A stretch of DNA of 64,000 nucleotides from Gammaproteobacteria bacterium. Its GTDB lineage: Bacteria; Pseudomonadota; Gammaproteobacteria; S012-40. Both the position numbers and the translations under genes were made by a program. The stretch's first letter is position 1, and the number at the start of each line of letters is the position of its first letter. Where the stretch lies: positions 66,479 through 130,478 of the forward strand of contig JAOUMY010000005.1 in NCBI GenBank assembly GCA_029881255.1. Reading direction: 5' to 3'. The notes under the pieces were generated by a model. The model did no database searches, was not told the origin of the DNA, and was given only the letters and a program-made list of their open reading frames with translations. Of this stretch, positions 1-64,000 are shown piece after piece.

Positions 1-1106
1 ACCACCGGATCGCTACCGCGAACATTGATAACTTCCGCCTGGCACTGGAGCGAAGTGGCGGGATCAACATAGATATCGGTGGTATCCGACATACCGGAAG
101 TAAACGACCAGGCAAAATCTCTAGTAACCCCAATTGCCACACCGGGCAACCCGGGAAAAGAAATTCCATTCACGTTCAAGTCGCCATAATGCAGACTGGA
201 CTCGACTGAGATTTGCGGTACGGAGTAACCCATTTGCGGACCGCCTAACAACAAAGGCTTTCCATCGGCACTATACTCTGGTCCGACAACAATGGCATTG
301 GAAGCACCCCGGCCCTTTACGCCGAGCTTCTCCATATTGTCATGCCAGCCTTTGTGTAGATTCTTCCATTTTTTACCGGCCTTCTTACTATGGTGCCCTT
401 CATCATCGGACGGCATAGTCGCCGGTGGACTTGATTCGTCTTGCGTTGAGGAGATAGTGGTAACAGAGTCGCCGTCGTTCAACCAATGTGTATCGGCGAA
501 TATCGCGTTACCTGCTATCGGGCCATGCTTGGCCAGAAGCTCACCGTAGACTTCTGCATTTTCAAATTCCTCTAATCCATCAGATTGCCCGAACTGCCCA
601 AAAATCAACTGTACTACGGCGACGCTATCTTCAGGACGCCAGGGCGCGGGAGTCAAACCTTGGGCGACATACTCGATCGGCAACATACCCTCATTCTGAG
701 CCTTCTGTATCCAGGCATTAACACCATCGCTAAAAGCGTTATATTGCACACGCGTGGCTTCGTTAACATTGGCTAACATCTCGCTGCGTTTTGAATCCGG
801 ACCGAAGTAAATGCGCGCAAACGTATCACCTTCAATACTTCCTGGCCCCATCAATTCCGCCATTCGACCGCCGGCAGTACGACGCATTAAATCCGCCTGC
901 CACAAACGATCCTCTGCTTGCGCATAGCCCGCGCCATACCAAAGAGCATATGCTGAATCGGCAAAAACATGTGGCACACCATATTCGTCACGAACAATCT
1001 TGACATCGGTATCATCGTCCGCAAAGACGGCGACAGGTTGGATAAGAAAGCCGCACAATAAAGCTGTGACTTTAAACAAGCCGTGACCTCTTCCACGAAT
1101 CTGCAT
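1..1106 (-). CDS. penicillin/AHL acylase family protein (Ntn hydrolase); N-terminal part, gene runs off window start
   Basis: Minus-strand frame is open from ATG at 1106 to the window edge. It is absent from the ORF track because no stop falls in the window. Translation begins MQIRGRGHGLFKVTALLCGFLIQPVAVFA (signal peptide), then DVKIVRDEYGVPHVFADSAYALWYGAGYAQAEDRLWQADLMRR and GGPQMGYSVPQI, the hallmark N-terminal motifs of penicillin amidase/AHL acylases. Strong RBS AAGGAGAAG lies 6 nt upstream. Confidence 0.75.
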   Translation of the reverse strand, partial: MQIRGRGHGLFKVTALLCGFLIQPVAVFADDDTDVKIVRDEYGVPHVFADSAYALWYGAGYAQAEDRLWQADLMRRTAGGRMAELMGPGSIEGDTFARIYFGPDSKRSEMLANVNEATRVQYNAFSDGVNAWIQKAQNEGMLPIEYVAQGLTPAPWRPEDSVAVVQLIFGQFGQSDGLEEFENAEVYGELLAKHGPIAGNAIFADTHWLNDGDSVTTISSTQDESSPPATMPSDDEGHHSKKAGKKWKNLHKGWHDNMEKLGVKGRGASNAIVVGPEYSADGKPLLLGGPQMGYSVPQISVESSLHYGDLNVNGISFPGLPGVAIGVTRDFAWSFTSGMSDTTDIYVDPATSLQCQAEVINVRGSDPV

Positions 1107-1313
1107 CTATCTTCTCCTTGATTTTCGGGTTTGGTTTATTGGATTTGTAAAGACATCTAAGAGTATAGCTGATCTATTAATTTCGGGGCATACGAAATTT
1201 TTCAAATGATAGCTGTATTCTGTACCAACAATGAATAGGCTGTTATGCCTATAGTGAAAATCAACAAATAGTGCAGAGTGTGATGCGGGATGAATGGCTT
1301 GCTGGACGACTTA

Positions 1314-1550
1314 TTACTGCGCCCGCTTGACGCGAATTTTTGAACCCGCCACATCTTTCCCATTCAAATTCTTAGTTGCGGCCTTGGCCTCGCCGGGGCT
1401 GGGCATTTCGACAAAGGCGAAGCCTTTTGAGGCGCCTGTTTCTTTGTCCATAACCAGATTGCAGTACTGGACGGTGCCAAAGGCTTCAAACATCGTCTTA
1501 ATTTCCGACTCTGTGGTAGAACGGGATAGGTTGCGTACGAGGAGTTTCAT
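1314..1550 (-). CDS. RRM-domain RNA-binding protein (small bacterial RNP-type)
   Basis: 78 aa. MKLLVRNLS (RNP-2-like) and KGFAFVEM (RNP-1 octamer). Typical size for single-RRM bacterial proteins. Confidence 0.8.
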   Translation of the reverse strand: MKLLVRNLSRSTTESEIKTMFEAFGTVQYCNLVMDKETGASKGFAFVEMPSPGEAKAATKNLNGKDVAGSKIRVKRAQ

Positions 1551-1736
1551 AGTTCCACCATGTATGGGTTTAGTCTAAGGGAAGCTGTAGGTGTGTTGGT
1601 GTCCCAAGCACAGGGAAGTTAGCAGGATTTATCGAGAAAAGATATCCGAGCGCACAAAAAAAGATAGTCATAATGCGCCCATTGGGGAAATTGCATAAAC
1701 TAGTCGTGTCAATACGCTGCGGAGCTGGCAAACAAA

Positions 1737-2704
1737 TGAAGAGTATTCAATTCGACCGATACGGCTCTCCCGACTATTTGCGCTTTGTTGAGAAGGCGAT
1801 ACCCTCGCCGAAGCCCGACGAAGTGCTGGTTAAAATCTGCGCCTCCTCGATTAACTCCTGGGACTGGGAATTATTGCATGCCAGACCCTTCGCCAATCGC
1901 GTGATGTTTGGCTTGTTCAAGCCGACTCGCTTAAAGACGCTAGGAATAGATATTGCCGGGTGTGTCGAAAAAACCGGTAGCGAGGTGAAGAAGTTTAAGG
2001 TCGGCGACAAGGTATACGGTGATCTTTCTGCCTGTGGTATGGGAGGATACGCTGAGTATGTCGCTGCGCCTGAATCTGCGCTTGCACACATGCCGGAGAA
2101 CATCAGCTTTGAACAGGCCGCCTCAGTTCCACAAGCTGCGTTGATGTCGCTCCAGGGTTTACAACAGGCAGGTATTCGCGATGGACAGCATGTATTGATA
2201 AACGGCGCATCGGGTGGCTCCGGCACCTTTGCGATACAGATCGCTAAAACGTTTGACGTAGAGATTACCGGTGTGTGTAGCGGCGCAAAAATGGATTTTG
2301 TACGCTCGCTAGGCGTTGACCATGTCATCGACTACCAGACGCAAGACTACACCCGAAGTGGGCAACAATACGATGTCATCATCGATGCCCAGGCGCATCA
2401 TGGCTTACGTAAATGCAAACGTGCGCTGTCGCCCGGCGGTAGTTATGTTGCACATGGTGGGGCTAGCGGAATTATCGCAAAGCTCATACTTTTTGGTCCT
2501 TTGTTATCGCGTATAGACAACAAAAAAGTTGCCATACTTTTTCACAAGGCCAACAAAGGCCTGGATGAGATTGGCGAGTTGCTTGCCAGAGGCAAGATCA
2601 CGCCTGTAATCGATCAAGTGTTTCCATTCGATAAAACAATTGATGCGTTACGCTATTATGGTGATGGTCTGGCGAAAGGTAAGGTAGTTATTTCGATGGA
2701 ATGA
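1737..2704 (+). CDS. zinc-type alcohol dehydrogenase / quinone oxidoreductase (MDR superfamily)
   Basis: MKSIQFDRYGSP start. Rossmann motif GASGGSGTFAIQIAK. Length and architecture match NADPH:quinone reductase-like MDR enzymes. The ORF track begins at 1673, but the internal ATG at 1737 better matches the family N-terminus. Confidence 0.75.
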
Positions 2705-2875
2705 GTCGTTGTAAATATTTTTCAACCGGTGATGAAATACTTTCACCGTTCAGAATAGGATATTCGCTATTAAGCGCTTTTTCCCATCTTACCCACATAG
2801 AATATAGCGTTGATATGTCGCGGCGTTTGATACATGTTAGGCAGCATCAAACGACAATACTATGAGAGGAAATCC

Positions 2876-3355
2876 ATGTTAAACCCTAACCAGGCCGCGC
2901 CAGACTTTAGCTGCGCCAATCAGAACGACACTACTGTTAAACTCTGTGATTTTGCGGGCAAAAAAACCGTTGTACTCTATTTCTATCCCAAAGACGATAC
3001 ACCGGGTTGCACCATCGAAGCAAACCAGTTCACCGCACTCGCCAGCGAATTCGCCGCTATTGATACCGTGATACTCGGCGTCAGTAAAGACGACTGCGCC
3101 AGCCACAGAGCATTTATCGACAAATACGGACTGGAAGTGGATTTACTCGCCGACACCGATGGTGAGTTATGCGCAGCCTACGGCGTGTGGCAGGAAAAAG
3201 AAAAGAACGGCGAAAAGAAAATGGGTATCGTACGTTCAACCTTCGTCATCGATCAAAGCGGGCAAATTATTCGTGCAGAATACGGCGTTACCGCCGATGG
3301 TCATGCGCAGGAGATATTGGGGTGGTTGAAGGCAAGGGAAGCGGCGAGTGCATAG
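2876..3355 (+). CDS. bcp: thioredoxin-dependent thiol peroxidase (peroxiredoxin Bcp)
   Basis: APDFS..., then VLYFYPKDDTPGCTIEA (peroxidatic Cys in the PxDxTxGCT motif). About 160 aa. Start chosen at MLNPNQAAPDF rather than the upstream ATG at 2834. Confidence 0.85.
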   Translation: MLNPNQAAPDFSCANQNDTTVKLCDFAGKKTVVLYFYPKDDTPGCTIEANQFTALASEFAAIDTVILGVSKDDCASHRAFIDKYGLEVDLLADTDGELCAAYGVWQEKEKNGEKKMGIVRSTFVIDQSGQIIRAEYGVTADGHAQEILGWLKAREAASA

Positions 3356-3668
3356 GTAAAACTTTTTTCGTATTGCATGTCGCGAACGACTTAGGCGTTG
3401 ATCGGCTCCGCATTATAAGGGGATGCGGGGTCGATCTCGAATTACATAATTCTGCAACATTTCTCTGTTTGTGACTTTAGACCAGTACCCGCCAAGATAT
3501 CGAACTCAACGTTTATACCGCATATCATAGGTCCCAATTTGGGTACTGTCGGTCCCTTTTTGGGTCTTTTCGAGAGGTGGAGCCAAATCCCTTTGCAGCA
3601 GAAAACTGGGGATTTATCGCCCCAAACTTGCATCAAAACCCCAAAAAGCGTTATAAGGTGCGCAGCTA

Positions 3669-4115
3669 GTGAATTCAAAACCCATGACCAAACACCCACA
3701 ACAACACAACCCCGCCTGGACCATGATATTTGCCGCCTGGCTAATCGCGGCATTCTCGACGCTGAGTAGTCTGTTTTTCAGCGAGGTAATGGATCTTATC
3801 CCGTGTGTGTTGTGCTGGTATCAGCGTATTTTTATGTTTCCGCTGGCGATCATTTTATTGGTAGCGCTGTTTCCACTGGATACGCGTGTGGTGAGATACA
3901 CACTGCCGATTACGTTTATCGGAATGTTATTTGCGTTCTATCATATTTTGCTATTTTATGGCGTGATACCGGAAAGCCTGCAACCGTGCGGCAAAGGTAT
4001 CTCATGCGCCGATGTCAGCATGGAATTGTTTGGATTCTTGCCGATACCGATACTCGCTTTTATCGCCTTTTTGTCGATTTTCGTTTTGTTGTTTAACACC
4101 AGGAAGCAAGCATGA
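3669..4115 (+). CDS. disulfide bond formation protein B (DsbB/BdbC family) membrane oxidoreductase
   Basis: 148 aa with 4 predicted TM segments. CVLCWYQRIFMFP motif (CxxC in the first periplasmic loop, as in BdbC-type DsbB) and a second Cys pair (QPCGKGISC). Confidence 0.75.
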   Translation: MNSKPMTKHPQQHNPAWTMIFAAWLIAAFSTLSSLFFSEVMDLIPCVLCWYQRIFMFPLAIILLVALFPLDTRVVRYTLPITFIGMLFAFYHILLFYGVIPESLQPCGKGISCADVSMELFGFLPIPILAFIAFLSIFVLLFNTRKQA

Positions 4116-4762
4116 ACAAAAACATCATGATTTACGCCGCCATCTTCATTATGAGCGTAGGCTTTTCCCTCGCCGCGTATTTTTATACCACGCAGCAACA
4201 GACAGCCACTACAGAATTGGCTGCGTCAAACGCCGACGCACTCGCGCCGGCTCATGCCATGCGCAAAGGCAGCCCCGATGCCAAAGTGACCATCGTCGAA
4301 TTCTTTGATCCGGCATGTGGCACGTGTAAACAATTTCATCCCGTCATCAAAGAATTGTTAAACAAATTTCCGACGCAGATTAATGTCGTCATGCGTTACT
4401 CTCCCTTCCATCAGGGTTCGGATGAAATGGTTGCCATATTGGAGGCCTCACGCAAGCAATCACAATTCTGGAACGTATTAGACATCATGTTTGAAACACA
4501 GGATTCCTGGGTCAGCAATCACGTCGCCCACCCCGAACTGTTCTGGGGTTATCTAAAAGGCTATGGCATCGACGCCGATCGCCTCCAGCAAGACATGCAA
4601 GACCCGAAGATCGTCGACGTTATTCAACGAGATCTTGCGGATGGAGAGACACTCAAAGTTGAAAAGACTCCGACGTTTTTTGTAAACGGCAAGCCATTAC
4701 CGAGTTTTGGCTTTGATCAGTTTTGGGCGTTGGTGAAGAGTGAGTTGGAAGCGAATTATTAG
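4112..4762 (+). CDS. DsbA/BdbD-family thiol:disulfide oxidoreductase (thioredoxin fold, secreted)
   Basis: N-terminal TM/signal sequence. Thioredoxin active site DPACGTCKQFHP (CxxC). Overlaps the upstream DsbB-like gene by 4 nt (operon). Confidence 0.75.
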   Translation: MNKNIMIYAAIFIMSVGFSLAAYFYTTQQQTATTELAASNADALAPAHAMRKGSPDAKVTIVEFFDPACGTCKQFHPVIKELLNKFPTQINVVMRYSPFHQGSDEMVAILEASRKQSQFWNVLDIMFETQDSWVSNHVAHPELFWGYLKGYGIDADRLQQDMQDPKIVDVIQRDLADGETLKVEKTPTFFVNGKPLPSFGFDQFWALVKSELEANY

Positions 4763-4980
4763 ATTATTTGGTGAGTGTCTGTGGGCTTAAACAATAGCTT
4801 ACACAGCTTGATGATCCCGTTTAGTGGACTATCTTCCACGCCTTTTATTTAACCAGAAAAATAACGCGGATGTATCCCCGTGATTTTTCCAATTTGAACA
4901 AAATAAATCGACTGTTTCATAAAGAAAAATGGGGCGCTTCCCGATATAAGAAGTCACGGAAGACTCATGCAATCAACAAC

Positions 4981-7900
4981 ATGCCCTATTTCACCTGTAG
5001 CCAAACCCAAGTACGTCGGCAGCCCCACCTGCAGGTTCTACTCAGCATTTCATTTCTGTTCGTACTGCTCGCCTTATCCAATAACATTTTTGCTGAGCAA
5101 ACCGCGTTATCGCCTGAAGAACAAGACTGGTTACATACACACGCTGAACTAAGACTCGGTGTTGACCCAGGCTGGCCGCCGTTTGACTTCGTCAATCAAA
5201 ATGGGCAGCACGATGGTATTGCTGCCGACTACTTGAGGCTATTAGCCCGAAATCTCCAGATAGAATTCAGGCTCACGCGCGATATAAGCTGGAAAGACGT
5301 CCTGGACAAGGCAGAAAAGCGCGAAATCGATATTGTGTCACTGGCACAAACAACTCCGAGCCGTGAAGCCTATCTTCATTTTACTGATCCCGTTATTTCC
5401 TCACCATGGGTAATCATTAATCGGCGAGGTGAAACCATATACAACGATCTCGGCGCTGTCGGTAAGCGCAAGATTGCCATGGTAAAAGGCTACGCTATTG
5501 TCGAGTTGAGTAGGCTCAGTTTTCCAAACCTGGAAATTGTACAGGTCGATAACAGTCTGGAAGGGCTCAAAATGGTAGCAACCGGCAAGATCGAAGCCTT
5601 TGTCGAGAATCTTACTACGGCTAGCTATCTCATACGCTCACACGGGCTGATCAATCTACAAGTCGGTGGGGATGCAGGCCTCGGCCTACAAGAATTGCGA
5701 TTTAGCATCCGTTCTGACTGGCCTGAGTTCGTCAGCATTTTTAACAAACAACTGGCGACAATCTCTCAAGACGAAAAAAGCCGGATATTGAGCAAGTGGG
5801 TCGGCTCGCAAGCTACGCAGTCTGAGAGAACAAATGTTGATAACCTCAGCAAAACAGAACTTCCGACTAGCGCAATTGTATTTTTCTTCATTATTGTCGT
5901 TTTTTGTCTGTATCTACTGCACCTCTCGCGCCAGGAAAAATTGTTTCTTCAATTTGGAACGCCGCGTTTTAAAGTCCTCGTATCACTTTTTATTGGTGGT
6001 TTTATCATTGTACTGTTCACCGTGTCCTGGTGGGTTGTTGATCAAAATAGGAAGAACACATTAGCCACTCTTGCAGGGACTCTCGAAACCGTACGTGATA
6101 CAACATCCGAAGGTCTGATCGTTTGGATACAAAACCGCAGCACCTTCCTGAGCCACATCGGCACTGAATCTTCCGTGGTTGATTTTACCCAGGCATTGCT
6201 AAGATTGGAGGCGAACAAAGACACCATACTCAAATCGACAGCCCTGGCAGAGGCGAGAAAATTCTTCCAACATGAAGCGGGAATATTTCACGACCTGGGA
6301 TTTTTCATTATCGATCGCAACGCGATTAGTATTGCGTCTGCGCGTGATACTAATATAGGAACGAAAAATCTAATCGCAATACAACGACCCGAGTTACTTG
6401 AGCGTATTTTTCAAGGAGAGGCGATATTCGTACCTGCGGTTTATTCTGACGTCGCTTTGGATAAGAATGAACCCTCTAACCGCAGACCACCGACGATGTT
6501 TATCGGAGCCCCCGTAAAAGATAAGAATGGCCATATTATCGCTGCGATCACGCAACGCCTGGACCCAAGAGAGCAGTTTTCACAAATGTTACAACTGGGA
6601 AGAATCGGCGAAACTGGCGAAACCTATGCCATCGATGCGAAAGGCCTATTGATCTCACAAAGCCGATATGTTGATCAATTGCGTACCATTGGTTTGCTAA
6701 CCGAAAATCAAGACGCCGTTCTATCGATAGAAATTCGTAATCCACGGGGCAATATGCTGGAAGGTTTTCGTCCAGGTGTAGAAAGATCTCAACTTCCTCT
6801 TACGCATATGGCCAGTTCAGTTCTCAAAAAGGAACAAAAAACGAATGTTCAAGGGTATCTGGATTATCGTGGCGTGCCAGTATACGGTTCCTGGCGTTGG
6901 CTAGACGAACTGGGTATTGGTGTAACAACCGAAATTGATGTTGACGAGGCACTCGCCAGTTTTTACAACAATCGACAAATAATATATGGCTCGCTTGGGA
7001 TATCGCTACTTCTTTCCGTTAGTGCGCTAATTTTTACGATACGAACGGGAACACGCTCGACGCAATTGTTGAAACAATCTCACGACGAACTAGAGGCAAC
7101 CGTAGCCCAACGTACACAGGAAATTCGTGAGGCGCAGGCGATAGAGAAAGATCGTGCTATTGCATTAGAGCAACTTGCTTCGGGAAAACCATTGTGTGAG
7201 GTATTGTCATTTCTGATAGAGGGCTTAGAGCGTTCAAACAAGCACGGTCTGTTGTGCACGATTCATTTATATGACGAACCATCGCAAACACTTCTGCATT
7301 GTGCTGCCCCCAATCTACCGGATCGCGTGAATAAGGCAATGAGTTGTGTTGACGTTACACAAACGACATGCGTTTGCGGCGTAGCCGTTTTTAGCGGTAA
7401 ACCTGTCATTGCCAAAGATATCGAATCTCACCCCGACTGTACCGCCTATCGAGAATTCGCGCGTGATGCCAATCTCGGTGCTTGCTGGTCGTACCCGGTT
7501 CTCTCCTCCAGTAACAGGGTCCTGGGAACACTCACCGGCTATTACCCGGAAAAACGGGAACCTGATGAAAATGAAATCGAACTCATACTCAGTTCTGCCA
7601 ACCTCGCCGGTATCGCCATCGAAAAGAAGCAATCGGAGGCCGCACTCATTGAAGCGAAAAAACAAGCCGAACAGGCAAGCAAGGCCAAGTCAGAATTTCT
7701 CTCCAGCATGAGTCATGAACTACGCACACCGCTAAATGCGATTATGGGTTTTAGCCAATTGTTATTACTGGATGACGAGAGTGAACTACACAAGGAAAAC
7801 TACAACGAAATCTACAAGGCCGGAGACCACTTGTTGACCTTGATCAATGAAATACTCGATCTGGCCAAAATAGAATCCGGCAAGGTATCGCTATCGATAG

Positions 7901-8364
7901 AAACAGTGAATATCACTACGGCTATCGGAGAGGTGCTTTCCCTGGTCACGCCACTGGCAAAACAACAAGGCGTTAGCATACATCATTCTACGCAACAGGA
8001 TTACCACATACAGGCAGACTACAGTCGCATCAAACAAGTCTTGCTAAATCTCCTCTCGAATGCGATTAAGTACAATCAGAAGAATGGTAGCGTTGAGATA
8101 CGCTATCAAACAACCAAAGACAAACATCTGCGTATCGAAGTTGTCGATACCGGCATAGGCCTGTCGCCAGAACAAATAACTGCCTTATTCTCACCATTCG
8201 AAAGAGTCGGCGCGGAAAATTCACACGTCGAGGGCACAGGTATTGGGCTGGTTATCACCAAGAATTTGGTGGAACTGATGGGTGGCAAGATCGGTGTTGA
8301 GTCGGACAAGGGGAAAGGGAGTAGGTTTTGGGTTGAGTTGCCGGTGGGAGATAATCTGAACTAG
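4981..8364 (+). CDS. multidomain sensor histidine kinase (periplasmic family-3 solute-binding domain, Cache-like domain, GAF, HisKA, HATPase_c)
   Basis: Signal peptide LLSISFLFVLLALSNNIFA. SBP_bac_3-like region LRLGVDPGWPPFDF. Three TM segments. GAF-like region with CVCGVAVFSGKPV. H-box FLSSMSHELRTPLNAIMGF. N/G boxes LLSNAIKYN, DTGIGL, GTGIGL. No receiver domain. Start chosen at MPYF (4981); the ORF track extends to 4870. Confidence 0.85.
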   Translation: MPYFTCSQTQVRRQPHLQVLLSISFLFVLLALSNNIFAEQTALSPEEQDWLHTHAELRLGVDPGWPPFDFVNQNGQHDGIAADYLRLLARNLQIEFRLTRDISWKDVLDKAEKREIDIVSLAQTTPSREAYLHFTDPVISSPWVIINRRGETIYNDLGAVGKRKIAMVKGYAIVELSRLSFPNLEIVQVDNSLEGLKMVATGKIEAFVENLTTASYLIRSHGLINLQVGGDAGLGLQELRFSIRSDWPEFVSIFNKQLATISQDEKSRILSKWVGSQATQSERTNVDNLSKTELPTSAIVFFFIIVVFCLYLLHLSRQEKLFLQFGTPRFKVLVSLFIGGFIIVLFTVSWWVVDQNRKNTLATLAGTLETVRDTTSEGLIVWIQNRSTFLSHIGTESSVVDFTQALLRLEANKDTILKSTALAEARKFFQHEAGIFHDLGFFIIDRNAISIASARDTNIGTKNLIAIQRPELLERIFQGEAIFVPAVYSDVALDKNEPSNRRPPTMFIGAPVKDKNGHIIAAITQRLDPREQFSQMLQLGRIGETGETYAIDAKGLLISQSRYVDQLRTIGLLTENQDAVLSIEIRNPRGNMLEGFRPGVERSQLPLTHMASSVLKKEQKTNVQGYLDYRGVPVYGSWRWLDELGIGVTTEIDVDEALASFYNNRQIIYGSLGISLLLSVSALIFTIRTGTRSTQLLKQSHDELEATVAQRTQEIREAQAIEKDRAIALEQLASGKPLCEVLSFLIEGLERSNKHGLLCTIHLYDEPSQTLLHCAAPNLPDRVNKAMSCVDVTQTTCVCGVAVFSGKPVIAKDIESHPDCTAYREFARDANLGACWSYPVLSSSNRVLGTLTGYYPEKREPDENEIELILSSANLAGIAIEKKQSEAALIEAKKQAEQASKAKSEFLSSMSHELRTPLNAIMGFSQLLLLDDESELHKENYNEIYKAGDHLLTLINEILDLAKIESGKVSLSIETVNITTAIGEVLSLVTPLAKQQGVSIHHSTQQDYHIQADYSRIKQVLLNLLSNAIKYNQKNGSVEIRYQTTKDKHLRIEVVDTGIGLSPEQITALFSPFERVGAENSHVEGTGIGLVITKNLVELMGGKIGVESDKGKGSRFWVELPVGDNLN

Positions 8365-8422
8365 TTTCGAATTATACTGAAACCATGTTCGTGATTTGTG
8401 AATAGTGAATAGCAGCAATTGA

Positions 8423-8857
8423 CTACGGGCTCATCACCCCATCAAGCTGCTGCAAAGCCTGGTCAAATGAATATGTGGCGTAATATTCATCTCCCTTTCT
8501 TACACAAACGCGTTTCGCTTTTTCGACGATCAACACGTCGGAGAAATCCATCTCACGGTTCTTTTTATTTGCGCTTGTTAGTTCCGTATTTGTTAGCGTT
8601 TGCAAGGTTTGCCAGACGGCATTACTGTCTTCAAATACAATATTTGGCTCTTTGAATAGCTGTTCGACCACGAGCAAAATGGATTTACGATCCAGGCAAT
8701 ACTTTCGCCCCTTCAGCGTCCACAGTGTTTCTACAAGAACAATGTCCGTTATCAGTACTTTCCTTTTCCCCTCGATCAAGGCATTGGCTTTTTTCGCCTG
8801 CTTGTCGTCATCCTGTAACAGATAACGGAGTAACACATTGGTATCGATACAAATCAC
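8423..8857 (-). CDS. vapC: PIN-domain ribonuclease toxin VapC
   Basis: MICIDTNVLLRYL, with the conserved acidic residue at position 5 typical of PIN. 144 aa. Overlaps the upstream antitoxin gene by 4 nt. Confidence 0.8.
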   Translation of the reverse strand: MICIDTNVLLRYLLQDDDKQAKKANALIEGKRKVLITDIVLVETLWTLKGRKYCLDRKSILLVVEQLFKEPNIVFEDSNAVWQTLQTLTNTELTSANKKNREMDFSDVLIVEKAKRVCVRKGDEYYATYSFDQALQQLDGVMSP

Positions 8858-9099
8858 TTCTTGTCCTTGCTTTTTTCTTCGATTGCACTTTGCAATGATT
8901 GCTCATCGCTCATCCGACGATCCGCTTTCACATGTCTCAGCATGCCTTTGGCTGCGCCTTTTTGTTTCTTTACTATGGTTATCTGTCCGTTAAAAATATA
9001 CGCGTCCACTTCGTCACCAGGATGGATATCTGCTTGCAAACACAAGTCGATCGGAATAGTAATTTGCCGCTTGGCGCTCACACGTGCCATCTTCGCCAC
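8854..9099 (-). CDS. vapB: AbrB/MazE/SpoVT-fold antitoxin VapB
   Basis: 81 aa. AKRQITIPIDLCLQADIHPGDEV swapped-hairpin motif. Directly upstream of and overlapping the PIN gene. Confidence 0.75.
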   Translation of the reverse strand: MAKMARVSAKRQITIPIDLCLQADIHPGDEVDAYIFNGQITIVKKQKGAAKGMLRHVKADRRMSDEQSLQSAIEEKSKDKK

Positions 9100-9100
9100 C

Positions 9101-9161
9101 TCTTTACCTATTTAGCATAGTAAAGAATAGGCCAGTCTTTACCATTTGGCAATAGTAAAGA
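9101..9161. promoter_or_regulatory. putative vapBC operator: two tandem 26-bp inverted repeats
   Basis: tctttacctatttagcatagtaaaga (9101-9126) and tctttaccatttggcaatagtaaaga (9136-9161). In each, tctttac and gtaaaga are reverse complements. Lies immediately upstream of the vapB start. Confidence 0.5.
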
Positions 9162-9271
9162 ACATATCAACTTTTTCCTTTTAATTCTTATCGTTAAATT
9201 CAGACAATTGGACAGCAGTTGTTCATGCGACTTGAAGTTGACCAATATAATACTGGTACTTTATACAGCTT

Positions 9272-9598
9272 TCAAGAATAGTCAGATTTAATGAAACACT
9301 CGGAATGGAAGAATTGGTTGAAGGTAATGCAGGCCAAATCCGCCATGTTCGTCTTGAAACTACGTCCACTTTCATGGAAGAGCCCATACGCTGGGACAAG
9401 CATTTTCGTGACGCCACGAAAATGGTCAAACGCGGCCAAGCGCTGACTGGATTCCGCCATCACTTGCAAATTGCGTATCACGACATCTTGTACCAACTGC
9501 GATGCATAAAACTGCTGTTTTCTCTCAACATATTGCTCAATGCTTTGATTGCAATCCAACATATGCTCAAGATAAATGGCATTGTCCTTTGCGCTCAT
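9272..9598 (-). pseudogene. DUF86/HepT-like (nucleotidyltransferase-substrate-binding toxin) gene, C-terminal half not recognisable
   Basis: N-terminal 55 aa (NAIYLEHMLDCNQSIEQYVERKQQFYASQLVQDVVIRNLQVMAESSQRL) match DUF86 closely. Homology stops exactly at the 35-bp palindromic element (9401-9435). No frame downstream shows the R-x4-HG-type C-terminal motif. Confidence 0.5.
9401..9435 (+). repeat. 35-bp palindrome-containing repeat, copy 1 (cattttcgtg-acgc-cacgaaaatg + gtcaaacgcgg)
   Basis: 10-bp perfect inverted repeat with a 4-nt loop followed by an 11-nt tail. Second copy at 11508-11542 differs by 1 nt. Confidence 0.7.
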
Positions 9599-10071
9599 AA
9601 ACTTCTGGCCTCACGCAGAACCTTCTTGCGAATTTTTGGATGCAGGGAATTTTCGGTAACCACGTCCACCTTCAGATGCACCAAGTCGCTCACATCCACC
9701 AGAAAACCAGACAGCGCTAAAATCTGACTCCGATATTGATTGACCAAGGCATCCATTTGCGGTTGCTCAAGCTCGCGCTGCGAATCGCCGCCGATCGACA
9801 GTTTCTTCATGATACTCACCAGCTCCAGAAAAATCGGACAGTACGTATTCGCCTGATAGACCACCTGATTACCAAGCAACTCTTTCAGCAACAAACCCGT
9901 CTCTGCCAGTTTAGTTAGTTCCTTGTGCAGCGTACCAGCACTGGTCCCGGTCAAACGGGCGATTTCCCGCACGTGATAGCTATTTTCTGGATTTAATAGC
10001 AGCAAACCAAGTACGTGTCGGCGGTAATCCTTGAACAGCAATTCCGACAGTGATGATTTCATTCCAGACAC
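9595..10071 (-). CDS. winged-helix DNA-binding protein, putative cognate partner of the DUF86/HepT-like gene
   Basis: HVREIARLTGTSAGTLHKELTKLAETGLL is an HTH. 4-nt overlap with the downstream DUF86 ORF (TA-like organisation). The C-terminal part has no clear GSxxxG nucleotidyltransferase motif, so the MntA assignment is uncertain. Confidence 0.45.
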   Translation of the reverse strand: MSGMKSSLSELLFKDYRRHVLGLLLLNPENSYHVREIARLTGTSAGTLHKELTKLAETGLLLKELLGNQVVYQANTYCPIFLELVSIMKKLSIGGDSQRELEQPQMDALVNQYRSQILALSGFLVDVSDLVHLKVDVVTENSLHPKIRKKVLREARSL

Positions 10072-10319
10072 CTATCGTAGCCATATCGACTACATTTGCA
10101 GCCTTTTTTGCTACATTTTTCAAGCTGCCGAATATGTGCTGTATAAACAGTTACTTAACAGTTACCCAATCAACCTGGATTGCTAGTCTAAGTTGCGCTA
10201 AGCCTCACCCGCTTATCCAAGATCCGCACGATGTCTTTCAGGTCGCACCACTCATATTGTCCAAAACATGTCGTACCAGAATGTATGCACAGCGAATAAC
10301 GCGCACTGTCAAAACCAAG

Positions 10320-11328
10320 CTACTCTTTCTCTACATCCTTCATCGTCGTCACCAGACGGTCAAAATCGCTTATGTATTCTTCATCCTGAATGACACGAAA
10401 TTTTTCAAACTCGGTTTCGGCCAAGGCTTTAGCTATACTGGATGTCACTTTACCCGCGTCATTGAGAAGCTCGTATTCGTTGAAGGCGAGAAAGCTGTCG
10501 AGTTTACTCACCCAATCTTGCATGTTCATCAAACGCTTCCGTAGCGCCCGACCTTCAGCAAAATCGAGATACATGGATACAATCCGATTTAGTTCCTTGA
10601 GCTCATCTTCTGAAAGATAGTTCTTAACCACTGTGACATCTGATTTTAAAATCTTCCCGCTTGGCGCCTGCTTCCATGAACTCAGCCCCATATTTGGTTT
10701 TCCGACATCGACGCGTTCGTGAATCAATCCCGCCGCCGTATGCCCTGTGACCGCCCAATGGAGTTTATTCTGCACTTGAGCAAAAAAACTGCTTGGTAAG
10801 CTCTGCATCACGATTATAGTCGGCGGAACACTGCGCATAGATATCCGTAATCTTCTGGTAAAACCGTCTCTCTGAGGCGCGAATCTCCCGAATACGCTCC
10901 AGCAACTCATCGAAGTAATCCTTGCCCCAGCTCTTCCCCTGCTTCAATCGCTCATCATCCAATACAAAGCCTTTCATGATGAACTCGCGCAATGTTTGAG
11001 TTGCCCAGATACGAAACTGCGTGGCCTGGTAGGAATTAACCCGGTACCCGACCGATACAATCGCGTCCAGATGATAGACATTGGTGTTGTAGGATTTGCC
11101 GTCGGCAGCAGTTATTCGAAAAATTCGAATAACTGAATCCTCATTCAACTCATTGATCTTAAATATTTCTTTTAAATGATAATTTATCGTCTGGACCTCA
11201 ACGCCAAACAATTCGGCCATCTGCTTCTGCGTTAACCAAAGATTCTCTTCCAGGAAATAGACGGCCAGACGAACCGCACCGTCGGGACCGGTATAAAAGA
11301 CGATTTGTGATTGAGGCTCGACATCCAC
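10320..11328 (-). pseudogene. RhuM-family protein gene (the family RAST calls DNA-binding protein in cluster with Type I R-M), frameshifted
   Basis: N-terminal ORF (10765-11328) carries IVFYTGPDGAVRLAVYFLEENLWLTQKQMAELFGV. C-terminal ORF (10320-10910) carries WAVTGHTAAGLIHERVDVGKPNMGLSSWKQAPSGKILKSDVTVVKNYLSEDELKELNRIVSMYLDFAE. The two halves are in different frames and switch near an A7 run at 10785-10791. Confidence 0.65.
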
Positions 11329-11507
11329 GGAATTGACCTTGATTTGAGTGAATGAAAGTGAAGGGCAATATTACTGTATATATGCACAGCTTACAAGGCC
11401 TTGAACCCCACTACGGTCCGCAGTATGTTTTTTTGAACTGATCACCCACATACGCAAGAATTGCTCGTCATTCATAACGCGCTACATATGTCGAGCAGTG
11501 AAAAAAC

Positions 11508-11542
11508 CATTTTCGTGACGGCACGAAAATGGTCAAACGCGG
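11508..11542 (+). repeat. 35-bp palindrome-containing repeat, copy 2
   Basis: cattttcgtgacgGcacgaaaatggtcaaacgcgg. Same orientation as copy 1. Confidence 0.7.
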
Positions 11543-11831
11543 ATGGGTTCTTTCGCCCCCTCGTCCCACTTGTTTATGCGAATAATGCTAATCCAATAAA
11601 TACAATAAAAACTTTTACTTGATTTTTCTCCACATAGAGACGATATTCTCTTCAGACGGGTAAATCCTAATACGTGCCTCGCACGTTCCCTTCCATCGGT
11701 TGGCAAGAGTGCTTGGAATATTGGCGTAGTAGGGGCCGTCTTTTTTAACCATTATCCCGTAAATTCTTTTAGGTATTCCGTTTTAATTGCGAATATTTTC
11801 GTGTTAATTCGCATAATTTTTTGGCCCAAGC

Positions 11832-13025
11832 CTAAAACACATACTCACTAATATCTAGGTACTTGCTGATTCTAGGCAGAGTAAGTTTGTATTCGCCTGA
11901 TTCCACTTTTGCTAATGTAACATGCCAATACATCTTCCCCTCTGGCCTTTCCGTAGTATTTAAGTGCCCAATATTTTCCATAAATACTTTCATCGGTATA
12001 GCAAAAGCTTTGTCTAAATCCATTCCGCCCAGCACGAGAAACGAGTCCGAACTTGGTCCTAGGAATTCCTCCCAACGGGTATGAAACACAAACCAATACC
12101 GTTGATTTTCTCTTTCGTATGGTTTTGAGATCGTACAAACAACGCGTAGTTCTCTGTCCGCGCTCCAGTATGTCGCCCTCGTTTTCTTTATGAGAGCCTT
12201 ACCCTTTATCTCCCCAAATCGCCTTATAATATTGTCACGTTTTGCATCAAGTTCTTTTGCATCAGTAAATTCCCATGTTGACTTGCTAGTATTTGCACTC
12301 TTTTCTTGCGTTGCACGCTCGTTTGTCTCTACTTCCGCTGATTCTTCTACATCTTGCGCAGTCGTGTATATAACATCGACTAGGGCATCCAAACGTGTAT
12401 ATTCAAATGGCCGCAAAAGCTGTCTTACCTTTTTGCTCGTATCGTTTTCGGACAACATTTTTACTTTCAAAAGAGCTAAAAGTGACTCCACGCTAATTAT
12501 TCTAATATCCCAAGCATGACGAGATCCGCGAACTTGTGCCTCTAATTCGCCGGTATCATTTCGTCCTACGACAATGAGAATGGAAGACTCGCCGTCGATT
12601 TTACCTTGCTCACATAATTGGCGCCGATATCTGGCCAATGTGTCCAAGGTTATTCTATACGCGTCCGTCGTCTTAACCTCTACGACAAGACTAAATCCTT
12701 CTTCAGCTTTCCACAAACCATCAAATCCGACTTGGTTACTTCGTCCTTGGTACAACCCATACTCGACATCGAAATCAAGTCTTTTACCGAGAATATTGAC
12801 GAGATCTTGTAGCACGACTCCACTGTTATTAAACGACTTTTCTAAACACTGTTGAATATATTGTCCAATAAACTGCCTATCCATTGCCTCTAAGTATTCT
12901 CTAAGTTCCTTAGAACACACGGAGTTGTCTTTTAGATTCCCATCCCCTGCGAGCCCAACGAGTTGCTGTATCTGCTTTGACTCGATATCTTCCTTATTTG
13001 TTTTCCACAGACTCAGTAGCGACAT
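11832..13025 (-). CDS. PD-(D/E)xK nuclease-like protein (restriction-endonuclease fold) with uncharacterised C-terminal domain, co-transcribed downstream of hsdM
   Basis: GFDGLW...FSLVVEVKTTDAY fits D-x(n)-E-x-K. 10-nt gap after the hsdM stop. AT-richer than hsdM. C-terminal domain (YWFVFHTRWEEFL...GKMYWHVTL) is unassigned. Confidence 0.45.
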   Translation of the reverse strand: MSLLSLWKTNKEDIESKQIQQLVGLAGDGNLKDNSVCSKELREYLEAMDRQFIGQYIQQCLEKSFNNSGVVLQDLVNILGKRLDFDVEYGLYQGRSNQVGFDGLWKAEEGFSLVVEVKTTDAYRITLDTLARYRRQLCEQGKIDGESSILIVVGRNDTGELEAQVRGSRHAWDIRIISVESLLALLKVKMLSENDTSKKVRQLLRPFEYTRLDALVDVIYTTAQDVEESAEVETNERATQEKSANTSKSTWEFTDAKELDAKRDNIIRRFGEIKGKALIKKTRATYWSADRELRVVCTISKPYERENQRYWFVFHTRWEEFLGPSSDSFLVLGGMDLDKAFAIPMKVFMENIGHLNTTERPEGKMYWHVTLAKVESGEYKLTLPRISKYLDISEYVF

Positions 13026-13034
13026 AATACGTTC

Positions 13035-14540
13035 CTAGTTCAATTCTCCATTCCCTGCCAACACCTCCTCCACACTTCTAAACTCCTCCAACGCCGCCTC
13101 TAACTGCTCCACTATCTCCTGCGCCAACACATGCGGTGGTGGAAGATTTTCGGTGTCTTCGAGTGATTCGTCTTTTAACCAAAAGATATCCAGATTGGTC
13201 TTATCCCGCGCAACTAACTCATCATAGGTAAATGAACGCCACCTACCTGTCATTCCGGCATTCTTTTGGCCGGAATCCGGTTTGTCACTCCATGTCGCTT
13301 TGCGCTTGCTTCGGTCTTCGGCTTTATAGCACTCGATAAACTCATCAAAATCACTCTTCACCAGGCGTTTTGTTTTCAGGGTCATGTGCACATTGGTGCG
13401 GTAGTCGTAGACCCAGAGTTTTTTGGTCCAGGCGGTTTTGGAGGCGGGTTTAGCGTCGAAGAAGATGACGTTGGCCTTGACGCCCTGGGCGTAGAAGATG
13501 CCGGTGGGCAGGCGCAGTAAGGTGTGGAGATCGGTGCGTTCGAGCAGGTTTTTGCGCACGGTTTCGCCGGCGCCGCCTTCGAAGAGGACGTTATCCGGCA
13601 CCACCACGGCGGCTTTGCCGTCGATCTTGAGCATGTTGGCGATGTGTTGCACGAAGTTGAGCTGTTTGTTGGAGGTGGTGGCCCAAAAGTCTTCGCGCTC
13701 ATAGACCAGCTTTTCCTGTTCTTTTTTACCGGTCTTTTCGTTGATGACGGTAATGGAGCTCTTTTTACCAAAGGGCGGATTGGCCAGGACCATATCGACT
13801 CGGTCATCCCCCACTTCTTTGGCCAGGGCATCATTGGCGCTAATCGGGCATTCATCGCCTCCGATACCGTGCAGGTATAAGTTCATGGCACATAAACGCA
13901 CCACGCTATCGACAATATCGTTACCGCGTAAGGCGTGTTCTTTGAGATGACGTTGTTCTTTTTTGGAGGTGGCTTGTGCCGCCATGTAATCGTGGGCGGC
14001 CAATAAAAAGCCGCCGGTACCACAGGCGGGATCGGCCACGGTGTCGGTGGGTTTGGGTTGCATCACCTCCACCATCGCCTGGATTAACGGGCGCGGGGTA
14101 AAGTATTGCCCGGCACCGCCTTTCACATCCTGCGCATTGCGTTCCAACAAGCCTTCATAGATGTCGCCCTTCACATCCGCCGGCAAGGTGGACCACTGCT
14201 CCTTGTCGATCATCTTTATCAGGCGTTCCAGCTTGGCGGGGTCCTGGATTTTGTTTTGCGCCTTGCGGAAGATCGTGCCTAACATGCCGCCTTGTTTACC
14301 CAGGTTTTCCAGGGTATGGCGGTATTGCAGTTCTAAATCATCACCATCGAGCTTCACCAAATGGCCCCAGTTGAATTTAGTCGGCACCTGTACTTGCTGA
14401 CCAGCGGTTTCACGCTCATCGGCCATTTTTAGGAAGATTAAATAGGTAATCTGTTCGACATAATCCCCATAACCCACACCATCGTCACGTAAAACGTGGG
14501 CATAGTTCCAGACTTTGTTTACTATTTCTGATGCGCTCAT
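13035..14540 (-). CDS. hsdM: Type I restriction-modification N6-adenine DNA methyltransferase subunit HsdM
   Basis: HsdM_N-type N-terminus VWNYAHVLRDDGVGYGDYVEQITYLIFLKMADE. SAM motif I DPACGTGGFL. Catalytic motif IV LANPPFG. 501 aa. Confidence 0.9.
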   Translation of the reverse strand: MSASEIVNKVWNYAHVLRDDGVGYGDYVEQITYLIFLKMADERETAGQQVQVPTKFNWGHLVKLDGDDLELQYRHTLENLGKQGGMLGTIFRKAQNKIQDPAKLERLIKMIDKEQWSTLPADVKGDIYEGLLERNAQDVKGGAGQYFTPRPLIQAMVEVMQPKPTDTVADPACGTGGFLLAAHDYMAAQATSKKEQRHLKEHALRGNDIVDSVVRLCAMNLYLHGIGGDECPISANDALAKEVGDDRVDMVLANPPFGKKSSITVINEKTGKKEQEKLVYEREDFWATTSNKQLNFVQHIANMLKIDGKAAVVVPDNVLFEGGAGETVRKNLLERTDLHTLLRLPTGIFYAQGVKANVIFFDAKPASKTAWTKKLWVYDYRTNVHMTLKTKRLVKSDFDEFIECYKAEDRSKRKATWSDKPDSGQKNAGMTGRWRSFTYDELVARDKTNLDIFWLKDESLEDTENLPPPHVLAQEIVEQLEAALEEFRSVEEVLAGNGELN

Positions 14541-14563
14541 TCTTTTACCATAAAATTAAGTTT

Positions 14564-17500
14564 TTACTTTTTATCAAAAGGGATTTCCTTGACTAATAGC
14601 GAGACACCAATTTGCCTGGCTTGGCTATTCAACCCATCAAGCAAATGAACCAACTGCGACGTTTCAGCAGTTCTTTTTGAATCGTCTTTGATAGCTTTAG
14701 TTAATTCCGCTTTATTGACACATCCAGCAGTAGCTAGCACTACATATAGATTACGTTCAGGTTGATCAATTATATCTCTCTTAATTTTTTTCCATAACGC
14801 AGAGGCTGTCGGCTGGCCAGCAGGATGCTTAAAAAGCCGAGGAATTTGAGTTGAATTCCATTTTTTTCCTCTAGCCCAACTTTCTACTCCCTTTGGGGAC
14901 TCTATATTCGGCGACATATAAACAATGTTTTTAGATGCTTGTGAAACTATGTCATGCAACGCTGATGCAGATATTTTTGAATTACCTTTATTTGCTTTTG
15001 CATGAACAAAGGCTAATGACTTACTTTTAAAATCGACACACACAAAGTCTGCCGCTTCACTTCCAAGGTCATCGCAGATGATAGTTGATGGTGCAAACGG
15101 TAAGCCTATTTTATTTTGGGATATTACTGAAAATAAACTCCCTTTTGGAAACTGTTTAGTATTATTAGCTTTTAGCTTCTTGATTTCTTCTTCAGTACCT
15201 TTCTCATTCTTACAAGCTGGTGCGTCATTAGGTATTTCTATTAATTGAAGCAAATATTTCTCAAAGTAAGAGTAATCAATCTGGTAAAAATTTCTACCCG
15301 AATAAATGCTAGAACCATCTTTCATGCAGACGGTAATCACATCCTGGTTTCGATTAAAATAATCTGAAAATGCAGTAGGCTTTATACCTGTCGAGTCACT
15401 AATTGTTATGCTGGATGAAGAGTCTTCTTTAGTAATCCAGAATTTACGTTTCTCTGGTTTATATTTTAAATGAAAATCAATATCTGTTTTCTTATCTTCT
15501 ACTGATTCGACTGGCAAAAAACTAAGCTTGAAGAGAAAGGTGTCTGAGCCACCATTTTTAGGTGAAACTTCAACAGAAGCTTTTTGGCATAAATATTGTT
15601 CATCTCCTCCGCCTATATAGAAAACGACATCTGATCTAAACATATCAAATGATATTGATCCTGGGTCAATCTTATCAGGGGGGTCGCAGGCCGGCATATA
15701 CCTTGATAGGAAAGCGGAAGGAGCCGTTGAAGAGTCCAGTGCCTTTGCAGTTGACTTTGCCCAAGAAATAAAACTTTTATAGTCATGATCACGCAAGGTT
15801 ACTGTGTCAGCTTCTTTTCTTACTCGTCCATTTCCGATATTCAAATAACGACGCTCTTTATTTGAATAGCCTCTAGTAGTTCTACAGATATGGATTCGAT
15901 CTGTTATCGATGGAGAAATCAAGGATAGATTTGACCCTCGTATATCCACTCCTCTCACTGAGGAATCAAAAGGGATAGTATTTTGAGTGCTAGCGTTTGT
16001 GGGTGTAAAGCTCTCATCAAAATACTTTGACAAAGTGCCAGCACCTACTGGCAATGTGTGTTCATCAATATATTCCATCGGTAGATTACCGGCTGAATCT
16101 GCAATAAACACATAGTTTTTTGTAACGACCACACAATGTGTCTCAAGCCTAATTTCGTAAAGTGATCTACGGTATGCTCTGCTTGAATTAGCAATGCTGG
16201 CATAAACCCACAAAGCAGAATCTTTACGTTTCTGACATGGTTCATTGAGATTCGGCCCTAAAATAGTCGCATCTTCAAGATTCAAAGTGTCGGTGCAATT
16301 TTCAATGTAATCAGAGAGATCGAATGATTTAACTTTCTTACGAACTATTGCTGTTGGTGGAACAATAACTTGTGCATCACTATCTAAAGTTGAAGGATCA
16401 AATTTCTTTAGGAATCTCCCACTAAAATATTCTATTTCAGGCTGCAATGAGAGAAGCTTCTCTACAGCTTCTTTGTAATGCTGAGCACTTCTTAATTCTT
16501 GATCTCTCTCAAAATTTCGATAAGATTCCCACTCTACTTGAGGGCTTATTTCTTTTGGTGAAAGGATAAGCGAACAAGCATCTTTCGAGTCATCCCCACT
16601 TTTTCGAAGTATTCTGCCAATCTGTTGGATTAATTTTCTATCATTAGAAAATGAAGTGAATAATGCAGTTACACAAAAACGATTATCATCGAAACCTTCT
16701 GTTAATTTGTTTTGATGAACCCAAATGGCTGCGTCTTCCTCTTGCGGATCTGGCACGCTGCTATATAGATATTCTTCTTTCCTGCCTTGAAATCTATCAT
16801 GGATGCCTATTGCATTTATCGAGTTCTTATTACTTCGCAGGGTTGTCACCACATCCTCAATATCTGAAACATCTTTGCAACAAATAATTGCTCTCGGATT
16901 TGAACTAGGAAGACTTTTGCTTTTTAATAGCGATATCCATCTCCCTAAGAAGATTTCTGTTTGAGTTTGTAGCCTATCCGTATTTACACAGCTCAACTTC
17001 TCAAATTTAACATCCCTAATAATATTATTAGAAACAGCATCTTCGTGAGTAAAATGAAAGCATTGTGATTTTGGATCTGTTATTCGAAATAACTTCAAGT
17101 CATTTCGATACGGAGTAGCTGTTAGAAGTATTGTTTTTGTATTTAATTCTTTCACTGAGCGACCCCAGCCAACAGCAGGCTCGTAGTGGCACTCATCTAC
17201 AATTACGAAAGAAATAGTCTTCGCTAAAAGTTCATAAGCCTCAGAATATTCTTTTCTTAGGGTGCTTAAAGTAGCGAATGTGGTAACAAAGATTGCATTA
17301 GGGTTTGATTGTAACGTCGCTTCTGCTACAGAAGGCTTTAATTCTCGCACTCTTCTTGTTGGATTCTGTATTCCGCACTTATCCCAAAATCTCTCTTTAA
17401 TATCCGCAATCAACTGATTTCTTAAATATGCCCAAGGGGTTATGACGAGAGAAGAACCTGAACACGACAACGCTGTCAACGAGGCTATAACACCTGTTTT

Positions 17501-17638
17501 TCCAGTACCCGTCGGCATGCGGACCAAGCAAGTATCAGAGTTTGAATTTAGATGATCAACAGAAAACTTAACAGCATCCTTTTGGTGCGTCCAAAGTTTT
17601 GCTGCATTACTACGCGAGATATGAGCAAACGACTTCAT
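14564..17638 (-). CDS. SF2 DExH helicase fused to large C-terminal region with PD-(D/E)xK-like nuclease signature (cargo gene C)
   Basis: Motif I MPTGTGKTG, motif II VIVDECHY, motif III LLTATPYRND, motif VI QQIGRILR. C-terminal IICDDLGSEAADFVCVDFKSKSLAFVHAKANKG resembles a D...(D/E)xK nuclease core. About 40 % GC versus about 52 % in the flanking hsd genes. Its ATG overlaps the stop of the hsdM remnant (ATGA). Confidence 0.75.
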   Translation of the reverse strand: MKSFAHISRSNAAKLWTHQKDAVKFSVDHLNSNSDTCLVRMPTGTGKTGVIASLTALSCSGSSLVITPWAYLRNQLIADIKERFWDKCGIQNPTRRVRELKPSVAEATLQSNPNAIFVTTFATLSTLRKEYSEAYELLAKTISFVIVDECHYEPAVGWGRSVKELNTKTILLTATPYRNDLKLFRITDPKSQCFHFTHEDAVSNNIIRDVKFEKLSCVNTDRLQTQTEIFLGRWISLLKSKSLPSSNPRAIICCKDVSDIEDVVTTLRSNKNSINAIGIHDRFQGRKEEYLYSSVPDPQEEDAAIWVHQNKLTEGFDDNRFCVTALFTSFSNDRKLIQQIGRILRKSGDDSKDACSLILSPKEISPQVEWESYRNFERDQELRSAQHYKEAVEKLLSLQPEIEYFSGRFLKKFDPSTLDSDAQVIVPPTAIVRKKVKSFDLSDYIENCTDTLNLEDATILGPNLNEPCQKRKDSALWVYASIANSSRAYRRSLYEIRLETHCVVVTKNYVFIADSAGNLPMEYIDEHTLPVGAGTLSKYFDESFTPTNASTQNTIPFDSSVRGVDIRGSNLSLISPSITDRIHICRTTRGYSNKERRYLNIGNGRVRKEADTVTLRDHDYKSFISWAKSTAKALDSSTAPSAFLSRYMPACDPPDKIDPGSISFDMFRSDVVFYIGGGDEQYLCQKASVEVSPKNGGSDTFLFKLSFLPVESVEDKKTDIDFHLKYKPEKRKFWITKEDSSSSITISDSTGIKPTAFSDYFNRNQDVITVCMKDGSSIYSGRNFYQIDYSYFEKYLLQLIEIPNDAPACKNEKGTEEEIKKLKANNTKQFPKGSLFSVISQNKIGLPFAPSTIICDDLGSEAADFVCVDFKSKSLAFVHAKANKGNSKISASALHDIVSQASKNIVYMSPNIESPKGVESWARGKKWNSTQIPRLFKHPAGQPTASALWKKIKRDIIDQPERNLYVVLATAGCVNKAELTKAIKDDSKRTAETSQLVHLLDGLNSQARQIGVSLLVKEIPFDKK

Positions 17639-17832
17639 ATAATTTGTACGCCATCACCCCAGGCTAATTTATTTGGTATCTGCATATACTGTCCGGCTTT
17701 TTCTCGCTCATCGGCCATTTTGAGGAAGATAAGATATGTTATTTGTTCAACATAGTCCCCGTGACCCACACCATAATTACGTAAGACGTGGGCGGAGTTC
17801 CAGACTTTATTGTCTATTTCTGGTGCGCTCAT
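17635..17832 (-). pseudogene. 5' remnant (65 codons) of a second, diverged hsdM
   Basis: MSAPEIDNKVWNSAHVLRNYGVGHGDYVEQITYLIFLKMADEREKAGQYMQIP versus the full HsdM MSASEIVNKVWNYAHVLRDDGVGYGDYVEQITYLIFLKMADERETAGQQVQVP. About 80 % nucleotide identity over about 150 bp. Homology ends at the helicase start codon. Confidence 0.8.
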
Positions 17833-17854
17833 TTTTTAATAGTCTTTATATTGT

Positions 17855-20206
17855 TTAATCGGCCACTCTTTCAGTGGCTGTTACTGTGTTATCAATATGG
17901 ATAATCTCACACCTAACCTCTAGCCGTTTTTTGTCACTGCCAGTTGGTATAAGATGTTTTTGAATTGGCATCGGTATGGGAATAAATATCCTATTTTTAA
18001 GTGCAATGGTCGTCGTAGGATAAACTTCACCACCAGATGCCTCTGTAATAATCTCAGGCAACTGAATATCGTAATACAAGCCAAATCGACCAGAATGATG
18101 TTGAAATATCAACAAAATCCTCTGCCCACCCCATATAACTGATGTAGTATGAGGTTGAAGGAAAAATTCACCGTTTTGTTCTCTAATACGATCAGTTATG
18201 GCTAAGAAACACTGGAAACCATTTAAAGCTTGTTCACTATTTTCAATAGTAAGTAGTTTCGCATCTGTCTCAATATCTGTCCTTGATATTGCGGGCATTG
18301 GGACACCCGGCTCTGCACCGGTTCCTATTAATTGTTTCTCTGCCTCACTAACAATGTCTGGCACTACTTCTTGAGCAGACTTTGCTGACCCACTGTCAAC
18401 CACTTGTACATTTCGTCTAGCGACGACCTGAGATCTTCTTGCGCCTTCATCAACCGATATTTGGCCTGCAAGTACTAAATCCCATATTTCACTTAAACTA
18501 CCTAAGTCAGTCTTTTCATATTCATACACTTCGCGTTTGCTTCTCATTCTTTTCAGAAAGGCTTCTGCCCCTTCGCGTGTGGCACTAGGGACAAAGTTTG
18601 CTATTTTCGGAAATATTATCGATCTAACAAAATCCTTAACCATGCCGGCAAATACTTCAAATTCATTCTGATATACTTCGAGCAAAATAGAAGCCGATGA
18701 ACCATTAGGATTTATATAAATCGTTGGCACATTTCCTGCTAACTCTATGTACACTGGCAGTTGGTGAGAAAGGGAAGCTAATTCTATTCGTGCTTTAACA
18801 AAATAATCCGCCTCAAGTATCGAGGTAAGCCTAAACACAAGACCGGATTCCGCCAATGAATAATCCGACTGTTTCTTTAGGCTAATTACTTTTGGTGAAT
18901 CGTCTATTCGTTGAATATTTGTACAATATGCATTTATATAGTTGCTTTGACATCTTTTCCTTGGGTTACTTGTTGCAGCCACAAGTAATTTTTTATCCTC
19001 GCTCGCATACTGTTCTATTATTGAGGCATCTTGGCCTTCATAATAATTAAACAATGTTGGACTAATAGAATCTCTGATCTCTTCCAAGCTGATATTTCTC
19101 GAACCCGGCTCATTTCTGATGGTAATTTTCCCACATAAATCATACTTTCCGTGATTTACTACCCATTGCATAAATGCATTGCTCATGTCGGCTTGCGGCT
19201 GCTTTGATAGATGATGAGACACAAAGCTTTCTACATCAGTAAATATGTTTTGTAATATCTGTAAACTTTCTGTTTCTAATGCCTCACGACCTGCTGTTGG
19301 CCGCAAAAACAAAAAATCAGCAATACCACCTAGCCGATATACTGAACTTAATGATGTGGGCGCCAAACTGAACCCTGAGCGGTATGTTTTAACAGCTCCA
19401 ATGCCTTGACGAAGAATCATCTTGCCCGGTAGCGCCTGTGAATTATATTTGACGTTAGTTAGTTCAATACGAACTTCGCCAGTATTATCCCCAGCCAACA
19501 ACACATCCGACCTAGTTCTCTGGCTAATCTCCATATCTGATTGTTCTATTTTCCATGCTACATTTATAGGTGGTACGCTTTGCTCAAATCCTTGCTGGCT
19601 GATAAGTTCCCCATTTACGTAAACAGGTATCTGCACATGTGTTACACACTCTTTTATATAATTCGTGGCACTATTTAGATCGATTGGCTTGTTTTCGTAC
19701 AATATGGCAGTAACAGTGGTACCTGATGTGCCTTGCGCAGCCTCTTTCTTTACATCAATACAATTTTCTGTCGCAGACAATGACTCGCGTTCAGCACTCG
19801 ATATAATCCGTTCGCTTCCCAATAACTTCTCTGTTTCCACTATTAGTTTTTTTGCTACACCAAAGTTTGCCATTGCGCCAATACCAAAGGTACCTACTAC
19901 ACCGGCTGCCTTTGCGTGTTCATTATTTTTAGAGCTAGATCCAGCACGCCAAAAATGCTGTTTGACATCTTCAATTGTCATTCCAATTCCATTATCAGTA
20001 ATAACAACCTGGTTCTGCTTTATCGCTACATCGATGCGTGGAGAAAAAGTTGGATCATCAGCTTTTCTAAGCAATATTGCATCAAATGCATTTTGCGTAT
20101 TCTCTCTAAGTAACGCCAAAGGTGACTGATAGATTTGTGCTGCCAACACCTCAATTATTCTATCGATGTCGACCGCTAATGGTATTTTATCTATGTTGTC
20201 TGTCAT
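17855..20206 (-). CDS. GHKL-superfamily ATPase (Hsp90/MutL/MORC-like Bergerat fold) with long uncharacterised C-terminal region (cargo gene B)
   Basis: N box ENTQNAFDAI. G1 box VITDNGIGMT. G2-like GTFGIGAMANFG. 783 aa. Overlaps the upstream phosphoesterase gene by 4 nt. AT-rich (about 35-45 % GC). Confidence 0.75.
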   Translation of the reverse strand: MTDNIDKIPLAVDIDRIIEVLAAQIYQSPLALLRENTQNAFDAILLRKADDPTFSPRIDVAIKQNQVVITDNGIGMTIEDVKQHFWRAGSSSKNNEHAKAAGVVGTFGIGAMANFGVAKKLIVETEKLLGSERIISSAERESLSATENCIDVKKEAAQGTSGTTVTAILYENKPIDLNSATNYIKECVTHVQIPVYVNGELISQQGFEQSVPPINVAWKIEQSDMEISQRTRSDVLLAGDNTGEVRIELTNVKYNSQALPGKMILRQGIGAVKTYRSGFSLAPTSLSSVYRLGGIADFLFLRPTAGREALETESLQILQNIFTDVESFVSHHLSKQPQADMSNAFMQWVVNHGKYDLCGKITIRNEPGSRNISLEEIRDSISPTLFNYYEGQDASIIEQYASEDKKLLVAATSNPRKRCQSNYINAYCTNIQRIDDSPKVISLKKQSDYSLAESGLVFRLTSILEADYFVKARIELASLSHQLPVYIELAGNVPTIYINPNGSSASILLEVYQNEFEVFAGMVKDFVRSIIFPKIANFVPSATREGAEAFLKRMRSKREVYEYEKTDLGSLSEIWDLVLAGQISVDEGARRSQVVARRNVQVVDSGSAKSAQEVVPDIVSEAEKQLIGTGAEPGVPMPAISRTDIETDAKLLTIENSEQALNGFQCFLAITDRIREQNGEFFLQPHTTSVIWGGQRILLIFQHHSGRFGLYYDIQLPEIITEASGGEVYPTTTIALKNRIFIPIPMPIQKHLIPTGSDKKRLEVRCEIIHIDNTVTATERVAD

Positions 20207-21702
20207 GAATGTATATCCCGTTTTGCTTGAACATCCCTTAGCATTTCACCCTTTAATGTTTCATCTATCCCAAGCTCATCACCGTAATTACTGATTGCAT
20301 CTAAAGCATCTGTAAATTTTTTTAATTCACAATATGCGCTAACTAATGATACTAATTCTTGAATACTCTGTGGTTTCACAAACTGTCTGTTTAACCCTGT
20401 CCAATCCCGTGAATTTTCGAAGGCTTTCAAAAGCAATTTTCTTCCATATATTGGCAGTTCTTCTATTGTATTGAGTAATTTTATAGCTTCTCCCTCATCG
20501 CCTTCGCTCAACAATCGCTCTGCATCAATAATCTTCGAACTTACCATATGTGCTTTCTTATCAATCGGAGTGCCTGCTGGAGATGTTTCAGAAGACCATC
20601 GGACCTCTGCGTATGTTTTCCCCCCATATTCTGATAGATATCTTGGCCCGAATACGTGCCCACTCATCATTTCTCTAACATGAACTTTAGCGAAGTCATA
20701 ATCATCGGATATTTCAATAATGTTATATTGCCTTCTTTCTCCGGTCGGCAATTCTCGCGATCCCACACACAGAGAGCCGGCGCTAACTAAAGCCATTGTC
20801 GCCTCTGAGGGTACGCTGATAGTTTGTGGTGATACTTCGGTTCTATGCTGATGACCATGAACCCCTAATCGAAAGCCACGATATATCATTTCATGAATTC
20901 TATTATTATCCATATAGTCACTCTGCTCAGGAGGACCGCTAGTACTATGATGCCAAACGGCAATTTTCAACAAATAAGGTTTTCCTGAGTCTTTAATTCC
21001 TAAGTACGCTTGACCTATCGCTCCTTCAGGTATAGAGCCAACATAACGATAACAGTCATTTCTGTAGCACGAATTAAATCCAGCTACAGCAATATTTCCA
21101 TTATCTAATTCAAATAGATTCCAATACCTGTCTTTTGTTAGCTCATACGCCAGATCCACTCCGCTATAAAAATCACAATAGAACTTTTCATAGTTCTCAA
21201 ACCTACTGTCATATAATTTTTTATCAGTAATGTGATAGAGCTTTCTATCCGCAAATGAAAATCTATAATCACTCTCAGGATTATTGAAATATTGCCTCAA
21301 ATCTGTGCGTCCATTTGGCGGCGGATCTGAAACCTCACTCATTGCGGAGAATGCTTTATTCCAGTCAACATCATGATTACCTGGCACTATTACAATATTC
21401 TTTTTATTGCCCCCCAAATATCTATCTACTAATTCACTTAAAAAATCATTCGCAGATTGGTATTGCTGCATTAACTTTTTTTCAGCGTCCGTTTCTCCTA
21501 TTCTTACACCCTGTACGATATCGCCGCTCACAATAATCGCATCGATTGGTCCGATTTCAGGATCCTCTTTCCTATGGTTACAAAAATCTTGATCCAATGA
21601 AGCTACTAAAGAAGCGTTATCAATAGGCTCATCTGGTGAGCGATGCAAATCAGAAATATGGAGAATCCTATACATAAGAATTCGTCCAAAGCCGGCTGAC
21701 AT
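20203..21702 (-). CDS. calcineurin-like metallophosphoesterase with C-terminal extension (cargo gene A)
   Basis: Motifs ILHISDLH (D-x-H), VSGDIVQG (GD), VPGNHD (GNH[DE]), WHH, HGHQH (GH-x-H). True start may be the internal MYRILHISDLH at 21675. Begins 18 nt after the hsdS stop. Confidence 0.75.
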   Translation of the reverse strand: MSAGFGRILMYRILHISDLHRSPDEPIDNASLVASLDQDFCNHRKEDPEIGPIDAIIVSGDIVQGVRIGETDAEKKLMQQYQSANDFLSELVDRYLGGNKKNIVIVPGNHDVDWNKAFSAMSEVSDPPPNGRTDLRQYFNNPESDYRFSFADRKLYHITDKKLYDSRFENYEKFYCDFYSGVDLAYELTKDRYWNLFELDNGNIAVAGFNSCYRNDCYRYVGSIPEGAIGQAYLGIKDSGKPYLLKIAVWHHSTSGPPEQSDYMDNNRIHEMIYRGFRLGVHGHQHRTEVSPQTISVPSEATMALVSAGSLCVGSRELPTGERRQYNIIEISDDYDFAKVHVREMMSGHVFGPRYLSEYGGKTYAEVRWSSETSPAGTPIDKKAHMVSSKIIDAERLLSEGDEGEAIKLLNTIEELPIYGRKLLLKAFENSRDWTGLNRQFVKPQSIQELVSLVSAYCELKKFTDALDAISNYGDELGIDETLKGEMLRDVQAKRDIHS

Positions 21703-21719
21703 TCATACTGGACACTTCA

Positions 21720-23135
21720 CTATATTCCATTTAATGATCCCTTGAATACTGAAGCTAAAACTGATTGTTTGTTTTTTTCTGCTTTTCTAAGCTGAACACC
21801 CAAATCATCGTCCAAGCGCTGGATTGCTACCAATCGTTGCTCTACCAACCGGACAATTTCTTCTTGTTCCTCAATGCTTGGAAAAGCTATTCGTAAAGTC
21901 TTTAAGTTGTCTAAGTTTAATCCTGGCTTTCCAGCACCATAAGCCGCCTCTTCTAGTTTTTTTCTTGCACCATCTTTACTTATTAGATATGTATAGAGAT
22001 ATCTCACACATTTCGTTATCGTCGGCCTACATAACGCAACATGCTGGCTCACGTAGGCTTCATCTAATTCAATATTTACACAGCCTGTCTTTGTCACATT
22101 TGCACCAGTGATGGTTATCAGAAGATCTCCATACTTAACTCTTGTTCTCATGCCTTCCGCTTTATCGGGCAAACTTACATACGCAATACTATCTAAATCT
22201 AATACATCATATTTCAAATTCTGAGCTCGTATAAACGTTGCACCAGAATCTGCGTAATACTTTGCCCATCCTCTTGAACCCGATGTTATATATTCAGTCA
22301 ACTGGTCTAATGAAGCCGTTATCCATTCACTTGGTAACTCAAGGTCTTCTGGAAGGACAGGTTCTATATACTTCCCCTTCCACTTATCATCCTTGGGCAT
22401 TTTGCCTTTAGCTTTGAATTGCTCGAGTTGTTGTTCTTCCCATTTTTGGCGGCGTTCTTTGAGGATACGTTCGAGTAGTTGGGAAGCGGGTTCGAGCTTT
22501 GCCTTGTTTGCTTCGCGCCATTCTTTGGTGAGTTCGCCGGTGACGGCGGCTTTGAGGACGGATTGGCGGTATTGTTTGAGGAGTTGTTTGGCTTTTTTTA
22601 GGGCTTCGATGCCGGCGTCGATATGGGAGAAGAGTTCTTCGATTTTGGCGACGATGCGTTTTTGTTGTTCGGGTGGTGCTAGAGGCACTGGGATCTGTTT
22701 TAGGTCCGCCTGATTCAATTTGAGCCTAGTTGTACCACCCACATAGTCTTTGTAATTAAATTTATTGAGATAATGCAGAAGATATTTATTCGAAGTAACT
22801 CCTTCTATCGCATCTAATATATGCGCATGGTTGTTGACCCAGAATTTCCCCTTCGCAATGTAAGCAACATTCTTTGATTTATCGAAGAACGGCGCACCGT
22901 CTTCACCAATTAATAGATACTCGCCTTCGAATATGAAACCATCAATGACGCCTACTTGACCTGTTGCACCATAATACGGATACAGCTCGTCTTGAGATTT
23001 ACCATCAATTCGAGCAGATCTTTCTTTACTATTAATTGGAATACGCTTCGAATCTAAAATCTCAGCACAATCCGAAAGTGGCGATATAGCCCACCCTTCA
23101 GGCAATTCATTCATTTTCTCTAATACTGCACTCAT
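21720..23135 (-). CDS. hsdS: Type I R-M specificity subunit HsdS
   Basis: Two target-recognition domains (AT-rich). Conserved central and C-terminal coiled-coil repeats (LPEGWAISPLSD...; second TRD LPSEWITASLDQL...). 471 aa. 4-nt overlap with hsdR. Confidence 0.85.
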   Translation of the reverse strand: MSAVLEKMNELPEGWAISPLSDCAEILDSKRIPINSKERSARIDGKSQDELYPYYGATGQVGVIDGFIFEGEYLLIGEDGAPFFDKSKNVAYIAKGKFWVNNHAHILDAIEGVTSNKYLLHYLNKFNYKDYVGGTTRLKLNQADLKQIPVPLAPPEQQKRIVAKIEELFSHIDAGIEALKKAKQLLKQYRQSVLKAAVTGELTKEWREANKAKLEPASQLLERILKERRQKWEEQQLEQFKAKGKMPKDDKWKGKYIEPVLPEDLELPSEWITASLDQLTEYITSGSRGWAKYYADSGATFIRAQNLKYDVLDLDSIAYVSLPDKAEGMRTRVKYGDLLITITGANVTKTGCVNIELDEAYVSQHVALCRPTITKCVRYLYTYLISKDGARKKLEEAAYGAGKPGLNLDNLKTLRIAFPSIEEQEEIVRLVEQRLVAIQRLDDDLGVQLRKAEKNKQSVLASVFKGSLNGI

Positions 23136-25930
23136 GCAATGAGGTATCCGTTCAATTCTTGTATTAACTTATCTAGATCTTTCCCAAACAACTCCCTCGC
23201 CTTCAACAACCCACCCTCCTGGTTAAAGGGAATGTAGTTAAAGTCGTCTACCGTCATTTCGGCATTTTGGGCGATTTGGTCTTTTATTTTATTGAGCCAG
23301 GCGAGTTGGTCTGGCTGGAATGCTTTGTTTTGTTGTTTTAGCCAATTATTAAAGCGGTTGTTAACCAGCTCTGTGAAAGGTTCGAGCACGTCGCTTAGGC
23401 CGGTGGAAAAACGAATGAGGCTGACGATGTTGGTTAACAGCTCTTTCGGTGGTACGCCTTTGACTTTGTTTTTTTCCAACTGCTCGTAGGCCTTCCACAC
23501 TTCGATGGGCGCGAGATTATACGGCGGTTGCTGGATTTCTTCTGCCAGTTTTTCTATTTGCTCATAACTCAGGTGGCGCTTTTGATAGGGCTGCTGGTAG
23601 ATGAGCTGGATGGCGTCGAGTTCGTCTTTGTGGTCTTGAATAAATTGTTGCCAGTTTTGGATGAGGACTTCGGCTTTTTCTTCGTCGTAACCGGCGGCGA
23701 TCAGCTCATCGGCGCTGTCGTCGATGAGTTGGTCTGTGTCTTTGCGCAGTTCTTCGATGAGTTCGCGCAGGTCTGGATTGTGGAAGGGTTTGATTAGAAT
23801 ATCGGCCTTGGGTTTAAACGCTTCCTGGATTTGTTTCTCGTTTGGTTCATCGGTCTTGGCGTGTATTTTTGCCGCTTCGATTAAGGGCTCTTCGTTGGTG
23901 GCATGAATGAGTTCACCGGCGATGAGGGCCAGGGGTTTGTCGGTGCCAAGGGTTTCTTTAATTAAGCTGTTGACGCGTTTGCGTTGTTGGTCGTTGAGTT
24001 TGAGATCGAGCCGGATCATGCGGTTGCCGAGGGCACGCAGGGTTTCGGAATGGCGGTCGCCTCTGGCGACTTGTTCCATGAGTTTGGCGGTGGAGACGCT
24101 GGGTTTGGTTTCCAGTGATTTGGTTTCGGTTTTGTCGGTTTCGGTGACGCCGACGCAATCGACCAGCACAAAGCGGCTTTTACCGGGGGCATCGGGGGTG
24201 ACTTTGTGTAGTTCGTCTCGGCTGATGATGCGGGTGCCACGGCCTTTCATTTGTTCGTAGTAGGCCTGGCTTTTGACATCACGCATGAACATGACGCATT
24301 CCAGGGGCCGGATGTCGGTGCCGGTGGCGATCATGTCGACGGTAACGGCGATGCGGTATTGCGGATCGGTGCGGAAGGCCTTGATGGATTCTTCTGCGGT
24401 TTTTTTGCCGACTTTGTAGGTGATCTTTTTGCAGAAGGCGTTGCCTTCATCGAAGACTTCGCGCACGGCATCGACGATGCGGTCGCAGTGGTCGTCGTCT
24501 TTGGCGAAGATGAGGGTTTTGGGGACCCATTCCATTTTGTCTTGTTGCCATTTGCGCTCGGGGAAGCATTCTTTGAGGCAGCGGTCTTTATAGGCCTGGA
24601 TGACGGTGCGAATCTGGTTGGGGGCCAGAACGCTGCGGTCGAGTTGTTGGGCGAGCCATTCTTCTTCCTGGTCGAGCACTTCGAGGCGTTTTTGTTTGGT
24701 GAGGCGGTCGCGGATTTCGACGGCGGTGCCGGCTTCGATTTTGTTGCCCTGTTCGGTGAGCTCGGTTTTGATGCGGTAGATGTCGTAGCCCACATTGACC
24801 TTGTCGACCACGGCGTCTTCGTGGGTGTATTCGGAGACGAGGTTTTGCCCAAAAAAGCCGATGGTCTTTTTGGTGGGTGTGGCGGTGAGGCCAATGAGGA
24901 AGGCATCGAAGTATTCGAGCACCTGGCGCCAGAGGTTGTAGATGGAGCGGTGGCATTCGTCGATGATGATGACATCGAACTCTTCGATGGGGATGTCGGG
25001 GTTGTAGCTGACGGGCCGGGGCTCTTTGTTAATGGTACTGCCTTCTATTTCAAAGCCGGAGTGTTCGTCGGCCTCGTCATCCAGCTCTTGATGCGTAAGT
25101 TGGGAATACAGGCGCTGGATGGTGGAGATGGTGACCTTGGTGGCGTCGGGGATGCCGGCGCGGCCGAGGATGTTGACGTTGTAGTGTTGGGTGAATTTGC
25201 GGCCATCGTGGGGGATGACGAATTGTTCAAATTCATCCTTGGCATTGGTGGCGAGGTTGCCACGGTCGACCAGGAACAAGACGCGTTTGACCTTGGCGAA
25301 CTTGGCCAGGCGATAGACTTCGGTGACGGCGGTGTAGGTTTTACCGGAGCCGGTGGCCATTTGTAACAGGGCGCGGGGTTTGCCGGCTTTGAGGCTGTGT
25401 TCGATGCCGGTGATGGCGTCGATTTGGCACGCGCGCAGGTTGTCGGTGTTGAGTTCGGGGAGGTCTTTTAGTAAACGACTTCTGAGCGTCGTGCCCTCTT
25501 CTAACCATTCTTTACAGGTTTCGGGTTTATGAAAATGAAACACATTGCGTGAGCGTGGGAGCGGATCGCGCTCGTCGCGAAAACGAACTTCGTGGTTGGT
25601 GGCTTCATAGAGAAATGGAAGTGGTTTGTTCTCTGGCGCCCAACGCTCGATGTGTTTGGTATTGGACGTTGCGTAGCGTCCGGATTGCTCGGCCACACCG
25701 CCTAAATCACTGCCCTCGCGTTTGGCTTCGATGATGCCGCAGGCCTTGCCATCGATAAACAACATGTAATCAGCAGGACCAGTATCGGTATCCATTTCGC
25801 GCACAGCGACACCAATATTCTCGAAGAGATTGAGACGATTTTTATCCTGCACCACCCAACCCGCAGCGATCAATTTTTGATCGATTTCCTGACGCGTTTC
25901 GGCTTCGAGTTTGGTGTAATCAGGACTCAC
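23132..25930 (-). CDS. hsdR: Type I R-M restriction/helicase subunit HsdR
   Basis: N-terminal nuclease-like domain ETRQEIDQKLIAAGW. Walker A QMATGSGKT. DECH box IIIDECHRS. 932 aa. Confidence 0.9.
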   Translation of the reverse strand: MSPDYTKLEAETRQEIDQKLIAAGWVVQDKNRLNLFENIGVAVREMDTDTGPADYMLFIDGKACGIIEAKREGSDLGGVAEQSGRYATSNTKHIERWAPENKPLPFLYEATNHEVRFRDERDPLPRSRNVFHFHKPETCKEWLEEGTTLRSRLLKDLPELNTDNLRACQIDAITGIEHSLKAGKPRALLQMATGSGKTYTAVTEVYRLAKFAKVKRVLFLVDRGNLATNAKDEFEQFVIPHDGRKFTQHYNVNILGRAGIPDATKVTISTIQRLYSQLTHQELDDEADEHSGFEIEGSTINKEPRPVSYNPDIPIEEFDVIIIDECHRSIYNLWRQVLEYFDAFLIGLTATPTKKTIGFFGQNLVSEYTHEDAVVDKVNVGYDIYRIKTELTEQGNKIEAGTAVEIRDRLTKQKRLEVLDQEEEWLAQQLDRSVLAPNQIRTVIQAYKDRCLKECFPERKWQQDKMEWVPKTLIFAKDDDHCDRIVDAVREVFDEGNAFCKKITYKVGKKTAEESIKAFRTDPQYRIAVTVDMIATGTDIRPLECVMFMRDVKSQAYYEQMKGRGTRIISRDELHKVTPDAPGKSRFVLVDCVGVTETDKTETKSLETKPSVSTAKLMEQVARGDRHSETLRALGNRMIRLDLKLNDQQRKRVNSLIKETLGTDKPLALIAGELIHATNEEPLIEAAKIHAKTDEPNEKQIQEAFKPKADILIKPFHNPDLRELIEELRKDTDQLIDDSADELIAAGYDEEKAEVLIQNWQQFIQDHKDELDAIQLIYQQPYQKRHLSYEQIEKLAEEIQQPPYNLAPIEVWKAYEQLEKNKVKGVPPKELLTNIVSLIRFSTGLSDVLEPFTELVNNRFNNWLKQQNKAFQPDQLAWLNKIKDQIAQNAEMTVDDFNYIPFNQEGGLLKARELFGKDLDKLIQELNGYLIA

Positions 25931-26174
25931 GTATTTGCTTCACCGCGTGTTTGTGTTTGAGGTTTGGGATTGTAAAGACCGTAGTCGTGGGTGGCTACTG
26001 TCAAAAACGACAGTTCTGCTCACGATTTGATCAACAAAACGCTTGAACACACGCCAGACGTCGGCGCTTATCGGGTGTGAACACACCCACTTGGGTACAG
26101 CCACTACAAACATCATCATTAGCATTCCTTTTTCTAATGTTTTCGGGCGAGGTCCAAGAGTACGCCCGATGGGT

Positions 26175-26230
26175 TGGGAATGTAAAGTTATTAAGGGATT
26201 TCAGAGGCTTGCTAGTACATTTGTACTATC
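26175..26230 (+). repeat. conserved about 55-bp intergenic element, copy A (…tgtaaagtt…tcagaggcttgctagtacat)
   Basis: Shares the cgcccga / tgtaaagtt / tcagaggcttgcta core with copies at 28605-28660, 32052-32108 and 34243-34300. Confidence 0.6.
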
Positions 26231-26272
26231 GATTGAGAAGACTTGCTTCGAAGCCTTAGCGTTGAATGAAAT

Positions 26273-26455
26273 TTAAAATGCGCAAACAGGTTTCGGCAGA
26301 CTGTTGTGTGCTAGGTGATTCAGTGTAGTTCCTGCTCTAAATTCTTCGGGAAGGCGGAACATCTCCTCAATCAACCCGCCTTCAATCATGTCAATAAAGA
26401 TGTTCGCATCACTGATTAACAACATCTTGCGAACACTCCATGTTCCGACAGGCAT
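26273..26455 (-). CDS. short ORF, possibly truncated PIN-like/DUF4411-like gene often found downstream of HTH-ImmA regulators
   Basis: 60 aa. LLISDANIFIDMIEGGLIEE resembles a PIN-like N-terminus. Overlaps the ImmA gene end. Very tentative. Confidence 0.2.
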   Translation of the reverse strand: MPVGTWSVRKMLLISDANIFIDMIEGGLIEEMFRLPEEFRAGTTLNHLAHNSLPKPVCAF

Positions 26456-27476
26456 GGAGTGCCGATACTGACATTCCTAGTAATTCCGCAGCTTTTGATT
26501 CGCCAACAAGGTCTTCAGCTAAGGCATGGTAAACAAGTTGTTCAAACATACGAGCCGTTTCTTGAGGAAACTGTGGGTCGGGCTCTTGTTCTTTCCAGCC
26601 ATGTTTATTGAAGTATCCCCATAGTTTTCCGAAATGCTGGTTCGGCAATATACCGAGATCGCGTGCACGATAAAGCCATCCGCCCATGCTTAAGCCATAC
26701 TCGTGTTTGAGTATCATGAGTTCGCGCGGCTCTATCCAGGTTCGTTTGTTACCGAGATTCGCTTTTACTTTGCTTTGTGGTGCCAGGAATGCACCTGCGA
26801 AACGATGACAAGCGAGTTCTTCGTCCAAGTCTTTATTGAGGCGCCCATTGAGCACCAAGTGGCCTAGCTCATGCGCCAAGGTAAAACGCTGACGGTCTCC
26901 CGGCCAATGCTTTCCTACTACTACAACAGGACTTCCGTTGACGGTAGCAGACAGTCCATTGAAATGTTTGTGTCCGTCATATTGAGTAATAAAGACTTTA
27001 ATACCTTTTGCTTCGAGGGTATCTATCAGCACAGGAATCGGGTTTAGGCCGAGTTGCCATTCGGTGCGTATTTTATCCGCGACGTCTTCGATTTCATCAA
27101 ATGATTCTATTTGACGTGGCAAGTCTTCCGGAAGGACAAAAGGAACAGACCAGGGACTCGGAATAAATTCCTCCAGTTCTATCCAACGTTCAAGTTGCTC
27201 TTTTACGTCGGCATATACCTTTGCCTCTTCTTTAGCAGGCAGTTTTTCATGTTCACGATGTTCAACGTTCTCTAGCTCGACACTGACCTGGCGAAAGAAG
27301 TATTCGGTGCGAACATTTAGTGCTTTTGACAAGGCGAGCAAAACTTTCGACGAAGGCGTGGACTCGTTCCGTTCATATTTGGAGATCGCCATTGCTGTAA
27401 TCTCGGCCAACTCAGCCAAATCCCGCAATGACAGACCGGCAGCTTTCCGCGCTTGTTGTATCCGTTCTCCGATCAT
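26409..27476 (-). CDS. XRE-family HTH fused to ImmA/IrrE-type zinc metallopeptidase (DUF955) regulator
   Basis: N-terminal HTH QARKAAGLSLRDLAELAEITAMAISKYERNES. HEXXH motif LAHELGHLVL. 355 aa. Confidence 0.8.
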   Translation of the reverse strand: MIGERIQQARKAAGLSLRDLAELAEITAMAISKYERNESTPSSKVLLALSKALNVRTEYFFRQVSVELENVEHREHEKLPAKEEAKVYADVKEQLERWIELEEFIPSPWSVPFVLPEDLPRQIESFDEIEDVADKIRTEWQLGLNPIPVLIDTLEAKGIKVFITQYDGHKHFNGLSATVNGSPVVVVGKHWPGDRQRFTLAHELGHLVLNGRLNKDLDEELACHRFAGAFLAPQSKVKANLGNKRTWIEPRELMILKHEYGLSMGGWLYRARDLGILPNQHFGKLWGYFNKHGWKEQEPDPQFPQETARMFEQLVYHALAEDLVGESKAAELLGMSVSALHACRNMECSQDVVNQ

Positions 27477-27571
27477 TCTTGCTTCCTCGCAGCAGTTTAC
27501 ATAATTATTATTTCGAATGAATTTTTGTAAACTTTAGCATTCTAATCCATCGAGGTCAATTACCGGCATTG

Positions 27572-28480
27572 CTAAGCTGTTGATTTTATATACGGCACCC
27601 TCCCCACCGCCACCCCGTGCGCGTTCGCGCTTTCGCAGTGGACGAGTTGGTCGTCGAAAAATATGTGTGGGCGAAATGCCTTGAGGACTTCGCCTTTGGG
27701 CATGCCGCCGAGGAAAAACGTTTCGTCGAGGTCGACGTCCCAGGCGCGCAGGGTGCGGATGACGCGTTCGTGTGCGGGGCTGGCGCGGGCGGTGACGAGT
27801 GCGGTGCGTATCGGTTTGGGTTTGCTTGGGTGTTGGTTTTGTATATAGGCGAGGGATTTGAGTAATTTTGCGAACGGGCCTTCGGGTAGGGGTTTTTGTT
27901 TGTTGTCGCGTTCGTGTTTGACGAAGGCGTCCAGGCCTTGTTCTTTATAGATGCGTTCGGACTCGTCGGAGAACAACACCGCGTCGCCATCGAAGGCAAT
28001 GCGGATTTGATCAATTTCTGTCTGCTCGGGATGCGCCGGTGTTTCGTATAACAAGGCGGCGGCGATGTTGGCGTTGACTGCTGCTTGCACATCATCTTCA
28101 TACAGCGACAAAAACAAATCGATTTTGTAGGCGTGCAGATATGGCGCGAGGGTTTCACCGCCGGTGAGCGCGGCGCGTTGAATATCGAGGCCGTAGTGTT
28201 CGATGGAGTTGAATATGCGCAGACTGGTCTCGGCCGAATTGCGCGACATGATCACCACCTCGGTGGTGCGCTCGCCGGGCAGGGTTTGATTGAGTTTGAG
28301 AAAGGCCTTTACCAGCGGAAAACCGGGGCCGGGTTTGAGGATGTCGTTTTCGTGGGCGAGTTGATGGTCTTCATAGGCCCGGAGCCCCTGCTCGTCATAA
28401 ATGCGATTCTCCGCACTCAGGTCAAACAAGGCCCGCGAGGATATTCCAATAACGAGGTACTGACTGAGATCGACTGGCAA
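27572..28480 (-). CDS. HAD-superfamily 5'-nucleotidase (cN-IA-like / PF06189-type)
   Basis: HAD motif I IAFDGDAVLFSDESE (DxDxV). 302 aa. Family assignment from overall similarity recalled from memory, not searched. Confidence 0.5.
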   Translation of the reverse strand: MPVDLSQYLVIGISSRALFDLSAENRIYDEQGLRAYEDHQLAHENDILKPGPGFPLVKAFLKLNQTLPGERTTEVVIMSRNSAETSLRIFNSIEHYGLDIQRAALTGGETLAPYLHAYKIDLFLSLYEDDVQAAVNANIAAALLYETPAHPEQTEIDQIRIAFDGDAVLFSDESERIYKEQGLDAFVKHERDNKQKPLPEGPFAKLLKSLAYIQNQHPSKPKPIRTALVTARASPAHERVIRTLRAWDVDLDETFFLGGMPKGEVLKAFRPHIFFDDQLVHCESANAHGVAVGRVPYIKSTA

Positions 28481-28604
28481 ACATACTCCCTTTCAATGCT
28501 AACTCAGACACCAACCTAACCTGGGAGAGCGACAGGGTGTGTCGCTTGCATGGCAAATTGTCCTGATTTTGCCAATGTATTTCTCGGCGGCCGAAAGAAG
28601 CATA

Positions 28605-28660
28605 GGTCGAACGGGTGGATGTGTAAAGTTTTTAGCGAAATCAGAGGCTTGCTATTACAT
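28605..28660 (+). repeat. conserved intergenic element, copy B
   Basis: gtgtaaagtttttagcgaaatcagaggcttgctattacat. About 90 bp upstream of the 28752 gene. Confidence 0.6.
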
Positions 28661-28751
28661 AAGTATTACCTTCGGGGCGCTATTTACGCTGGCCATACAC
28701 GGCCAACATCGCTAACATAGCCGTTCCTTTGGTCCGAACAACAATAATCAA

Positions 28752-29402
28752 ATGCCAATCACCAGAATGCCGATTCATGTGCGTCTATTTCTCAGCGGTC
28801 TTGTGCTTTGCGCTTTGTCTTGTTCGTTAGTGTTTGCTGCCAATGTCGAAGATATTCCGCCGTGCGATAGCCCCAGTTGCGACCGCGTCGCGCAAACCAT
28901 TCCCTGGGAAAATGCGCACGCAAACCCTGACGGACAAACTGTACGCATCGGAAGATTTTCCTTCGTCATCCCTACGGGGGCTGAGGTACGTCTATCGGGG
29001 GATCTGACTTTTTTTCACTATAGTGATAAGCCGCGTCGTTGGTTGTCTGTTCGCTTGAACTCCATACAAGACGTCGATCTGACAGAAGCGGATTTAGGTG
29101 ATCTGCGCTTTGCCGATGCGGTTCGCATATTGTTCACTAAGACTCGCCAGGACAAAGAGCCGAGCAATCTTCATGCACGCAATATGTGGCGCAGCCTGTT
29201 ACACGCCAAGTCATTACACATTGCCGAGAACACGCCGGTGTATTTCTCTCACCGTGGTGACGCGGAAGTGGCCTTCGGTCAGTGGGAGGATGGCAGACGG
29301 TTTGTGTTTATAGCCAACAAACACACTTCCCATGCTTACGTACAGATAGAAGGCACAGGTTTCAGTGACGCGGAGATGAAGGGTTTTGCTTTTCAAAATT
29401 AA
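28752..29402 (+). CDS. secreted hypothetical protein (signal peptide)
   Basis: MPITRMPIHVRLFLSGLVLCALSCSLVFAANV. 216 aa. Confidence 0.5.
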   Translation: MPITRMPIHVRLFLSGLVLCALSCSLVFAANVEDIPPCDSPSCDRVAQTIPWENAHANPDGQTVRIGRFSFVIPTGAEVRLSGDLTFFHYSDKPRRWLSVRLNSIQDVDLTEADLGDLRFADAVRILFTKTRQDKEPSNLHARNMWRSLLHAKSLHIAENTPVYFSHRGDAEVAFGQWEDGRRFVFIANKHTSHAYVQIEGTGFSDAEMKGFAFQN

Positions 29403-29416
29403 AATAAGAGGAAGCC

Positions 29417-29749
29417 ATGGGCGCATTACAGCAAGAAGAGATTGCTGCCTTCGAATACATCTTCGAAGCGACATTCAAGGACAATCCTAAAAATCATGGT
29501 TGCGGCGTTCCCAACCGCCGAACGATTGATGCAATGGAAAAAGTGCTGGAAGAAGCAGAGAAGTGTAATAAGAATCTTTCCCGACTCATTACGCAACTGT
29601 TAGGAATCGCCATTCGTGGCCGTGGTTGGCTGATGCGTATACTCAAACAGTTGGGTAAGGAACTGAGTTTCAAGTTTCGTATGTGTCTTACCTTTACCGC
29701 GGGCTACTACTATAAATCCGTGGTGATTGAGACTATGTATCAGTGTTAG
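29417..29749 (+). CDS. hypothetical protein
   Basis: Good RBS aagaggaag 7 nt upstream. 110 aa. No recognised domain. Confidence 0.4.
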   Translation: MGALQQEEIAAFEYIFEATFKDNPKNHGCGVPNRRTIDAMEKVLEEAEKCNKNLSRLITQLLGIAIRGRGWLMRILKQLGKELSFKFRMCLTFTAGYYYKSVVIETMYQC

Positions 29750-29823
29750 TCTTGAAATTTGGGATAGATACAACTTTCTCTGCGAACCGAACCAATAAAA
29801 CAAAATCAATAAAGGAGATTTGT

Positions 29824-30177
29824 ATGGCCGATGCCATTCAAAAAGAAGAGCTTAGGCAGATGATAGAAGCGTTTTATCGTTTTGCGGGCGTGAATCCACC
29901 CGCCAATCTTGAAATCAATGAGAGTGTTGCCAGTGTGTTTGGGTCGATGTTGCAGGAAACCCGCAAGTGTTCGGATGCTTTCAAGTGGATTCCTCCGCCC
30001 CCAGGTGGTAGGCCGAGTATCGGCTGGTTGGTTACCAATATCGGCAAGTCTTTCATCAGGAGCCTGAATGATAAGATGTCGTTTACTTGTGCCCGTGGCG
30101 TGATTTATGTTTGGGGGCATCATTTGCAACGTGCTTCGTTGCTCAATATTTCAATGGGAACTCCAGCATGGGCGTAG
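29824..30177 (+). CDS. hypothetical protein
   Basis: RBS aaaggag upstream of ATG at 29824. 117 aa. Confidence 0.4.
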   Translation: MADAIQKEELRQMIEAFYRFAGVNPPANLEINESVASVFGSMLQETRKCSDAFKWIPPPPGGRPSIGWLVTNIGKSFIRSLNDKMSFTCARGVIYVWGHHLQRASLLNISMGTPAWA

Positions 30178-30761
30178 TTAAAAGTATTTCATTTATCCTC
30201 TGCCTCACCTTCTCATCAATTAGCTGTGCCGCCGATGCATTGCGTGAGATACCGTGGCCAAACAAATCCACGTGTATTGATTGCTTGCAGGTGGAACTCA
30301 ATCGTTATCAGTTTCAGTTACCCAGCAGTGATGTAAAGTCGGTTTCGACGCAAACGCTTTCGAGCACGGTAGTGGATATTCAATTAACGCGTGATGCCAG
30401 CCAACGCGGTATCGCCTTGATGGAATTGACACCGGAAAAGTTAACCGCGGATTTTGAACAACTCGGCTATTTTTCAAAGCTGCATATCAAAAACACTCGC
30501 GAGTTTTTTCTCGTCCTCGGCAAAACCTATGACGAAAAATCCCCCGGCGACATCATGCGCAAGACCATGGCGGTGGATGTGGCCAGTGAATATGTGTGGA
30601 GCCATAAAGATAATCTGAGTGCGTTCTGGATGAAATCGAATAATCCAAGTTCGCAGAGTGTGTATGTGGTGAATGATAAGGAAGCAAATGTGTTGTTTGT
30701 AGGTGGTGCGGTGACGGAGGAGTTGTTTGGGAGGATTTTGGGGACGTTGCGGATTCGGTGA
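30172..30761 (+). CDS. secreted hypothetical protein of the cassette family; in-frame TGA followed by conserved family C-terminus (to 30890)
   Basis: Signal peptide ISFILCLTFSSISCAADA. After the TGA at 30759 the same frame continues for 43 more codons to a TAA stop (30891-30893). It encodes NRLITLILSGPEIGFMETVI, homologous to the C-terminus DRLITLTLWGRDIGFLESVI of the 34365 protein. Confidence 0.5.
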
Positions 30762-30939
30762 AGAAAGTTGTATCTGTTCCCAATTTCAGTGACCAACCGT
30801 CTCATCACCTTGATACTGTCGGGCCCGGAAATTGGGTTTATGGAGACGGTGATATCAGAAATCAACAACGCGGAACATTCGCAGACCAGATAAAATATTT
30901 TTTTCGTGGATCAGAAAAACAATAAGAGGAAATTTCTCA

Positions 30940-31620
30940 ATGAATAGCGAACAACAAAACGACAAAGCGCAAAATTTTAACCAAATGTTGGTAAGGGCAA
31001 TCTTCAATACCTCAGTAGCCATACTTATCTGCATACCAATAAGCTTTTTTGATTACCCAGACTACATCGATTCAATCCTGGATAGCGCCTTTTTCCTGTC
31101 TTGGATTCTATGTGGTGCGTTAATAACCACGCTGCACTTTAGAATGAAAAAGGCAAAACTAGGCTGGCTTGCTTTGTCATATTGGTCGATACTATTTATT
31201 TTGCCTATCTTCATGCCATTTTACCTTCCTGTATTTTTTTCGCTCATTGGCGCACAAGTCTACAATAAAGCGAAGAATCCGCTGACACTCGGCGATGACG
31301 AGACTGCCCTTGTACCTGATAATAGCGAAACGGAATTAACAGCGACTCAGGATGGGAGTTCATCTTTGACGCTTGCCTGGGTTCTTCTCATTTCTCATTT
31401 TCCCTATCTCGTGTTCCTATATACCTTCGACTATTCTGAGTGGAATGGAGTCTTCGCTTTGACGACGACATTTTGCATCGCCGCCCCGGTGACTATTCTC
31501 ACCATTTTTTTTCTGGGCGGAAATGCGCCGCAGAAGGAACGCGGCCAAATCAGCTTTATAAAGCTGATCATGCTAGCGGCGTTGATAGCAGAAGTATACC
31601 TGTCCACAACAGGACACTAG
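30940..31620 (+). CDS. integral membrane hypothetical protein (about 6 TM)
   Basis: RBS aagaggaaa upstream. Hydrophobic segments throughout. 226 aa. Confidence 0.5.
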   Translation: MNSEQQNDKAQNFNQMLVRAIFNTSVAILICIPISFFDYPDYIDSILDSAFFLSWILCGALITTLHFRMKKAKLGWLALSYWSILFILPIFMPFYLPVFFSLIGAQVYNKAKNPLTLGDDETALVPDNSETELTATQDGSSSLTLAWVLLISHFPYLVFLYTFDYSEWNGVFALTTTFCIAAPVTILTIFFLGGNAPQKERGQISFIKLIMLAALIAEVYLSTTGH

Positions 31621-32051
31621 AATAAATCTGCCTGAATCAGGTTTAGAACGGGAAAATTGTAAGACACGCCGATTACTAAAAACAAACTGTTTCCTGTTAT
31701 ACAAGAGTAGATATCGTCTATGCGAAAATCAGGGAGATTTAAATGATTTACCGGACACGTGTAGTCATTGCAGACTGGTATTGCAAATTGCCGTAGCCTT
31801 CACCTGGAGATAGTTCGCTGAATGTTACCTAATATGTCAGCCATTAAACTTTCCATTCTTCGAATTATTTTCAAAAAGTTCGAACTCTACGCCGATTCGC
31901 AAGAATTCAACTTCTGTTCCGCACACTCAATCATGTCGTCCAGCTAATGTCTCCCCCCCGATTACTCCCGGGTTAGACTCCCGACTAAACTGCGGAAAGC
32001 AACAGGCCGCGCTATAAAGATGGCGATTGGGCTGAAAAGAATAGATCGAAC

Positions 32052-32108
32052 ACTTAGTTGTGTAAAGTTTTTGAAGTTATCAGGGGTTCGCTAGTTCGAA
32101 GGTAGTAA
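32052..32108 (+). repeat. conserved intergenic element, copy C, immediately followed by orphan cassette 3' fragment (32120-32216)
   Basis: tcgaacacttagttgtgtaaagtttttgaagttatcaggggttcgctagtt. Then a short ORF ending LPDRLITLRLRGRDIGFMETGIWGQII. Confidence 0.6.
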
Positions 32109-32335
32109 GCCCTATAGCAATTATCCTGACCTTGCCCGACCGTCTCATCACCTTGAGATTGCGGGGTCGGGATATTGGGTTTATGGAAACTGGGATTTGG
32201 GGGCAAATTATATAAAAATGTACTGAGAATTCAGTAGCTAGTTCGTTCTGCATAGTTTGAATTCTCGCCTTTACATCAACATGTTTGCCATGTTACGGTT
32301 TCCTCACGAAAACACTTAAATTGCTAGTTAAAATG

Positions 32336-32998
32336 AAAATAATAGCTCTTCCAATTGCCGTAGCCTTCACCTTATTCCTCAGCCCGCCGGGTTTCGCCGA
32401 AACGGACTCATTGCCCACAGCCATGCAGTCCTGCGCCAATATGACGGTTTGTGAGCAAACAGCGGTCAAGCAGCCGTTTCCCGGAGCGGGAAACAATCTG
32501 GAAGTCGCTGTTGGTGGTGGACACTTTTCATTCTTTCCGCCTGATGCCGTAACCGATGTCGCCGTGGGGTGGGGAGAGTCGCCAAACTATGTGATCAGAC
32601 TCAAGGGTGGCAAGCTCATGGCATCCGAGGAGCGTCTGGTGCGCCTGGATAACACGGGTCTTTGCTCAGCGAACGAGTCGCCAGCACCAACTCTGGCACG
32701 TTTTCTTTTTCTTCAGACCGCGAAAGAAAAGGAACCTGACGACAAATGTCAACAAACAATTTTCAGGCTGGCTTTTTTTCAAAAGAGTTCGTCCATATTC
32801 AAGGATGCTCAACATTTGGTCTGGTTCGAGAAGAACAACCTGGAGATTTATCTCGCCAATGTTTCGGGCATTGATCACGACACCTACGCGATGGTGACTC
32901 ATCGAGACAAGCCGTTCCACTATTTAGTGATACGTACCCAGGGAGTTGATAGAGAACGTTTGCTCAAAACACTTGCAACAATAAAAATAAAACCATAA
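32336..32998 (+). CDS. secreted hypothetical protein (cassette family member)
   Basis: Signal peptide MKIIALPIAVAFTLFLSPPGFA. C-terminus LLKTLATIKIKP resembles ...VIAGIKIKK of the 34365 protein. Confidence 0.5.
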   Translation, partial: KIIALPIAVAFTLFLSPPGFAETDSLPTAMQSCANMTVCEQTAVKQPFPGAGNNLEVAVGGGHFSFFPPDAVTDVAVGWGESPNYVIRLKGGKLMASEERLVRLDNTGLCSANESPAPTLARFLFLQTAKEKEPDDKCQQTIFRLAFFQKSSSIFKDAQHLVWFEKNNLEIYLANVSGIDHDTYAMVTHRDKPFHYLVIRTQGVDRERLLKTLATIKIKP

Positions 32999-33008
32999 GG
33001 CCTTATCT

Positions 33009-33353
33009 ATGACACTGACCTATACACAACAGAAAGATGTTGCGGAGTTGTTGGCTGCACTCTTTAACGACAATGAATATCTCTACCACGTAAACAAAAT
33101 CAACCGCGAAACTGTGCGTTACGCGGAAGACGTTATTGTGATGTTCCGCTTCTGTAACAAGGCATCGGCTGGATTGTTGGCGGGGATACAGTGCATTCCG
33201 AAGTCTAAAAACATCTATGGCTGGTTACTAAGCTGTCTTCCTGCAGTACATAAAGTGGTCAAGGCCAATCGCGAGATTTTCTATTCTAATTTTATGTGCG
33301 ATATCGCAATACAGTCGCATCGAAATGCGCTTAAAGGGACGATGATCCGCTAG
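33009..33353 (+). CDS. hypothetical protein
   Basis: 114 aa. Its last 8 codons (HLKGTMIR*-like NALKGTMIR*) lie within the 32-bp repeat also found at 37756. Confidence 0.35.
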   Translation: MTLTYTQQKDVAELLAALFNDNEYLYHVNKINRETVRYAEDVIVMFRFCNKASAGLLAGIQCIPKSKNIYGWLLSCLPAVHKVVKANREIFYSNFMCDIAIQSHRNALKGTMIR

Positions 33354-33361
33354 TGGGGGCG
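33330..33361 (+). repeat. 32-bp direct repeat copy 1 (cttaaagggacgatgatccgctagtgggggcg)
   Basis: Identical 32-mer at 37756-37787. Confidence 0.7.
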
Positions 33362-33648
33362 ATGAATACGCATTTGGCTTGTCGGAGTCGAGCAGTTATG
33401 GGATAGATCTGGTGTATCAACATCTGTTCAACCACCCACAGCGTCCCGCGAACTTCGGCATCGTAACTACTAATATGGTAGGGAACGCCAATGCCACTGG
33501 TGTTTCCTGTCATCAGCGAACCTGGAGGCGCCGTATATGTGCCTTTGGGAATTGGTGCATACAAGCCCGGCATGCCGGAGCGAACCTTCCATGATTTTCC
33601 GAAGCCCTGTAGTTGTTGCAGATTAGTGTTATAAACAAGCGTGGTCAT
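33331..33648 (-). CDS. hypothetical protein (possibly coupled to upstream secreted protein gene)
   Basis: 105 aa. ATGA overlap with the 33645-34151 gene. No domain recognised. Confidence 0.3.
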   Translation of the reverse strand: MTTLVYNTNLQQLQGFGKSWKVRSGMPGLYAPIPKGTYTAPPGSLMTGNTSGIGVPYHISSYDAEVRGTLWVVEQMLIHQIYPITARLRQAKCVFIAPTSGSSSL

Positions 33649-34151
33649 TTTTTACAATTTCCTTTCAGTAATTCTAGTTGTTTTTCGAGATCGTGGTATT
33701 TTGGCGCACTTTCCCCACTCCAGAACAGCAGCACAGTATTGTTATCGCGTTGTGTGCAGAGATATACGCGTAGCACGAACGTGGTATCGTTGTATCGATA
33801 ACCGGTGTACTGCCAGGGTGTGCCATCGCCAGTCTGCTTTTGAGTATTTGGGAATTGCTGACTATCCATATCGGCTAGTCGTTGATAGTAGTTGCGCCCA
33901 ACCCCCCTTGTATCAACAAACCACAACATATTATCGCTACCGAACGTGGGTTTGATCCATGTAGATGTGTTGATATCCAGACCCTGTTCGATCAAGGCAG
34001 CGAGAAATTCATTGTCGGCAGCGAGTATGGCCCGCTCATCAATGGAAACTTTCAACCAGCCGTCTACTGTATCGTTTTTGTTTGCAAAACAACTGGTGGA
34101 ACAAACAAATGCCATCAGCGAAAACAATAGAATGAAATGTCGGTGACGCAT
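33645..34151 (-). CDS. secreted hypothetical protein
   Basis: Signal peptide MRHRHFILLFSLMAFVCSTSCFA. 168 aa. Confidence 0.5.
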   Translation of the reverse strand: MRHRHFILLFSLMAFVCSTSCFANKNDTVDGWLKVSIDERAILAADNEFLAALIEQGLDINTSTWIKPTFGSDNMLWFVDTRGVGRNYYQRLADMDSQQFPNTQKQTGDGTPWQYTGYRYNDTTFVLRVYLCTQRDNNTVLLFWSGESAPKYHDLEKQLELLKGNCKK

Positions 34152-34242
34152 AGCGTGGAATTCTCAATACGGGTTCAGCAACAACATGGAACTATGCATA
34201 GATAGGCCTATCCATTTATCAGTTTTTATAGCTGTGACCAAG

Positions 34243-34300
34243 ACTACGCCCGATTAAGTAGGTGTGTAAAGTTCTTTATATATGTACCGGATCGAATAGT
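34243..34300 (+). repeat. conserved intergenic element, copy D
   Basis: acgcccgattaagtaggtgtgtaaagttc... About 70 bp upstream of the 34365 gene. Confidence 0.5.
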
Positions 34301-34364
34301 ACAAAGGTGGTATCTCTTTTGCTGGTGCTCAATTTATGCCGCAAAACATATTGAGTAGCCCGCG

Positions 34365-34856
34365 ATGTCGAAGGGCAAAGCAAAACCAATTCACTATGGC
34401 CCCCTGAATATCGATCTGCCCGAAAACCCGACTTCTATAAGCACCTCGGGAATCGATGGCAAGTTAGTCATCACCTTTACTGGCAAGACCGAGGCTGACT
34501 ATAGCCAACTGATGAATATGGATTTCAGCAAAAGCCAGTTTCGTCTCGCCGACAAAGCACGCATTCAATACGGCGCACTGAAAGCAGCGAAGAACGCTTT
34601 GAACGAACAAGATCAGGCCTTTTGGAATCGCCACCTGCAAAACAGACATGCGCTGTTTTCAGAAAAGTCACGATTGTTCATTACCGGCCACTCTGGTCTA
34701 ACGGTTTACTATTCCAATGAACGACCTCAGTGGTGGTCCGCACAGGCGATCATTACTTTGGACGAGTTGCCCGACCGGCTTATCACGTTAACACTGTGGG
34801 GTCGAGATATTGGGTTTCTGGAGTCGGTGATTGCGGGAATTAAAATAAAAAAATAG
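34365..34856 (+). CDS. hypothetical protein, cassette family with full-length conserved C-terminus
   Basis: 163 aa. C-terminus TLDELPDRLITLTLWGRDIGFLESVIAGIKIKK is shared with orphan fragments at 30780-30890 and 32120-32216. Confidence 0.5.
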   Translation: MSKGKAKPIHYGPLNIDLPENPTSISTSGIDGKLVITFTGKTEADYSQLMNMDFSKSQFRLADKARIQYGALKAAKNALNEQDQAFWNRHLQNRHALFSEKSRLFITGHSGLTVYYSNERPQWWSAQAIITLDELPDRLITLTLWGRDIGFLESVIAGIKIKK

Positions 34857-34867
34857 GAGGACAAATC

Positions 34868-35011
34868 CATGGCATTAACATCAGAAGAACAGGCGCTGGG
34901 GCGTCGGGCGTGGATTCCTACGCCGTTGTTTACGCGCGGCAGTGAAGATACTGAAAGACAATCCTTTCGCTGCCACCGCTTGTCAACGTGCAATCGCAGG
35001 CTCGTTGATTA
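34868..35011 (+). CDS. possible small protein (47 aa)
   Basis: Strong RBS taggagg 6 nt upstream of the ATG. Below the ORF-track size cut-off. No homology recognised. Confidence 0.25.
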
Positions 35012-35098
35012 AAGCAGAAATTTTTATGTCGGCGGAGAATTGAGATGAGGTATCTATCATGACTACTCTCGAACTTCTATATCTCTTTATTTAAATCA

Positions 35099-35996
35099 TC
35101 ACATCTTCCAAATGGAAAGATGCCTCCATCCATCGGGAAAACCCATGATCGCTGGCCTGGCAATAGGATGATTATCCATCAATTGCATCAAGCGATTCTT
35201 CCAATGGGTGTTGGGACTTATACGTTCCATCAGGTACTCCAATAGAACCAGCGTATTGTACAGTTTCTTGGATTGAGCCGGATTGAAACAGGCAATGAAC
35301 TGCGCGGGGCGGCGACTGGGTATTTTCATTTGAAAACCAAATTGCCGATTCCATAATCGACTGTGATGGGCGCAAATGTTCCGGATGATGGTGAGGTGAT
35401 GTAAGAATGAAATCAGTACGCTTTCGTCCAGATCATAAATATCCGCAATGGCTCGACGATCAGCTCGCTTTTTTGATGTTGGAAACCCACTTGGAAAGTT
35501 GGCCGAGTGACATTACCTCGACCACTGCCCAGATAGGTGGTAATTCTAGATCATCGTACTTGTTTCGATAGTGATTGATGAAGGTTTCCTGGCTGCGATC
35601 AATTTCTTCTTTAAGGTTTTTTATGCAACGTTGGTATTGATTGCCATTATTGAAAATGGATTTATCAAGAAACGCGTGGGCACCATAGATATGGCCCAAG
35701 TGATAAGCCCATTGTGTTCGCACAGAAACTTCGATTCGTTCGATCGCATCCATCACCAATAGCCGTAATTCACGATCGAAAATGTAAAGGTGTAAGACGT
35801 CTTCGAATGTTGTGCCAGTCTTGAATTGATGGGTGGAGTGATCTGCTTCAAACGGAAGCCAGTAAGCACCTAGGCGATAATAGTTGAGGTGTGCAAGATA
35901 GTGGCATGCCCGGTTATGGTCGGGGATCGACATCCCTCGGGTTTCAAGTAGATGGATTTGTTGTTCGAGGGTGGTTGGGGGCTTGGTAAAACGCAT
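35099..35996 (-). pseudogene. Abi_2-family abortive-infection protein (AbiD/AbiF-like), single frameshift
   Basis: N-terminal ORF 35460-35996. The downstream frame encodes RRAIADIYDLDESVLISFLHHLTIIRNICAHHSRLWNRQF (Abi_2 signature) and runs into ORF 35099-35329. The frames switch at a T6/A6 run at 35462-35467. Confidence 0.7.
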
Positions 35997-36377
35997 TGAC
36001 TAGCCCCAGTAAAAGTAACCCGCCGGGGTGCGCAGATCTGACGGAATGCGTGGCGGGTGTTGTTGCTGCTAATTATCGGCAACTTTTTATCTTTTTCAAG
36101 GAGAAATTTACTGTTTGCGAAAAAAAGCGGCTGCGCTTTCAGTAAATACCTATGAAAAGCAGGCCTAGCAAATAACCGTTCAATTAGAGGTTCCGCATGT
36201 TGGAATATAGTTTTTAGAGACAATTCACCGCCCCTTTCCCTCTTTATTAATGTTTATTTTGTATTGCATAAGAATAATCGTAGTATCGTGATTTTACAAA
36301 AAGTAATTAATAATTTCATGTAGTTATTAGTACTTTCGGGGCAGCTCAGCAATTTTTGTGGCCTATCGGTTTCCCGC

Positions 36378-36541
36378 CTGGCGCGGGCGGTGACGAGTGC
36401 GGTGCGTATCGGTTTGGGTTTGCTTGGGTGTTGGTTTTGTATATAGGCGAGGGATTTGAGTAATTTTGCGAACGGGCCTTCGGGAGATATTGAGTTTGAG
36501 AAAGGCCTTTACCAGCGGAAAACCGGGGCCGGGTTTGAGGA
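36378..36541 (+). repeat. internally deleted, 100 %-identical fragment of the 5'-nucleotidase gene (copies of 27780-27886 and 28289-28341 joined)
   Basis: 107 bp identical to 27780-27886, a 4-nt junction, then 53 bp identical to 28289-28341. Same orientation as the parent gene. Confidence 0.8.
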
Positions 36542-36665
36542 AAGTAGGGGCAGATACCAGTTTTCGCTAATGTAAGCAGTAGCTTGTATCTGACCCGACT
36601 TTCCCTTGACCAGATGCAACATAAGAGTTATACGTTACATACATCTATTTAACGTATAACACCCT

Positions 36666-37712
36666 ATGGAAAACTTGCCGCTTTCGACCACTACCCTGTT
36701 CCAACAATTTGTCGAACAGGTCACCTCCGACGAATTGAGCCGGGATCTAGGTGATCTGGCCGGCAGCTTTGTATCCAAGGAGGTGAAGGGAAAGCCTTAT
36801 TGGTATCTCCAATACCATGAAGCGGGAAAACAAAAACAGGTATACCTTGGGCCCGAGAATGACAGAGTTCTGAAACTTGTAAACAATTGGGATGACATTC
36901 GAACCGAGGCAAAACTCAGCCAGCAACGTCGACAAGAAATGTGCGCCATGTTAAAAGCGGGCGGTTTACTTGCGCTGGACTCGGCCGTTGGTAAGGTACT
37001 GTCGATGCTTGCAGACAGCGGTATCTTTCGCGCGGGTGTCGTACTGGTCGGAACACAAGCGTTTCGATCTTATGGAAATCTACTCGGCGTAAAGTTATTC
37101 GGTTCTGCGATACAAACACACGATATCGATCTCATTCAGGACCTCGACGTTGACGTGGTACTTCAGTCCAATATCCAAATCGACTTTGGCGACATAATCG
37201 AACGTACCGAGATGGGGTTTATACCTATCCCTGCGTTAAATCCAAAACATCCTTCGACGTCGTTCAAGATTCGACGAAAAGAAATCAAACTCGATATGCT
37301 CACACCGCTCATTGGCAAGCCTGAGTCCGGTCCAATAAAACTACATTCACTCCAGACCTATGCCCAACCATTGCGATTTCTCGACTTCCTAATAAAGGAA
37401 CCGATACAAACCGTGTTAATCGACAACGCCGGTATCCTGGTGAATATTCCTCATCCGGCTCGTTATGCGCTGCATAAATGCATCATTTCATCACGACGTC
37501 CAATTACACAAAGAGCGAAAAGTAAGAAAGATATTTTTCAAGCAGAAATCCTGTTCCAGGTTCTCCTCGACATCGATCGCGTATCACTTCTTTCTGCATG
37601 GAAAGACCTGGAAAGTTTCGGAAAGAACTGGCAGAGCCATGCTCGTGAAGGAATAGACAAGATTTCTGACAAGGAACTGCTTAGCAAGCTTGCTGAATTG
37701 TTGTCGTTTTGA
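36666..37712 (+). CDS. nucleotidyltransferase-fold protein (GSU2403/AbiEii-like, tentative)
   Basis: 348 aa. GVVLVGTQAFRSYG and HDIDLIQDLDVDVV are consistent with a G[SG]-x(n)-DxD NTase core. Assignment tentative. Confidence 0.35.
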   Translation: MENLPLSTTTLFQQFVEQVTSDELSRDLGDLAGSFVSKEVKGKPYWYLQYHEAGKQKQVYLGPENDRVLKLVNNWDDIRTEAKLSQQRRQEMCAMLKAGGLLALDSAVGKVLSMLADSGIFRAGVVLVGTQAFRSYGNLLGVKLFGSAIQTHDIDLIQDLDVDVVLQSNIQIDFGDIIERTEMGFIPIPALNPKHPSTSFKIRRKEIKLDMLTPLIGKPESGPIKLHSLQTYAQPLRFLDFLIKEPIQTVLIDNAGILVNIPHPARYALHKCIISSRRPITQRAKSKKDIFQAEILFQVLLDIDRVSLLSAWKDLESFGKNWQSHAREGIDKISDKELLSKLAELLSF

Positions 37713-37755
37713 AAAAAGTGAGGTCAGATTGAAACAGCCACATTATATCGGCCAC

Positions 37756-37787
37756 CTTAAAGGGACGATGATCCGCTAGTGGGGGCG
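37756..37787 (+). repeat. 32-bp direct repeat copy 2
   Basis: cttaaagggacgatgatccgctagtgggggcg. Forms the end of a tiny remnant ORF (…HLKGTMIR*). Confidence 0.7.
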
Positions 37788-37986
37788 GATTCAATTCCAA
37801 ACCTGCGTCTTGAAATTCCCCGGGCAGACGATTGATATCCCTGTCGGGAGTCATAAATGCCTCAAGCCGTTCGGTGATAATTCGAAAACTCAGAGGAAAC
37901 TAAAATAAGAGCCATATCGGGGGTAGACCCCTTTTTTCTGTTACTATGCGCCCGTTCTCTATCCATAACCCACCAGGACAAACCCC

Positions 37987-39369
37987 TTGAACCAGACGCC
38001 CTTTTCCACACTTGCACTCAACCCCGCCCTGCTCGAGAACCTGAGCTCGCTCGGCTATACCGCCATGACACCCATCCAGGCGCAGAGTTTGCCGCATGTG
38101 CTGGCGGGCAAGGATGTGATTGCGCAGGCGAAGACAGGTTCTGGTAAGACCGCGGCATTTAGTCTGGGTTTGCTGGAAAAGCTGGATGTGCGAAACCTGC
38201 GTGTGCAGGGTTTGATTCTTTGCCCGACGCGGGAGCTGGCAGATCAGGTGGCGACCGAGGTGCGCAAACTGGGGCGCAGTATTCCGAACATCAAGGTGCT
38301 GACGCTGTGTGGCGGCACGCCCGTCGCGCCGCAGAAGGCCTCGCTGGAACATGGTGCGCATATCATCGTCGGCACACCTGGCCGGGTGGAGGATCACCTT
38401 AATCGCGGCTCGCTGAAACTCGATGGGCTCAACACCCTGGTACTGGATGAGGCGGATCGCATGCTCGATATGGGTTTTCAACCGGCGCTGGATGCAATTA
38501 TCGACGCCATACCCACGCAGCGTCAGACGCTATTGTTTAGTGCCACCTTTCCGCAGCAGATTCAATCCATCGCTAAGCGCGTGATGCGCGAGCCGGTATC
38601 GGTGCAGTTGGAAGAAACCCATGACAGCAGCAGTATTCAACAGCACTTCTTCAAACTCGATGACAATGTAGAACGTTTGACCGCCGTGCGTTTGCTGCTG
38701 CTCAAGCATCGGCCGGAATCCGCGGTGGTATTTTGTAATATGAAAAAGGACGCGCAGGAAATTGCAGATGAACTGGGCCGTTATGGCTTTACTGCCAAGG
38801 CCTTGCATGGTGATCTGGAACAACGTGAGCGTGATCAGACGCTGGTGCAGTTTGCCAACAAAAGTATTTCGATTCTGGTGGCGACCGATGTCGCGGCGCG
38901 CGGGCTGGATATCGATGCACTGGATGCGGTGATCAATTATCAACTGGCGCACGATGCGGAGGTACACGTGCACCGTGTCGGTCGCACCGGTCGCGCGGGT
39001 AACAAGGGCATTGCCTGTACTTTGTATTATGAAAAAGAGGCGCACAAATTGGCGCGGCTTGAGGAATATTTAGGCCGTTCGATCAAAGCCGAATCTCTGC
39101 CCTCTTTTAATGTGCTGGAAAAACCGGTCTATCGCGCAGCGATGGTGACACTACAAATCGATGGCGGTAAAAAACAGAAAGTCCGCGCCGGTGATATTCT
39201 GGGTGCACTGACCGGCGAAAACGGGATTGATGGAAAACAGGTGGGCAAGATTCAGTTATACGATAACTGGTCTTTTGTCGCAGTGCGACAGGAAGTCGCA
39301 AAGGCCGCGTTGCAGAAATTAACCCAGGGTAAATTGAAAGGCCGCTCGTTTCGAGTGCGGAAAATATAG
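37987..39369 (+). CDS. dbpA: ATP-dependent RNA helicase DbpA (DEAD-box with C-terminal 23S rRNA-binding RRM-like domain)
   Basis: Q motif/Walker A AKTGSGKTAAF. DEAD box VLDEAD. SAT. HRVGRTGRAG. C-terminal RBD VTLQIDGGKKQKVRAGDILGALTGE. Confidence 0.9.
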   Translation: MNQTPFSTLALNPALLENLSSLGYTAMTPIQAQSLPHVLAGKDVIAQAKTGSGKTAAFSLGLLEKLDVRNLRVQGLILCPTRELADQVATEVRKLGRSIPNIKVLTLCGGTPVAPQKASLEHGAHIIVGTPGRVEDHLNRGSLKLDGLNTLVLDEADRMLDMGFQPALDAIIDAIPTQRQTLLFSATFPQQIQSIAKRVMREPVSVQLEETHDSSSIQQHFFKLDDNVERLTAVRLLLLKHRPESAVVFCNMKKDAQEIADELGRYGFTAKALHGDLEQRERDQTLVQFANKSISILVATDVAARGLDIDALDAVINYQLAHDAEVHVHRVGRTGRAGNKGIACTLYYEKEAHKLARLEEYLGRSIKAESLPSFNVLEKPVYRAAMVTLQIDGGKKQKVRAGDILGALTGENGIDGKQVGKIQLYDNWSFVAVRQEVAKAALQKLTQGKLKGRSFRVRKI

Positions 39370-39432
39370 CGAGTTACTGAGAAAGTTGTGACTGAGCCTA
39401 CTTTCCGGGTTCGGTGAGTAATCCACTGTCAA

Positions 39433-40614
39433 TTACGGCACAAGCAAACGAAGCTCTTTGTCTTTCGTCAATTCCAATATCTGATGGTCCACCAATCCAT
39501 TCAAATCCCTGGAACAGGTTTTTGAACTTAGTTTTTGGTACAAGGCTTGATACCAGGGCTTGGCCTGCAATGTTTTCAATGGAAGCGATAGACCGGTTTC
39601 CATGATGGTGGTCACAATGATGTATTGGCGCTGATTGATCTTTCTATCGTTTAGTAAATTGTTGAGCATGTTTTCATACAACACTAGCGCAATTATACGA
39701 TTCGCTCTATCGTGCAATTGATTGATGACTGTCAACATCCCTTTGAGAAAGAAGCGGATAAATGCCGTATTGGGATTGGTTTCGCCGCTTTCCTCGGATT
39801 TTCTCGCCCGATTGAACACCGTAAAATATTCATCAATGTTGTCCAGATAAAAACGCGATAAGGCAAAATGTGCGTATTTATAACCTGCGCATTTCAGTAT
39901 CAACATCTCGACGACGCGACCAACCCTCCCATTACCATCCCAGAAGGGGTGTATGCGCTCAAAATAATAATGTGCGAGCGGTGCGCGTATGAGTGGCGGG
40001 AGACGTCGAATTTCGTCGCTATTGATCCACTCGATAAAGCTTCTCATTAGCAAGATAATGTCATCCTTGCACTTTGGTGGCGTATAAACACCGCCATGTT
40101 CTGCATCGCCAACCTTGGTCAACTGGCCTTTTAGGTTATCGCGATATTGACCTGGAACATTGAACGGATGACTTAGTTGTTGCGTAATCAGCTCATGTAA
40201 ATCTGTAAACATGGCTTCCTGCAAAGACACCGCGATGCCTTGTGCTGGAGAGTTGTCGCGCTTTAGAGAATTAATACATTGCTGGCTGAACGTTTCGGCT
40301 TTTTCATAGGCATGCTTGATGTTGATAACGCGCTGCTCAGTTTCATCGCGGCTCTCGGGAAGTCGCTCTATAACCCTGGCCGTTTCTTCCTCGCTAAGGG
40401 TACCGCCTTCTATGGTATTGGTGCCGAACACGCTGGCCGCCACCACTTCTTTTTCCAGACGCGCGGCGACGTCAGGGATAATAGGAATACTCGAAAACCG
40501 GTGATGGGCGTCCTCTATCCGCAACAAATCGGCCTCGATACTGGCCATATCGACACCGACCATAAAACGGAAGAAGCCTGAGCGGTGGGTTTCTATGCGT
40601 TTTTCTTTAGGCAT
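39433..40614 (-). CDS. Fic-family protein (AMPylation/Fido domain) with C-terminal winged-helix region
   Basis: Fic motif HPFWDGNGRVGR. 393 aa; start may be an internal Met. Confidence 0.8.
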   Translation of the reverse strand: MPKEKRIETHRSGFFRFMVGVDMASIEADLLRIEDAHHRFSSIPIIPDVAARLEKEVVAASVFGTNTIEGGTLSEEETARVIERLPESRDETEQRVINIKHAYEKAETFSQQCINSLKRDNSPAQGIAVSLQEAMFTDLHELITQQLSHPFNVPGQYRDNLKGQLTKVGDAEHGGVYTPPKCKDDIILLMRSFIEWINSDEIRRLPPLIRAPLAHYYFERIHPFWDGNGRVGRVVEMLILKCAGYKYAHFALSRFYLDNIDEYFTVFNRARKSEESGETNPNTAFIRFFLKGMLTVINQLHDRANRIIALVLYENMLNNLLNDRKINQRQYIIVTTIMETGLSLPLKTLQAKPWYQALYQKLSSKTCSRDLNGLVDHQILELTKDKELRLLVP

Positions 40615-40865
40615 ATTTTGTCCAGCTAAATGTCCAGCACATTTTCATTTATAACTATGTATTTTCAATGAGTTACATTTTTATTACTGGATTTATGTCA
40701 ATATTTATGTCCAGATGAATGGGAGAAGTATAGTCCATAGACCTCGGCCCGTCATGTCGACTTTTACGGCTTTTTTCGACATATCTGCCGGATATGTCGA
40801 TGTGGGAAACATGTTCGCGGCCCTGCCAGCCTGCGATTTGTTAGGATGCAACTGGTCCCCTCAAA

Positions 40866-41108
40866 GTGAGCAACACCGCCATGCAAGAATTTTTCATCGG
40901 CCCCCTATCCCGTTACACCTATGGCTGGATCGCTTTGTTTGTGTTTGCCTGTTTTGGGGTTTACATGATTTATCGTGCCCGGCAGGGGAAGCGGCTCGAT
41001 AAGTTTATCGCTCTGGGTTTGTCTGCCAGGGTTCAGTTGTGGTGCGGGGTGTTTTGTTTGTTGCCGGTGGTTTTGTATAGCTTTGGGGTTTTGTTGATTG
41101 GAGGTTAA
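40866..41108 (+). CDS. small membrane protein (2 TM), hypothetical
   Basis: 80 aa. WIALFVFACFGVYMIY and VFCLLPVVLYSFGVLLIGG are hydrophobic helices. Confidence 0.3.
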   Translation: MSNTAMQEFFIGPLSRYTYGWIALFVFACFGVYMIYRARQGKRLDKFIALGLSARVQLWCGVFCLLPVVLYSFGVLLIGG

Positions 41109-41110
41109 TA

Positions 41111-41207
41111 CACAAGGCTTTGGCCTTTTGCACTAACTCGCTAGTTACTTAGAGATTGACGGACTTTTTTGGGGCAGGCGAATCGCACAGGGCATGTTCG
41201 GTCATAG
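41111..41207 (-). pseudogene. ccdA-like antitoxin 5' remnant (18 codons then stop) plus diverged copy of the ccdA upstream region (41208-41290)
   Basis: Minus-strand MTEHALCDSPAPKKSVNL* versus intact CcdA MTEHALGYTPAPKKSVNLSVN. About 80 nt beyond are about 75 % identical to 43521-43620. Confidence 0.6.
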
Positions 41208-41274
41208 AAGGCTCCGAGTGTGGCATAGGTGCAGCACCTGCGCATCAAGCATGAAGAATCCGTGTGCGGACAGA

Positions 41275-41544
41275 TGCCAGTTTTCCGTGTTGGAAAAACC
41301 GGTCTATCGCGCGGCGATGGTGACACTACAAATCGATGGCGGCAAAAAACAAAAAGTCCGCGCCGGTGATATTCTCGGTGCACTTACCGGTGAAAACGGG
41401 ATCGATGGTAAACAGGTGGGCAAGATTCAGTTATACGACAACTGGTCTTTTGTCGCCGTGCGACAGGAAGTCGCGAAGGCCGCGTTGCAGAAATTAACCC
41501 AGGGTAAATTGAAAGGCCGTTCGTTTCGGGTGCGGCGGGTATAG
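41275..41544 (+). pseudogene. diverged duplicate of the last about 90 codons of dbpA (orphan 3' fragment)
   Basis: About 93 % nt identity to 39100-39369. Encodes a DbpA RBD identical except for the last residues (RVRRV versus RVRKI). No upstream dbpA body. Confidence 0.8.
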
Positions 41545-41777
41545 AACGTGGCGGAGTGGTTCCATCGGGCCCGAATAAAACATCCAAATTACCAATAATA
41601 TATCTTAATTTTTATACGATTAAGCAGCACACTGTTAGCCACTTCTATTAGACTTCCCTATCCATTGCAGGCATGATCCGCCACCTAAAATAACGAAAAT
41701 GAAGGGTATTAGCTGTGTCTCAATTTTTGTCGAGTTCGTCAACCGTGTTCGCTTCCTGGCAAAGTACTAGGTAGATT

Positions 41778-42827
41778 ATGTATAAAAATACTTTTGTTTT
41801 TCTAATTACCGTACTCATTTTTTTGTTGTCTACGGCGTGTGCTCACAAAAAAACACAAATCGTATTGAAGAACACGCCGACTGAGGAAAGTGAGTTTCAT
41901 TTAGCGCCTGAGGAACTGTTGGGGAAATATCCGGATGTAGAGGGATTACATCCTGAGAACTATCTAAAATATCAAATCGCGCTTTCTGGAACTTCCTCGC
42001 CCGACTTAAATGAGCGGGCAGATAAGTCAACACTAGTCAATGCACTAGGCGAACCCGATAGGATTGAACTTCATAAGCGCTCAATCGTGGACTTTCTTTC
42101 GTCTCCTCCTATGTTTGGCCTTTTGTTTTTAAGTCCCTTGCTGATTGAGCCAATTGTCACCGGGGGTGTTCTCGCAGGTCTTGGCATACAGTATTTTGTA
42201 CAGCCACGTGAAGAGGATCTTTACTGGACCAAAGGCGACTATCTCATAGAAGCGCACACCATATCGGGAAGATACAGAAAAGAAGCTAAATGGGAGTGGT
42301 TCTACAAAATAAATGATAGTGAAAATCTTTCGTCACCGATTGTTTCAAGATCCAACAGCGCTAGCTACGGAGGCTTGTCGCTGAGTAATTTTTCGAGATT
42401 TGGCGATCAACTTTATAATCGAAAAACATATATCTCCATACTGTATGGTAAATCTTTCCAAGCTCCCTACCTATTCGACAACATCAATCTCGATGCCGCA
42501 GCCAGTATACAATCCACTACAAAAGAAAAATATTATCTGCTGGACATAACTAACCAGGCGATTTTTCTCAGCGGCTCGTACAACATCAATAACAATAAAC
42601 AAGAACTAGGCATTGGCATAACCTACGAAACATCGCTCCCGGATGTTTTCATCGACGGATATCTAGGCCGAGTTGGCGCTTACGCTGAATTCAACTTGCG
42701 CAAACAACGCGAAACACAAACCGTCATACGCATCGGCGCAGTCAGAAGTATTGACCCGTTTGAAAACAAGGCCAGCTATTTTCGCATATCCTGGATACAA
42801 AAATTCCAGAATCGTAGGCTGCACTAG
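41778..42827 (+). CDS. lipoprotein, paralogue of 56748-57803
   Basis: Lipobox LLSTAC. Shared motifs WTKGDYLIEAH...KWEWFYK versus WQKGNYRIDTR...WEWFHR. Confidence 0.55.
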   Translation: MYKNTFVFLITVLIFLLSTACAHKKTQIVLKNTPTEESEFHLAPEELLGKYPDVEGLHPENYLKYQIALSGTSSPDLNERADKSTLVNALGEPDRIELHKRSIVDFLSSPPMFGLLFLSPLLIEPIVTGGVLAGLGIQYFVQPREEDLYWTKGDYLIEAHTISGRYRKEAKWEWFYKINDSENLSSPIVSRSNSASYGGLSLSNFSRFGDQLYNRKTYISILYGKSFQAPYLFDNINLDAAASIQSTTKEKYYLLDITNQAIFLSGSYNINNNKQELGIGITYETSLPDVFIDGYLGRVGAYAEFNLRKQRETQTVIRIGAVRSIDPFENKASYFRISWIQKFQNRRLH

Positions 42828-42954
42828 GGAGTACAAACACTAAAAGGCGGTTCTAACGCTGCGCGACATGATGTATTTCGAGGATCGCGATGTGAATACT
42901 ATGCAGGGTCAGATTGAGAAAGTAGGTTCAGTTACCAGCTAACGATAGAATCTG

Positions 42955-43269
42955 CTAAAACCCCACAACCAGAAAATCCACCGCATCCACAATCTCCCCC
43001 CGCTGTTGCTGTAAGGAGCCAACATACTCACCCAAATCCGTTGTCGAAATACCGGCCATTTCCGCCGTCGACATAAATACCTTTTTGCCTTCGATTTCAA
43101 AACGCGGGTTGAGACGGCCGATGGGTTTGCTATTCGCACTTTCTTTGATCAACGGAACAACGAGGCGTGTGTTCAGCGTTTCGAATAAGTCATTTTGCAC
43201 GTCGAGTAAGTAAGGAACGGTTTGTCGCGTCGCGGGATTGGGGTTGCGATAGACGCCGAACTGGGCCAC
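42955..43269 (-). CDS. ccdB: CcdB-family toxin (gyrase poison fold)
   Basis: 104 aa. MAQFGVYRNPNPATRQTVPYLLDVQNDLFETLNTRLVVPL parallels CcdB [23 protein letters not shown]. Overlaps the ccdA stop. Confidence 0.7.
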   Translation of the reverse strand: MAQFGVYRNPNPATRQTVPYLLDVQNDLFETLNTRLVVPLIKESANSKPIGRLNPRFEIEGKKVFMSTAEMAGISTTDLGEYVGSLQQQRGEIVDAVDFLVVGF

Positions 43270-43520
43270 TAGAACTTCCTCTTGCCGTCACTAAACACAC
43301 CTTGGTCCGCTGTTCGTTTGTTGTAATCGTCGATGGCGTCGGCATTTTCTGCGATCCAGTTTTGCCGTTCCTTTTCACGTATGGCCTGGACCAGGGCGAC
43401 TTCGAGCAGGGCAGAGAGGTTAATGCCCAGACCTTTTGCCTTTTGCACTAACTCGCTGTTTACACTGAGATTGACGGATTTTTTTGGGGCAGGCGTATAA
43501 CCCAGGGCATGTTCGGTCAT
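43269..43520 (-). CDS. ccdA: CcdA-family antitoxin
   Basis: 83 aa. KKSVNLSVNSELVQKAKGLGINLSALLEVALVQAIREKERQNWIAENADAIDDYNK matches the CcdA ribbon-helix-helix plus C-terminal toxin-binding region. Confidence 0.7.
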   Translation of the reverse strand: MTEHALGYTPAPKKSVNLSVNSELVQKAKGLGINLSALLEVALVQAIREKERQNWIAENADAIDDYNKRTADQGVFSDGKRKF

Positions 43521-43690
43521 AGGTGGTTCCGTATTTGGTATAGGGGAAGTATATGCGCACTATTTATGCGCATCAAGCACGAAAAACCCATCTGCGGACA
43601 GATTCCCATTTCCCATTTAACCCTATCGCCAAAGCCGGGTTTGTGCCGCATAATAGCCGCCCTTTTGCCCACGCCCGCGAGCACGCCCGT

Positions 43691-43951
43691 ATGCCTGACA
43701 ACAAGATTTATCTGAGCAATCTGAATAAGCTTGCGACGGAAGCCGATTTGAAACGGCATTTTTCCACCTATGGCGCAGTCACCGAGGTGCATTTGCCGCG
43801 TGAGAAGAAGACCAAGGAGGCCAAGGGTTACGCCTTTGTCACCTTTGCCTACGAGGATTCGGCGCGACGGGCGCTGGAGCAGGACGGCAAGCCTTATATG
43901 GATCAAACGATCACGGTCCAAATCGCCATTGAAAAAAACCCCAGGAAGTAG
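43691..43951 (+). CDS. RRM-domain RNA-binding protein (second copy in window)
   Basis: KIYLSNL (RNP-2) and KGYAFVTF (RNP-1). Start at internal ATG 43691; the ORF track extends to 43553. Confidence 0.7.
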   Translation: MPDNKIYLSNLNKLATEADLKRHFSTYGAVTEVHLPREKKTKEAKGYAFVTFAYEDSARRALEQDGKPYMDQTITVQIAIEKNPRK

Positions 43952-43957
43952 ACCCCC

Positions 43958-44179
43958 ATGACGAATAACGAAATTATGAAAAAACTGCGCATCGCCCTCG
44001 ACCTCAAAGAGATCGATTTGTACGAGATCTTCGAGCTATCGGGTTATGAGATCAGCAAGTCGGAGTTATCGGGGATTTTTCGCTCGGAAGGTCACAAGAA
44101 TTACAAAGCCTGTAGCGACCTGGTGCTGAATCATTTTTTGAATGGCTACATTATTTATAAGCGTGGTGAAAAAGAATAA
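43958..44179 (+). CDS. DUF1456 (YehS-like) family protein
   Basis: 73 aa. MTNNEIMKKLRIALDLKEIDLYEIF...LNHFLNGYIIYKRGEK matches the DUF1456 tandem-repeat pattern. Confidence 0.6.
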   Translation: MTNNEIMKKLRIALDLKEIDLYEIFELSGYEISKSELSGIFRSEGHKNYKACSDLVLNHFLNGYIIYKRGEKE

Positions 44180-44207
44180 ATTTGGATCGGGCGCGATGTA
44201 TTCTCGC

Positions 44208-46481
44208 CTAACGAAACCGATCCGTAATCGCCGATACGTGTGTTTTTCCGTAGCCAGTTTTGCCAATTACCTTTAACAAGTAAACACCGGGCTCTGGCAA
44301 ATCGACTTCTTTTTCCACCGCATTACGTCCCAAATCCTTCCAGTGTCCGATCGACTTTCCAGCAAGCGTTAGCAACTCGATTTCATAAACGGCGCCAGCT
44401 TCATTGGGTTCAAAAATAAGCTTGATCAGCTTGTCGAATCGACTACTCAGTCGATACACGGCCTCGGCTCCTTCCGCTATCATGCCGGTGAAAACGCCTT
44501 GATTAACTTTGACAATATTCTCGGTGCTTTTTAAGTTCTGGTCTGTGGCTAGTTCCGAAACAAAAAATGCAAATTCACCGTAGGACTTGGTGCCTTCAAG
44601 TTCCAGGCGGTAGTCACCCGTGTAGTTTGGGGTAAACACAAATTCCTGGGTTTGTTTACCGGCGTCTTTCATTGTCTTTACTTTCTTCCCTCTGGGATCA
44701 CGTAGGTCAAACCGATAACGCAGATCAGATTGCCGCGCTTCCAGTCGGATGATGACTGGCGAGTTGCGCTTGAATCGCGCCTTGTACTTGCGTACCTGAT
44801 TGTCGACGAGTTCGCCCTCATGAAATTCGTCAAACACCACTTTGTTATTGTGTTCTTCCTGGCCCTGCTCAGAAAAATTGCTGACCTCAAGTGTGTAGTC
44901 ACTTACGTCTTTTGCGCCGGTAATACGTATGTAGAAATTAGCGCTATGCTCGACGGCGTGTGAAAACTCATGAAAATTATTGGCTACTTTCGTCCAGGAT
45001 TTGATTGGTTTGAAACGTGTGTCCAAAAACTCGATGTCGTATTGCGCGGCGGCTTTGTCTTTATCCAGAGAAAACACTACAGACGCGCCTTTATCCAGCC
45101 TGACTTTGTACTCCGCAACCCCGCCCTCGGCCATAATACTGCTCTGTTGCTCACCGAACTTCAGGGTTTGTTTGCGCAGCTCCTTATCTGAAATAATCTG
45201 CTGCATCGCCAGCCCTGCTCGTCCATATCCTTTCTCACCGATAAAGCGCAGCACGTATTGATTATTCCTGGGTGGTGTAAACACCAATTCATTGTGATTG
45301 GTTCCCAGTCCCTTCCACTGCTTTATTAGCTTGCGACTTCTATCGACTAGCTGCAACTCATAGCTCATGCCATTACTGGTTTTTTCAGACACCAACAAAA
45401 TCGGCGTATTTTTACTCCCGCGGTAACGGTATTCGCTCTCTGCACCGGCGGCGATCATCGGTTCGATGCGCTCACCGTCCTGGATACGGTTGCTCGAGCT
45501 TCGCAGTTCTGAATCTTTGGCCAATTGGGTGACAATCAGATCGTAGTCGCCTTGATTGCGCGTACCGATGACCTTAAGTTCGTAGCGATCTGAGTCTTCC
45601 GGCGTAAACAGCATTTCTTTATAAGTTGCCCCAAGATTTTTTTCCTGTCGTAGCATCTTGTTTTTTGAGGACCATATCTGTAGATCAAAACGAGTGCCTT
45701 TTTCCATTTTCGGAGTAGCCAGTAATACCGGCGAATTCTTTTTAAGTTTTAGTGCATACCCGTCCGTTTCGTTCAATTTGATGTCGCCTTTAAAATGCGC
45801 AAGCACGTCACCCGACATGGCCGACGTGTCGCCTTGAACGTATTTTGTAAATTTGATGACGTTGTCTGTCTCATACGAATCACCTTCGAAAAACAGACTG
45901 ACAATTTTGTCGATAGATGATTGTTTAATAACATTACCGAAACCCTCCTCCTCACTAAGAAGCATTCCAACAACATATTCCCCTATGTATAAGGTACCTC
46001 CACTGTAACCTTGTGAAATAGTATCGGATGGATTCATTGCTTCTATCAGGAGGTGATCTTGCAAGTTTTCGCGTATAAAGACACGTATTGATATCAAACC
46101 TCCGCTGTCATTACGTACTTTTAGCACTCCCTCCTGATTTTCATCCAGAATCTTGGCAATGCCCGTGCCTTTATTCCAAACGCTATTCTTACAGGCGTCA
46201 TAGCTTTCTACAATCAGTACTGCAGTATCGAATTGATCACCGAACTCTTGTATGAGCTTCGCACCGAATGTTTTTCGACCGCCTGTTACAAGCTTAATCG
46301 GACCGCCCTTCTCCACCACATGTTGTGCTGTGACAAAAAAACACTCGTGTCCCCTGGTTCTAAAAGTTCCCTGACCAAACTCGCCGTCAGCAATAACCCG
46401 GGCATCCGATGCCATCGCGTCAAAATTAAACATTGATAAAGTCATCACGACGAATACTGGCGATAGGAAATATTTTTTCAC
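44208..46481 (-). CDS. secreted trypsin-like serine protease with multiple C-terminal beta-sandwich (PPC-like) repeat domains
   Basis: Signal peptide KKYFLSPVFVVMTLSMFNFDAMA (GTG start at 46481). TAQHVV (His region) and QGYSGGTLY (Ser region). At least 4 repeats of about 110 aa with Y-x-L-K/R-V/F cores. Confidence 0.6.
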   Translation of the reverse strand: MKKYFLSPVFVVMTLSMFNFDAMASDARVIADGEFGQGTFRTRGHECFFVTAQHVVEKGGPIKLVTGGRKTFGAKLIQEFGDQFDTAVLIVESYDACKNSVWNKGTGIAKILDENQEGVLKVRNDSGGLISIRVFIRENLQDHLLIEAMNPSDTISQGYSGGTLYIGEYVVGMLLSEEEGFGNVIKQSSIDKIVSLFFEGDSYETDNVIKFTKYVQGDTSAMSGDVLAHFKGDIKLNETDGYALKLKKNSPVLLATPKMEKGTRFDLQIWSSKNKMLRQEKNLGATYKEMLFTPEDSDRYELKVIGTRNQGDYDLIVTQLAKDSELRSSSNRIQDGERIEPMIAAGAESEYRYRGSKNTPILLVSEKTSNGMSYELQLVDRSRKLIKQWKGLGTNHNELVFTPPRNNQYVLRFIGEKGYGRAGLAMQQIISDKELRKQTLKFGEQQSSIMAEGGVAEYKVRLDKGASVVFSLDKDKAAAQYDIEFLDTRFKPIKSWTKVANNFHEFSHAVEHSANFYIRITGAKDVSDYTLEVSNFSEQGQEEHNNKVVFDEFHEGELVDNQVRKYKARFKRNSPVIIRLEARQSDLRYRFDLRDPRGKKVKTMKDAGKQTQEFVFTPNYTGDYRLELEGTKSYGEFAFFVSELATDQNLKSTENIVKVNQGVFTGMIAEGAEAVYRLSSRFDKLIKLIFEPNEAGAVYEIELLTLAGKSIGHWKDLGRNAVEKEVDLPEPGVYLLKVIGKTGYGKTHVSAITDRFR

Positions 46482-47539
46482 TTTAGTGATATCCTCAATA
46501 GAATTCTTATGAGCCCGTAAACAATTAGTGCAATCGCCCACAGATAGGCCTGACCTGATTCGCTAAACAGTCTTTTCATAATCCCGTTGCTGATTTCAAA
46601 CGGTTCAGACTTGTAGTGTTGAACAATGACACTTTCGCCGGTTTCTCTATAGACCACACGCATCGCCTCATCGGCATTAATCGTCACAAAGCCCTGACCT
46701 AAGGAATCAAAGTCACTAAAACTCATTTCGGTATTCTTTTGTACTTTGACAAAAGCGCCGACCGGCAAGGGATAAGGACCAATACTATAGTATTCGTTAA
46801 AACCGAGTTTTTTCTCGCTAAAGCTGACTTCTCCGCCCTTAAACAACGGCTGTTGCGCAATGATAGAATCGCCCAACTCTTCACCCAAAACGACTTTCCC
46901 ACTCAATCTGAAAAGACTAGTTTGCCCTTTATTGGCTCGCTTTTGAAAGTCTTTCAGTTTGATATAGGTGCAGGCTGGCAGTGTTTTGATCAGTGTCTCC
47001 GAGTTATCGTAGAGATTGCCAACCGATTTGCCGTCTTCAAATTCAAGCGAGATATTCAAATCGCCATAGGAAATCCGTTTAAAGACTGCCGCCACACCTG
47101 GTGTTAGTTCTAATACGCCATTAAAGTTCGTGAATTCGTCTTCAGCATCACAACCATAAACAATATTCGCGTTTTCCAACACCCAAGGGGCGTGATTAGT
47201 ATTCGGGTAGGTCTGCAACACCAACAACTCAGTTTCCGCATTAATATTGAATGTGGTGTTATAGGACTTTAAAAACGACAAGTAGAAAACAGCACCAAAA
47301 AGTACGACTAATAATAAGAAAAGAAGTAGTATCAGTAGTGCATGTAATCGTAGCGTGCTCCACCTGTCTCGCCATCTTATGTCGATTTCTTCCGGAGATA
47401 AATCCAACCCGTCATTGACTAGAAAGACCGGCAAAATACGCCTTATACAAGAGACTACCCACGACTCCTTTGCCTCGTTATCTGGCGCCAATTTTAAGAT
47501 CCCCATTGCGCAAAATCTCACCCATGCGCTTGGTGACAA
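46478..47539 (-). CDS. membrane-anchored hypothetical protein (N-terminal and C-terminal TM)
   Basis: 353 aa. TM LHALLILLLFLLLVVLFGAVFY and C-terminal AYLWAIALIVYGLIRILL. Confidence 0.5.
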   Translation of the reverse strand: MSPSAWVRFCAMGILKLAPDNEAKESWVVSCIRRILPVFLVNDGLDLSPEEIDIRWRDRWSTLRLHALLILLLFLLLVVLFGAVFYLSFLKSYNTTFNINAETELLVLQTYPNTNHAPWVLENANIVYGCDAEDEFTNFNGVLELTPGVAAVFKRISYGDLNISLEFEDGKSVGNLYDNSETLIKTLPACTYIKLKDFQKRANKGQTSLFRLSGKVVLGEELGDSIIAQQPLFKGGEVSFSEKKLGFNEYYSIGPYPLPVGAFVKVQKNTEMSFSDFDSLGQGFVTINADEAMRVVYRETGESVIVQHYKSEPFEISNGIMKRLFSESGQAYLWAIALIVYGLIRILLRISLK

Positions 47540-48167
47540 AACGCAGAGTCGCCAGATTGTACTGCTTTACATCGTCTACGGTACAAATCGCATCATAGAC
47601 CACCGGACGCGCGTCCTTGATCTTCTGACACTTGAATTTTTTTGCCTTGCCACTGTTGTTTTTTACCTGGAGCATGGCCTTTACACTTGAACCGCCCTTA
47701 TTCAGATAGACATTGACTGCCTCACGCAAGGGGAAGCCCCACGACGATAAGACATAGTTCGGTGTCTTTTTTCGGTCCGCACAATTATTTTGAATCTGCG
47801 CCAGCACCACTAGATGATCTGGATGATAATTGGCGAGACGATCTTTGTGTTTGGAGGAAACATCAAATCCGACGGCCAGCTCGTCGTTGCCGGTGAGTGT
47901 GTGCTCAAAATATCCCTTGTATTTTCCGTCGATGCTAACGATGTCGACACATACCGAGCCGTTGGATTTTAACGGCACGTCTACATACAACGCTTCAAGA
48001 TTTGCTTTGTCATATCTTGTCTTATACATGATCCCAGACTCGGTTCTACCCGAGACCTTGACCTCTTCGATGAACTGCTCGTCCAGTTTTGTGATATGGA
48101 TGACGTCGGCCGCAACACAAACACCAACAAGTGGCCACAAAATGACCGACAGCAGTATCCTTTTCAT
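47478..48167 (-). CDS. secreted hypothetical protein
   Basis: Signal peptide MKRILLSVILWPLVGVCVAADV. 229 aa. Confidence 0.5.
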   Translation of the reverse strand: MKRILLSVILWPLVGVCVAADVIHITKLDEQFIEEVKVSGRTESGIMYKTRYDKANLEALYVDVPLKSNGSVCVDIVSIDGKYKGYFEHTLTGNDELAVGFDVSSKHKDRLANYHPDHLVVLAQIQNNCADRKKTPNYVLSSWGFPLREAVNVYLNKGGSSVKAMLQVKNNSGKAKKFKCQKIKDARPVVYDAICTVDDVKQYNLATLRFVTKRMGEILRNGDLKIGAR

Positions 48168-48681
48168 TATGGTCCTTCCCTTTGACGGCTAGCGAACAGC
48201 GGGAACAAGCATAAAACTACATACTCGGGATGTAAAGATTGTGTTGGAATTTAACGACGCTTGATGATGTTCTGCGCTTCGCTGACATAGAACTAAAGTA
48301 GTAATTGCTTTCGTGGATAATCTCTCAGCAATTGGGTAAGGAATACACGCCTGAGTATTCCATATATTTCCCACTTAATCCTCAATCGTAATGTGAAACC
48401 GCAGTAATCTTCCTGTGAAATTTTTCCGATTCATTGCCATCTATTAAAAAATGGAAATTATCGGCTACTTGATGACGCCTTTTTTTTCGCAAACCTGACT
48501 TCATGTGTCACTACATGTAAACAAATATCTCCCACCATTAATATGTAGAAAACTCAACCGTAAACAAGAGTGTGTCTAAGCAGTTCATACATCTTGAAAT
48601 AGCATAGAAAACACTATTTTTTTGTATGTACTCGTTCTTGTGATTAACACTCATTCATGGCCATTAGAGATGTGAATTACG

Positions 48682-51315
48682 TTGGCAATTGAGGATAAGT
48701 ACAACGTCACCAAACCTATCAGTCGATCTGACAAATCTTCGCAAGAGGGTGAGTCGCGATTCAGCTATGCAACTCGCCCTAAAAGTATTGGCTACTTTCA
48801 GAATCTGGATTTCAAAAGACGTATACGAATTTCCTCGTTTCTTACACATCTTCTTGCCATAGTGAGCGTTGCGTGGGCGCTGATCGCCTACTCGCTTGAC
48901 TACACGACTTTAGCCGCAAACACCACTGTCGCTGCGGGTGGTTTCATACTGGCAAGCGTATTACATAGAAAAAACCGGCACACTTCGGCCCGTCTCATAT
49001 GGTTGACGACAACAAACATCGCCGTCTTCTTTGGAATACAACTCTCAGGGTTTGATTCGTACACCGGTCAGAACACAATAATTACCGCCGCCATTCCATT
49101 CATACTTTTTTCCTGGCAACACGAGAGAATCTTCGTCATCTATAGTTCAATACTGTCGGTGTTAGTATGGGGACTGAGTTGGTATGTCGGTGATCACTTT
49201 CTTGGAATAAACCTGGAGCTGGACGCCGCAACTGTGCAGTATTCTGGCGTAGCTACCATGCTTACCATATTTGCCGCGATGATTGCCATACTCATTCATT
49301 TCTCGCAACTTTCTGCTCGTTATGAAAAAGATTTGCTTTTGGCAAAGGAACAGGCAGAAACGGCGAATCTTGCAAAATCTGCCTTTCTCGCCAATATGAG
49401 CCACGAAATACGCACCCCAATGAATGCCGTAATCGGCATGTCTTATCTGGCGCTACAATCAGCAGAAAATCCAAAGCAAAAGAACTACGTTGAAAAAATT
49501 CATAGCTCCGCAGAAAATCTGCTCGGGATCATTAACGATATCCTGGATTTCTCCAAAATTGAGGCCGGAAAGCTCGACATGGAAAATCTGTCTTTTCATC
49601 TCGATGATGTGATGAACAATCTTGCCTCACTTGTGGGACTCAACGCTGAGAAGAAAAATATTGAATTGATGTACAAAATCAATCCCCAGGTACCACGACA
49701 GTTGATCGGCGACCCTTTGCGTCTGGGACAAATACTGACCAATTTGGGAAACAATGCGGTTAAATTCACTCCCGAAGGGGGAGATGTCATATTTAGCATC
49801 AATGTAGAAGAATGCCAAGGCGAGCAGATATGTTTACACTTTTCGGTGCGCGATACTGGTATTGGTATTGAACCGGAACAGTTGGAAAGACTTTTCATGT
49901 CGTTTAGTCAGGCGGACAACTCCACTTCGCGAAAATATGGGGGAACAGGTCTAGGCCTGGCGATTACAAAAAAACTAACTCAGATGATGCGCGGTGACGT
50001 CTGGGCCGAGAGCACGCCCGGTGAAGGTAGTACGTTTCACGCACGCCTGCGATTTAAAGTCAGCGATAAACAAGTCAATCTGCGCGATGTAGCCACGCGC
50101 TTTGGTGCATTACCTGTTCTGGTCGTCGATGACAACCACCTGGCGCGTGAGCTATTAGTAGAGATATTGGAAAGCTTTGGATTGAAAGCAGATACCGCGA
50201 CAAATGGTGAAGACGCGATAAAACGCATTCGACAAACACACAGCACACAACCGTATGATCTGGTATTTATGGATTGGCGCATGCCTGGTCTCGATGGCAT
50301 AGAGACCATACGCCAAATTCAAGACGATGAAACGCTGGAAGTCTTACCTAAGTTTGTGATGCTAACGGCCCAGTCACTTGCGGACAAGGAGTTTGCACAG
50401 CAACAAGTCGAACTCGCTGCCTATCTCACCAAACCGATTACATCGTCCACTGTTTTGGACGCTATCGAAGAAACACTCGGCCAGGGCATGGTGTTACGCA
50501 GCCGCGCCCGCGTGCTAAAACACGATGTTGAAAGCGCCATTACAAAGTTGCAGGGCAGCAAAATTTTGCTTGTGGAGGATAACCATATCAACCAGGAATT
50601 GGCCACTGAGATACTTACCGAGAAAGGCATATCTGTCGTCTTAGCAAATAACGGCGCTGAGGCCTTGGATGCACTGGAAAACGATAGCTTTGATGGAATA
50701 CTCATGGATTGCCAAATGCCTGTAATGGATGGCTATGTCACGACACGCGAAATACGTAAAAAATCCAATTGCAGCGACCTACCCATTATTGCCATGACGG
50801 CTAACGTGATGTCTGGTGATAAGGAAAAGGCTATCGAATCGGGCATGAATGACCATATTGGAAAGCCGATAAACGTTAGTGAAATGTTTCGCACGCTCGC
50901 CAGGTGGATCAAACCCAAACAGCCCGTAGCAGCGGCCACAAATACAGAAACGCAAGATGAATCCGTTAAGCTAAAATTGCCAGGACTCGACACCGAAACT
51001 GCGTTGGGCCGACTCAACCATCGCATGCGTCTCTATCTAAAACTGTTGACCGGTTTTCGCGATAGCTACATAGACTTCGAACAGAAATTTTTTGCCGCAA
51101 AACAACAAGGAAATTTTGAGGAGGCCAGCCGGCTTGCGCATTCACTCAAGGGACTATCCGGCACCATCGGCGCTGATACCCTGTCCACCGCCGCGAGAGA
51201 GCTGGAATTGGCGTGTAAAGAACATGCACCCGACTTGGATTCCTATACGGATAAAGTAATAAGAGCGCTTAACCTTGTACTCGGTGGTTTACAGTCTCTC
51301 GAGCGTCCGAGCTAG
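48682..51315 (+). CDS. hybrid sensor histidine kinase/response regulator (membrane sensor, HisKA, HATPase_c, two REC domains, HPt)
   Basis: H-box [20 protein letters not shown] boxes DTGIGI and [11 protein letters not shown]1 [14 protein letters not shown]...[14 protein letters not shown]2 [14 protein letters not shown]...[11 protein letters not shown]. HPt [13 protein letters not shown]. No ATG in frame near the 5' end; probable TTG start at 48682. Confidence 0.85.
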
Positions 51316-51381
51316 TACGCATAATAAGTAGGCGTAGTCAAAAATACATATACTCCAGGAAAGTATTGATTCAATTGTCCG

Positions 51382-51420
51382 AAAAAAAACACCGGGCCGT
51401 TTTCAAGCCCGGTGTCTACT
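51382..51420. terminator. rho-independent terminator (strong on minus strand; bidirectional hairpin between convergent genes)
   Basis: Stem caccgggc / gcccggtg with a 9-nt loop. On the minus strand it is followed by T8 (the A8 at 51382-51389 on the plus strand). Confidence 0.7.
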
Positions 51421-51446
51421 ATTTCCAATACCTCACACTATCACTA

Positions 51447-52307
51447 CTATTGCAAAGGCAGATAAATCTCCGTACGTAAATTCTCGGGTTTGGTTTTCCG
51501 CGGATCGCGATTCAAATATATTTCGAATAGTGGCTGGTCACGCACCTGTTCCCCACTATTGGGCAGCCAGTCGGCAAAGATGCTGTTATAGACTTTATCA
51601 AGTTGATCATAACTACCCTTGTGTAAAAATCTTGCATAGCGCCCGCCAGCGAGTGTTTGTTTGCCCACTTCCCCTTTTTCCTGCACATTCCCTTCATAGG
51701 TAATACAGGCGTCATAGCGCAGTTGGTCGGCGGCGGTGATGTCCGGGCTGTCGTAACTTACTCCTATCATCTTTGTATCGGGTTTCATTAGTTTATTGGG
51801 ATAGGCAAACGACATCATGCCGCCCCACGCGGCTTCTGCTGCCTTGGAATATTCTCCTGTCTTGCGCACATAAAGAACTTCAATTGGTTCGATGTTTAGA
51901 ATTTCTGCGTTCATCTTGATCAACTCCAGCGTTGTATCGTCTGGAAGGTACTCGCTAACAATGGCATGGTGTTGTCGAAAGCTGGTCGGTGACATATTAA
52001 ATCGCTGCTTAAAGGCTTTATTAAATGCCGCCGGTGTTTCATAACCCGCATCGAGTGCAATGCGAGTTATATCATCCTGACTTACCACTAATTGTAGCGC
52101 CGCTTTTTCCAGACGAAGTCTGCGTACATAGGCGCTAAGCGACTCTCCAGTGTGTGCGCGAAAAAGCCGGTGAAAATGAAACGGTGACATACACGCAATC
52201 TCGGCAACTTTGGCTAGCAATAAAGGCTGATCCAGATGCTTTTGTATATACTGTCTGACCTTATTCAGCCGTTCAGCATATTGATCTTTGGTAGCACTAC
52301 GTTCCAT
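51447..52307 (-). CDS. AraC-family transcriptional regulator with C-terminal GyrI-like effector-binding domain
   Basis: HTH region IACMSPFHFHRLFRAHTGESLSAYVRRLRLEKA. C-terminal 150 aa with the GyrI-like fold pattern (GGRYARFLHKGSY). Confidence 0.8.
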   Translation of the reverse strand: MERSATKDQYAERLNKVRQYIQKHLDQPLLLAKVAEIACMSPFHFHRLFRAHTGESLSAYVRRLRLEKAALQLVVSQDDITRIALDAGYETPAAFNKAFKQRFNMSPTSFRQHHAIVSEYLPDDTTLELIKMNAEILNIEPIEVLYVRKTGEYSKAAEAAWGGMMSFAYPNKLMKPDTKMIGVSYDSPDITAADQLRYDACITYEGNVQEKGEVGKQTLAGGRYARFLHKGSYDQLDKVYNSIFADWLPNSGEQVRDQPLFEIYLNRDPRKTKPENLRTEIYLPLQ

Positions 52308-52411
52308 GACTTTCTCCGACTGTTTGCTGCGAACACGGCATTAGAATGCCTGATCAGAACAGCTGACGCTTTTCCGTGCTTGCTATTTTAGAGCGTTGTA
52401 TCGTGTCGACC

Positions 52412-53304
52412 TTACTCACCTTCAATAAAGCGCTTGTCTTGCTGCATACTCTCATGCAGGTGAGTCATCAAGGCACGCACCCTCGCGGTTTGACGCAGGT
52501 CTGCATGGGTGAGTATCCACAGCACACTTTTGAATTTATCGATGTCAGGAATGCTAATGCGTTTTAGTGAAGATTCCTGCTCACCAATGAGAAAGGGCAA
52601 GGCCGTTACACCCATGCCGGCGACAGCGGCCCTGGCGACCACCAGAATATTGTCAGAAACCAGTTTCATACGAGGGAGTGTTTTGTCCTTCCAGATCGTA
52701 TTGCGCAACGGCTGTATGTAGTGTCGGCAAAGCACATATTCATATTCGTTTAGATCCAGTGTTCCTACTTGATCCAGATAGCTATGACTGGCATACAAAC
52801 CCATTTTAAAATCACAAATTTTCTTGGCGATACAATTTTGCGGCGGCGCATCCGTCATGCGTAGCGCCAGGTCGGCTTCCCCGCGTGACATCTCGAAATC
52901 CACTGGCGAGACTAATAATTCGATATTTATCTCAGGGTGTTTACGATAGAAGCTTTCCAGGTGCGGCAGCAGCAGGTAGTAACTGACACCTTCGGGCGCG
53001 GTCAAACGGATGTTTCCCTGCAGGCGCGTATCTTTGCCCTGGAGCTCGCGCCGCAACTCCAGTATTTCCTCCTCGATATTACCGGCCATGCGCTGCACCA
53101 GCTCCCCAGCCTCTGTCATCTCGTAGCCGATTGGGGTTCGGTTGAAAAAGCGGGTCGCGAACCGTTCTTCTATATTATTGATTTGTCTAAAAACAGTACT
53201 GTGACTACTGCCCAGCGCCCGGGCCGCGCCCGCCAGACTCCCTTCGCGGCAGATCGCTAACACTATCCGAAGATCATTCCAGTCCATATTTGTCGCATCT
53301 GTCA
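52412..53304 (-). CDS. LysR-family transcriptional regulator
   Basis: MTDATNMDWNDLRIVLAICREGSLAGAARALGSSHSTVFRQI HTH. 297 aa from the internal ATG at 53304; the ORF track extends to 53449 through hydrophobic junk. Confidence 0.8.
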
Positions 53305-53429
53305 TGAGCCACCCAGCCTGTCTATTTTTGCAAATGGATTTTCCGTATTTAGCTAATTCAAATTCAATAACGAACAACCTAAGATAACACCGACTGAGGC
53401 AAATACAAACAGACAAGGAGAACACAGCG

Positions 53430-54236
53430 ATGGGCGGAATGTTGAGCAATAAGACACCCTGGGATCTGGTCGCGCCGGGCTATGCGGAAATCACCATGAA
53501 GCTATTCCACGCGTACACGCTGGCGGCACTGGAATTCGTCGGTATAGACAAACGACATGACATTGTTGATATCGCTTGTGGACCAGGAACCTTGGCATTG
53601 GCGGCATCACCTTTGGCCAATACAATTCATGCGCTGGATTTTTCTGCGCCGATGCTCGACATCTTGGATCGAACAATAGAAGAACAAGGGATAAACAACA
53701 TCATGACTCATTACGGCGACGGACAACAACTTCCGTATGGCGACGATTCTTTCGATGCAGCCTTTTCCATGTTCGGCCTGATGTTCTTCCCCGATCGCGC
53801 CAAGGGCTACGCCGAAGTTCTGCGCGTGCTCAAACCCGGTTCAAAAGCGGTTATTTCCAGTTGGGCACCGCTGTCACATTCTCCCGCAATGCACGCAGTG
53901 TTCGGTGCACTACGCGCAATAAAACCCGATATGCCTGAACCACAGGAAGAAGTGGAGTCACTCGAGAATCCGGATTTCTTTGGTGATGAAATGCGACGTG
54001 CTGGATTTAAAAACGTTGATGTAAAACCGGTTGTAGGTGAAGTGAAAATCAACTCACTTGAAACATATTGGGACGACATGGTTAAAGGCAGCGCGCCATT
54101 AGTGATGCTAAAACAAAGTATGACCGACGAACAATGGCAAGCAAGTACACAAATTGCGCTGACCTATTTGCGTGAAACCGTAGCTTCAAAATCGAGTTTG
54201 ACTGCTAAGGCATGGCTGGCAGTGGGCACGAAGTAA
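53430..54236 (+). CDS. class I SAM-dependent methyltransferase
   Basis: Motif I VDIACGPGTLA. Post-I acidic ALDFS. 268 aa. Divergent from the LysR gene. Confidence 0.75.
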   Translation: MGGMLSNKTPWDLVAPGYAEITMKLFHAYTLAALEFVGIDKRHDIVDIACGPGTLALAASPLANTIHALDFSAPMLDILDRTIEEQGINNIMTHYGDGQQLPYGDDSFDAAFSMFGLMFFPDRAKGYAEVLRVLKPGSKAVISSWAPLSHSPAMHAVFGALRAIKPDMPEPQEEVESLENPDFFGDEMRRAGFKNVDVKPVVGEVKINSLETYWDDMVKGSAPLVMLKQSMTDEQWQASTQIALTYLRETVASKSSLTAKAWLAVGTK

Positions 54237-54243
54237 AATGATA

Positions 54244-54276
54244 TTCGGGGCCTGTTCGCAGAGCGGGCCCCGAATG
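54244..54276. terminator. 10-bp stem hairpin between convergent genes (terminator-like)
   Basis: attcggggcc ... ggccccgaat with a 13-nt loop. Weak T-tract. Confidence 0.5.
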
Positions 54277-54277
54277 A

Positions 54278-54808
54278 TCAAGGAACCTTTTGCTCCATAA
54301 ACTTCACCAACCAGTTTTCGAGAAATTCGTAGTAGTCGCAACCCAGATCAAGTGTAGCGAGTTGGAAGTGTGCTGCACGTTGAAAGACCTGTGGGATAGC
54401 ATTTCGATCCACTGCTGCCTTTTGTTGTTCAAGTTCCATCCGCATAGAACGAACGTCTTTGAGATATGATTGCAAAACCTCTTTCCATTTGTCGTCAGAA
54501 TCGGCAAAGAAAAACAATCTTAACAATAGTTCATCTTTTATTTTTCCGATACCCAAGGGACTTTCTAGCCATTCCCTATAGACTTTCCTACCTTGCGGCG
54601 TAATAGAAAACGTTTTTTTGGCACGTTTACTTTCGATGTCCTCTTCACATTCAACCAAGCCAGCTGCCAACAGCTTTTGACAGGCAGGATGTATCGATCC
54701 AATACTGGTGTTGTAGAACATGGAGGTAGACTTGTCCATGTTCTTTTTTAGCTCATACACACTCATAGGCTGCAGTGAAAGCATCCCGAGTATTATCTTA
54801 TCCTGCAT
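54278..54808 (-). CDS. PadR-family transcriptional regulator
   Basis: ILGMLSLQPMSVYELKKNMDKSTSMFYNTSIGSIHPACQKLLAAGLVE winged helix. 176 aa. Confidence 0.8.
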   Translation of the reverse strand: MQDKIILGMLSLQPMSVYELKKNMDKSTSMFYNTSIGSIHPACQKLLAAGLVECEEDIESKRAKKTFSITPQGRKVYREWLESPLGIGKIKDELLLRLFFFADSDDKWKEVLQSYLKDVRSMRMELEQQKAAVDRNAIPQVFQRAAHFQLATLDLGCDYYEFLENWLVKFMEQKVP

Positions 54809-54819
54809 AGGTTCGCTCT

Positions 54820-56019
54820 TTAGTAGATACGCAAGTCCACGCTATCGAGCTGCAGGCTAGATAGCGACGTCTTTTTCTTGAGGTGTTGATCGAAAAAACC
54901 CAGTAGCAATTTTTCGATATTGTTTGCCATCAACGCATTGTCTATCTTACCTAACATCGGTGAAAAACGTAACGGAGTAACCAAATTCAAGTCGGTAAAG
55001 TTATAATGGGCGCTTTGTTTAAACACCGCCTCGCAGCTGTTGTTTGTCTTTAACAAGGGTTTATTAATAAATCCTGTGTCAAGTATCTCGTCTGCAAACT
55101 TCACGTTGTCTGCGTAGACATAGCAAACCGGCACATCAAATTGCCGATAAGGTATTATCGCCAGGTTTAGTTGTGGTGCGTCCATTCCAAATGCGGCCTT
55201 CACTCCAAAATCACCCATTGCCAGTACCCCAGACATAATCGAACCAAAAGAGTGACCAAATGCGCCGATGTTGTCCAAGTCCAGATGCCCCGCAATAGGT
55301 GTGGCAAGTGTCCCGTTTTGAATTTTTTTCAATGTCGAGAACAGTAACACGTTATTGGCATACACAGACTCGAAAACAGCTGTCATTGGTTCGAATACCG
55401 GGTTCTTGGCGAGCACTGCCATAGACTCACTAAAGCTCGTGAAGTCTTTGGCTGCTTTCGCGCTCTCGATATCTTTTACCAACGCAGGCGCGAGTTCTTT
55501 CGCACCATTTTTTTGTTTTTCCAGGGCGAGATAGGCCGGACTATTTTTGTCCGCGACTATCACTTCCCCATTCGTACGCACGACGACCATCGAAACACCC
55601 GGATTCGCCACAGACAACACGATGTAACCATGGCTGGCGAGTTGTTCAAAATGCGTGACGTTTTGTCTCGCGAACGACATAAGGCCGTGGTTGAAGATCA
55701 ACACCGGAAACTTACCGGCCGCAATCTCTACGTCAAAACTGGAGCGACTTACATCCTCGCCTCCCATGAGAAATCGCGGCATATCGATAGAATCGGCAAA
55801 GGCACTATTACTGTGCTCATCGCTGGACAGCAACTTGTTCTCCGTCTCCTGCTCACTGGGGTACCAGGCCCTGACCTGTAGCCAACGGCTACTATCTGAA
55901 ATCTCAAATGTCGTGCTTCCCGCTTTCCAGGGGCCACTAAGTGGCGGTGGCGGAATGTGATCTGAGCAAGCCGACAGCAGCCAGATGAAAGCAAAAATCA
56001 CTAGACTATTGTTTTTCAT
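54820..56019 (-). CDS. alpha/beta-hydrolase lipoprotein (PAF-acetylhydrolase/lipase-like)
   Basis: Lipobox LLSACS. Nucleophile elbow GHSFGS. 399 aa. Co-oriented 12 nt upstream of the PadR gene. Confidence 0.6.
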   Translation of the reverse strand: MKNNSLVIFAFIWLLSACSDHIPPPPLSGPWKAGSTTFEISDSSRWLQVRAWYPSEQETENKLLSSDEHSNSAFADSIDMPRFLMGGEDVSRSSFDVEIAAGKFPVLIFNHGLMSFARQNVTHFEQLASHGYIVLSVANPGVSMVVVRTNGEVIVADKNSPAYLALEKQKNGAKELAPALVKDIESAKAAKDFTSFSESMAVLAKNPVFEPMTAVFESVYANNVLLFSTLKKIQNGTLATPIAGHLDLDNIGAFGHSFGSIMSGVLAMGDFGVKAAFGMDAPQLNLAIIPYRQFDVPVCYVYADNVKFADEILDTGFINKPLLKTNNSCEAVFKQSAHYNFTDLNLVTPLRFSPMLGKIDNALMANNIEKLLLGFFDQHLKKKTSLSSLQLDSVDLRIY

Positions 56020-56256
56020 ATACTTTACCTTTGAGCCAAAACGATTTGTATCGTTACGATATATCGTATAGATATATTTGTCTAGCCCCTGGTTTGGCCC
56101 GCGAGATTCACATCACATTGCGGATTGAACTAGAAATGACCAGCCCCGAAAGGAGTTCCTTAGACTTGAATCAGTAGTATTCACGTTTCATACTGGCAAG
56201 TGTTGAATCTACAGGATAAAATTCCGACTCGTGTTCACCGTCTAACAATTAGAAAA

Positions 56257-56751
56257 ATGAAAAACTTCCTTTATTCGTGTTTCCTCTTCTTTTGTTGCGT
56301 TTCCCAAGCCTTTGCGGAGAGTGTGTCCACGCCACGCCAAAACAGCGTTTCCGTCGCTGCCTATCCCTTGGCAATGGTGTATCAGGATGAACTTATACTA
56401 CCTATTGAGACTACATTGACACATCGAAGTGGTCACGGCATTAGGGCTTTTTATAGTTTTGCGGGCGAGAACGCTACTGCCCCTCAACACTGGTTTGGGC
56501 TCGGATATCGTTTCACGTTTCCAAAATATCTTGATACTGCCTGGTTTCACGGCTTAAACATACATTCCTTTCGACAATTGATAGACGATCAAGAAACACG
56601 AGGTTATGCGTTGACGTATGAACTCGGACGTGAGCGATCCGTTAAACATTTCTATTCTTCTTTTTCATTTGAACTAGGCGCGTCGTATCTTGAAGGAAAA
56701 ACTTATTTAATGATGTACACCTTTTTTGGCGGTCTGGGTTTTCAGCTGTGA
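56257..56751 (+). CDS. secreted hypothetical protein (possible small beta-barrel)
   Basis: Signal peptide MKNFLYSCFLFFCCVSQAFA. Alternating aromatic pattern. 4-nt overlap with the next gene. Confidence 0.5.
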   Translation: MKNFLYSCFLFFCCVSQAFAESVSTPRQNSVSVAAYPLAMVYQDELILPIETTLTHRSGHGIRAFYSFAGENATAPQHWFGLGYRFTFPKYLDTAWFHGLNIHSFRQLIDDQETRGYALTYELGRERSVKHFYSSFSFELGASYLEGKTYLMMYTFFGGLGFQL

Positions 56752-57803
56752 TGAAATCTGAGTATATAAACTTATTGCTTGTTTGCACCGCGATCATATG
56801 TTGCAGTGCTTGTGCAAGCAATGGCTTGTCAAAGTATCCGTCAAATGAAGATGCGTTTCTTCTCGAACCCAAAGAACTGATGGATCAATTCCCAGACATC
56901 GAACGCTATCATTTAGAGACAAACGGCATACCCTTGGTTGATGAACAAACCTATCCTAGCCTGGTTAAAGATTGGGGCGAACCAGACAAAATACGAAAAA
57001 TAAAAGGTGAAATTGTACTGGATTCAACGAAAGCACTTGCTGCGGCCTCGCTCCCGCTTATCCCCCTGTCTCCAGATCCACTTTCAATAGCTGCATTTGC
57101 TGGTTTTATCGGTTTGGAAGCAGGACTAATCTATTTGGCTAGTCCAAACATCCATCGCTCAAGTTGGCAAAAAGGCAATTATCGTATCGATACTAGAATT
57201 GGTATGTTTGGCGAAGATCAACAATTTGTTTTTTGGGAATGGTTTCATAGAGACAAGGAGTGCGATTGTTACAAGCCCATATTGTCACAGAGGGCTCCCA
57301 CCGCCATGTTTATTGATTTTCACTTGGGTTCTAGTATTGAACAGTCTGTTATAAACGGCGTGTTTGAAAAATCGGCGCCGAAGTTTAGCTCCGCAATTTT
57401 TCCGGGTGTCAACCTTAGAGTCACTTACCCCTTAAAAGTCGACATCTCAATTGGTTTGCACGCGACACGAACCGCGTATTTTTCAACAGTGCAACAATCC
57501 CAATATTTCTTTTCTCAAGCGTCTATAAAACTGGGAATGCACAAACCCATTGCACTAAATGAAAGGCTAAGACTGGGTGCAGGTACGACTATTCCGATTT
57601 CCTCTTACCTATCCACGCCGGATAATCCCTCTACCCGTTTCACCGACAAATTCCCAGGTCTTTTTCTTCGATTAGACTATATGATGAATCGGAGTTCTCA
57701 ACTTGGATACGTCGTAACATATGATCACCTCGAAACGCATAAAATCGACGACGTAAAACTTAACCAATTTGCCTTGTTTACCAGTCTTAGATTCTATTTT
57801 TGA
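56748..57803 (+). CDS. lipoprotein, paralogue of 41778-42827
   Basis: Lipobox CCSACAS. Shared WQKGNYRID / WEWFHR motifs. 351 aa. Confidence 0.55.
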   Translation: MMKSEYINLLLVCTAIICCSACASNGLSKYPSNEDAFLLEPKELMDQFPDIERYHLETNGIPLVDEQTYPSLVKDWGEPDKIRKIKGEIVLDSTKALAAASLPLIPLSPDPLSIAAFAGFIGLEAGLIYLASPNIHRSSWQKGNYRIDTRIGMFGEDQQFVFWEWFHRDKECDCYKPILSQRAPTAMFIDFHLGSSIEQSVINGVFEKSAPKFSSAIFPGVNLRVTYPLKVDISIGLHATRTAYFSTVQQSQYFFSQASIKLGMHKPIALNERLRLGAGTTIPISSYLSTPDNPSTRFTDKFPGLFLRLDYMMNRSSQLGYVVTYDHLETHKIDDVKLNQFALFTSLRFYF

Positions 57804-57880
57804 TAATTTTCTATTGAAGTATTCATGCTCTATTTCTTCCCATACAAAATCTTTTCAAAGTAATACTACGCAAGCCAGAA

Positions 57881-58713
57881 CTAAATATTCAACGCCGTCT
57901 TAATAAACTCTCTGCGCTCGGATCGACTGGCATAAATGGCATAAGCCGATCGCTTAATAACAGGCGCGCCCTCGACACGAAAAAGTTTGCCTTGCTCTAT
58001 GGCCTCCTCCACCATGGGTTCGGCGAGATAGGCAGCGCCTCCGCAATCCAACAAATACGCCAACGCAATACGCCCTAGAGGTAAGCGCGTCGCCGGCGGG
58101 TTGATATCGGGAAACAAGCGTCCGTGATCGATTGCAAACGACACTCCCCAATCAACCAGCACATAGTTGTAATTAAACACGTCATTAATATTGACAGACG
58201 CATCGGTACACACCAAAACAAGGGGAATCTGCGCGATTCGTTCCGATACCAGTTTAGGGTTGTGGCTACCCTCAAAAGAGAAACCCACATCAATGGTTCC
58301 TTCGAGCAGGCGTCGATGGATAACCTCCGCGTCACAAACTTCGCCATAAATGGAGACCGCCGGCATTTCCTTGTGCAAATGATGTATCCAATCCTGTAGC
58401 AGGATATCCCAGAGGCTAGGCGTTCCGGCGATGGCCAGAGAATCTCCCCGCTCAACGCCGGCAGCAACGCCCTGCCTTGCCCTATTCCAGGCGGCTAAAA
58501 TGTCCTCCGCGTGATGAAGTAGGCGATGTCCCGCAGGGGTCAACTGGATGTTATTGCGTTCTCGCACAAACAGTGGCGCGCCCACCTGATCCTCTAGCGC
58601 CTGGATACGGGAACTAACGGCTGATTGGCTTAAGAAGAGATTCTTCGCTGCAGCCCCGAAATGGCGTGTGCGGCTGATTTCCAGAAAAGTTCTAAGTTGT
58701 TCAGTATCCAGGA
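57881..58713 (-). CDS. LysR-family transcriptional regulator (start codon uncertain)
   Basis: ORF-track part (to 58585, GTG) covers the substrate-binding domain. The same frame stays open upstream and encodes the HTH LDTEQLRTFLEISRTRHFGAAAKNLFLSQSAVSSRIQALE. No ATG/GTG/TTG in frame; candidate CTG at 58713 preceded by GAGGAG. Confidence 0.65.
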
Positions 58714-58899
58714 CTTTTCTCCTCGTGATCGGTTAAAAACTGTCGTCTTTTATAGACAGTATAATAATCGAATATTTCGATCGTAACTACCTGTTTTTTG
58801 CGCTTTACTCGAACGTATTTTTTTCCGTTAATAGCCATAAGCAGATGGCATTAAGACCATGCTGTTCTTTTTTAGATGACCAAATTGAGGAAAAAAGAT

Positions 58900-59142
58900 A
58901 TGAAACTTGTTGTTAAAACTTTACTCGCTGCCATGGCAGCACTGATGTTAACTTCTGCCTCTGTAGTATTCGCCAACGAAGACCAGGCCGCTGCCCAGGA
59001 AGCTTGTGCAGCAGAAGCCGAAAGCATGTCATTCGAAAGCGCCGAAGACCGTCAGGACTTCATGGCAGATTGCATGAGTGCTAACGGTGGCGTAGCCAAC
59101 ACCGAAGAAGCTGGTTCAAACGAAGCTACTGCTGCTAATTAA
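58900..59142 (+). CDS. small secreted acidic protein
   Basis: RBS gagga. Signal peptide MKLVVKTLLAAMAALMLTSASVVFA. Mature about 55 aa, rich in A/E, with 3 Cys. Confidence 0.5.
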   Translation: MKLVVKTLLAAMAALMLTSASVVFANEDQAAAQEACAAEAESMSFESAEDRQDFMADCMSANGGVANTEEAGSNEATAAN

Positions 59143-59179
59143 TCGACTTAATTGAAAACCATTTTGACAGGTACGTTGT

Positions 59180-59344
59180 ATGAATACTCTCGATTATGAT
59201 TTTAACGCCGACGATGAAATCGATGACTTTGATTGTGATTCACCTAGTTGGGAATTTAAGCCAACTAGAGAAAAGATTTCTAGAAAAAGGCATCCCCAAG
59301 ACGATCAGACCTACTACGACGATTGGGCAAATAGCGAGAGTTAA
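59180..59344 (+). CDS. possible small acidic protein (54 aa)
   Basis: ATG..TAA ORF below the track cut-off (MNTLDYDFNADDEIDDFDCDSPSWEF...). Followed by a terminator. Confidence 0.25.
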   Translation: MNTLDYDFNADDEIDDFDCDSPSWEFKPTREKISRKRHPQDDQTYYDDWANSES

Positions 59345-59379
59345 GATTTTCCTCAAGACGCACAACTGTTAGTGCCGTC

Positions 59380-59420
59380 GGGGCGCTCACTGTCTGGTGA
59401 TGCGCCCTTTTTCATTTTTT
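59380..59420. terminator. rho-independent terminator (bidirectional position between convergent genes)
   Basis: Stem gggcgctcac / gtgatgcgccc followed by tttttcatttttt. Confidence 0.7.
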
Positions 59421-59422
59421 CT

Positions 59423-59962
59423 CTATCGAGTCGGATCAGGTCTGTGCAGCTTCATGTCACTATTCTGCACAAAACTCTCCACCGTTAAATGGTCCATGAT
59501 GCGATCTATTTTCTGATGCAATAGCATGAGTTCGAGATCAGACTTCAGTGCGACTTCGTAACTGGCCTGTGTTTTAAGCCGGTCTTTTTGCGCCTGGCGA
59601 TTCTGAGACATCATGATGATCGGTGCCTGCAAGGCAGCCAAACTGGATAGCGCCAGATTAAGCAGAATATAGGGATAAGGATCGAAGGCCTCGTGAGTGG
59701 CGAGCATAACGGAGTTGATAATCATCCACGCCGCCATCACAAGGATAAAGCTAAATATAAACGTCCAGGAACCACCAAACGTCGCTACCTTGTCGGCTAA
59801 ACGCTGACCTAGCGTCTGTTCCTCAACAAATCGTTGGTTAATATTCTCCGCCACCGGCTCTGAATTGGCGATACTGGCAATGACCTTCTTCTCAGTCTTG
59901 GACAGTTCATCGTATTTCATGCCCAGCAAGGCCCTGGCCAGATTCTCGAAATATCTCAACAT
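59423..59962 (-). CDS. DUF1003-family membrane protein
   Basis: FGGSWTFIFSFILVMAAWMIINS ... DPYPYILLNLALSSLAALQAPIIMMSQNRQ, the DUF1003 signature. Confidence 0.7.
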   Translation of the reverse strand: MLRYFENLARALLGMKYDELSKTEKKVIASIANSEPVAENINQRFVEEQTLGQRLADKVATFGGSWTFIFSFILVMAAWMIINSVMLATHEAFDPYPYILLNLALSSLAALQAPIIMMSQNRQAQKDRLKTQASYEVALKSDLELMLLHQKIDRIMDHLTVESFVQNSDMKLHRPDPTR

Positions 59963-60278
59963 GGCGAACTCCTGTCATATATGATTGGCCTAATTCTAGC
60001 CCGAAAAATGTAGTGCGCCTATATTGAAAGCAAATACTCGCCTTCGCGATCAAAGTAGAATCCGTCACTACGGCCATCAGGTAGCGTTTAGCGCTTATCT
60101 ACCATCATTCTACCGTTCAAAGCCTTATTTTCCGTATCGGAAAAAAGTATTGTTACAAGGCCCAGGTTCGCCGAACTTACAGCGCAATATTTTCTCATGT
60201 GCTAGGATTCCTACAGCGCTGATTTCAGAATCAGGCTGAAAGCTCGTTAGCCGCCAGCTCGTTTTCAGGTATATAAAA

Positions 60279-61595
60279 GTGACTTTTGAAAACCTACACG
60301 AATTATTCACTCAGTTTTCCACCGATGTTATAACTTGGGCAACGCGACCTGACGTATACGAGCAAGCTGGCTTGGCGTTGTTCGCTTTCGTGATCGCCTA
60401 TACGATATCTGCCTTTATACGATTTCGCGTTCCACTATTCAGAAACAAGCCGGCAGAAGGATATTTTTTCACCTTGCGTCACGTGGTGTACCAGAGCCGT
60501 GATTTATTGTTCCCGCTGATATTAGTTATTTCCTTATTCATCGCGACTGAAATCAGCGACGTTATGATCAAACACAGTTGGCTGGTGCGCATTGGTGAAG
60601 GAATCGCGATTATTTTGCTGATTTTTTCGCTGATATCACGCGCGGTCAACAACCTGTTTATACAGGTTTTGCTTAAGTACGTTGCCATACCAGTGGCCAT
60701 TCTTCAGATATTTGGCTGGCTGGACAATGTCGTCGCTTATCTTGAATCGCTATATATTGAAATCGGCAATATTAAAATTACCGCTTATGGCATTGTGCGG
60801 GTATTCATTTTCGGTGCGATACTCTTTTGGCTTGGTCGTTTATCTAATCAGTTCGGCCAGCGAGTCATACGTCAACAAGAGAAACTCGACCCGGGCACCC
60901 GCGAAGTGTTCTCCAAGCTCTACCAGGTTGCTCTGTTTGTCGCGATATTCATATTGTTACTCCAGATTATGGGTATCAATATTACTGCCTTAGCGGTGTT
61001 CGGCGGCGCGCTCGGTGTCGGGCTAGGTTTTGGCCTGCAATCAATCGCGTCCAATTTTATATCCGGTGTCATCCTGTTGTTAGATCGTTCCCTGGCCGTT
61101 GGCGACTATATTGAATTGGCAGACGGACGCAAAGGCACCATACGCGAACTCAATATGCGCTCTACCCTGCTGGAAACCTATGATGGCAAGGACATCATGG
61201 TGCCGAATGAACAATTTATTACGACGAGTTTCACCAACTGGACGCACAAAAACGCTAAGCAGCGCTATTCAATAGAACTGCAAGTTGCCTACGACACCGA
61301 TTTGCACAAACTTTTTCAAATATTGAAGGATGTCGTGTCATCGCACCCGAAAGTTATCAGCGGTGACGATGTGCCAATTGAAGAACGCCCCGATGCAGAG
61401 ATTGCAAAATTTGGCGAATCGGGTATCAACATACTGATTGAGTTCTGGATGCAAGGTATAGACGATGGCGAAAATCGTGTTGGCGGCGATTTGTTATTCA
61501 TGATTTGGGAAGCACTAAAAGCCAACCACATCCAAATCCCCTTCCCTCAACGTGAAGTGCGAATAGTCACGGTGGGAGAGAATTCAACAGCGTAA
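60279..61595 (+). CDS. mechanosensitive ion channel (MscS family)
   Basis: Multiple N-terminal TM segments. Pore helix LGVGLGFGLQSIASNFISGVILLLDRSLAVGDYIEL. C-terminal beta-domain. 438 aa. Confidence 0.85.
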   Translation: MTFENLHELFTQFSTDVITWATRPDVYEQAGLALFAFVIAYTISAFIRFRVPLFRNKPAEGYFFTLRHVVYQSRDLLFPLILVISLFIATEISDVMIKHSWLVRIGEGIAIILLIFSLISRAVNNLFIQVLLKYVAIPVAILQIFGWLDNVVAYLESLYIEIGNIKITAYGIVRVFIFGAILFWLGRLSNQFGQRVIRQQEKLDPGTREVFSKLYQVALFVAIFILLLQIMGINITALAVFGGALGVGLGFGLQSIASNFISGVILLLDRSLAVGDYIELADGRKGTIRELNMRSTLLETYDGKDIMVPNEQFITTSFTNWTHKNAKQRYSIELQVAYDTDLHKLFQILKDVVSSHPKVISGDDVPIEERPDAEIAKFGESGINILIEFWMQGIDDGENRVGGDLLFMIWEALKANHIQIPFPQREVRIVTVGENSTA

Positions 61596-61614
61596 GCTTG
61601 AGAGCGAGAAAACT

Positions 61615-62643
61615 ATGCGCAGATTCTTCTGTGATTGCGGTCAGGAAATTTTCCTGGAAAATCGTCACTGTACGCAATGCAATAATAGCCTGGGCTATGA
61701 ACCTTTTTCGGGTCAACTGTTAACCTTGTCCAACAGGGGAAAAAACTGGCACATTGCACGTTCCGGATTTATCGTAAAACCCTGTCACAACGGTATACAA
61801 CATGGCGTGTGCAATGCCTTGATCGACGTAAACGATCCGAATGAGTTGTGTCTGACCTGCCGCCTTAATCGTACCATTCCGGATCTCAGTAAAGAGGGTA
61901 ATCTGCGACGTTGGGGGAAACTGGAAGAAGCCAAGCGTCGTCTGGTTTATGGCCTGCTAAAATTCGGTCTACCACTGAATGCGCCTGTTGCTGGTTTTCC
62001 GCGCGGTCTGTGTTTTGATTTTTTGCAGGACAGGCGCACTGATCCTGACGCCACGCTTGAATATGTATCTACCGGACATTTCAACGGCGTCATTACCATT
62101 AATGTACTTGAGGCCGATGAGGTACAACGTGTATGGCAAAAAGAACAGAGTCATGAACGCTATCGCACCTTGCTCGGTCATCTAAGACACGAAGCCGGGC
62201 ACTACTACTATGAACTTCTGGTGACGGAAACGACGAGTTTTCAACGCCTGTTCGGCGATCCAGGTATTCCCTATGCGGATGCATTGAAACGTTTCTACGA
62301 GCAAGGTCCGCTTGATGGCTGGGAACAGAACCACATTAGTGCCTATGCCAGCGCCCATCCATTGGAAGACTGGGCGGAGTGTTTTGCGCATTACCTGCAC
62401 ATGACCGACACTATCGAAACTGCATCATCACGCGGCGCTATTGCTCCACTCAATGGCAACGAATGTTTCGAAGATTTGTTGAATATATGGGATGGTCTTG
62501 CGGTGACACTGAATGAGTTGAATCGCAGCCTCGGACTCGCCGATGCCTATCCTTTTGTCATTACGCCTGGAATTGCAGACAAACTGCATTTTATCAATGA
62601 TTCGATCATCACACTCGGTCAGAACTTCAGTCAACCGGCCTGA
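61615..62643 (+). CDS. putative zinc-ribbon-containing zinc metallopeptidase (HExxH)
   Basis: N-terminal [17 protein letters not shown] (zinc ribbon). [11 protein letters not shown] HExxH-type motif. 342 aa. 19 nt downstream of the MscS gene. Confidence 0.55.
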
Positions 62644-64000
62644 AACGTAAATCGAGCGTACAAGGAAAATTGGGATTGGCTCGCTCTTCTCTCACGGATA
62701 ACGTACCTGTGGTATGACCATGACTCCAAAAGCGTGAGATACGACGCGCTTCCGCTTCGTACGCATTCACAGGCAAGGTTTCGTAATTACGTCCGCTGGG
62801 ATGCGCCACATGATAGGTACAACCGCCTATGCTCTTCCGATTGGCCAGATCCACAATATCAAATCGCAATGGCGCATCGGTAGGCAAACGCGGGTGTAAT
62901 CCGAATACCGGTTGCCAGGCCTTAAAACGTACGCCGCCAACATACTCCCCAGTAACATCGGTCGATTGCAAAGGTACTCGTCTACCATTGCAACACAAAG
63001 CGTAGCGCTCGGGATTAAAATTTCGCAGACTGAGCTGCACGCGTTCCACCGATGAGTCCACGAATCGCGCCGTGCCTTGCGAAGTAACCTCTTCGCCGAG
63101 CACATTCCAGGGCTCGATCGCCCCGCGCAATTCAAAATGCATGGTTTGTACGTGTATCTCGCCGAAGTGGGGAAAGCGAAATTCGAAAAACGGTTCAAAC
63201 CACTCAGCGTCGAAGGAATAACCCGCCTGCGCCAGATCGTCTAACACCTGCCGGAAATCCTGTTTTACATAAAACGGCAGCATAAACCTGTCGTGCAGTG
63301 CAGTACCCCAACGCGCTGGTCGTCCGTGATAGGGATTGCGCCAGAAGGTGGCAATCAAGGCACGCAGCAATAACATCTGCACAACGCTCATGCGCCAATG
63401 CGGCGGCATTTCAAAGCCGCGAAACTCTAACAAACCCTGTCGACCAGCAGGCCCGGCCGGGTTGTAAAGTTTATCGATACAAAATTCGGCACGATGCGTA
63501 TTGCCGGTTATGTCTACCAATAGATTGCGAAACAGGCGGTCCACCAACCACGGCTCGGTACTTTCTCCAGGCACCACCTGCTGCAAGGCAATTTCCAATT
63601 CATACAAAGCATCGTTGCGCGCTTCATCGATACGCGGTGCCTGAGAAGTCGGCCCAATAAACAGACCAGAAAACAAATATGACAAAGCAGGATGATGTTG
63701 CCAGTACAAAATCAGGCTGGCGAGTAAATCGGGACGACGCAGGAAAGGACTATCTGACGCCCGCTGTGCGCCGAACGTAACATGGTTGCCACCACCGGTG
63801 CCAATGTGACGCCCGTCCAGCATAAACTTTTCACTACCCAGCCGAGTCTGTCGCGCTTCCTCGTAAAGTGTTTCGGTATTGCTTACCAGATCACGCCAGT
63901 CACGACTCGGATGTATATTTACTTCAATGACGCCGGGGTCCGGCGTTACTGCCAACTTACGTATACGCGCGTCCGCCGGTGGCTCGTAACCTTCTATGTC
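62627..64000 (-). CDS. transglutaminase-like/DUF2126-family large protein, C-terminal part (start beyond window end)
   Basis: Frame is open to the window edge. [28 protein letters not shown] and other segments recalled as typical of the DUF2126 domain. Family call from memory only. Confidence 0.45.

Follow-up and report, generated by a model that had tools for sequence, protein, structure and literature searches.

Which system is encoded by the row of small cassette-like genes at this locus, and how did the row arise? The window, i.e., the whole 64-kb stretch of DNA analyzed here, contains four plus-strand genes, A (28752..29402), D (30168..30761), H (32333..32998), and L (34365..34856), which a sequence-only reading had described as paralogous cassettes, mostly encoding signal-peptide proteins with shared C-terminal ends. 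The four proteins are only 16–22% identical in pairwise comparisons, and BLASTP between them is not significant. They were compared with an independent family profile, built from 56 members and excluding the window proteins. All four matched it (E = 1.7e-40 for A, over profile positions 1–210; 1.9e-40 for H; 1.5e-26 for L; 4.1e-19 for D), and a search of the window with this profile found no matches beyond them. The genes are thus true, if very distant, paralogues, hereafter family X, and their “IKIK/LRIR” endings are a C-terminal motif common to the whole family. A, D, and H are complete, encoding signal-peptide proteins of 216, 197, and 221 aa, respectively; A also carries a CxxxxC motif. 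The nearest relatives of A and D are P0005 (45%) and P0010 (41%). The description as signal-peptide proteins does not extend to L (163 aa), which lacks both the export signal and the Cys motif, covers profile positions 49–220 (starting at 49 of 220), and has a reading frame closed upstream at 34359.

The paralogous array is real, but its earlier description overlooked a second paralogous family, family Y, whose genes B (29417), C (29824), I (33009), and M (34869) make each unit a two-gene module. Every X gene in the window has such a partner. B (29417..29749, plus strand, 110 aa, without a signal peptide) starts 15 nt past the A stop codon, C (29824..30177, plus strand, 117 aa) overlaps the D start by 10 nt, and I (33009..33353, plus strand, 114 aa) starts 11 nt past the H stop codon. 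The assignment of C rests on a BLASTP match (1e-9) to the gene, 108 aa in length, located just behind X in a T6SS locus described below (L003), and on a match to an HMM made solely from Y proteins of T6SS loci (E = 4.6e-6). B and I resemble each other (BLASTP 2.5e-4), and a profile of the two aligns with the Y profile at a weak E value (hhalign, 1.8e-3), with residues N32, C49, and C89 conserved; together with synteny, this makes their membership in family Y probable. The fourth partner, M (34869..35012, plus strand), appears to be a degenerate Y remnant of 47 aa that kept the N-terminus and the WIPxP and SFxC motifs and lost the middle; it is too short for the HMM and was assigned by eye from alignments. 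A single module, present in four highly divergent copies, accounts for the cassettes; it comprises an exported protein of ~200 aa and a partner of ~110 aa, the latter predicted to be helical, with two invariant cysteines and no signal peptide. Three of the four Y genes are intact.

Fragments of X genes lie between the modules. The 3′ end of L, the only complete version, recurs in the window, giving three copies (30789–30876, 32132–32219, and 34767–34854) with 74–78% nucleotide identity. The E fragment (30789..30893, plus strand) consists of some 24 terminal codons from an L-type gene and a divergent tail, in frame with D and behind its stop codon; it matches the L C-terminus (BLASTP 5.5e-6) and is 74–75% identical to the other two copies. 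The G fragment (32117..32219, plus strand) comprises the last ~32 codons (BLASTP against L, 5.6e-9; 78% nucleotide identity). Its codons differ from those of L by eight synonymous and six non-synonymous changes, which indicates a coding origin. The orphan 3′ ends previously seen at 30780–30890 and 32120–32216 are thus borne out as L-type ends and, judging from these alignments, both are relics of L-like X genes.

The intergenic repeat was likewise real, although longer than the ~55 bp first given. It spans ~85 bp, and its four copies, all plus strand, are clearly related to one another (nhmmer E = 4e-19 to 1.5e-17). Copy 2 (28597..28681; 1.1e-18) lies directly before A, between it and the minus-strand 5′-nucleotidase gene (start 28480), and copy 4 (34239..34326; 3.9e-18) directly before L, between it and the minus-strand gene J (start 34151). 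Copy 3 (32036..32119; 1.5e-17) is joined to the G fragment, which therefore intervenes between the element and H. The claim that every cassette carries the element fails: no copy precedes D (30168), and copy 1 (26155..26242; 3.9e-19) is followed by no cassette and sits upstream of hsdR, a minus-strand gene starting at 25930. The core, GTGTAAAGTT, has 9 matches where 2.45 are expected from shuffles. Promoter-like hexamers can be read on the minus strand of all copies: TTTACA-18-TACTCT in copy 1, TTTACA-17-TATGCT in copy 2 (28627–28599), TTTACA-17-TATTCT in copy 3 (32066–32038), and TTTACA-18-TAGTCT in copy 4. These conserved sigma-70-like hexamers, partly by our own reading of the alignment, point away from the cassettes. 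The repeat would then be a shared double-stranded regulatory region rather than a recombination hairpin, probably carrying a sigma-70-type promoter directed at the genes transcribed divergently, along with a semi-palindromic operator-like site.

Conserved ends around variable middles had been read as possible recombination-driven cassette switching. In a phase- or antigenic-variation system of this kind, conserved 5′ elements and 3′ ends would allow silent copies to be recombined into an expressed locus. The element and the L-type 3′ end do flank unrelated middles, and a 27-nt inverted repeat surrounds C–D. However, the flanks share only 65–81% identity, a divergence too great for homologous exchange to be efficient; the copies share only ~20% protein identity and are complete genes with their own starts, not silent partial copies; and the element is missing before D while present at a cassette-free site. 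It also forms no hairpin and is not attC-like (fold z-scores of −0.9 to +1.5). No recombinase, invertase, or IntI was found among the window genes scanned, namely 34 ORFs of at least 100 aa and two shorter ORFs in our own Pfam scans, and nine further genes at 23132–28480 and 35460–43951 with precomputed Pfam marks. Two further assemblies of the locus, one of which spans 33332–36407 only, are collinear with the window. Cassette switching is hence very improbable. Integron gene cassette arrays are similar in that small genes without obvious kinship follow one another, most of them in the same orientation, and a short sequence recurs between them. They differ from the window array in three respects: its repeated element lacks an attC-like hairpin, no IntI occurs among its scanned ORFs, and the element is not at each cassette boundary.

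Homologues outside the window place the module in T6SS clusters. An exhaustive search with the X profile found 83 further cluster representatives, nearly all full-length (190–240 aa). Features of the family alignment are a signal peptide and the motifs C-x-GP-x-C..VA..WP and FTKTPxDxEP..D...WR; an N-terminal hydrophobic segment is present in 57 of 60 members and a lipobox-like site in 17 of 60. X-Y homologues occupy the interval from tssC to hcp/tssE at six other loci, which represent two lineages. In the first lineage (L003–L011) the order is tssK-tssL-tssM-tssA-tssB-tssC-[X]-[108-aa Y]-hcp-...-tssE-tssF-tssG-vgrG, and one locus (L010) has two tandem pairs (X1/X2 46%, Y1/Y2 52% identical). 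In the second lineage, a divergent cluster (L018) interleaves three X-Y-like pairs with four hcp genes. The tssC-hcp site has been described as a hotspot for acquisition and exchange of effector-immunity genes and holds ssp1-rap1a in Serratia (PMC6889166). Of the roughly six lineages that were informative, just two showed T6SS context. At the orphan loci L013/L014, L015/L016, and L017, X is intact and Y is reduced to its N-terminal ~66 residues or, in L013, disrupted by a stop codon. Within the same loci, identity is 66–83% for X, 83–95% for Y, 88–95% for TssC, and 93–97% for Hcp; X evolves fastest in these clusters, and Y roughly equals the structural genes in conservation.

One explanation of this placement would make X and Y not cargo but structural or accessory components belonging to a T6SS subtype, the window copies being decaying leftovers of lost clusters. 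X could then be, e.g., a periplasmic or lipoprotein TssJ substitute or a sensor, and Y a cytoplasmic assembly or regulatory factor. That no Pfam-recognized TssJ was seen in the visible parts of X-Y-bearing clusters would fit such roles, as would the lipobox-like sites and a Y conservation about equal to that of TssC. Parts of an apparatus are, however, hard to reconcile with two or three divergent copies inside single clusters, with four copies of ~20% identity at a locus without any T6SS gene, with an intact orphan X beside a broken Y, or with the rapid evolution of X. The AlphaFold2 model of H (pLDDT 91.9, pTM 0.86) has an alpha/beta fold, for which Foldseek found no significant solved structural relative of any kind, and this too argues against the explanation. 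We consider it quite unlikely.

Alternatively, X-Y may be a self-contained two-gene system of another logic that hitch-hikes in variable regions such as the tssC-hcp hotspot and defence islands, either with reversed roles, X being the active exported factor and Y its antidote or a regulator in the cytoplasm, or as an envelope-defence pair. Around the array are restriction-modification, Abi, Fic, CcdAB, PIN, and toxin-antitoxin genes, and L015/L016 lie among HicAB, AAA_15, and PIN genes. The Y model is unreliable (pLDDT 46), but it seems to resemble a small helical protein of immunity or antitoxin type, and the X model weakly matches a phage lipoprotein (BFVD E = 2.6e-4, TM 0.39–0.45). Such a system would hardly be expected to lose its antidote first, as the orphan loci would imply. 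Moreover, the exact placement of pairs between tssC and hcp/tssE in two divergent lineages, one interleaving them with hcp copies, is hard to account for without a T6SS function. This alternative is possible, though rather unlikely.

Since the module elsewhere adjoins hcp inside T6SS clusters, the array is most likely a stand-alone immunity (and effector) islet against bacterial attack. In full, we propose an orphan islet of T6SS immunity and effector genes that arose as modules displaced one another in turn, an explanation to which we give somewhat better than even chances. It takes up the earlier suggestion of accumulating orphan immunity-like modules, which the homologues in T6SS clusters, the orphan loci, and the T6SS-free window support. 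As previously stated, no Rhs or CdiA gene is nearby, and none was found among the scanned window ORFs, nor was any T6SS gene. In the proposed mechanism, Y would be a small Hcp-carried effector active in the periplasm of the attacked cell, and X, a Sec-exported, disulfide-containing alpha/beta protein of ~200 aa, would be the periplasmic immunity protein against it. The array would have grown by successive acquisition of foreign modules; each newcomer would have replaced the 5′ portion of an L-type X gene already in place, of which the 3′ end remained. Such an array would protect its host from several Y-type effectors of neighbors, or feed a T6SS encoded elsewhere in the genome. With three of the four window Y genes intact, “immunity only” is not strictly true.

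Neither X nor Y matched Pfam, NCBIfam, PADLOC, or PDB, and under the islet explanation both are most likely families so far undescribed. Some observations run against that explanation. No toxin fold or catalytic motif was recognized in Y, X resembled none of the known immunity families, and few lineages show T6SS context. Small four-helix proteins are commoner as immunity proteins than as toxins, a conservation like that of structural genes is unusual in a polymorphic toxin, and 108 aa is very small for a T6SS effector.

Among the closest known counterparts are the orphan T6SS immunity arrays of Vibrio cholerae, formed by sequential displacement of effector-immunity modules with retention of gene 3′ ends (Kirchberger et al. 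2017, PMC5361080). The window array shares with these its tandem, mutually divergent immunity-type genes, the 3′-end relics between modules, and the evidently foreign modules without a dedicated integrase. The V. cholerae arrays, however, follow vgrG or hcp at the 3′ end of a T6SS cluster, whereas the window array is separated by at least 28 kb from any such gene and belongs to a restriction/Abi/toxin-antitoxin island. The relics in the window array preserve the 3′ end of the presumed immunity gene, not of effectors, three small partner genes are still intact, and the protein families are unrelated.

The tssC-hcp slot of the X-Y homologues is taken up, in T6SS clusters from Serratia and Enterobacter, by effector-immunity pairs such as ssp1-rap1a and ssp6-sip6 (Mariano et al. 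2019, PMC6889166). X-Y have no sequence or Pfam kinship to known families such as Tae4, and Y is smaller (108 aa) and predicted to be all-helical. Tae4 is the family of Ssp1, and in Serratia the periplasmic immunity gene rap1a precedes ssp1, which encodes a small Hcp-type effector.

Stand-alone immunity islets and acquired interbacterial defence clusters include an S. Typhi islet (PMC7400221) and the AID clusters and orphan immunity genes of Bacteroidales (PMC10470768, PMC12247911). The window array is similar in that immunity genes would be gathered in accessory DNA apart from the apparatus, presumably protecting against neighbors' effectors, but its genes all belong to one family instead of many, and their immunity role is putative. 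AID clusters are said, in work by Ross et al. from 2019, to lie on mobile elements with recombinases, whereas no recombinase was seen at the window array.

The 27-nt inverted repeat around C–D was absent from the sequence-only account. Its left arm (29753..29779) is complementary at 24 of 27 positions to the right arm (30762..30788), which adjoins the E fragment; the sequence occurs at no further site in the whole window, where none are expected. The minus-strand genes J (33645–34151, 168 aa, with a signal peptide) and K (33331–33648, 105 aa) overlap by 4 nt and likewise combine an exported with a small protein, in the opposite orientation to the array (33331..34151). Neither matched the X or Y HMMs or any library; J-K is an inserted pair unrelated to X-Y. 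Gene F (30940..31620, plus strand) encodes a hydrophobic 226-aa protein (GRAVY 0.54) for which family searches gave no match. It sits where Y follows an X 3′ end, and its ribosome-binding context resembles that of L-M, the upstream sequences of F and M forming a repeat, D4 (30916–30936 and 34847–34867).

Within 6.2 kb of the window lie four genes of one exported family of about 200 aa, here termed X, together with two X relics. The genes, all on the plus strand, are A (28752-29402, 216 aa), D (30168-30761, 197 aa), H (32333-32998, 221 aa) and L (34365-34856, 163 aa), and the relics are the short plus-strand reading frames E (30768-30893) and G (32117-32215). The four proteins are only 16-22% identical in pairs, and their mutual BLASTP matches are not significant. 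An X profile was built from 56 family members with the window proteins left out. It matched A at 1.7e-40, D at 4.1e-19, H at 1.9e-40 and L at 1.5e-26, and these were exactly the four frames that it found in the 64 kb. By this profile measure A, D, H and L are true paralogues, as the sequence-only reading had held. It had also given signal peptides to most of the genes. Typical N-terminal ones, read from sequence, are present in A, D and H; L lacks both the signal peptide and the cysteine motif of the family because its match starts at profile position 49.

A second, smaller family, termed Y, accompanies X. B (29417-29749, 110 aa) and I (33009-33353, 114 aa), both on the plus strand, match each other in BLASTP at 2.5e-4, and the profile of the two aligns with the Y profile at an hhalign E of 1.8e-3. 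C (29824-30177, plus strand, 117 aa) matches a 108-aa gene of a T6SS locus in BLASTP at 1e-9, while an HMM made from the T6SS-locus Y proteins alone finds C at 4.6e-6. The only invariant positions of Y are N32, C49 and C89, and its two invariant cysteines could form a disulfide in the periplasm. As far as these comparisons go, B, C and I, with the degenerate remnant M (34869-35012, plus strand, 47 aa), form the Y family, so that what is repeated is a pair of genes. Its usual order is the exported X followed by Y 11-15 nt downstream. The C-D pair is reversed, with Y ahead of X and a 10-nt gene overlap, and is flanked by a 27-nt inverted repeat (24/27 matches) with two copies in the window where none is expected. 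D and both relics are without a downstream partner; B, C and I are intact ORFs. None of the array-region proteins matched Pfam, NCBIfam, PADLOC or PHROGs.

Two further parts of the array resemble the pair in layout. F (30940-31620, plus strand), a hydrophobic protein of 226 aa unmatched to any family, starts behind relic E in a ribosome-binding context like that of M behind L (repeat 30916-30936 ~ 34847-34867), and takes the place of a Y gene. The minus strand carries J (33645-34151, 168 aa, typical signal peptide) and K (33331-33648, 105 aa), which overlap by 4 nt and repeat the arrangement of an exported protein with a small protein. Neither J nor K is a member of X, of Y or of a known family, and the two may be a further immunity/effector-type pair. 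The PIPKGTY motif of K is reminiscent of a Tlde1-type L,D-transpeptidase effector; that K is a truncated effector of this type was ruled out, as Pfam and PDB similarity were absent.

Word-indexed searches, whether started from L, from the four window proteins or from a 60-member alignment, gave almost only window proteins and one T6SS clade, and the X family came to light only in an exhaustive profile search. This search yielded 83 further cluster representatives, nearly all full-length, of 190-240 aa. Conserved across the alignment are the signal peptide, the motifs C-x-GP-x-C..VA..WP and I-x-FTKTPxDxEP-x4-D-x3-WR-x-A-x3-K, and an IIGSIKL-like C-terminal end; the common C-terminal ends first noticed in the window are thus a family-wide trait. 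An N-terminal hydrophobic segment was found in 57/60 members and a lipobox-like site in 17/60. No member (0/60) reached a curated threshold in Pfam, NCBIfam or PADLOC, and the X profile had no match among PDB sequences. An AlphaFold2 model of H, computed with the X alignment, is a confident alpha/beta structure (pLDDT 91.9, pTM 0.86). Foldseek found no significant solved relative; beyond that it matched only a phage lipoprotein model, and weakly (E 2.6e-4, TM ~0.4). Three actinobacterial long repeat proteins (P0016, P0050, P0078) in the profile search were spurious, since Ala/Thr/Gly-rich Ig-like repeats had been matched. A degenerate DNA pattern for FTKTxxDxEP-x8-W(R) gave 17 matches in genome and 4 in metagenome contigs, all of them chance, with no X/Y signal. 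For Y, 0/9 members reached a curated threshold in the same three databases, PDB matches were also absent, and tblastn against plasmids found no match. DUF6244 was ruled out as the identity of Y (a 26-residue stretch, 16.8 bits against a cut-off of 31.6 bits), and an AlphaFold model of Y from the three window sequences was unreliable (pLDDT 46).

Genome context was read for 10 family members. P0091, P0075, P0094, P0089 and P0092 all (5/5) lie inside canonical T6SS clusters with the order tssK-tssL-tssM-tssA-tssB-tssC-[X]-[108-aa Y]-hcp-...-tssE-tssF-tssG-vgrG (loci L003-L011), and the TssC of L003 is ~70% identical to that of Pseudomonas and Burkholderia. One of these loci, L010, carries two tandem X-Y pairs, whose X proteins are 46% and Y proteins 52% identical; in a divergent cluster of biogas-metagenome origin (L018), the stretch from tssC to tssE holds four hcp genes with three X-Y-like pairs interleaved among them. 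In the first clade X evolves fastest, at 66-83% identity, as compared to 83-95% for Y, 88-95% for TssC and 93-97% for Hcp. In the orphan loci L013/L014, L015/L016 and L017, X is intact, while Y keeps only ~66 N-terminal residues or, in L013, is interrupted by a stop; L015/L016 adjoin HicA(B), AAA_15 and PIN genes. In one T6SS sub-clade (L006-L009; for example L006 7735-8208) tssC and X are separated by a 157-aa SH3_3-domain lipoprotein. Cell-wall binding is frequent among bacterial SH3 domains, and this neighbour of X would fit a periplasmic target of the gene neighbourhood.

These homologues are linked to T6SS core, hcp or vgrG genes; the copies in the window are not. Among the window ORFs scanned there was no T6SS, Rhs or CdiA gene, which agrees with the earlier remark that Rhs and CdiA are absent nearby. 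The scan compared 34 ORFs with a length of 100 aa or more, and 2 below that length, with Pfam, and precomputed Pfam marks covered nine more genes; most of the other ORFs are short or overlap annotated genes.

The tssC-hcp slot has been described as a hotspot of effector acquisition and exchange, and in Serratia marcescens it holds the ssp1-rap1a effector-immunity pair (PMC6889166); this is the slot that the X-Y homologues occupy. The slot, the multiplication within clusters, the co-divergence of X and Y, the export of X and the orphan loci that keep X and lose Y match polymorphic T6SS cargo with its immunity. As a structural component of the T6SS, X-Y would fit none of these five features. Given the partner gene and the T6SS context of the homologues, the idea of orphan immunity-like modules, put forward before any neighbourhood had been read, is essentially supported.

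Within a pair of cargo and immunity, Y would be the Hcp-type effector, small, unexported and acting in the periplasm, and X, the exported partner, would be the periplasmic immunity protein. By the usual logic the export of X and the lack of export of Y point to these roles, and on this basis we infer that Y is the toxin and X the immunity protein. A, D and H carry a predicted periplasmic export signal, which would place them in the compartment where the effector is presumed to act; L does not. Against Y as the toxin stand the lack of a recognised toxin fold, its conservation, and its small helical build, which is that of many immunity proteins. X-Y homologues do occur elsewhere as complete pairs in secretion loci, and these would be effector-immunity pairs.

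The genes of the window array had been described as each preceded by the same upstream element of about 55 bp. The element is indeed repeated (four copies, nhmmer E 4e-19 to 1.5e-17), at a length of ~85 bp: copy 1 at 26155-26242, which no cassette follows, copy 2 at 28597-28681, copy 3 at 32036-32119, fused directly to relic G, and copy 4 at 34239-34326. The nhmmer search of the window found no copy ahead of D. Read on the minus strand, the invariant block TGTAAAGTT contains the -35 hexamer TTTACA, and a TAnnCT hexamer lies 17-18 bp past it; T1, A2 and T6 are invariant in 4/4 copies and the spacer is variable. A promoter scan lists 2/4 copies. The predicted promoters point away from the cassettes, toward hsdR, the 5'-nucleotidase gene and J-K. 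The other half of the element contains a semi-palindrome, TAGTAC-N4-GTACTA, perfect in copy 1, which could be a candidate operator for the adjacent XRE-M78 regulator. Single-stranded folds of the four copies were no better than those of shuffles (z -0.9 to +1.5), and an Rfam scan of the region found no match to the element; a structured RNA or an attC site was ruled out on these two grounds. Weak folding, outward promoter-like hexamers and the semi-palindrome together argue that the element is best seen as a shared divergent regulatory region rather than a recombination site.

These properties bear on cassette switching, the other mechanism that had been proposed for the array. Integron arrays have an attC hairpin at each cassette boundary and an adjacent IntI with attI, whereas the window elements fold poorly and are missing at several boundaries, and no integrase domain was found among the window ORFs scanned. 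Two other assemblies carry the locus, one covering 24365-44856 and the other only 33332-36407, and both are collinear with the window. Switching is thus not supported.

The relics suggest another history. Both orphan 3' ends noticed at the outset are real, with BLASTP similarity to L of 5.5e-6 for E and 5.6e-9 for G. G and L differ by 8 synonymous and 6 non-synonymous codon changes; the sequence was therefore conserved while it was coding, which makes E and G remnants of L-like genes. The three L-type 3' ends (30789-30876, 32132-32219 and 34767-34854) are 74-78% identical, and each is preceded by unrelated DNA. Relic E is abutted by A-B-C-D plus an inverted-repeat arm, and relic G and the 5'-truncated L are abutted by the 85-bp element, in G directly. 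These junctions fit successive insertions, each of which would overwrite the 5' part of the resident gene and leave its 3' end behind. Orphan immunity arrays of V. cholerae show the same pattern of overwritten 5' parts and kept 3' ends, attributed to homology-facilitated illegitimate recombination (PMC5361080). Because the flanks have diverged by 20-35%, the insertions are old or their donors differ. The exact repeats of 107, 53 and 32 bp that surround the locus, by contrast, suggest that it was rearranged recently. None of the other loci retrieved contained the element, the inverted repeat or the L-type 3' end.

The array, from a MAG of an uncultured gammaproteobacterium (locus tags OEZ43_...), neighbours type I restriction genes, the XRE-M78 regulator, Abi_2, NTP_transf_8, Fic, CcdAB and PIN. 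Orphan T6SS immunity or effector-immunity islets are known as a kind; X and Y are uncharacterised families, and their placement inside a phage-defence/toxin-antitoxin island is unusual. One reading joins all of this, and we offer it tentatively, judging it less likely than not. X-Y would be an undescribed T6SS effector-immunity family, so far almost only in metagenomes, with a 108-aa two-cysteine helical toxin delivered via Hcp, among the smallest T6SS effectors, and a periplasmic immunity partner with a new fold. The genome would keep a T6SS-independent, multi-allele immunity islet in its anti-phage/toxin-antitoxin island under the shared ~85-bp regulatory element, and anti-bacterial and anti-phage defences would be pooled in one hotspot, possibly co-regulated by the XRE-M78 neighbour. 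If so, the T6SS repertoire gains an effector-immunity family in which neither partner matches a curated family or a solved structure, contact-killing immunity genes can pile up beside restriction, Abi and toxin-antitoxin genes, and the relics show how islets of this kind come together in the absence of an integrase. The T6SS-embedded homologues offer a direct route to functional tests.

Several repeats surround the array. The 5'-nucleotidase gene (27572-28480, minus strand) has a partial copy 8.6 kb downstream, 100% identical and internally deleted, through the exact repeats 27780-27886 = 36378-36484 and 28289-28341 = 36489-36541. Exact direct repeats thus enclose the whole X-Y array together with the Abi_2 gene, and suggest that a duplication/deletion or an insertion took place recently. 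Of a further exact direct repeat, 32 bp long (33330-33361 = 37756-37787), one copy lies where I and K share their 3' ends and the other past the NTP_transf_8 gene, in intergenic DNA; its copies are interleaved with those of the 107-bp repeat, and the Logan contig L002 breaks exactly at these repeats. Farther along, a second copy of the dbpA helicase 3' end lies on the other side of the Fic gene (39112-39360 ~ 41287-41535, 94%), and a repeat at 41101-41286 ~ 43416-43614 (76%) encloses the unknown gene that comes next, together with CcdAB. Islands here seem to insert with the end of the flanking gene duplicated. Directly upstream of the Abi_2 gene (35460-35996), as expected for RF03085, lies a sub-threshold abiF RNA motif (36018-36057, minus strand; 26.9 bits against a gathering score of 37).

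The type I restriction genes are spread over hsdM (13035-14540), hsdS (21720-23135) and hsdR (23132-25930). Against the independent assembly L001 the window shows 7 differences in 20.5 kb, all 7 of them in one 34-bp patch of hsdR (24524-24557); this hints at variation between strains or at a short tract of recombination. Between hsdM and hsdS lie a ResIII/DEAD helicase (14564-17638), flanked by a 181-bp direct repeat (14365-14545 ~ 17657-17837, 80%), an HATPase_c_3 protein (17855-20206) and a metallophosphatase (20203-21702); this stretch may be an embedded defence system. A RhuM-family gene (10320-11328, minus strand) is split into two overlapping frames, one matching the profile half 1-120 and the other 116-249, a pattern suggestive of a frameshift pseudogene, and its region is flanked by a 38-bp repeat (9398-9435 ~ 11505-11542, 95%).

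Follow-up and report, generated by a model that had tools for sequence, protein, structure and literature searches.

Cis-mobilisable elements and other cargo that lacks an integrase, for example the remnants in tandem integrative arrays such as tycheposons, lie between att repeats with a fixed core defined by integrase-carrying relatives. In E. coli K-12, icd and icdC surround the cryptic prophage e14 (and phage 21): the 3' end of the intact housekeeping gene is part of the insert, a displaced 3' fragment is left on the other side of it, and the copies differ mostly at synonymous positions, with a couple of conservative amino acid changes; e14 encodes its own integrase and excises after SOS induction, and when the DNA between the repeats is deleted, a functional chimeric gene is restored (PMC13626634). 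The 3'-end ('C-terminal') displacement arrays of Rhs, CDI and T6SS effector-immunity genes have been attributed to homology-facilitated illegitimate recombination (PMC5361080 and the work cited there). In these arrays, the conserved upstream part of the gene is the homologous anchor, the incoming DNA brings a new end and its cargo, and the old end and cargo, an allele from a different lineage, are pushed downstream and kept, all without a recombinase; the variable 3' end is a toxin domain, and retention of the immunity gene is selected.

The locus described here lies at the 3' end of dbpA in a 64-kb stretch of gammaproteobacterial DNA (the window). It shares with icd/icdC the intact gene, the 3' end borne by the insert, the displaced fragment and the predominantly synonymous differences, but, unlike e14, has no recombinase, measures only 2.2 kb and has a far end homologous to resident sequence downstream. 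Small cargo without a recombination gene, held between direct repeats from the end of the target gene, is also what cis-mobilisable elements look like; no integrase-carrying relatives that would define a core were found for the dbpA islet. With the Rhs, CDI and T6SS arrays the locus has in common the anchor, the new end with cargo, the retained old end and the alleles of apparently different lineages. The duplicated end of dbpA, however, encodes a conserved RNA-binding domain, the same protein in both copies but for two residues, and the cargo consists of separate defense and toxin-antitoxin genes. The features are as follows, with A and B denoting the two pairs of repeats.

37987-39369, + strand: intact dbpA, 460 aa (Pfam DEAD, Helicase_C and DbpA RNA-binding domains).
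39112-39369, + strand: repeat copy A1, the last 85 codons and stop of the functional dbpA, comprising the end of the linker and the whole RNA-binding domain.
39433-40614, - strand: SoFic-type Fic gene (Pfam Fic, 2.5e-16; PADLOC SoFic, E = 1.6e-45).
40727-40802, - strand: putative Fic promoter/operator region, with the inverted repeat TCGACATATC-N5-GATATGTCGA at 40776-40800 and a -35/-10-like site.
40866-41108, + strand: small ORF of 80 aa with two hydrophobic segments; no family match.
41101-41205, - strand: ccdA 5' remnant of 35 codons, part of B1, with a stop at codon 19 (41149-41151).
41206-41286, no strand: copy of the ccdA-upstream intergenic region, 81 nt, the rest of B1; on the right it meets A2 at the novel junction.
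41287-41544, + strand: repeat copy A2, the displaced dbpA 3' end, with a complete RNA-binding domain and no frameshift or stop.
41778-42827, + strand: ORFan gene, the second segment's cargo; its 349-aa product has a lipoprotein-like N-terminus and no homologue besides itself.
42955-43269 (ccdB) and 43269-43520 (ccdA), - strand: intact toxin-antitoxin pair (Pfam CcdB, 2.9e-33; CcdA, 2.3e-25).
43416-43614, no strand: repeat copy B2, comprising codons 1-35 of the intact ccdA and the preceding 94 nt, with a promoter-like site at 43576-43548 (- strand).
43691-44179, + strand: gene for an RRM-type RNA-binding protein and DUF1456 gene (Pfam), the right-hand frame of the variable segment.

The protein encoded by the window dbpA can be aligned along its whole length, residues 1-460, with DbpA from other Gammaproteobacteria (60-77% identity). 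A sequence-only reading of the window had noticed that the tail of this gene recurs at about 93% identity, with mostly synonymous changes, on the far side of a Fic gene, a small membrane ORF and a ccdA remnant with a copy of its upstream region; all of this holds, except that the starts it gave, 39100 and 41275, lie some 10 nt too far left. A1 and A2 are 258-nt direct repeats that align without gaps (93% identity; BLAST E = 1e-107 within the window), are spaced 2.2 kb apart and flank a Fic islet of 2,175 bp, so that 39112-39369 and 41287-41544 resemble target-derived attL and attR. The similarity starts on the left at GTG(C/T)TGGAAAAACC and ends on the right exactly at the TAG stop. Among the 18 nucleotide differences, 14 are single synonymous changes scattered across the first 83 codons, where no non-synonymous change is found; the other four fall in the last two codons (AAA ATA versus CGG GTA) and exchange K for R and I for V. 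The copies share identical runs of 44, 29, 29, 23 and 22 nt, the 22-nt run being at the left edge. Over 249 nt the pair is 94% identical and, with the rest of dbpA upstream, provides a homologous anchor for RecA-dependent exchange.

At 41286/41287, ccdA-upstream sequence switches abruptly to dbpA codon 376, the single novel junction of the locus. This junction is real. It is present in three assemblies and is covered by a Logan unitig (L083, k=31) that is 100% identical to 39315-41505 and by a k141 contig from a sister assembly (L178) that is 99.95% identical to 40771-42982. The window derives from a metagenome, and a sister sample has a second strain with another right-hand context of Fic, so that two co-occurring strain haplotypes might have been threaded into one contig; yet the B1|A2 junction lies inside the k=31 unitig and two k=141 contigs from separate assemblies, and k=141 assembly phases both dbpA copies unambiguously because they differ at least every 44 nt, the longest identical run they share. 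An assembly artefact is thus barely credible.

The A pair has dN=0 and dS=0.28 over 83 codons, and the non-coding part of the B pair K=0.28. These equal neutral distances, which rest on small counts (14 changes over 60.7 synonymous sites; 19 of 81 aligned non-coding nt mismatched) and have wide confidence ranges, are what a split between the same two lineages would produce in both pairs. Under decay of one copy in place since the duplication, the chance of finding no non-synonymous change among the 14 would be 2e-6 to 2e-5, which, together with dN=0, argues that most of the divergence arose in working dbpA ends in different genomes. Both C-terminal endings, RKI and RRV, are within the variation of functional DbpA proteins. 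The A copies appear to have diverged under purifying selection in separate genomes, and, by dN, dS and K, the duplicated parts would be alleles of different lineages, not in-situ paralogues. Since A2 lost its function, it has accumulated a neutral divergence of no more than 0.016 (95% bound), which suggests that A2 has been non-functional only briefly. Given that B1 is visibly decayed and A2 undamaged, the join is probably recent and used a ccdA remnant that was already decayed.

B1 as a whole matches 43416-43614 at 76-81% identity. Its coding part differs from the intact ccdA in seven non-synonymous and three synonymous codons; its upstream part shares 77% identity with 43521-43614 (81 aligned nt) and carries a 13-nt deletion that takes in the -10 hexamer. 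It directly abuts A2, and its homologue B2 follows 2.3 kb further on in the same order and orientation. The ccdA-plus-upstream DNA has no match in PLSDB plasmids or in about 170 other fetched loci, and B1 and B2 appear to be specific relatives. The remnant, first taken as part of the cargo, more plausibly represents the right flank that this locus has in another lineage, and the repeated toxin-antitoxin-mediated turnover proposed for this region is not borne out: the remnant only shows a partial deletion of ccdAB in one haplotype. In the second segment, ccdB and ccdA are adjacent and both intact (42955-43520), and the ORFan gene beside them has no homologue other than itself among 5.8 billion proteins and no Pfam, NCBIfam or PADLOC match. 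To the right, DUF1456 adjoins dbpA in a few relatives (L007, L014 and L100), in the first of these together with an RRM gene. Comparable scars occur in the same defense island: a duplication of the 5' part of hsdM around an inserted gene, and a 5'-nucleotidase pseudogene.

The Fic protein contains the active-site motif HPFWDGNGRVGR, which conforms to HxFx(D/E)GNGRxxR, and the internal inhibitory motif TNTIEG. Its PADLOC match covers 285 of the 361 positions of the SoFic profile, and its score against the NCBIfam SoFic equivalog model, 64.5 bits, is below the 550-bit cut-off; it is therefore SoFic-like rather than an equivalog. The profile match and the catalytic and inhibitory motifs link it to SoFic, a single-gene anti-phage defense system (PMC12249575), and we predict that this cargo is an anti-phage defense gene. 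With the Fic stop only 63 nt from the dbpA stop, no small antitoxin-like gene comparable to the 47-aa AS1 is evident downstream. Sequence conservation with two other Fic loci (L165 and L166) extends upstream as far as the promoter/operator region. On the L166 contig, single defense genes are stacked between copies of a 5'-nucleotidase 3' end, the left ends of which differ. Homologues of the Fic gene are single genes in unrelated contexts, without integrases alongside. In a relative with an 83%-identical Fic, a dbpA fragment lies 26 nt from the Fic stop, and a co-occurring strain (L164) retains the A1 end and Fic and diverges to the right of 40943; these arrangements fit a long-standing dbpA-Fic haplotype rather than a newly arrived element. 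The small ORF may not be a real gene: its end runs into the ccdA remnant, and position 40943, where L164 begins to differ, is within it.

With X and Y for the cargo of the two segments, the locus reads A1-X-B1|A2-Y-B2; the members of each repeat pair are in direct orientation, and their order is the same in both segments. A junction of the type A-X-B|A-Y-B would result from joining one copy of a segment by its end to the start of a second copy, and, with the segments coming from two haplotypes, recombinational stacking fits the locus better than integration at an att site. The sequence establishes the anatomy of the locus, its novel junction, the pattern of selection and the equality of the neutral distances; a two-haplotype origin, a recombination mechanism and a direction of transfer are what we infer: two diverged haplotypes of one variable chromosome segment would have been stacked in tandem by recent recombination, a reading to which we assign a probability of roughly 0.55. 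The variable segment would extend from the dbpA end encoding the RNA-binding domain to the ccdA-RRM intergenic region. Version 1 would comprise A1, the SoFic-type Fic gene, the small ORF and the already decayed ccdA remnant in B1, and version 2 would comprise A2, the ORFan lipoprotein gene and the intact ccdBA pair together with upstream region B2. The DNA entering the cell would have come from a related lineage, at a distance of about 0.28 substitutions per neutral site, and would have undergone one homologous crossover in dbpA, where the ends are 94% identical and identical runs reach 44 nt. The other end would have been joined illegitimately, either by homology-facilitated illegitimate recombination or by Campbell-type insertion of a circularised fragment, which would have created the only novel junction, B1|A2. 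As an outcome, dbpA would have stayed intact with the A1 end, A2 would be a displaced, non-functional but undamaged fragment of the other allele, and the cell would have been left with both sets of cargo, the Fic defense gene on the one hand and ccdAB with the ORFan on the other. Haplotypes could be compared in the same organism, assembled three times, and in a strain variant of which part is sequenced (L164); no genome with either single haplotype, dbpA-Fic-ccdA'-RRM or dbpA-ORFan-ccdBA-RRM, was found, and the closest DbpA in all collections is at most 79% identical.

Weighing against stacking, no clear microhomology is retained at B1|A2, the 22 nt that match perfectly where the repeat begins on the left might function as an att core, and an integrase supplied in trans, with Campbell-type insertion of an excised circle, would give exactly this structure. 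The sequence-only reading had indeed proposed site-specific integration into the dbpA 3' end, and part of that proposal stands: the gene is intact, the islet follows and the 258 displaced nucleotides are pristine. In its full form, a circular element with an attP from the dbpA 3' end, Fic, the small ORF and the ccdA remnant would have supplied A1 as the new gene end and displaced the original A2, its tyrosine or serine recombinase having been lost or acting in trans, and the islet would be decayed or cis-mobilisable. The structure of icd/icdC around e14, with mostly synonymous differences in the displaced fragment (PMC13626634), is a precedent, and a repeat that runs from the 22-nt identical left edge to the exact stop is what would be expected of an element that only restores the reading frame. 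Serial att integration could likewise account for the Fic and other single defense genes of L166, each flanked by 3'-end copies of another gene, and DbpA RNA-binding-domain fragments without the helicase core occur in other metagenomes (L179 and L180), and in some database ORFs this domain is fused to unrelated N-termini. However, neither the islet nor any of the ORFs tested across the window has a recombinase domain, in agreement with the earlier remark that no integrase remains, and the Rac integrase used as a tblastn query finds nothing in the window. The phage, plasmid and IMG/VR collections contain no attP from the dbpA end and no dbpA 3' fragment beside an integrase; the sole match annotated as DbpA in a phage record is the host flank of a Rac-like prophage. 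A duplicated 3' end occurs in none of the 161 other dbpA loci, and the element itself has no match in those phage, plasmid and IMG/VR collections. The junction sites form no hairpin or att-like structure beyond chance, and the left ends of the L166 repeats differ, contrary to a fixed crossover core. The homology of B1 to resident sequence, in order, orientation and neutral distance, would have to be a coincidence, and if both segments belonged to one element family, a third dbpA copy would be expected after B2, where there is none. Integration of this kind is accordingly possible but doubtful, and a decayed integrase-type element is less likely than a crossover with an illegitimate join.

Two further readings are much less plausible. 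In the first, A2 is a selected stand-alone mini-gene for the DbpA RNA-binding domain, expressed from the relic of the ccdA/RRM divergent promoter. The absence of non-synonymous changes over 83 codons would suit such a gene, as would the entire Pfam DbpA domain (E = 1.6e-26) in an open frame of 97-116 codons, the 97-aa protein predicted by gene callers of two sources and the short DbpA-domain ORFs in databases. Recency alone, though, explains dN=0, and most of the short database ORFs are chimeras or fragments from contig edges, and hence uninformative. No candidate start is preceded by a Shine-Dalgarno-like sequence, no promoter-like site is found on the + strand at 41100-41320, the N-terminal extension is antisense ccdA sequence, and the adjoining ccdA remnant is decayed, with a deletion in its promoter region. 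The NCBI locus tags also skip one number between the flanking genes, which would correspond to a pseudogene call. We consider the mini-gene very unlikely. A tandem duplication within one genome, with slow divergence in place and later replacement of the cargo in one copy, is slightly less plausible again: A-X-B|A-Y-B is formally a tandem-duplication junction, but a redundant, decaying tail should gain non-synonymous changes, the two cargos show no similarity, and at least two further events would be needed to reach the present structure. In-situ duplication with a decaying copy was rejected at a P of about 1e-5, within the range given above for 0 of 14.

Stacking of two haplotypes would make the dbpA islet an ordinary kind of genome-island footprint, and nothing in it points to an active mobile element. 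Through its 258-nt direct repeats, the 2,175-bp islet should be open to RecA-mediated loss, which would regenerate an intact chimeric dbpA. In a wider and unlikely reading, the 3' ends of conserved genes at island borders would be reusable docking sequences on which single-gene defense cassettes are stacked without a cassette-borne recombinase; the genes concerned would be dbpA here and the 5'-nucleotidase gene in the window and in L166, and the cassettes would include SoFic, AbiD, Bro-N, YhcG and RhuM. If this were true, such loci would amount to an integron-like array on host gene ends, driven by a trans-acting recombinase that has escaped recognition or by a regular route of homology plus end joining, and the many fusions of the DbpA domain to unrelated N-termini in databases would be further scars of the same process.

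Within the 248-kb metagenome contig that contains the window (ENA ERZ27296367 k141_1977797; the same proteins appear at NCBI under 'MAG: Gammaproteobacteria bacterium'), the dbpA gene is intact and is followed by a short islet and a repeat of its 3' end, in the following arrangement.

Features of the dbpA locus (window coordinates)
37987-39369: dbpA, intact, 460 aa, with DEAD, Helicase_C and DbpA domains
39433-40614, minus strand: Fic gene, convergent with dbpA
40866-41108: small ORF with two hydrophobic segments
41101-41286: ccdA 5' remnant with its upstream region (B1)
41287-41544: second dbpA end (A2)
41778-42827: ORFan, lipoprotein-like
42955-43520, minus strand: ccdB/ccdA, intact
right of ccdBA: RRM-protein gene, then DUF1456 gene

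The last 258 nt of dbpA (A1, 39112-39369) and A2 (41287-41544) are 93% identical and align without gaps (repeat finder; BLAST E=1e-107), with the similarity ending on the right exactly at the stop codon and on the left at codon 376, 12 residues ahead of the Pfam DbpA domain. A second direct pair, 76-81% identical (BLAST E=6e-35), consists of B1 (41101-41286), which comprises ccdA codons 1-35 plus 81 nt upstream and directly abuts the displaced dbpA end, and B2 (43416-43614), which lies at the intact ccdAB, one segment further on and in the same orientation. With X denoting the Fic gene and small ORF and Y the ORFan and ccdBA, the order of the locus is A1-X-B1|A2-Y-B2, the type of junction that arises when two copies of a segment are joined head to tail. 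This junction (41286/41287) is crossed by a Logan unitig (L083, 100% identity) and by a contig of a sister assembly (L178, 99.95%), and the longest identical run between the dbpA copies, 44 nt, is far under the assembly k of 141; an assembly artefact is rejected because independent assemblies span the junction, and chance similarity of the dbpA copies is rejected as well. Thus, the sequence-only reading correctly described a duplicated dbpA tail around an islet and a gene-end footprint made up of an intact dbpA, the islet and a displaced tail.

The substitution pattern is informative about the origin of the two dbpA ends. They differ at 18 positions, 14 of which are single synonymous changes, all within the first 83 codons (dN=0 over 188.3 non-synonymous sites, dS=0.28 over 60.7 synonymous sites); the last two codons, AAA ATA versus CGG GTA, give K>R and I>V, and both C-terminal endings fall within functional DbpA variation (FRVR[QRK][ILM]). 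Decay in place would predict about 54-61% non-synonymous differences, so that the probability of observing 0 of 14 is 2e-6 to 2e-5, and in-situ duplication followed by decay is rejected on this ground. Therefore, the two copies diverged as ends of working dbpA genes in different genomes, and one of them appears to have been acquired horizontally, its donor lineage being about 0.28 substitutions per neutral site distant. The neutral divergence of A2 since the loss of function is at most 0.016 (95% bound), so the event was recent; the substitution pattern indicates a related donor lineage as well as a recent date. A2 is an undamaged dbpA pseudogene fragment, and the ORF at 41287-41544 is to be annotated as such. 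GC3 falls gradually along dbpA, with no break at 39112, and is uninformative as to which copy is native.

The second repeat pair gives the same distance. In its non-coding part, 19 of the 81 aligned nucleotides differ (K=0.28, equal to the dS of the dbpA pair); B1 is decayed: codon 19 is a stop, the codon differences from the intact ccdA comprise 7 that are non-synonymous against 3 that are synonymous, and a 13-nt deletion has taken out the -10 hexamer. The equal neutral distances at the two repeat pairs, if taken at face value, show that the locus gained an entire second version of itself instead of having its own version replaced. The ccdA remnant, previously taken together with the intact ccdAB as a trace of repeated toxin-antitoxin turnover, was probably misread, given the join of B1 to A2, the position and orientation of B2 and this K value. 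The ccdA-plus-upstream DNA has no match in plasmids or in about 170 other fetched loci, and B1 and B2 are therefore specific relatives rather than two random mobile copies of ccdAB.

The simplest reading of these observations is that two lineages each carried their own version of the locus, dbpA-Fic-small ORF-ccdA'-RRM and dbpA-ORFan-ccdBA-RRM, and that the two were stacked. Such stacking would require a single homologous exchange within dbpA together with a single illegitimate join at 41286/41287, that is, acquisition of related-lineage DNA apparently by homologous plus illegitimate recombination. The ORFan (349 aa, lipoprotein-like signal LSTAC, low GC of 43%) found only itself among 5.8 billion proteins. 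By analogy with the icd/icdC precedent, recombination between the 258-nt repeats could precisely remove the 2,175-bp islet and leave an intact chimeric dbpA; the nearby ccdAB may disfavour larger deletions.

The sequence-only reading had instead proposed a site-specific integrative element that targeted the dbpA 3' end and subsequently lost its integrase. The final structure is indeed indistinguishable from the one that e14 leaves in icd (PMC13626634), and the left edge of the repeat holds a 22-nt identical stretch. An integrase is absent, as that reading stated: no recombinase or transposase domain was detected in the islet or in any tested ORF across the window, and tblastn with the Rac integrase was negative. 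The suggested search for a larger element carrying a dbpA attP, conducted with the DbpA tail, the Fic protein, the islet DNA and exact core strings, yielded no donor-like sequence among phages, plasmids or IMG/VR; the only phage record with an annotated DbpA match describes a Rac-like prophage and takes in the entire host dbpA along with ttcA. Furthermore, none of the 161 other dbpA loci, of which 118 extend for 3 kb or more past the gene, has a duplicate of its 3' end, the junction sequences fold into hairpin or att-like structures no better than shuffled controls, Rfam has no match in the repeat region, and a third dbpA copy, expected after B2 if both segments belonged to one element family, is not there. 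An empty site was sought by scanning GTDB genomes and JGI metagenomes with DbpA, by a search of 5.8 billion proteins and by exact-protein look-ups, which yielded, apart from the organism itself, just relatives whose DbpA is at most 79% identical and whose synteny does not extend past dbpA. Given the lack of a recombinase, a donor attP or any other duplicated dbpA end, and the B1|A2 stacking junction, site-specific integration is probably wrong; the e14-like structure, the 22-nt stretch, the 79% identity of the closest DbpA and the lack of ORFan homologues are the reasons for which we keep it as an unlikely explanation with some weight.

It could also be supposed that A2 is a stand-alone gene for the RNA-binding domain maintained by selection, which would likewise yield dN=0, but its frame has no preceding ribosome-binding site or plus-strand promoter, and the N-terminal extension of this frame is antisense ccdA. 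A phmmer search of 1.84 billion cluster representatives produced many short DbpA-domain matches, mostly contig-edge fragments or possible chimeric assemblies. Numerous short ORFs in the databases (P0248-P0397) consist of the DbpA RNA-binding domain after unrelated N-termini, including ribosomal protein S4, HsdS, an IS transposase and a short-chain dehydrogenase, and on two 1-kb contigs (L179 and L180) DbpA-domain-coding fragments were confirmed with no helicase core upstream, the one on L179 facing a DbpA-like helicase gene on the opposite strand. These may represent additional displaced ends of dbpA or, alternatively, products of chimeric assembly.

The Fic protein of the islet matches the PADLOC SoFic profile (E=1.6e-45) and retains both the catalytic and the inhibitory motifs; SoFic has been described as a single-gene abortive-infection defence (PMC12249575). 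In a co-occurring strain from a sister sample (L164), the A1-type dbpA end and the Fic gene are kept at 99.2% identity, with the mismatches concentrated at 40521-40941; to the right of 40943, an unrelated gene end (L164 positions 1-188; 64 aa, no family match) stands in place of the small ORF, the ccdA remnant and the dbpA remnant. In another sequence (L165; Logan SRR21398039, 1552-1696), 26 nt separate an 83%-identical Fic from a 5' fragment of dbpA (codons about 46-68, 88% nucleotide identity with the window); the two are again convergent, so that dbpA and Fic are linked in a second lineage, at a different breakpoint. On a related contig (L166; ENA ERZ25073485 NODE_542, 1-7885), a Fic homologue of 79% identity is one of several defence genes that stand singly in an array: Fic, Bro-N, YhcG, an AbiD remnant and RhuM. 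Between them lie five partial copies of a 5'-nucleotidase gene, each consisting of its last 62-250 nt and 88-100% identical, and the complete gene closes the array on the right; in most copies homology is lost near the stop codon, and their left ends differ. This arrangement resembles a series of cassettes built on the 3' end of a host gene. Fic homologues at greater distance occur singly and dispersed, in unrelated neighbourhoods that contain no integrases.

The locus is part of a defence island (about 9.4-44 kb of the window) that includes a frameshifted RhuM, a type I restriction system with inserted genes, an HTH-M78 gene, a 5'-nucleotidase gene, a truncated AbiD, NTP_transf_8, SoFic and ccdAB. 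The RhuM region (10320-11328) consists of two overlapping ORFs, probably split by a frameshift, and together with a small MarR-like ORF is flanked by a 38-nt direct repeat (9398-9435 and 11505-11542, 94.7% identical). Within the type I restriction operon, a ResIII/DEAD gene (14564-17638, 1,024 aa) is inserted between two copies of the hsdM 5' end (14365-14545 and 17657-17837; 181 nt, the first ~175 nt plus a few upstream bases) that are 3.3 kb apart and 79.6% identical, with 13 synonymous and 13 non-synonymous codon differences; this duplication is another gene-end scar of the same island. A 5'-nucleotidase pseudogene (36272-36566; aa 39-64 and 199-269) adjoins the truncated AbiD and contains two stretches 100% identical to the intact gene at 27572-28480 (36378-36484 to 27780-27886 and 36489-36541 to 28289-28341), the remainder being only about 58% identical at the protein level, which suggests gene conversion. 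The abiF RNA motif (Rfam RF03085) matches below threshold (26.9 bits, the gathering score being 37; E=0.2) at 36018-36057 on the minus strand, directly upstream of the truncated AbiD/Abi_2 gene, where it usually occurs. Two direct repeats of 32 nt without mismatches lie at 33330-33361 and 37756-37787: one spans the final codons of a 105-aa ORF, and the other falls within a 57-aa ORF in the NTP_transf_8-dbpA intergenic region; apart from this repeat, the two proteins are unrelated.

Gene-end scars that recur with varying breakpoints and lack recombinases agree with recombinational stacking, a mechanism put forward for Rhs and T6SS arrays (PMC5361080). The dbpA locus is a fresh instance of an already known island-border scar and no new kind of system: dbpA remains intact, and a SoFic-type gene that has a conserved promoter/operator of its own (40727-40802) is gained with the islet. 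The locus provides a clean, datable case in which a small set of defence genes was added beside a core gene, leaving that gene unharmed and apparently involving no mobile-element machinery. Together with the other partial duplications in the island, it suggests that recombination scars, rather than att sites, may account for some integrase-less islets.
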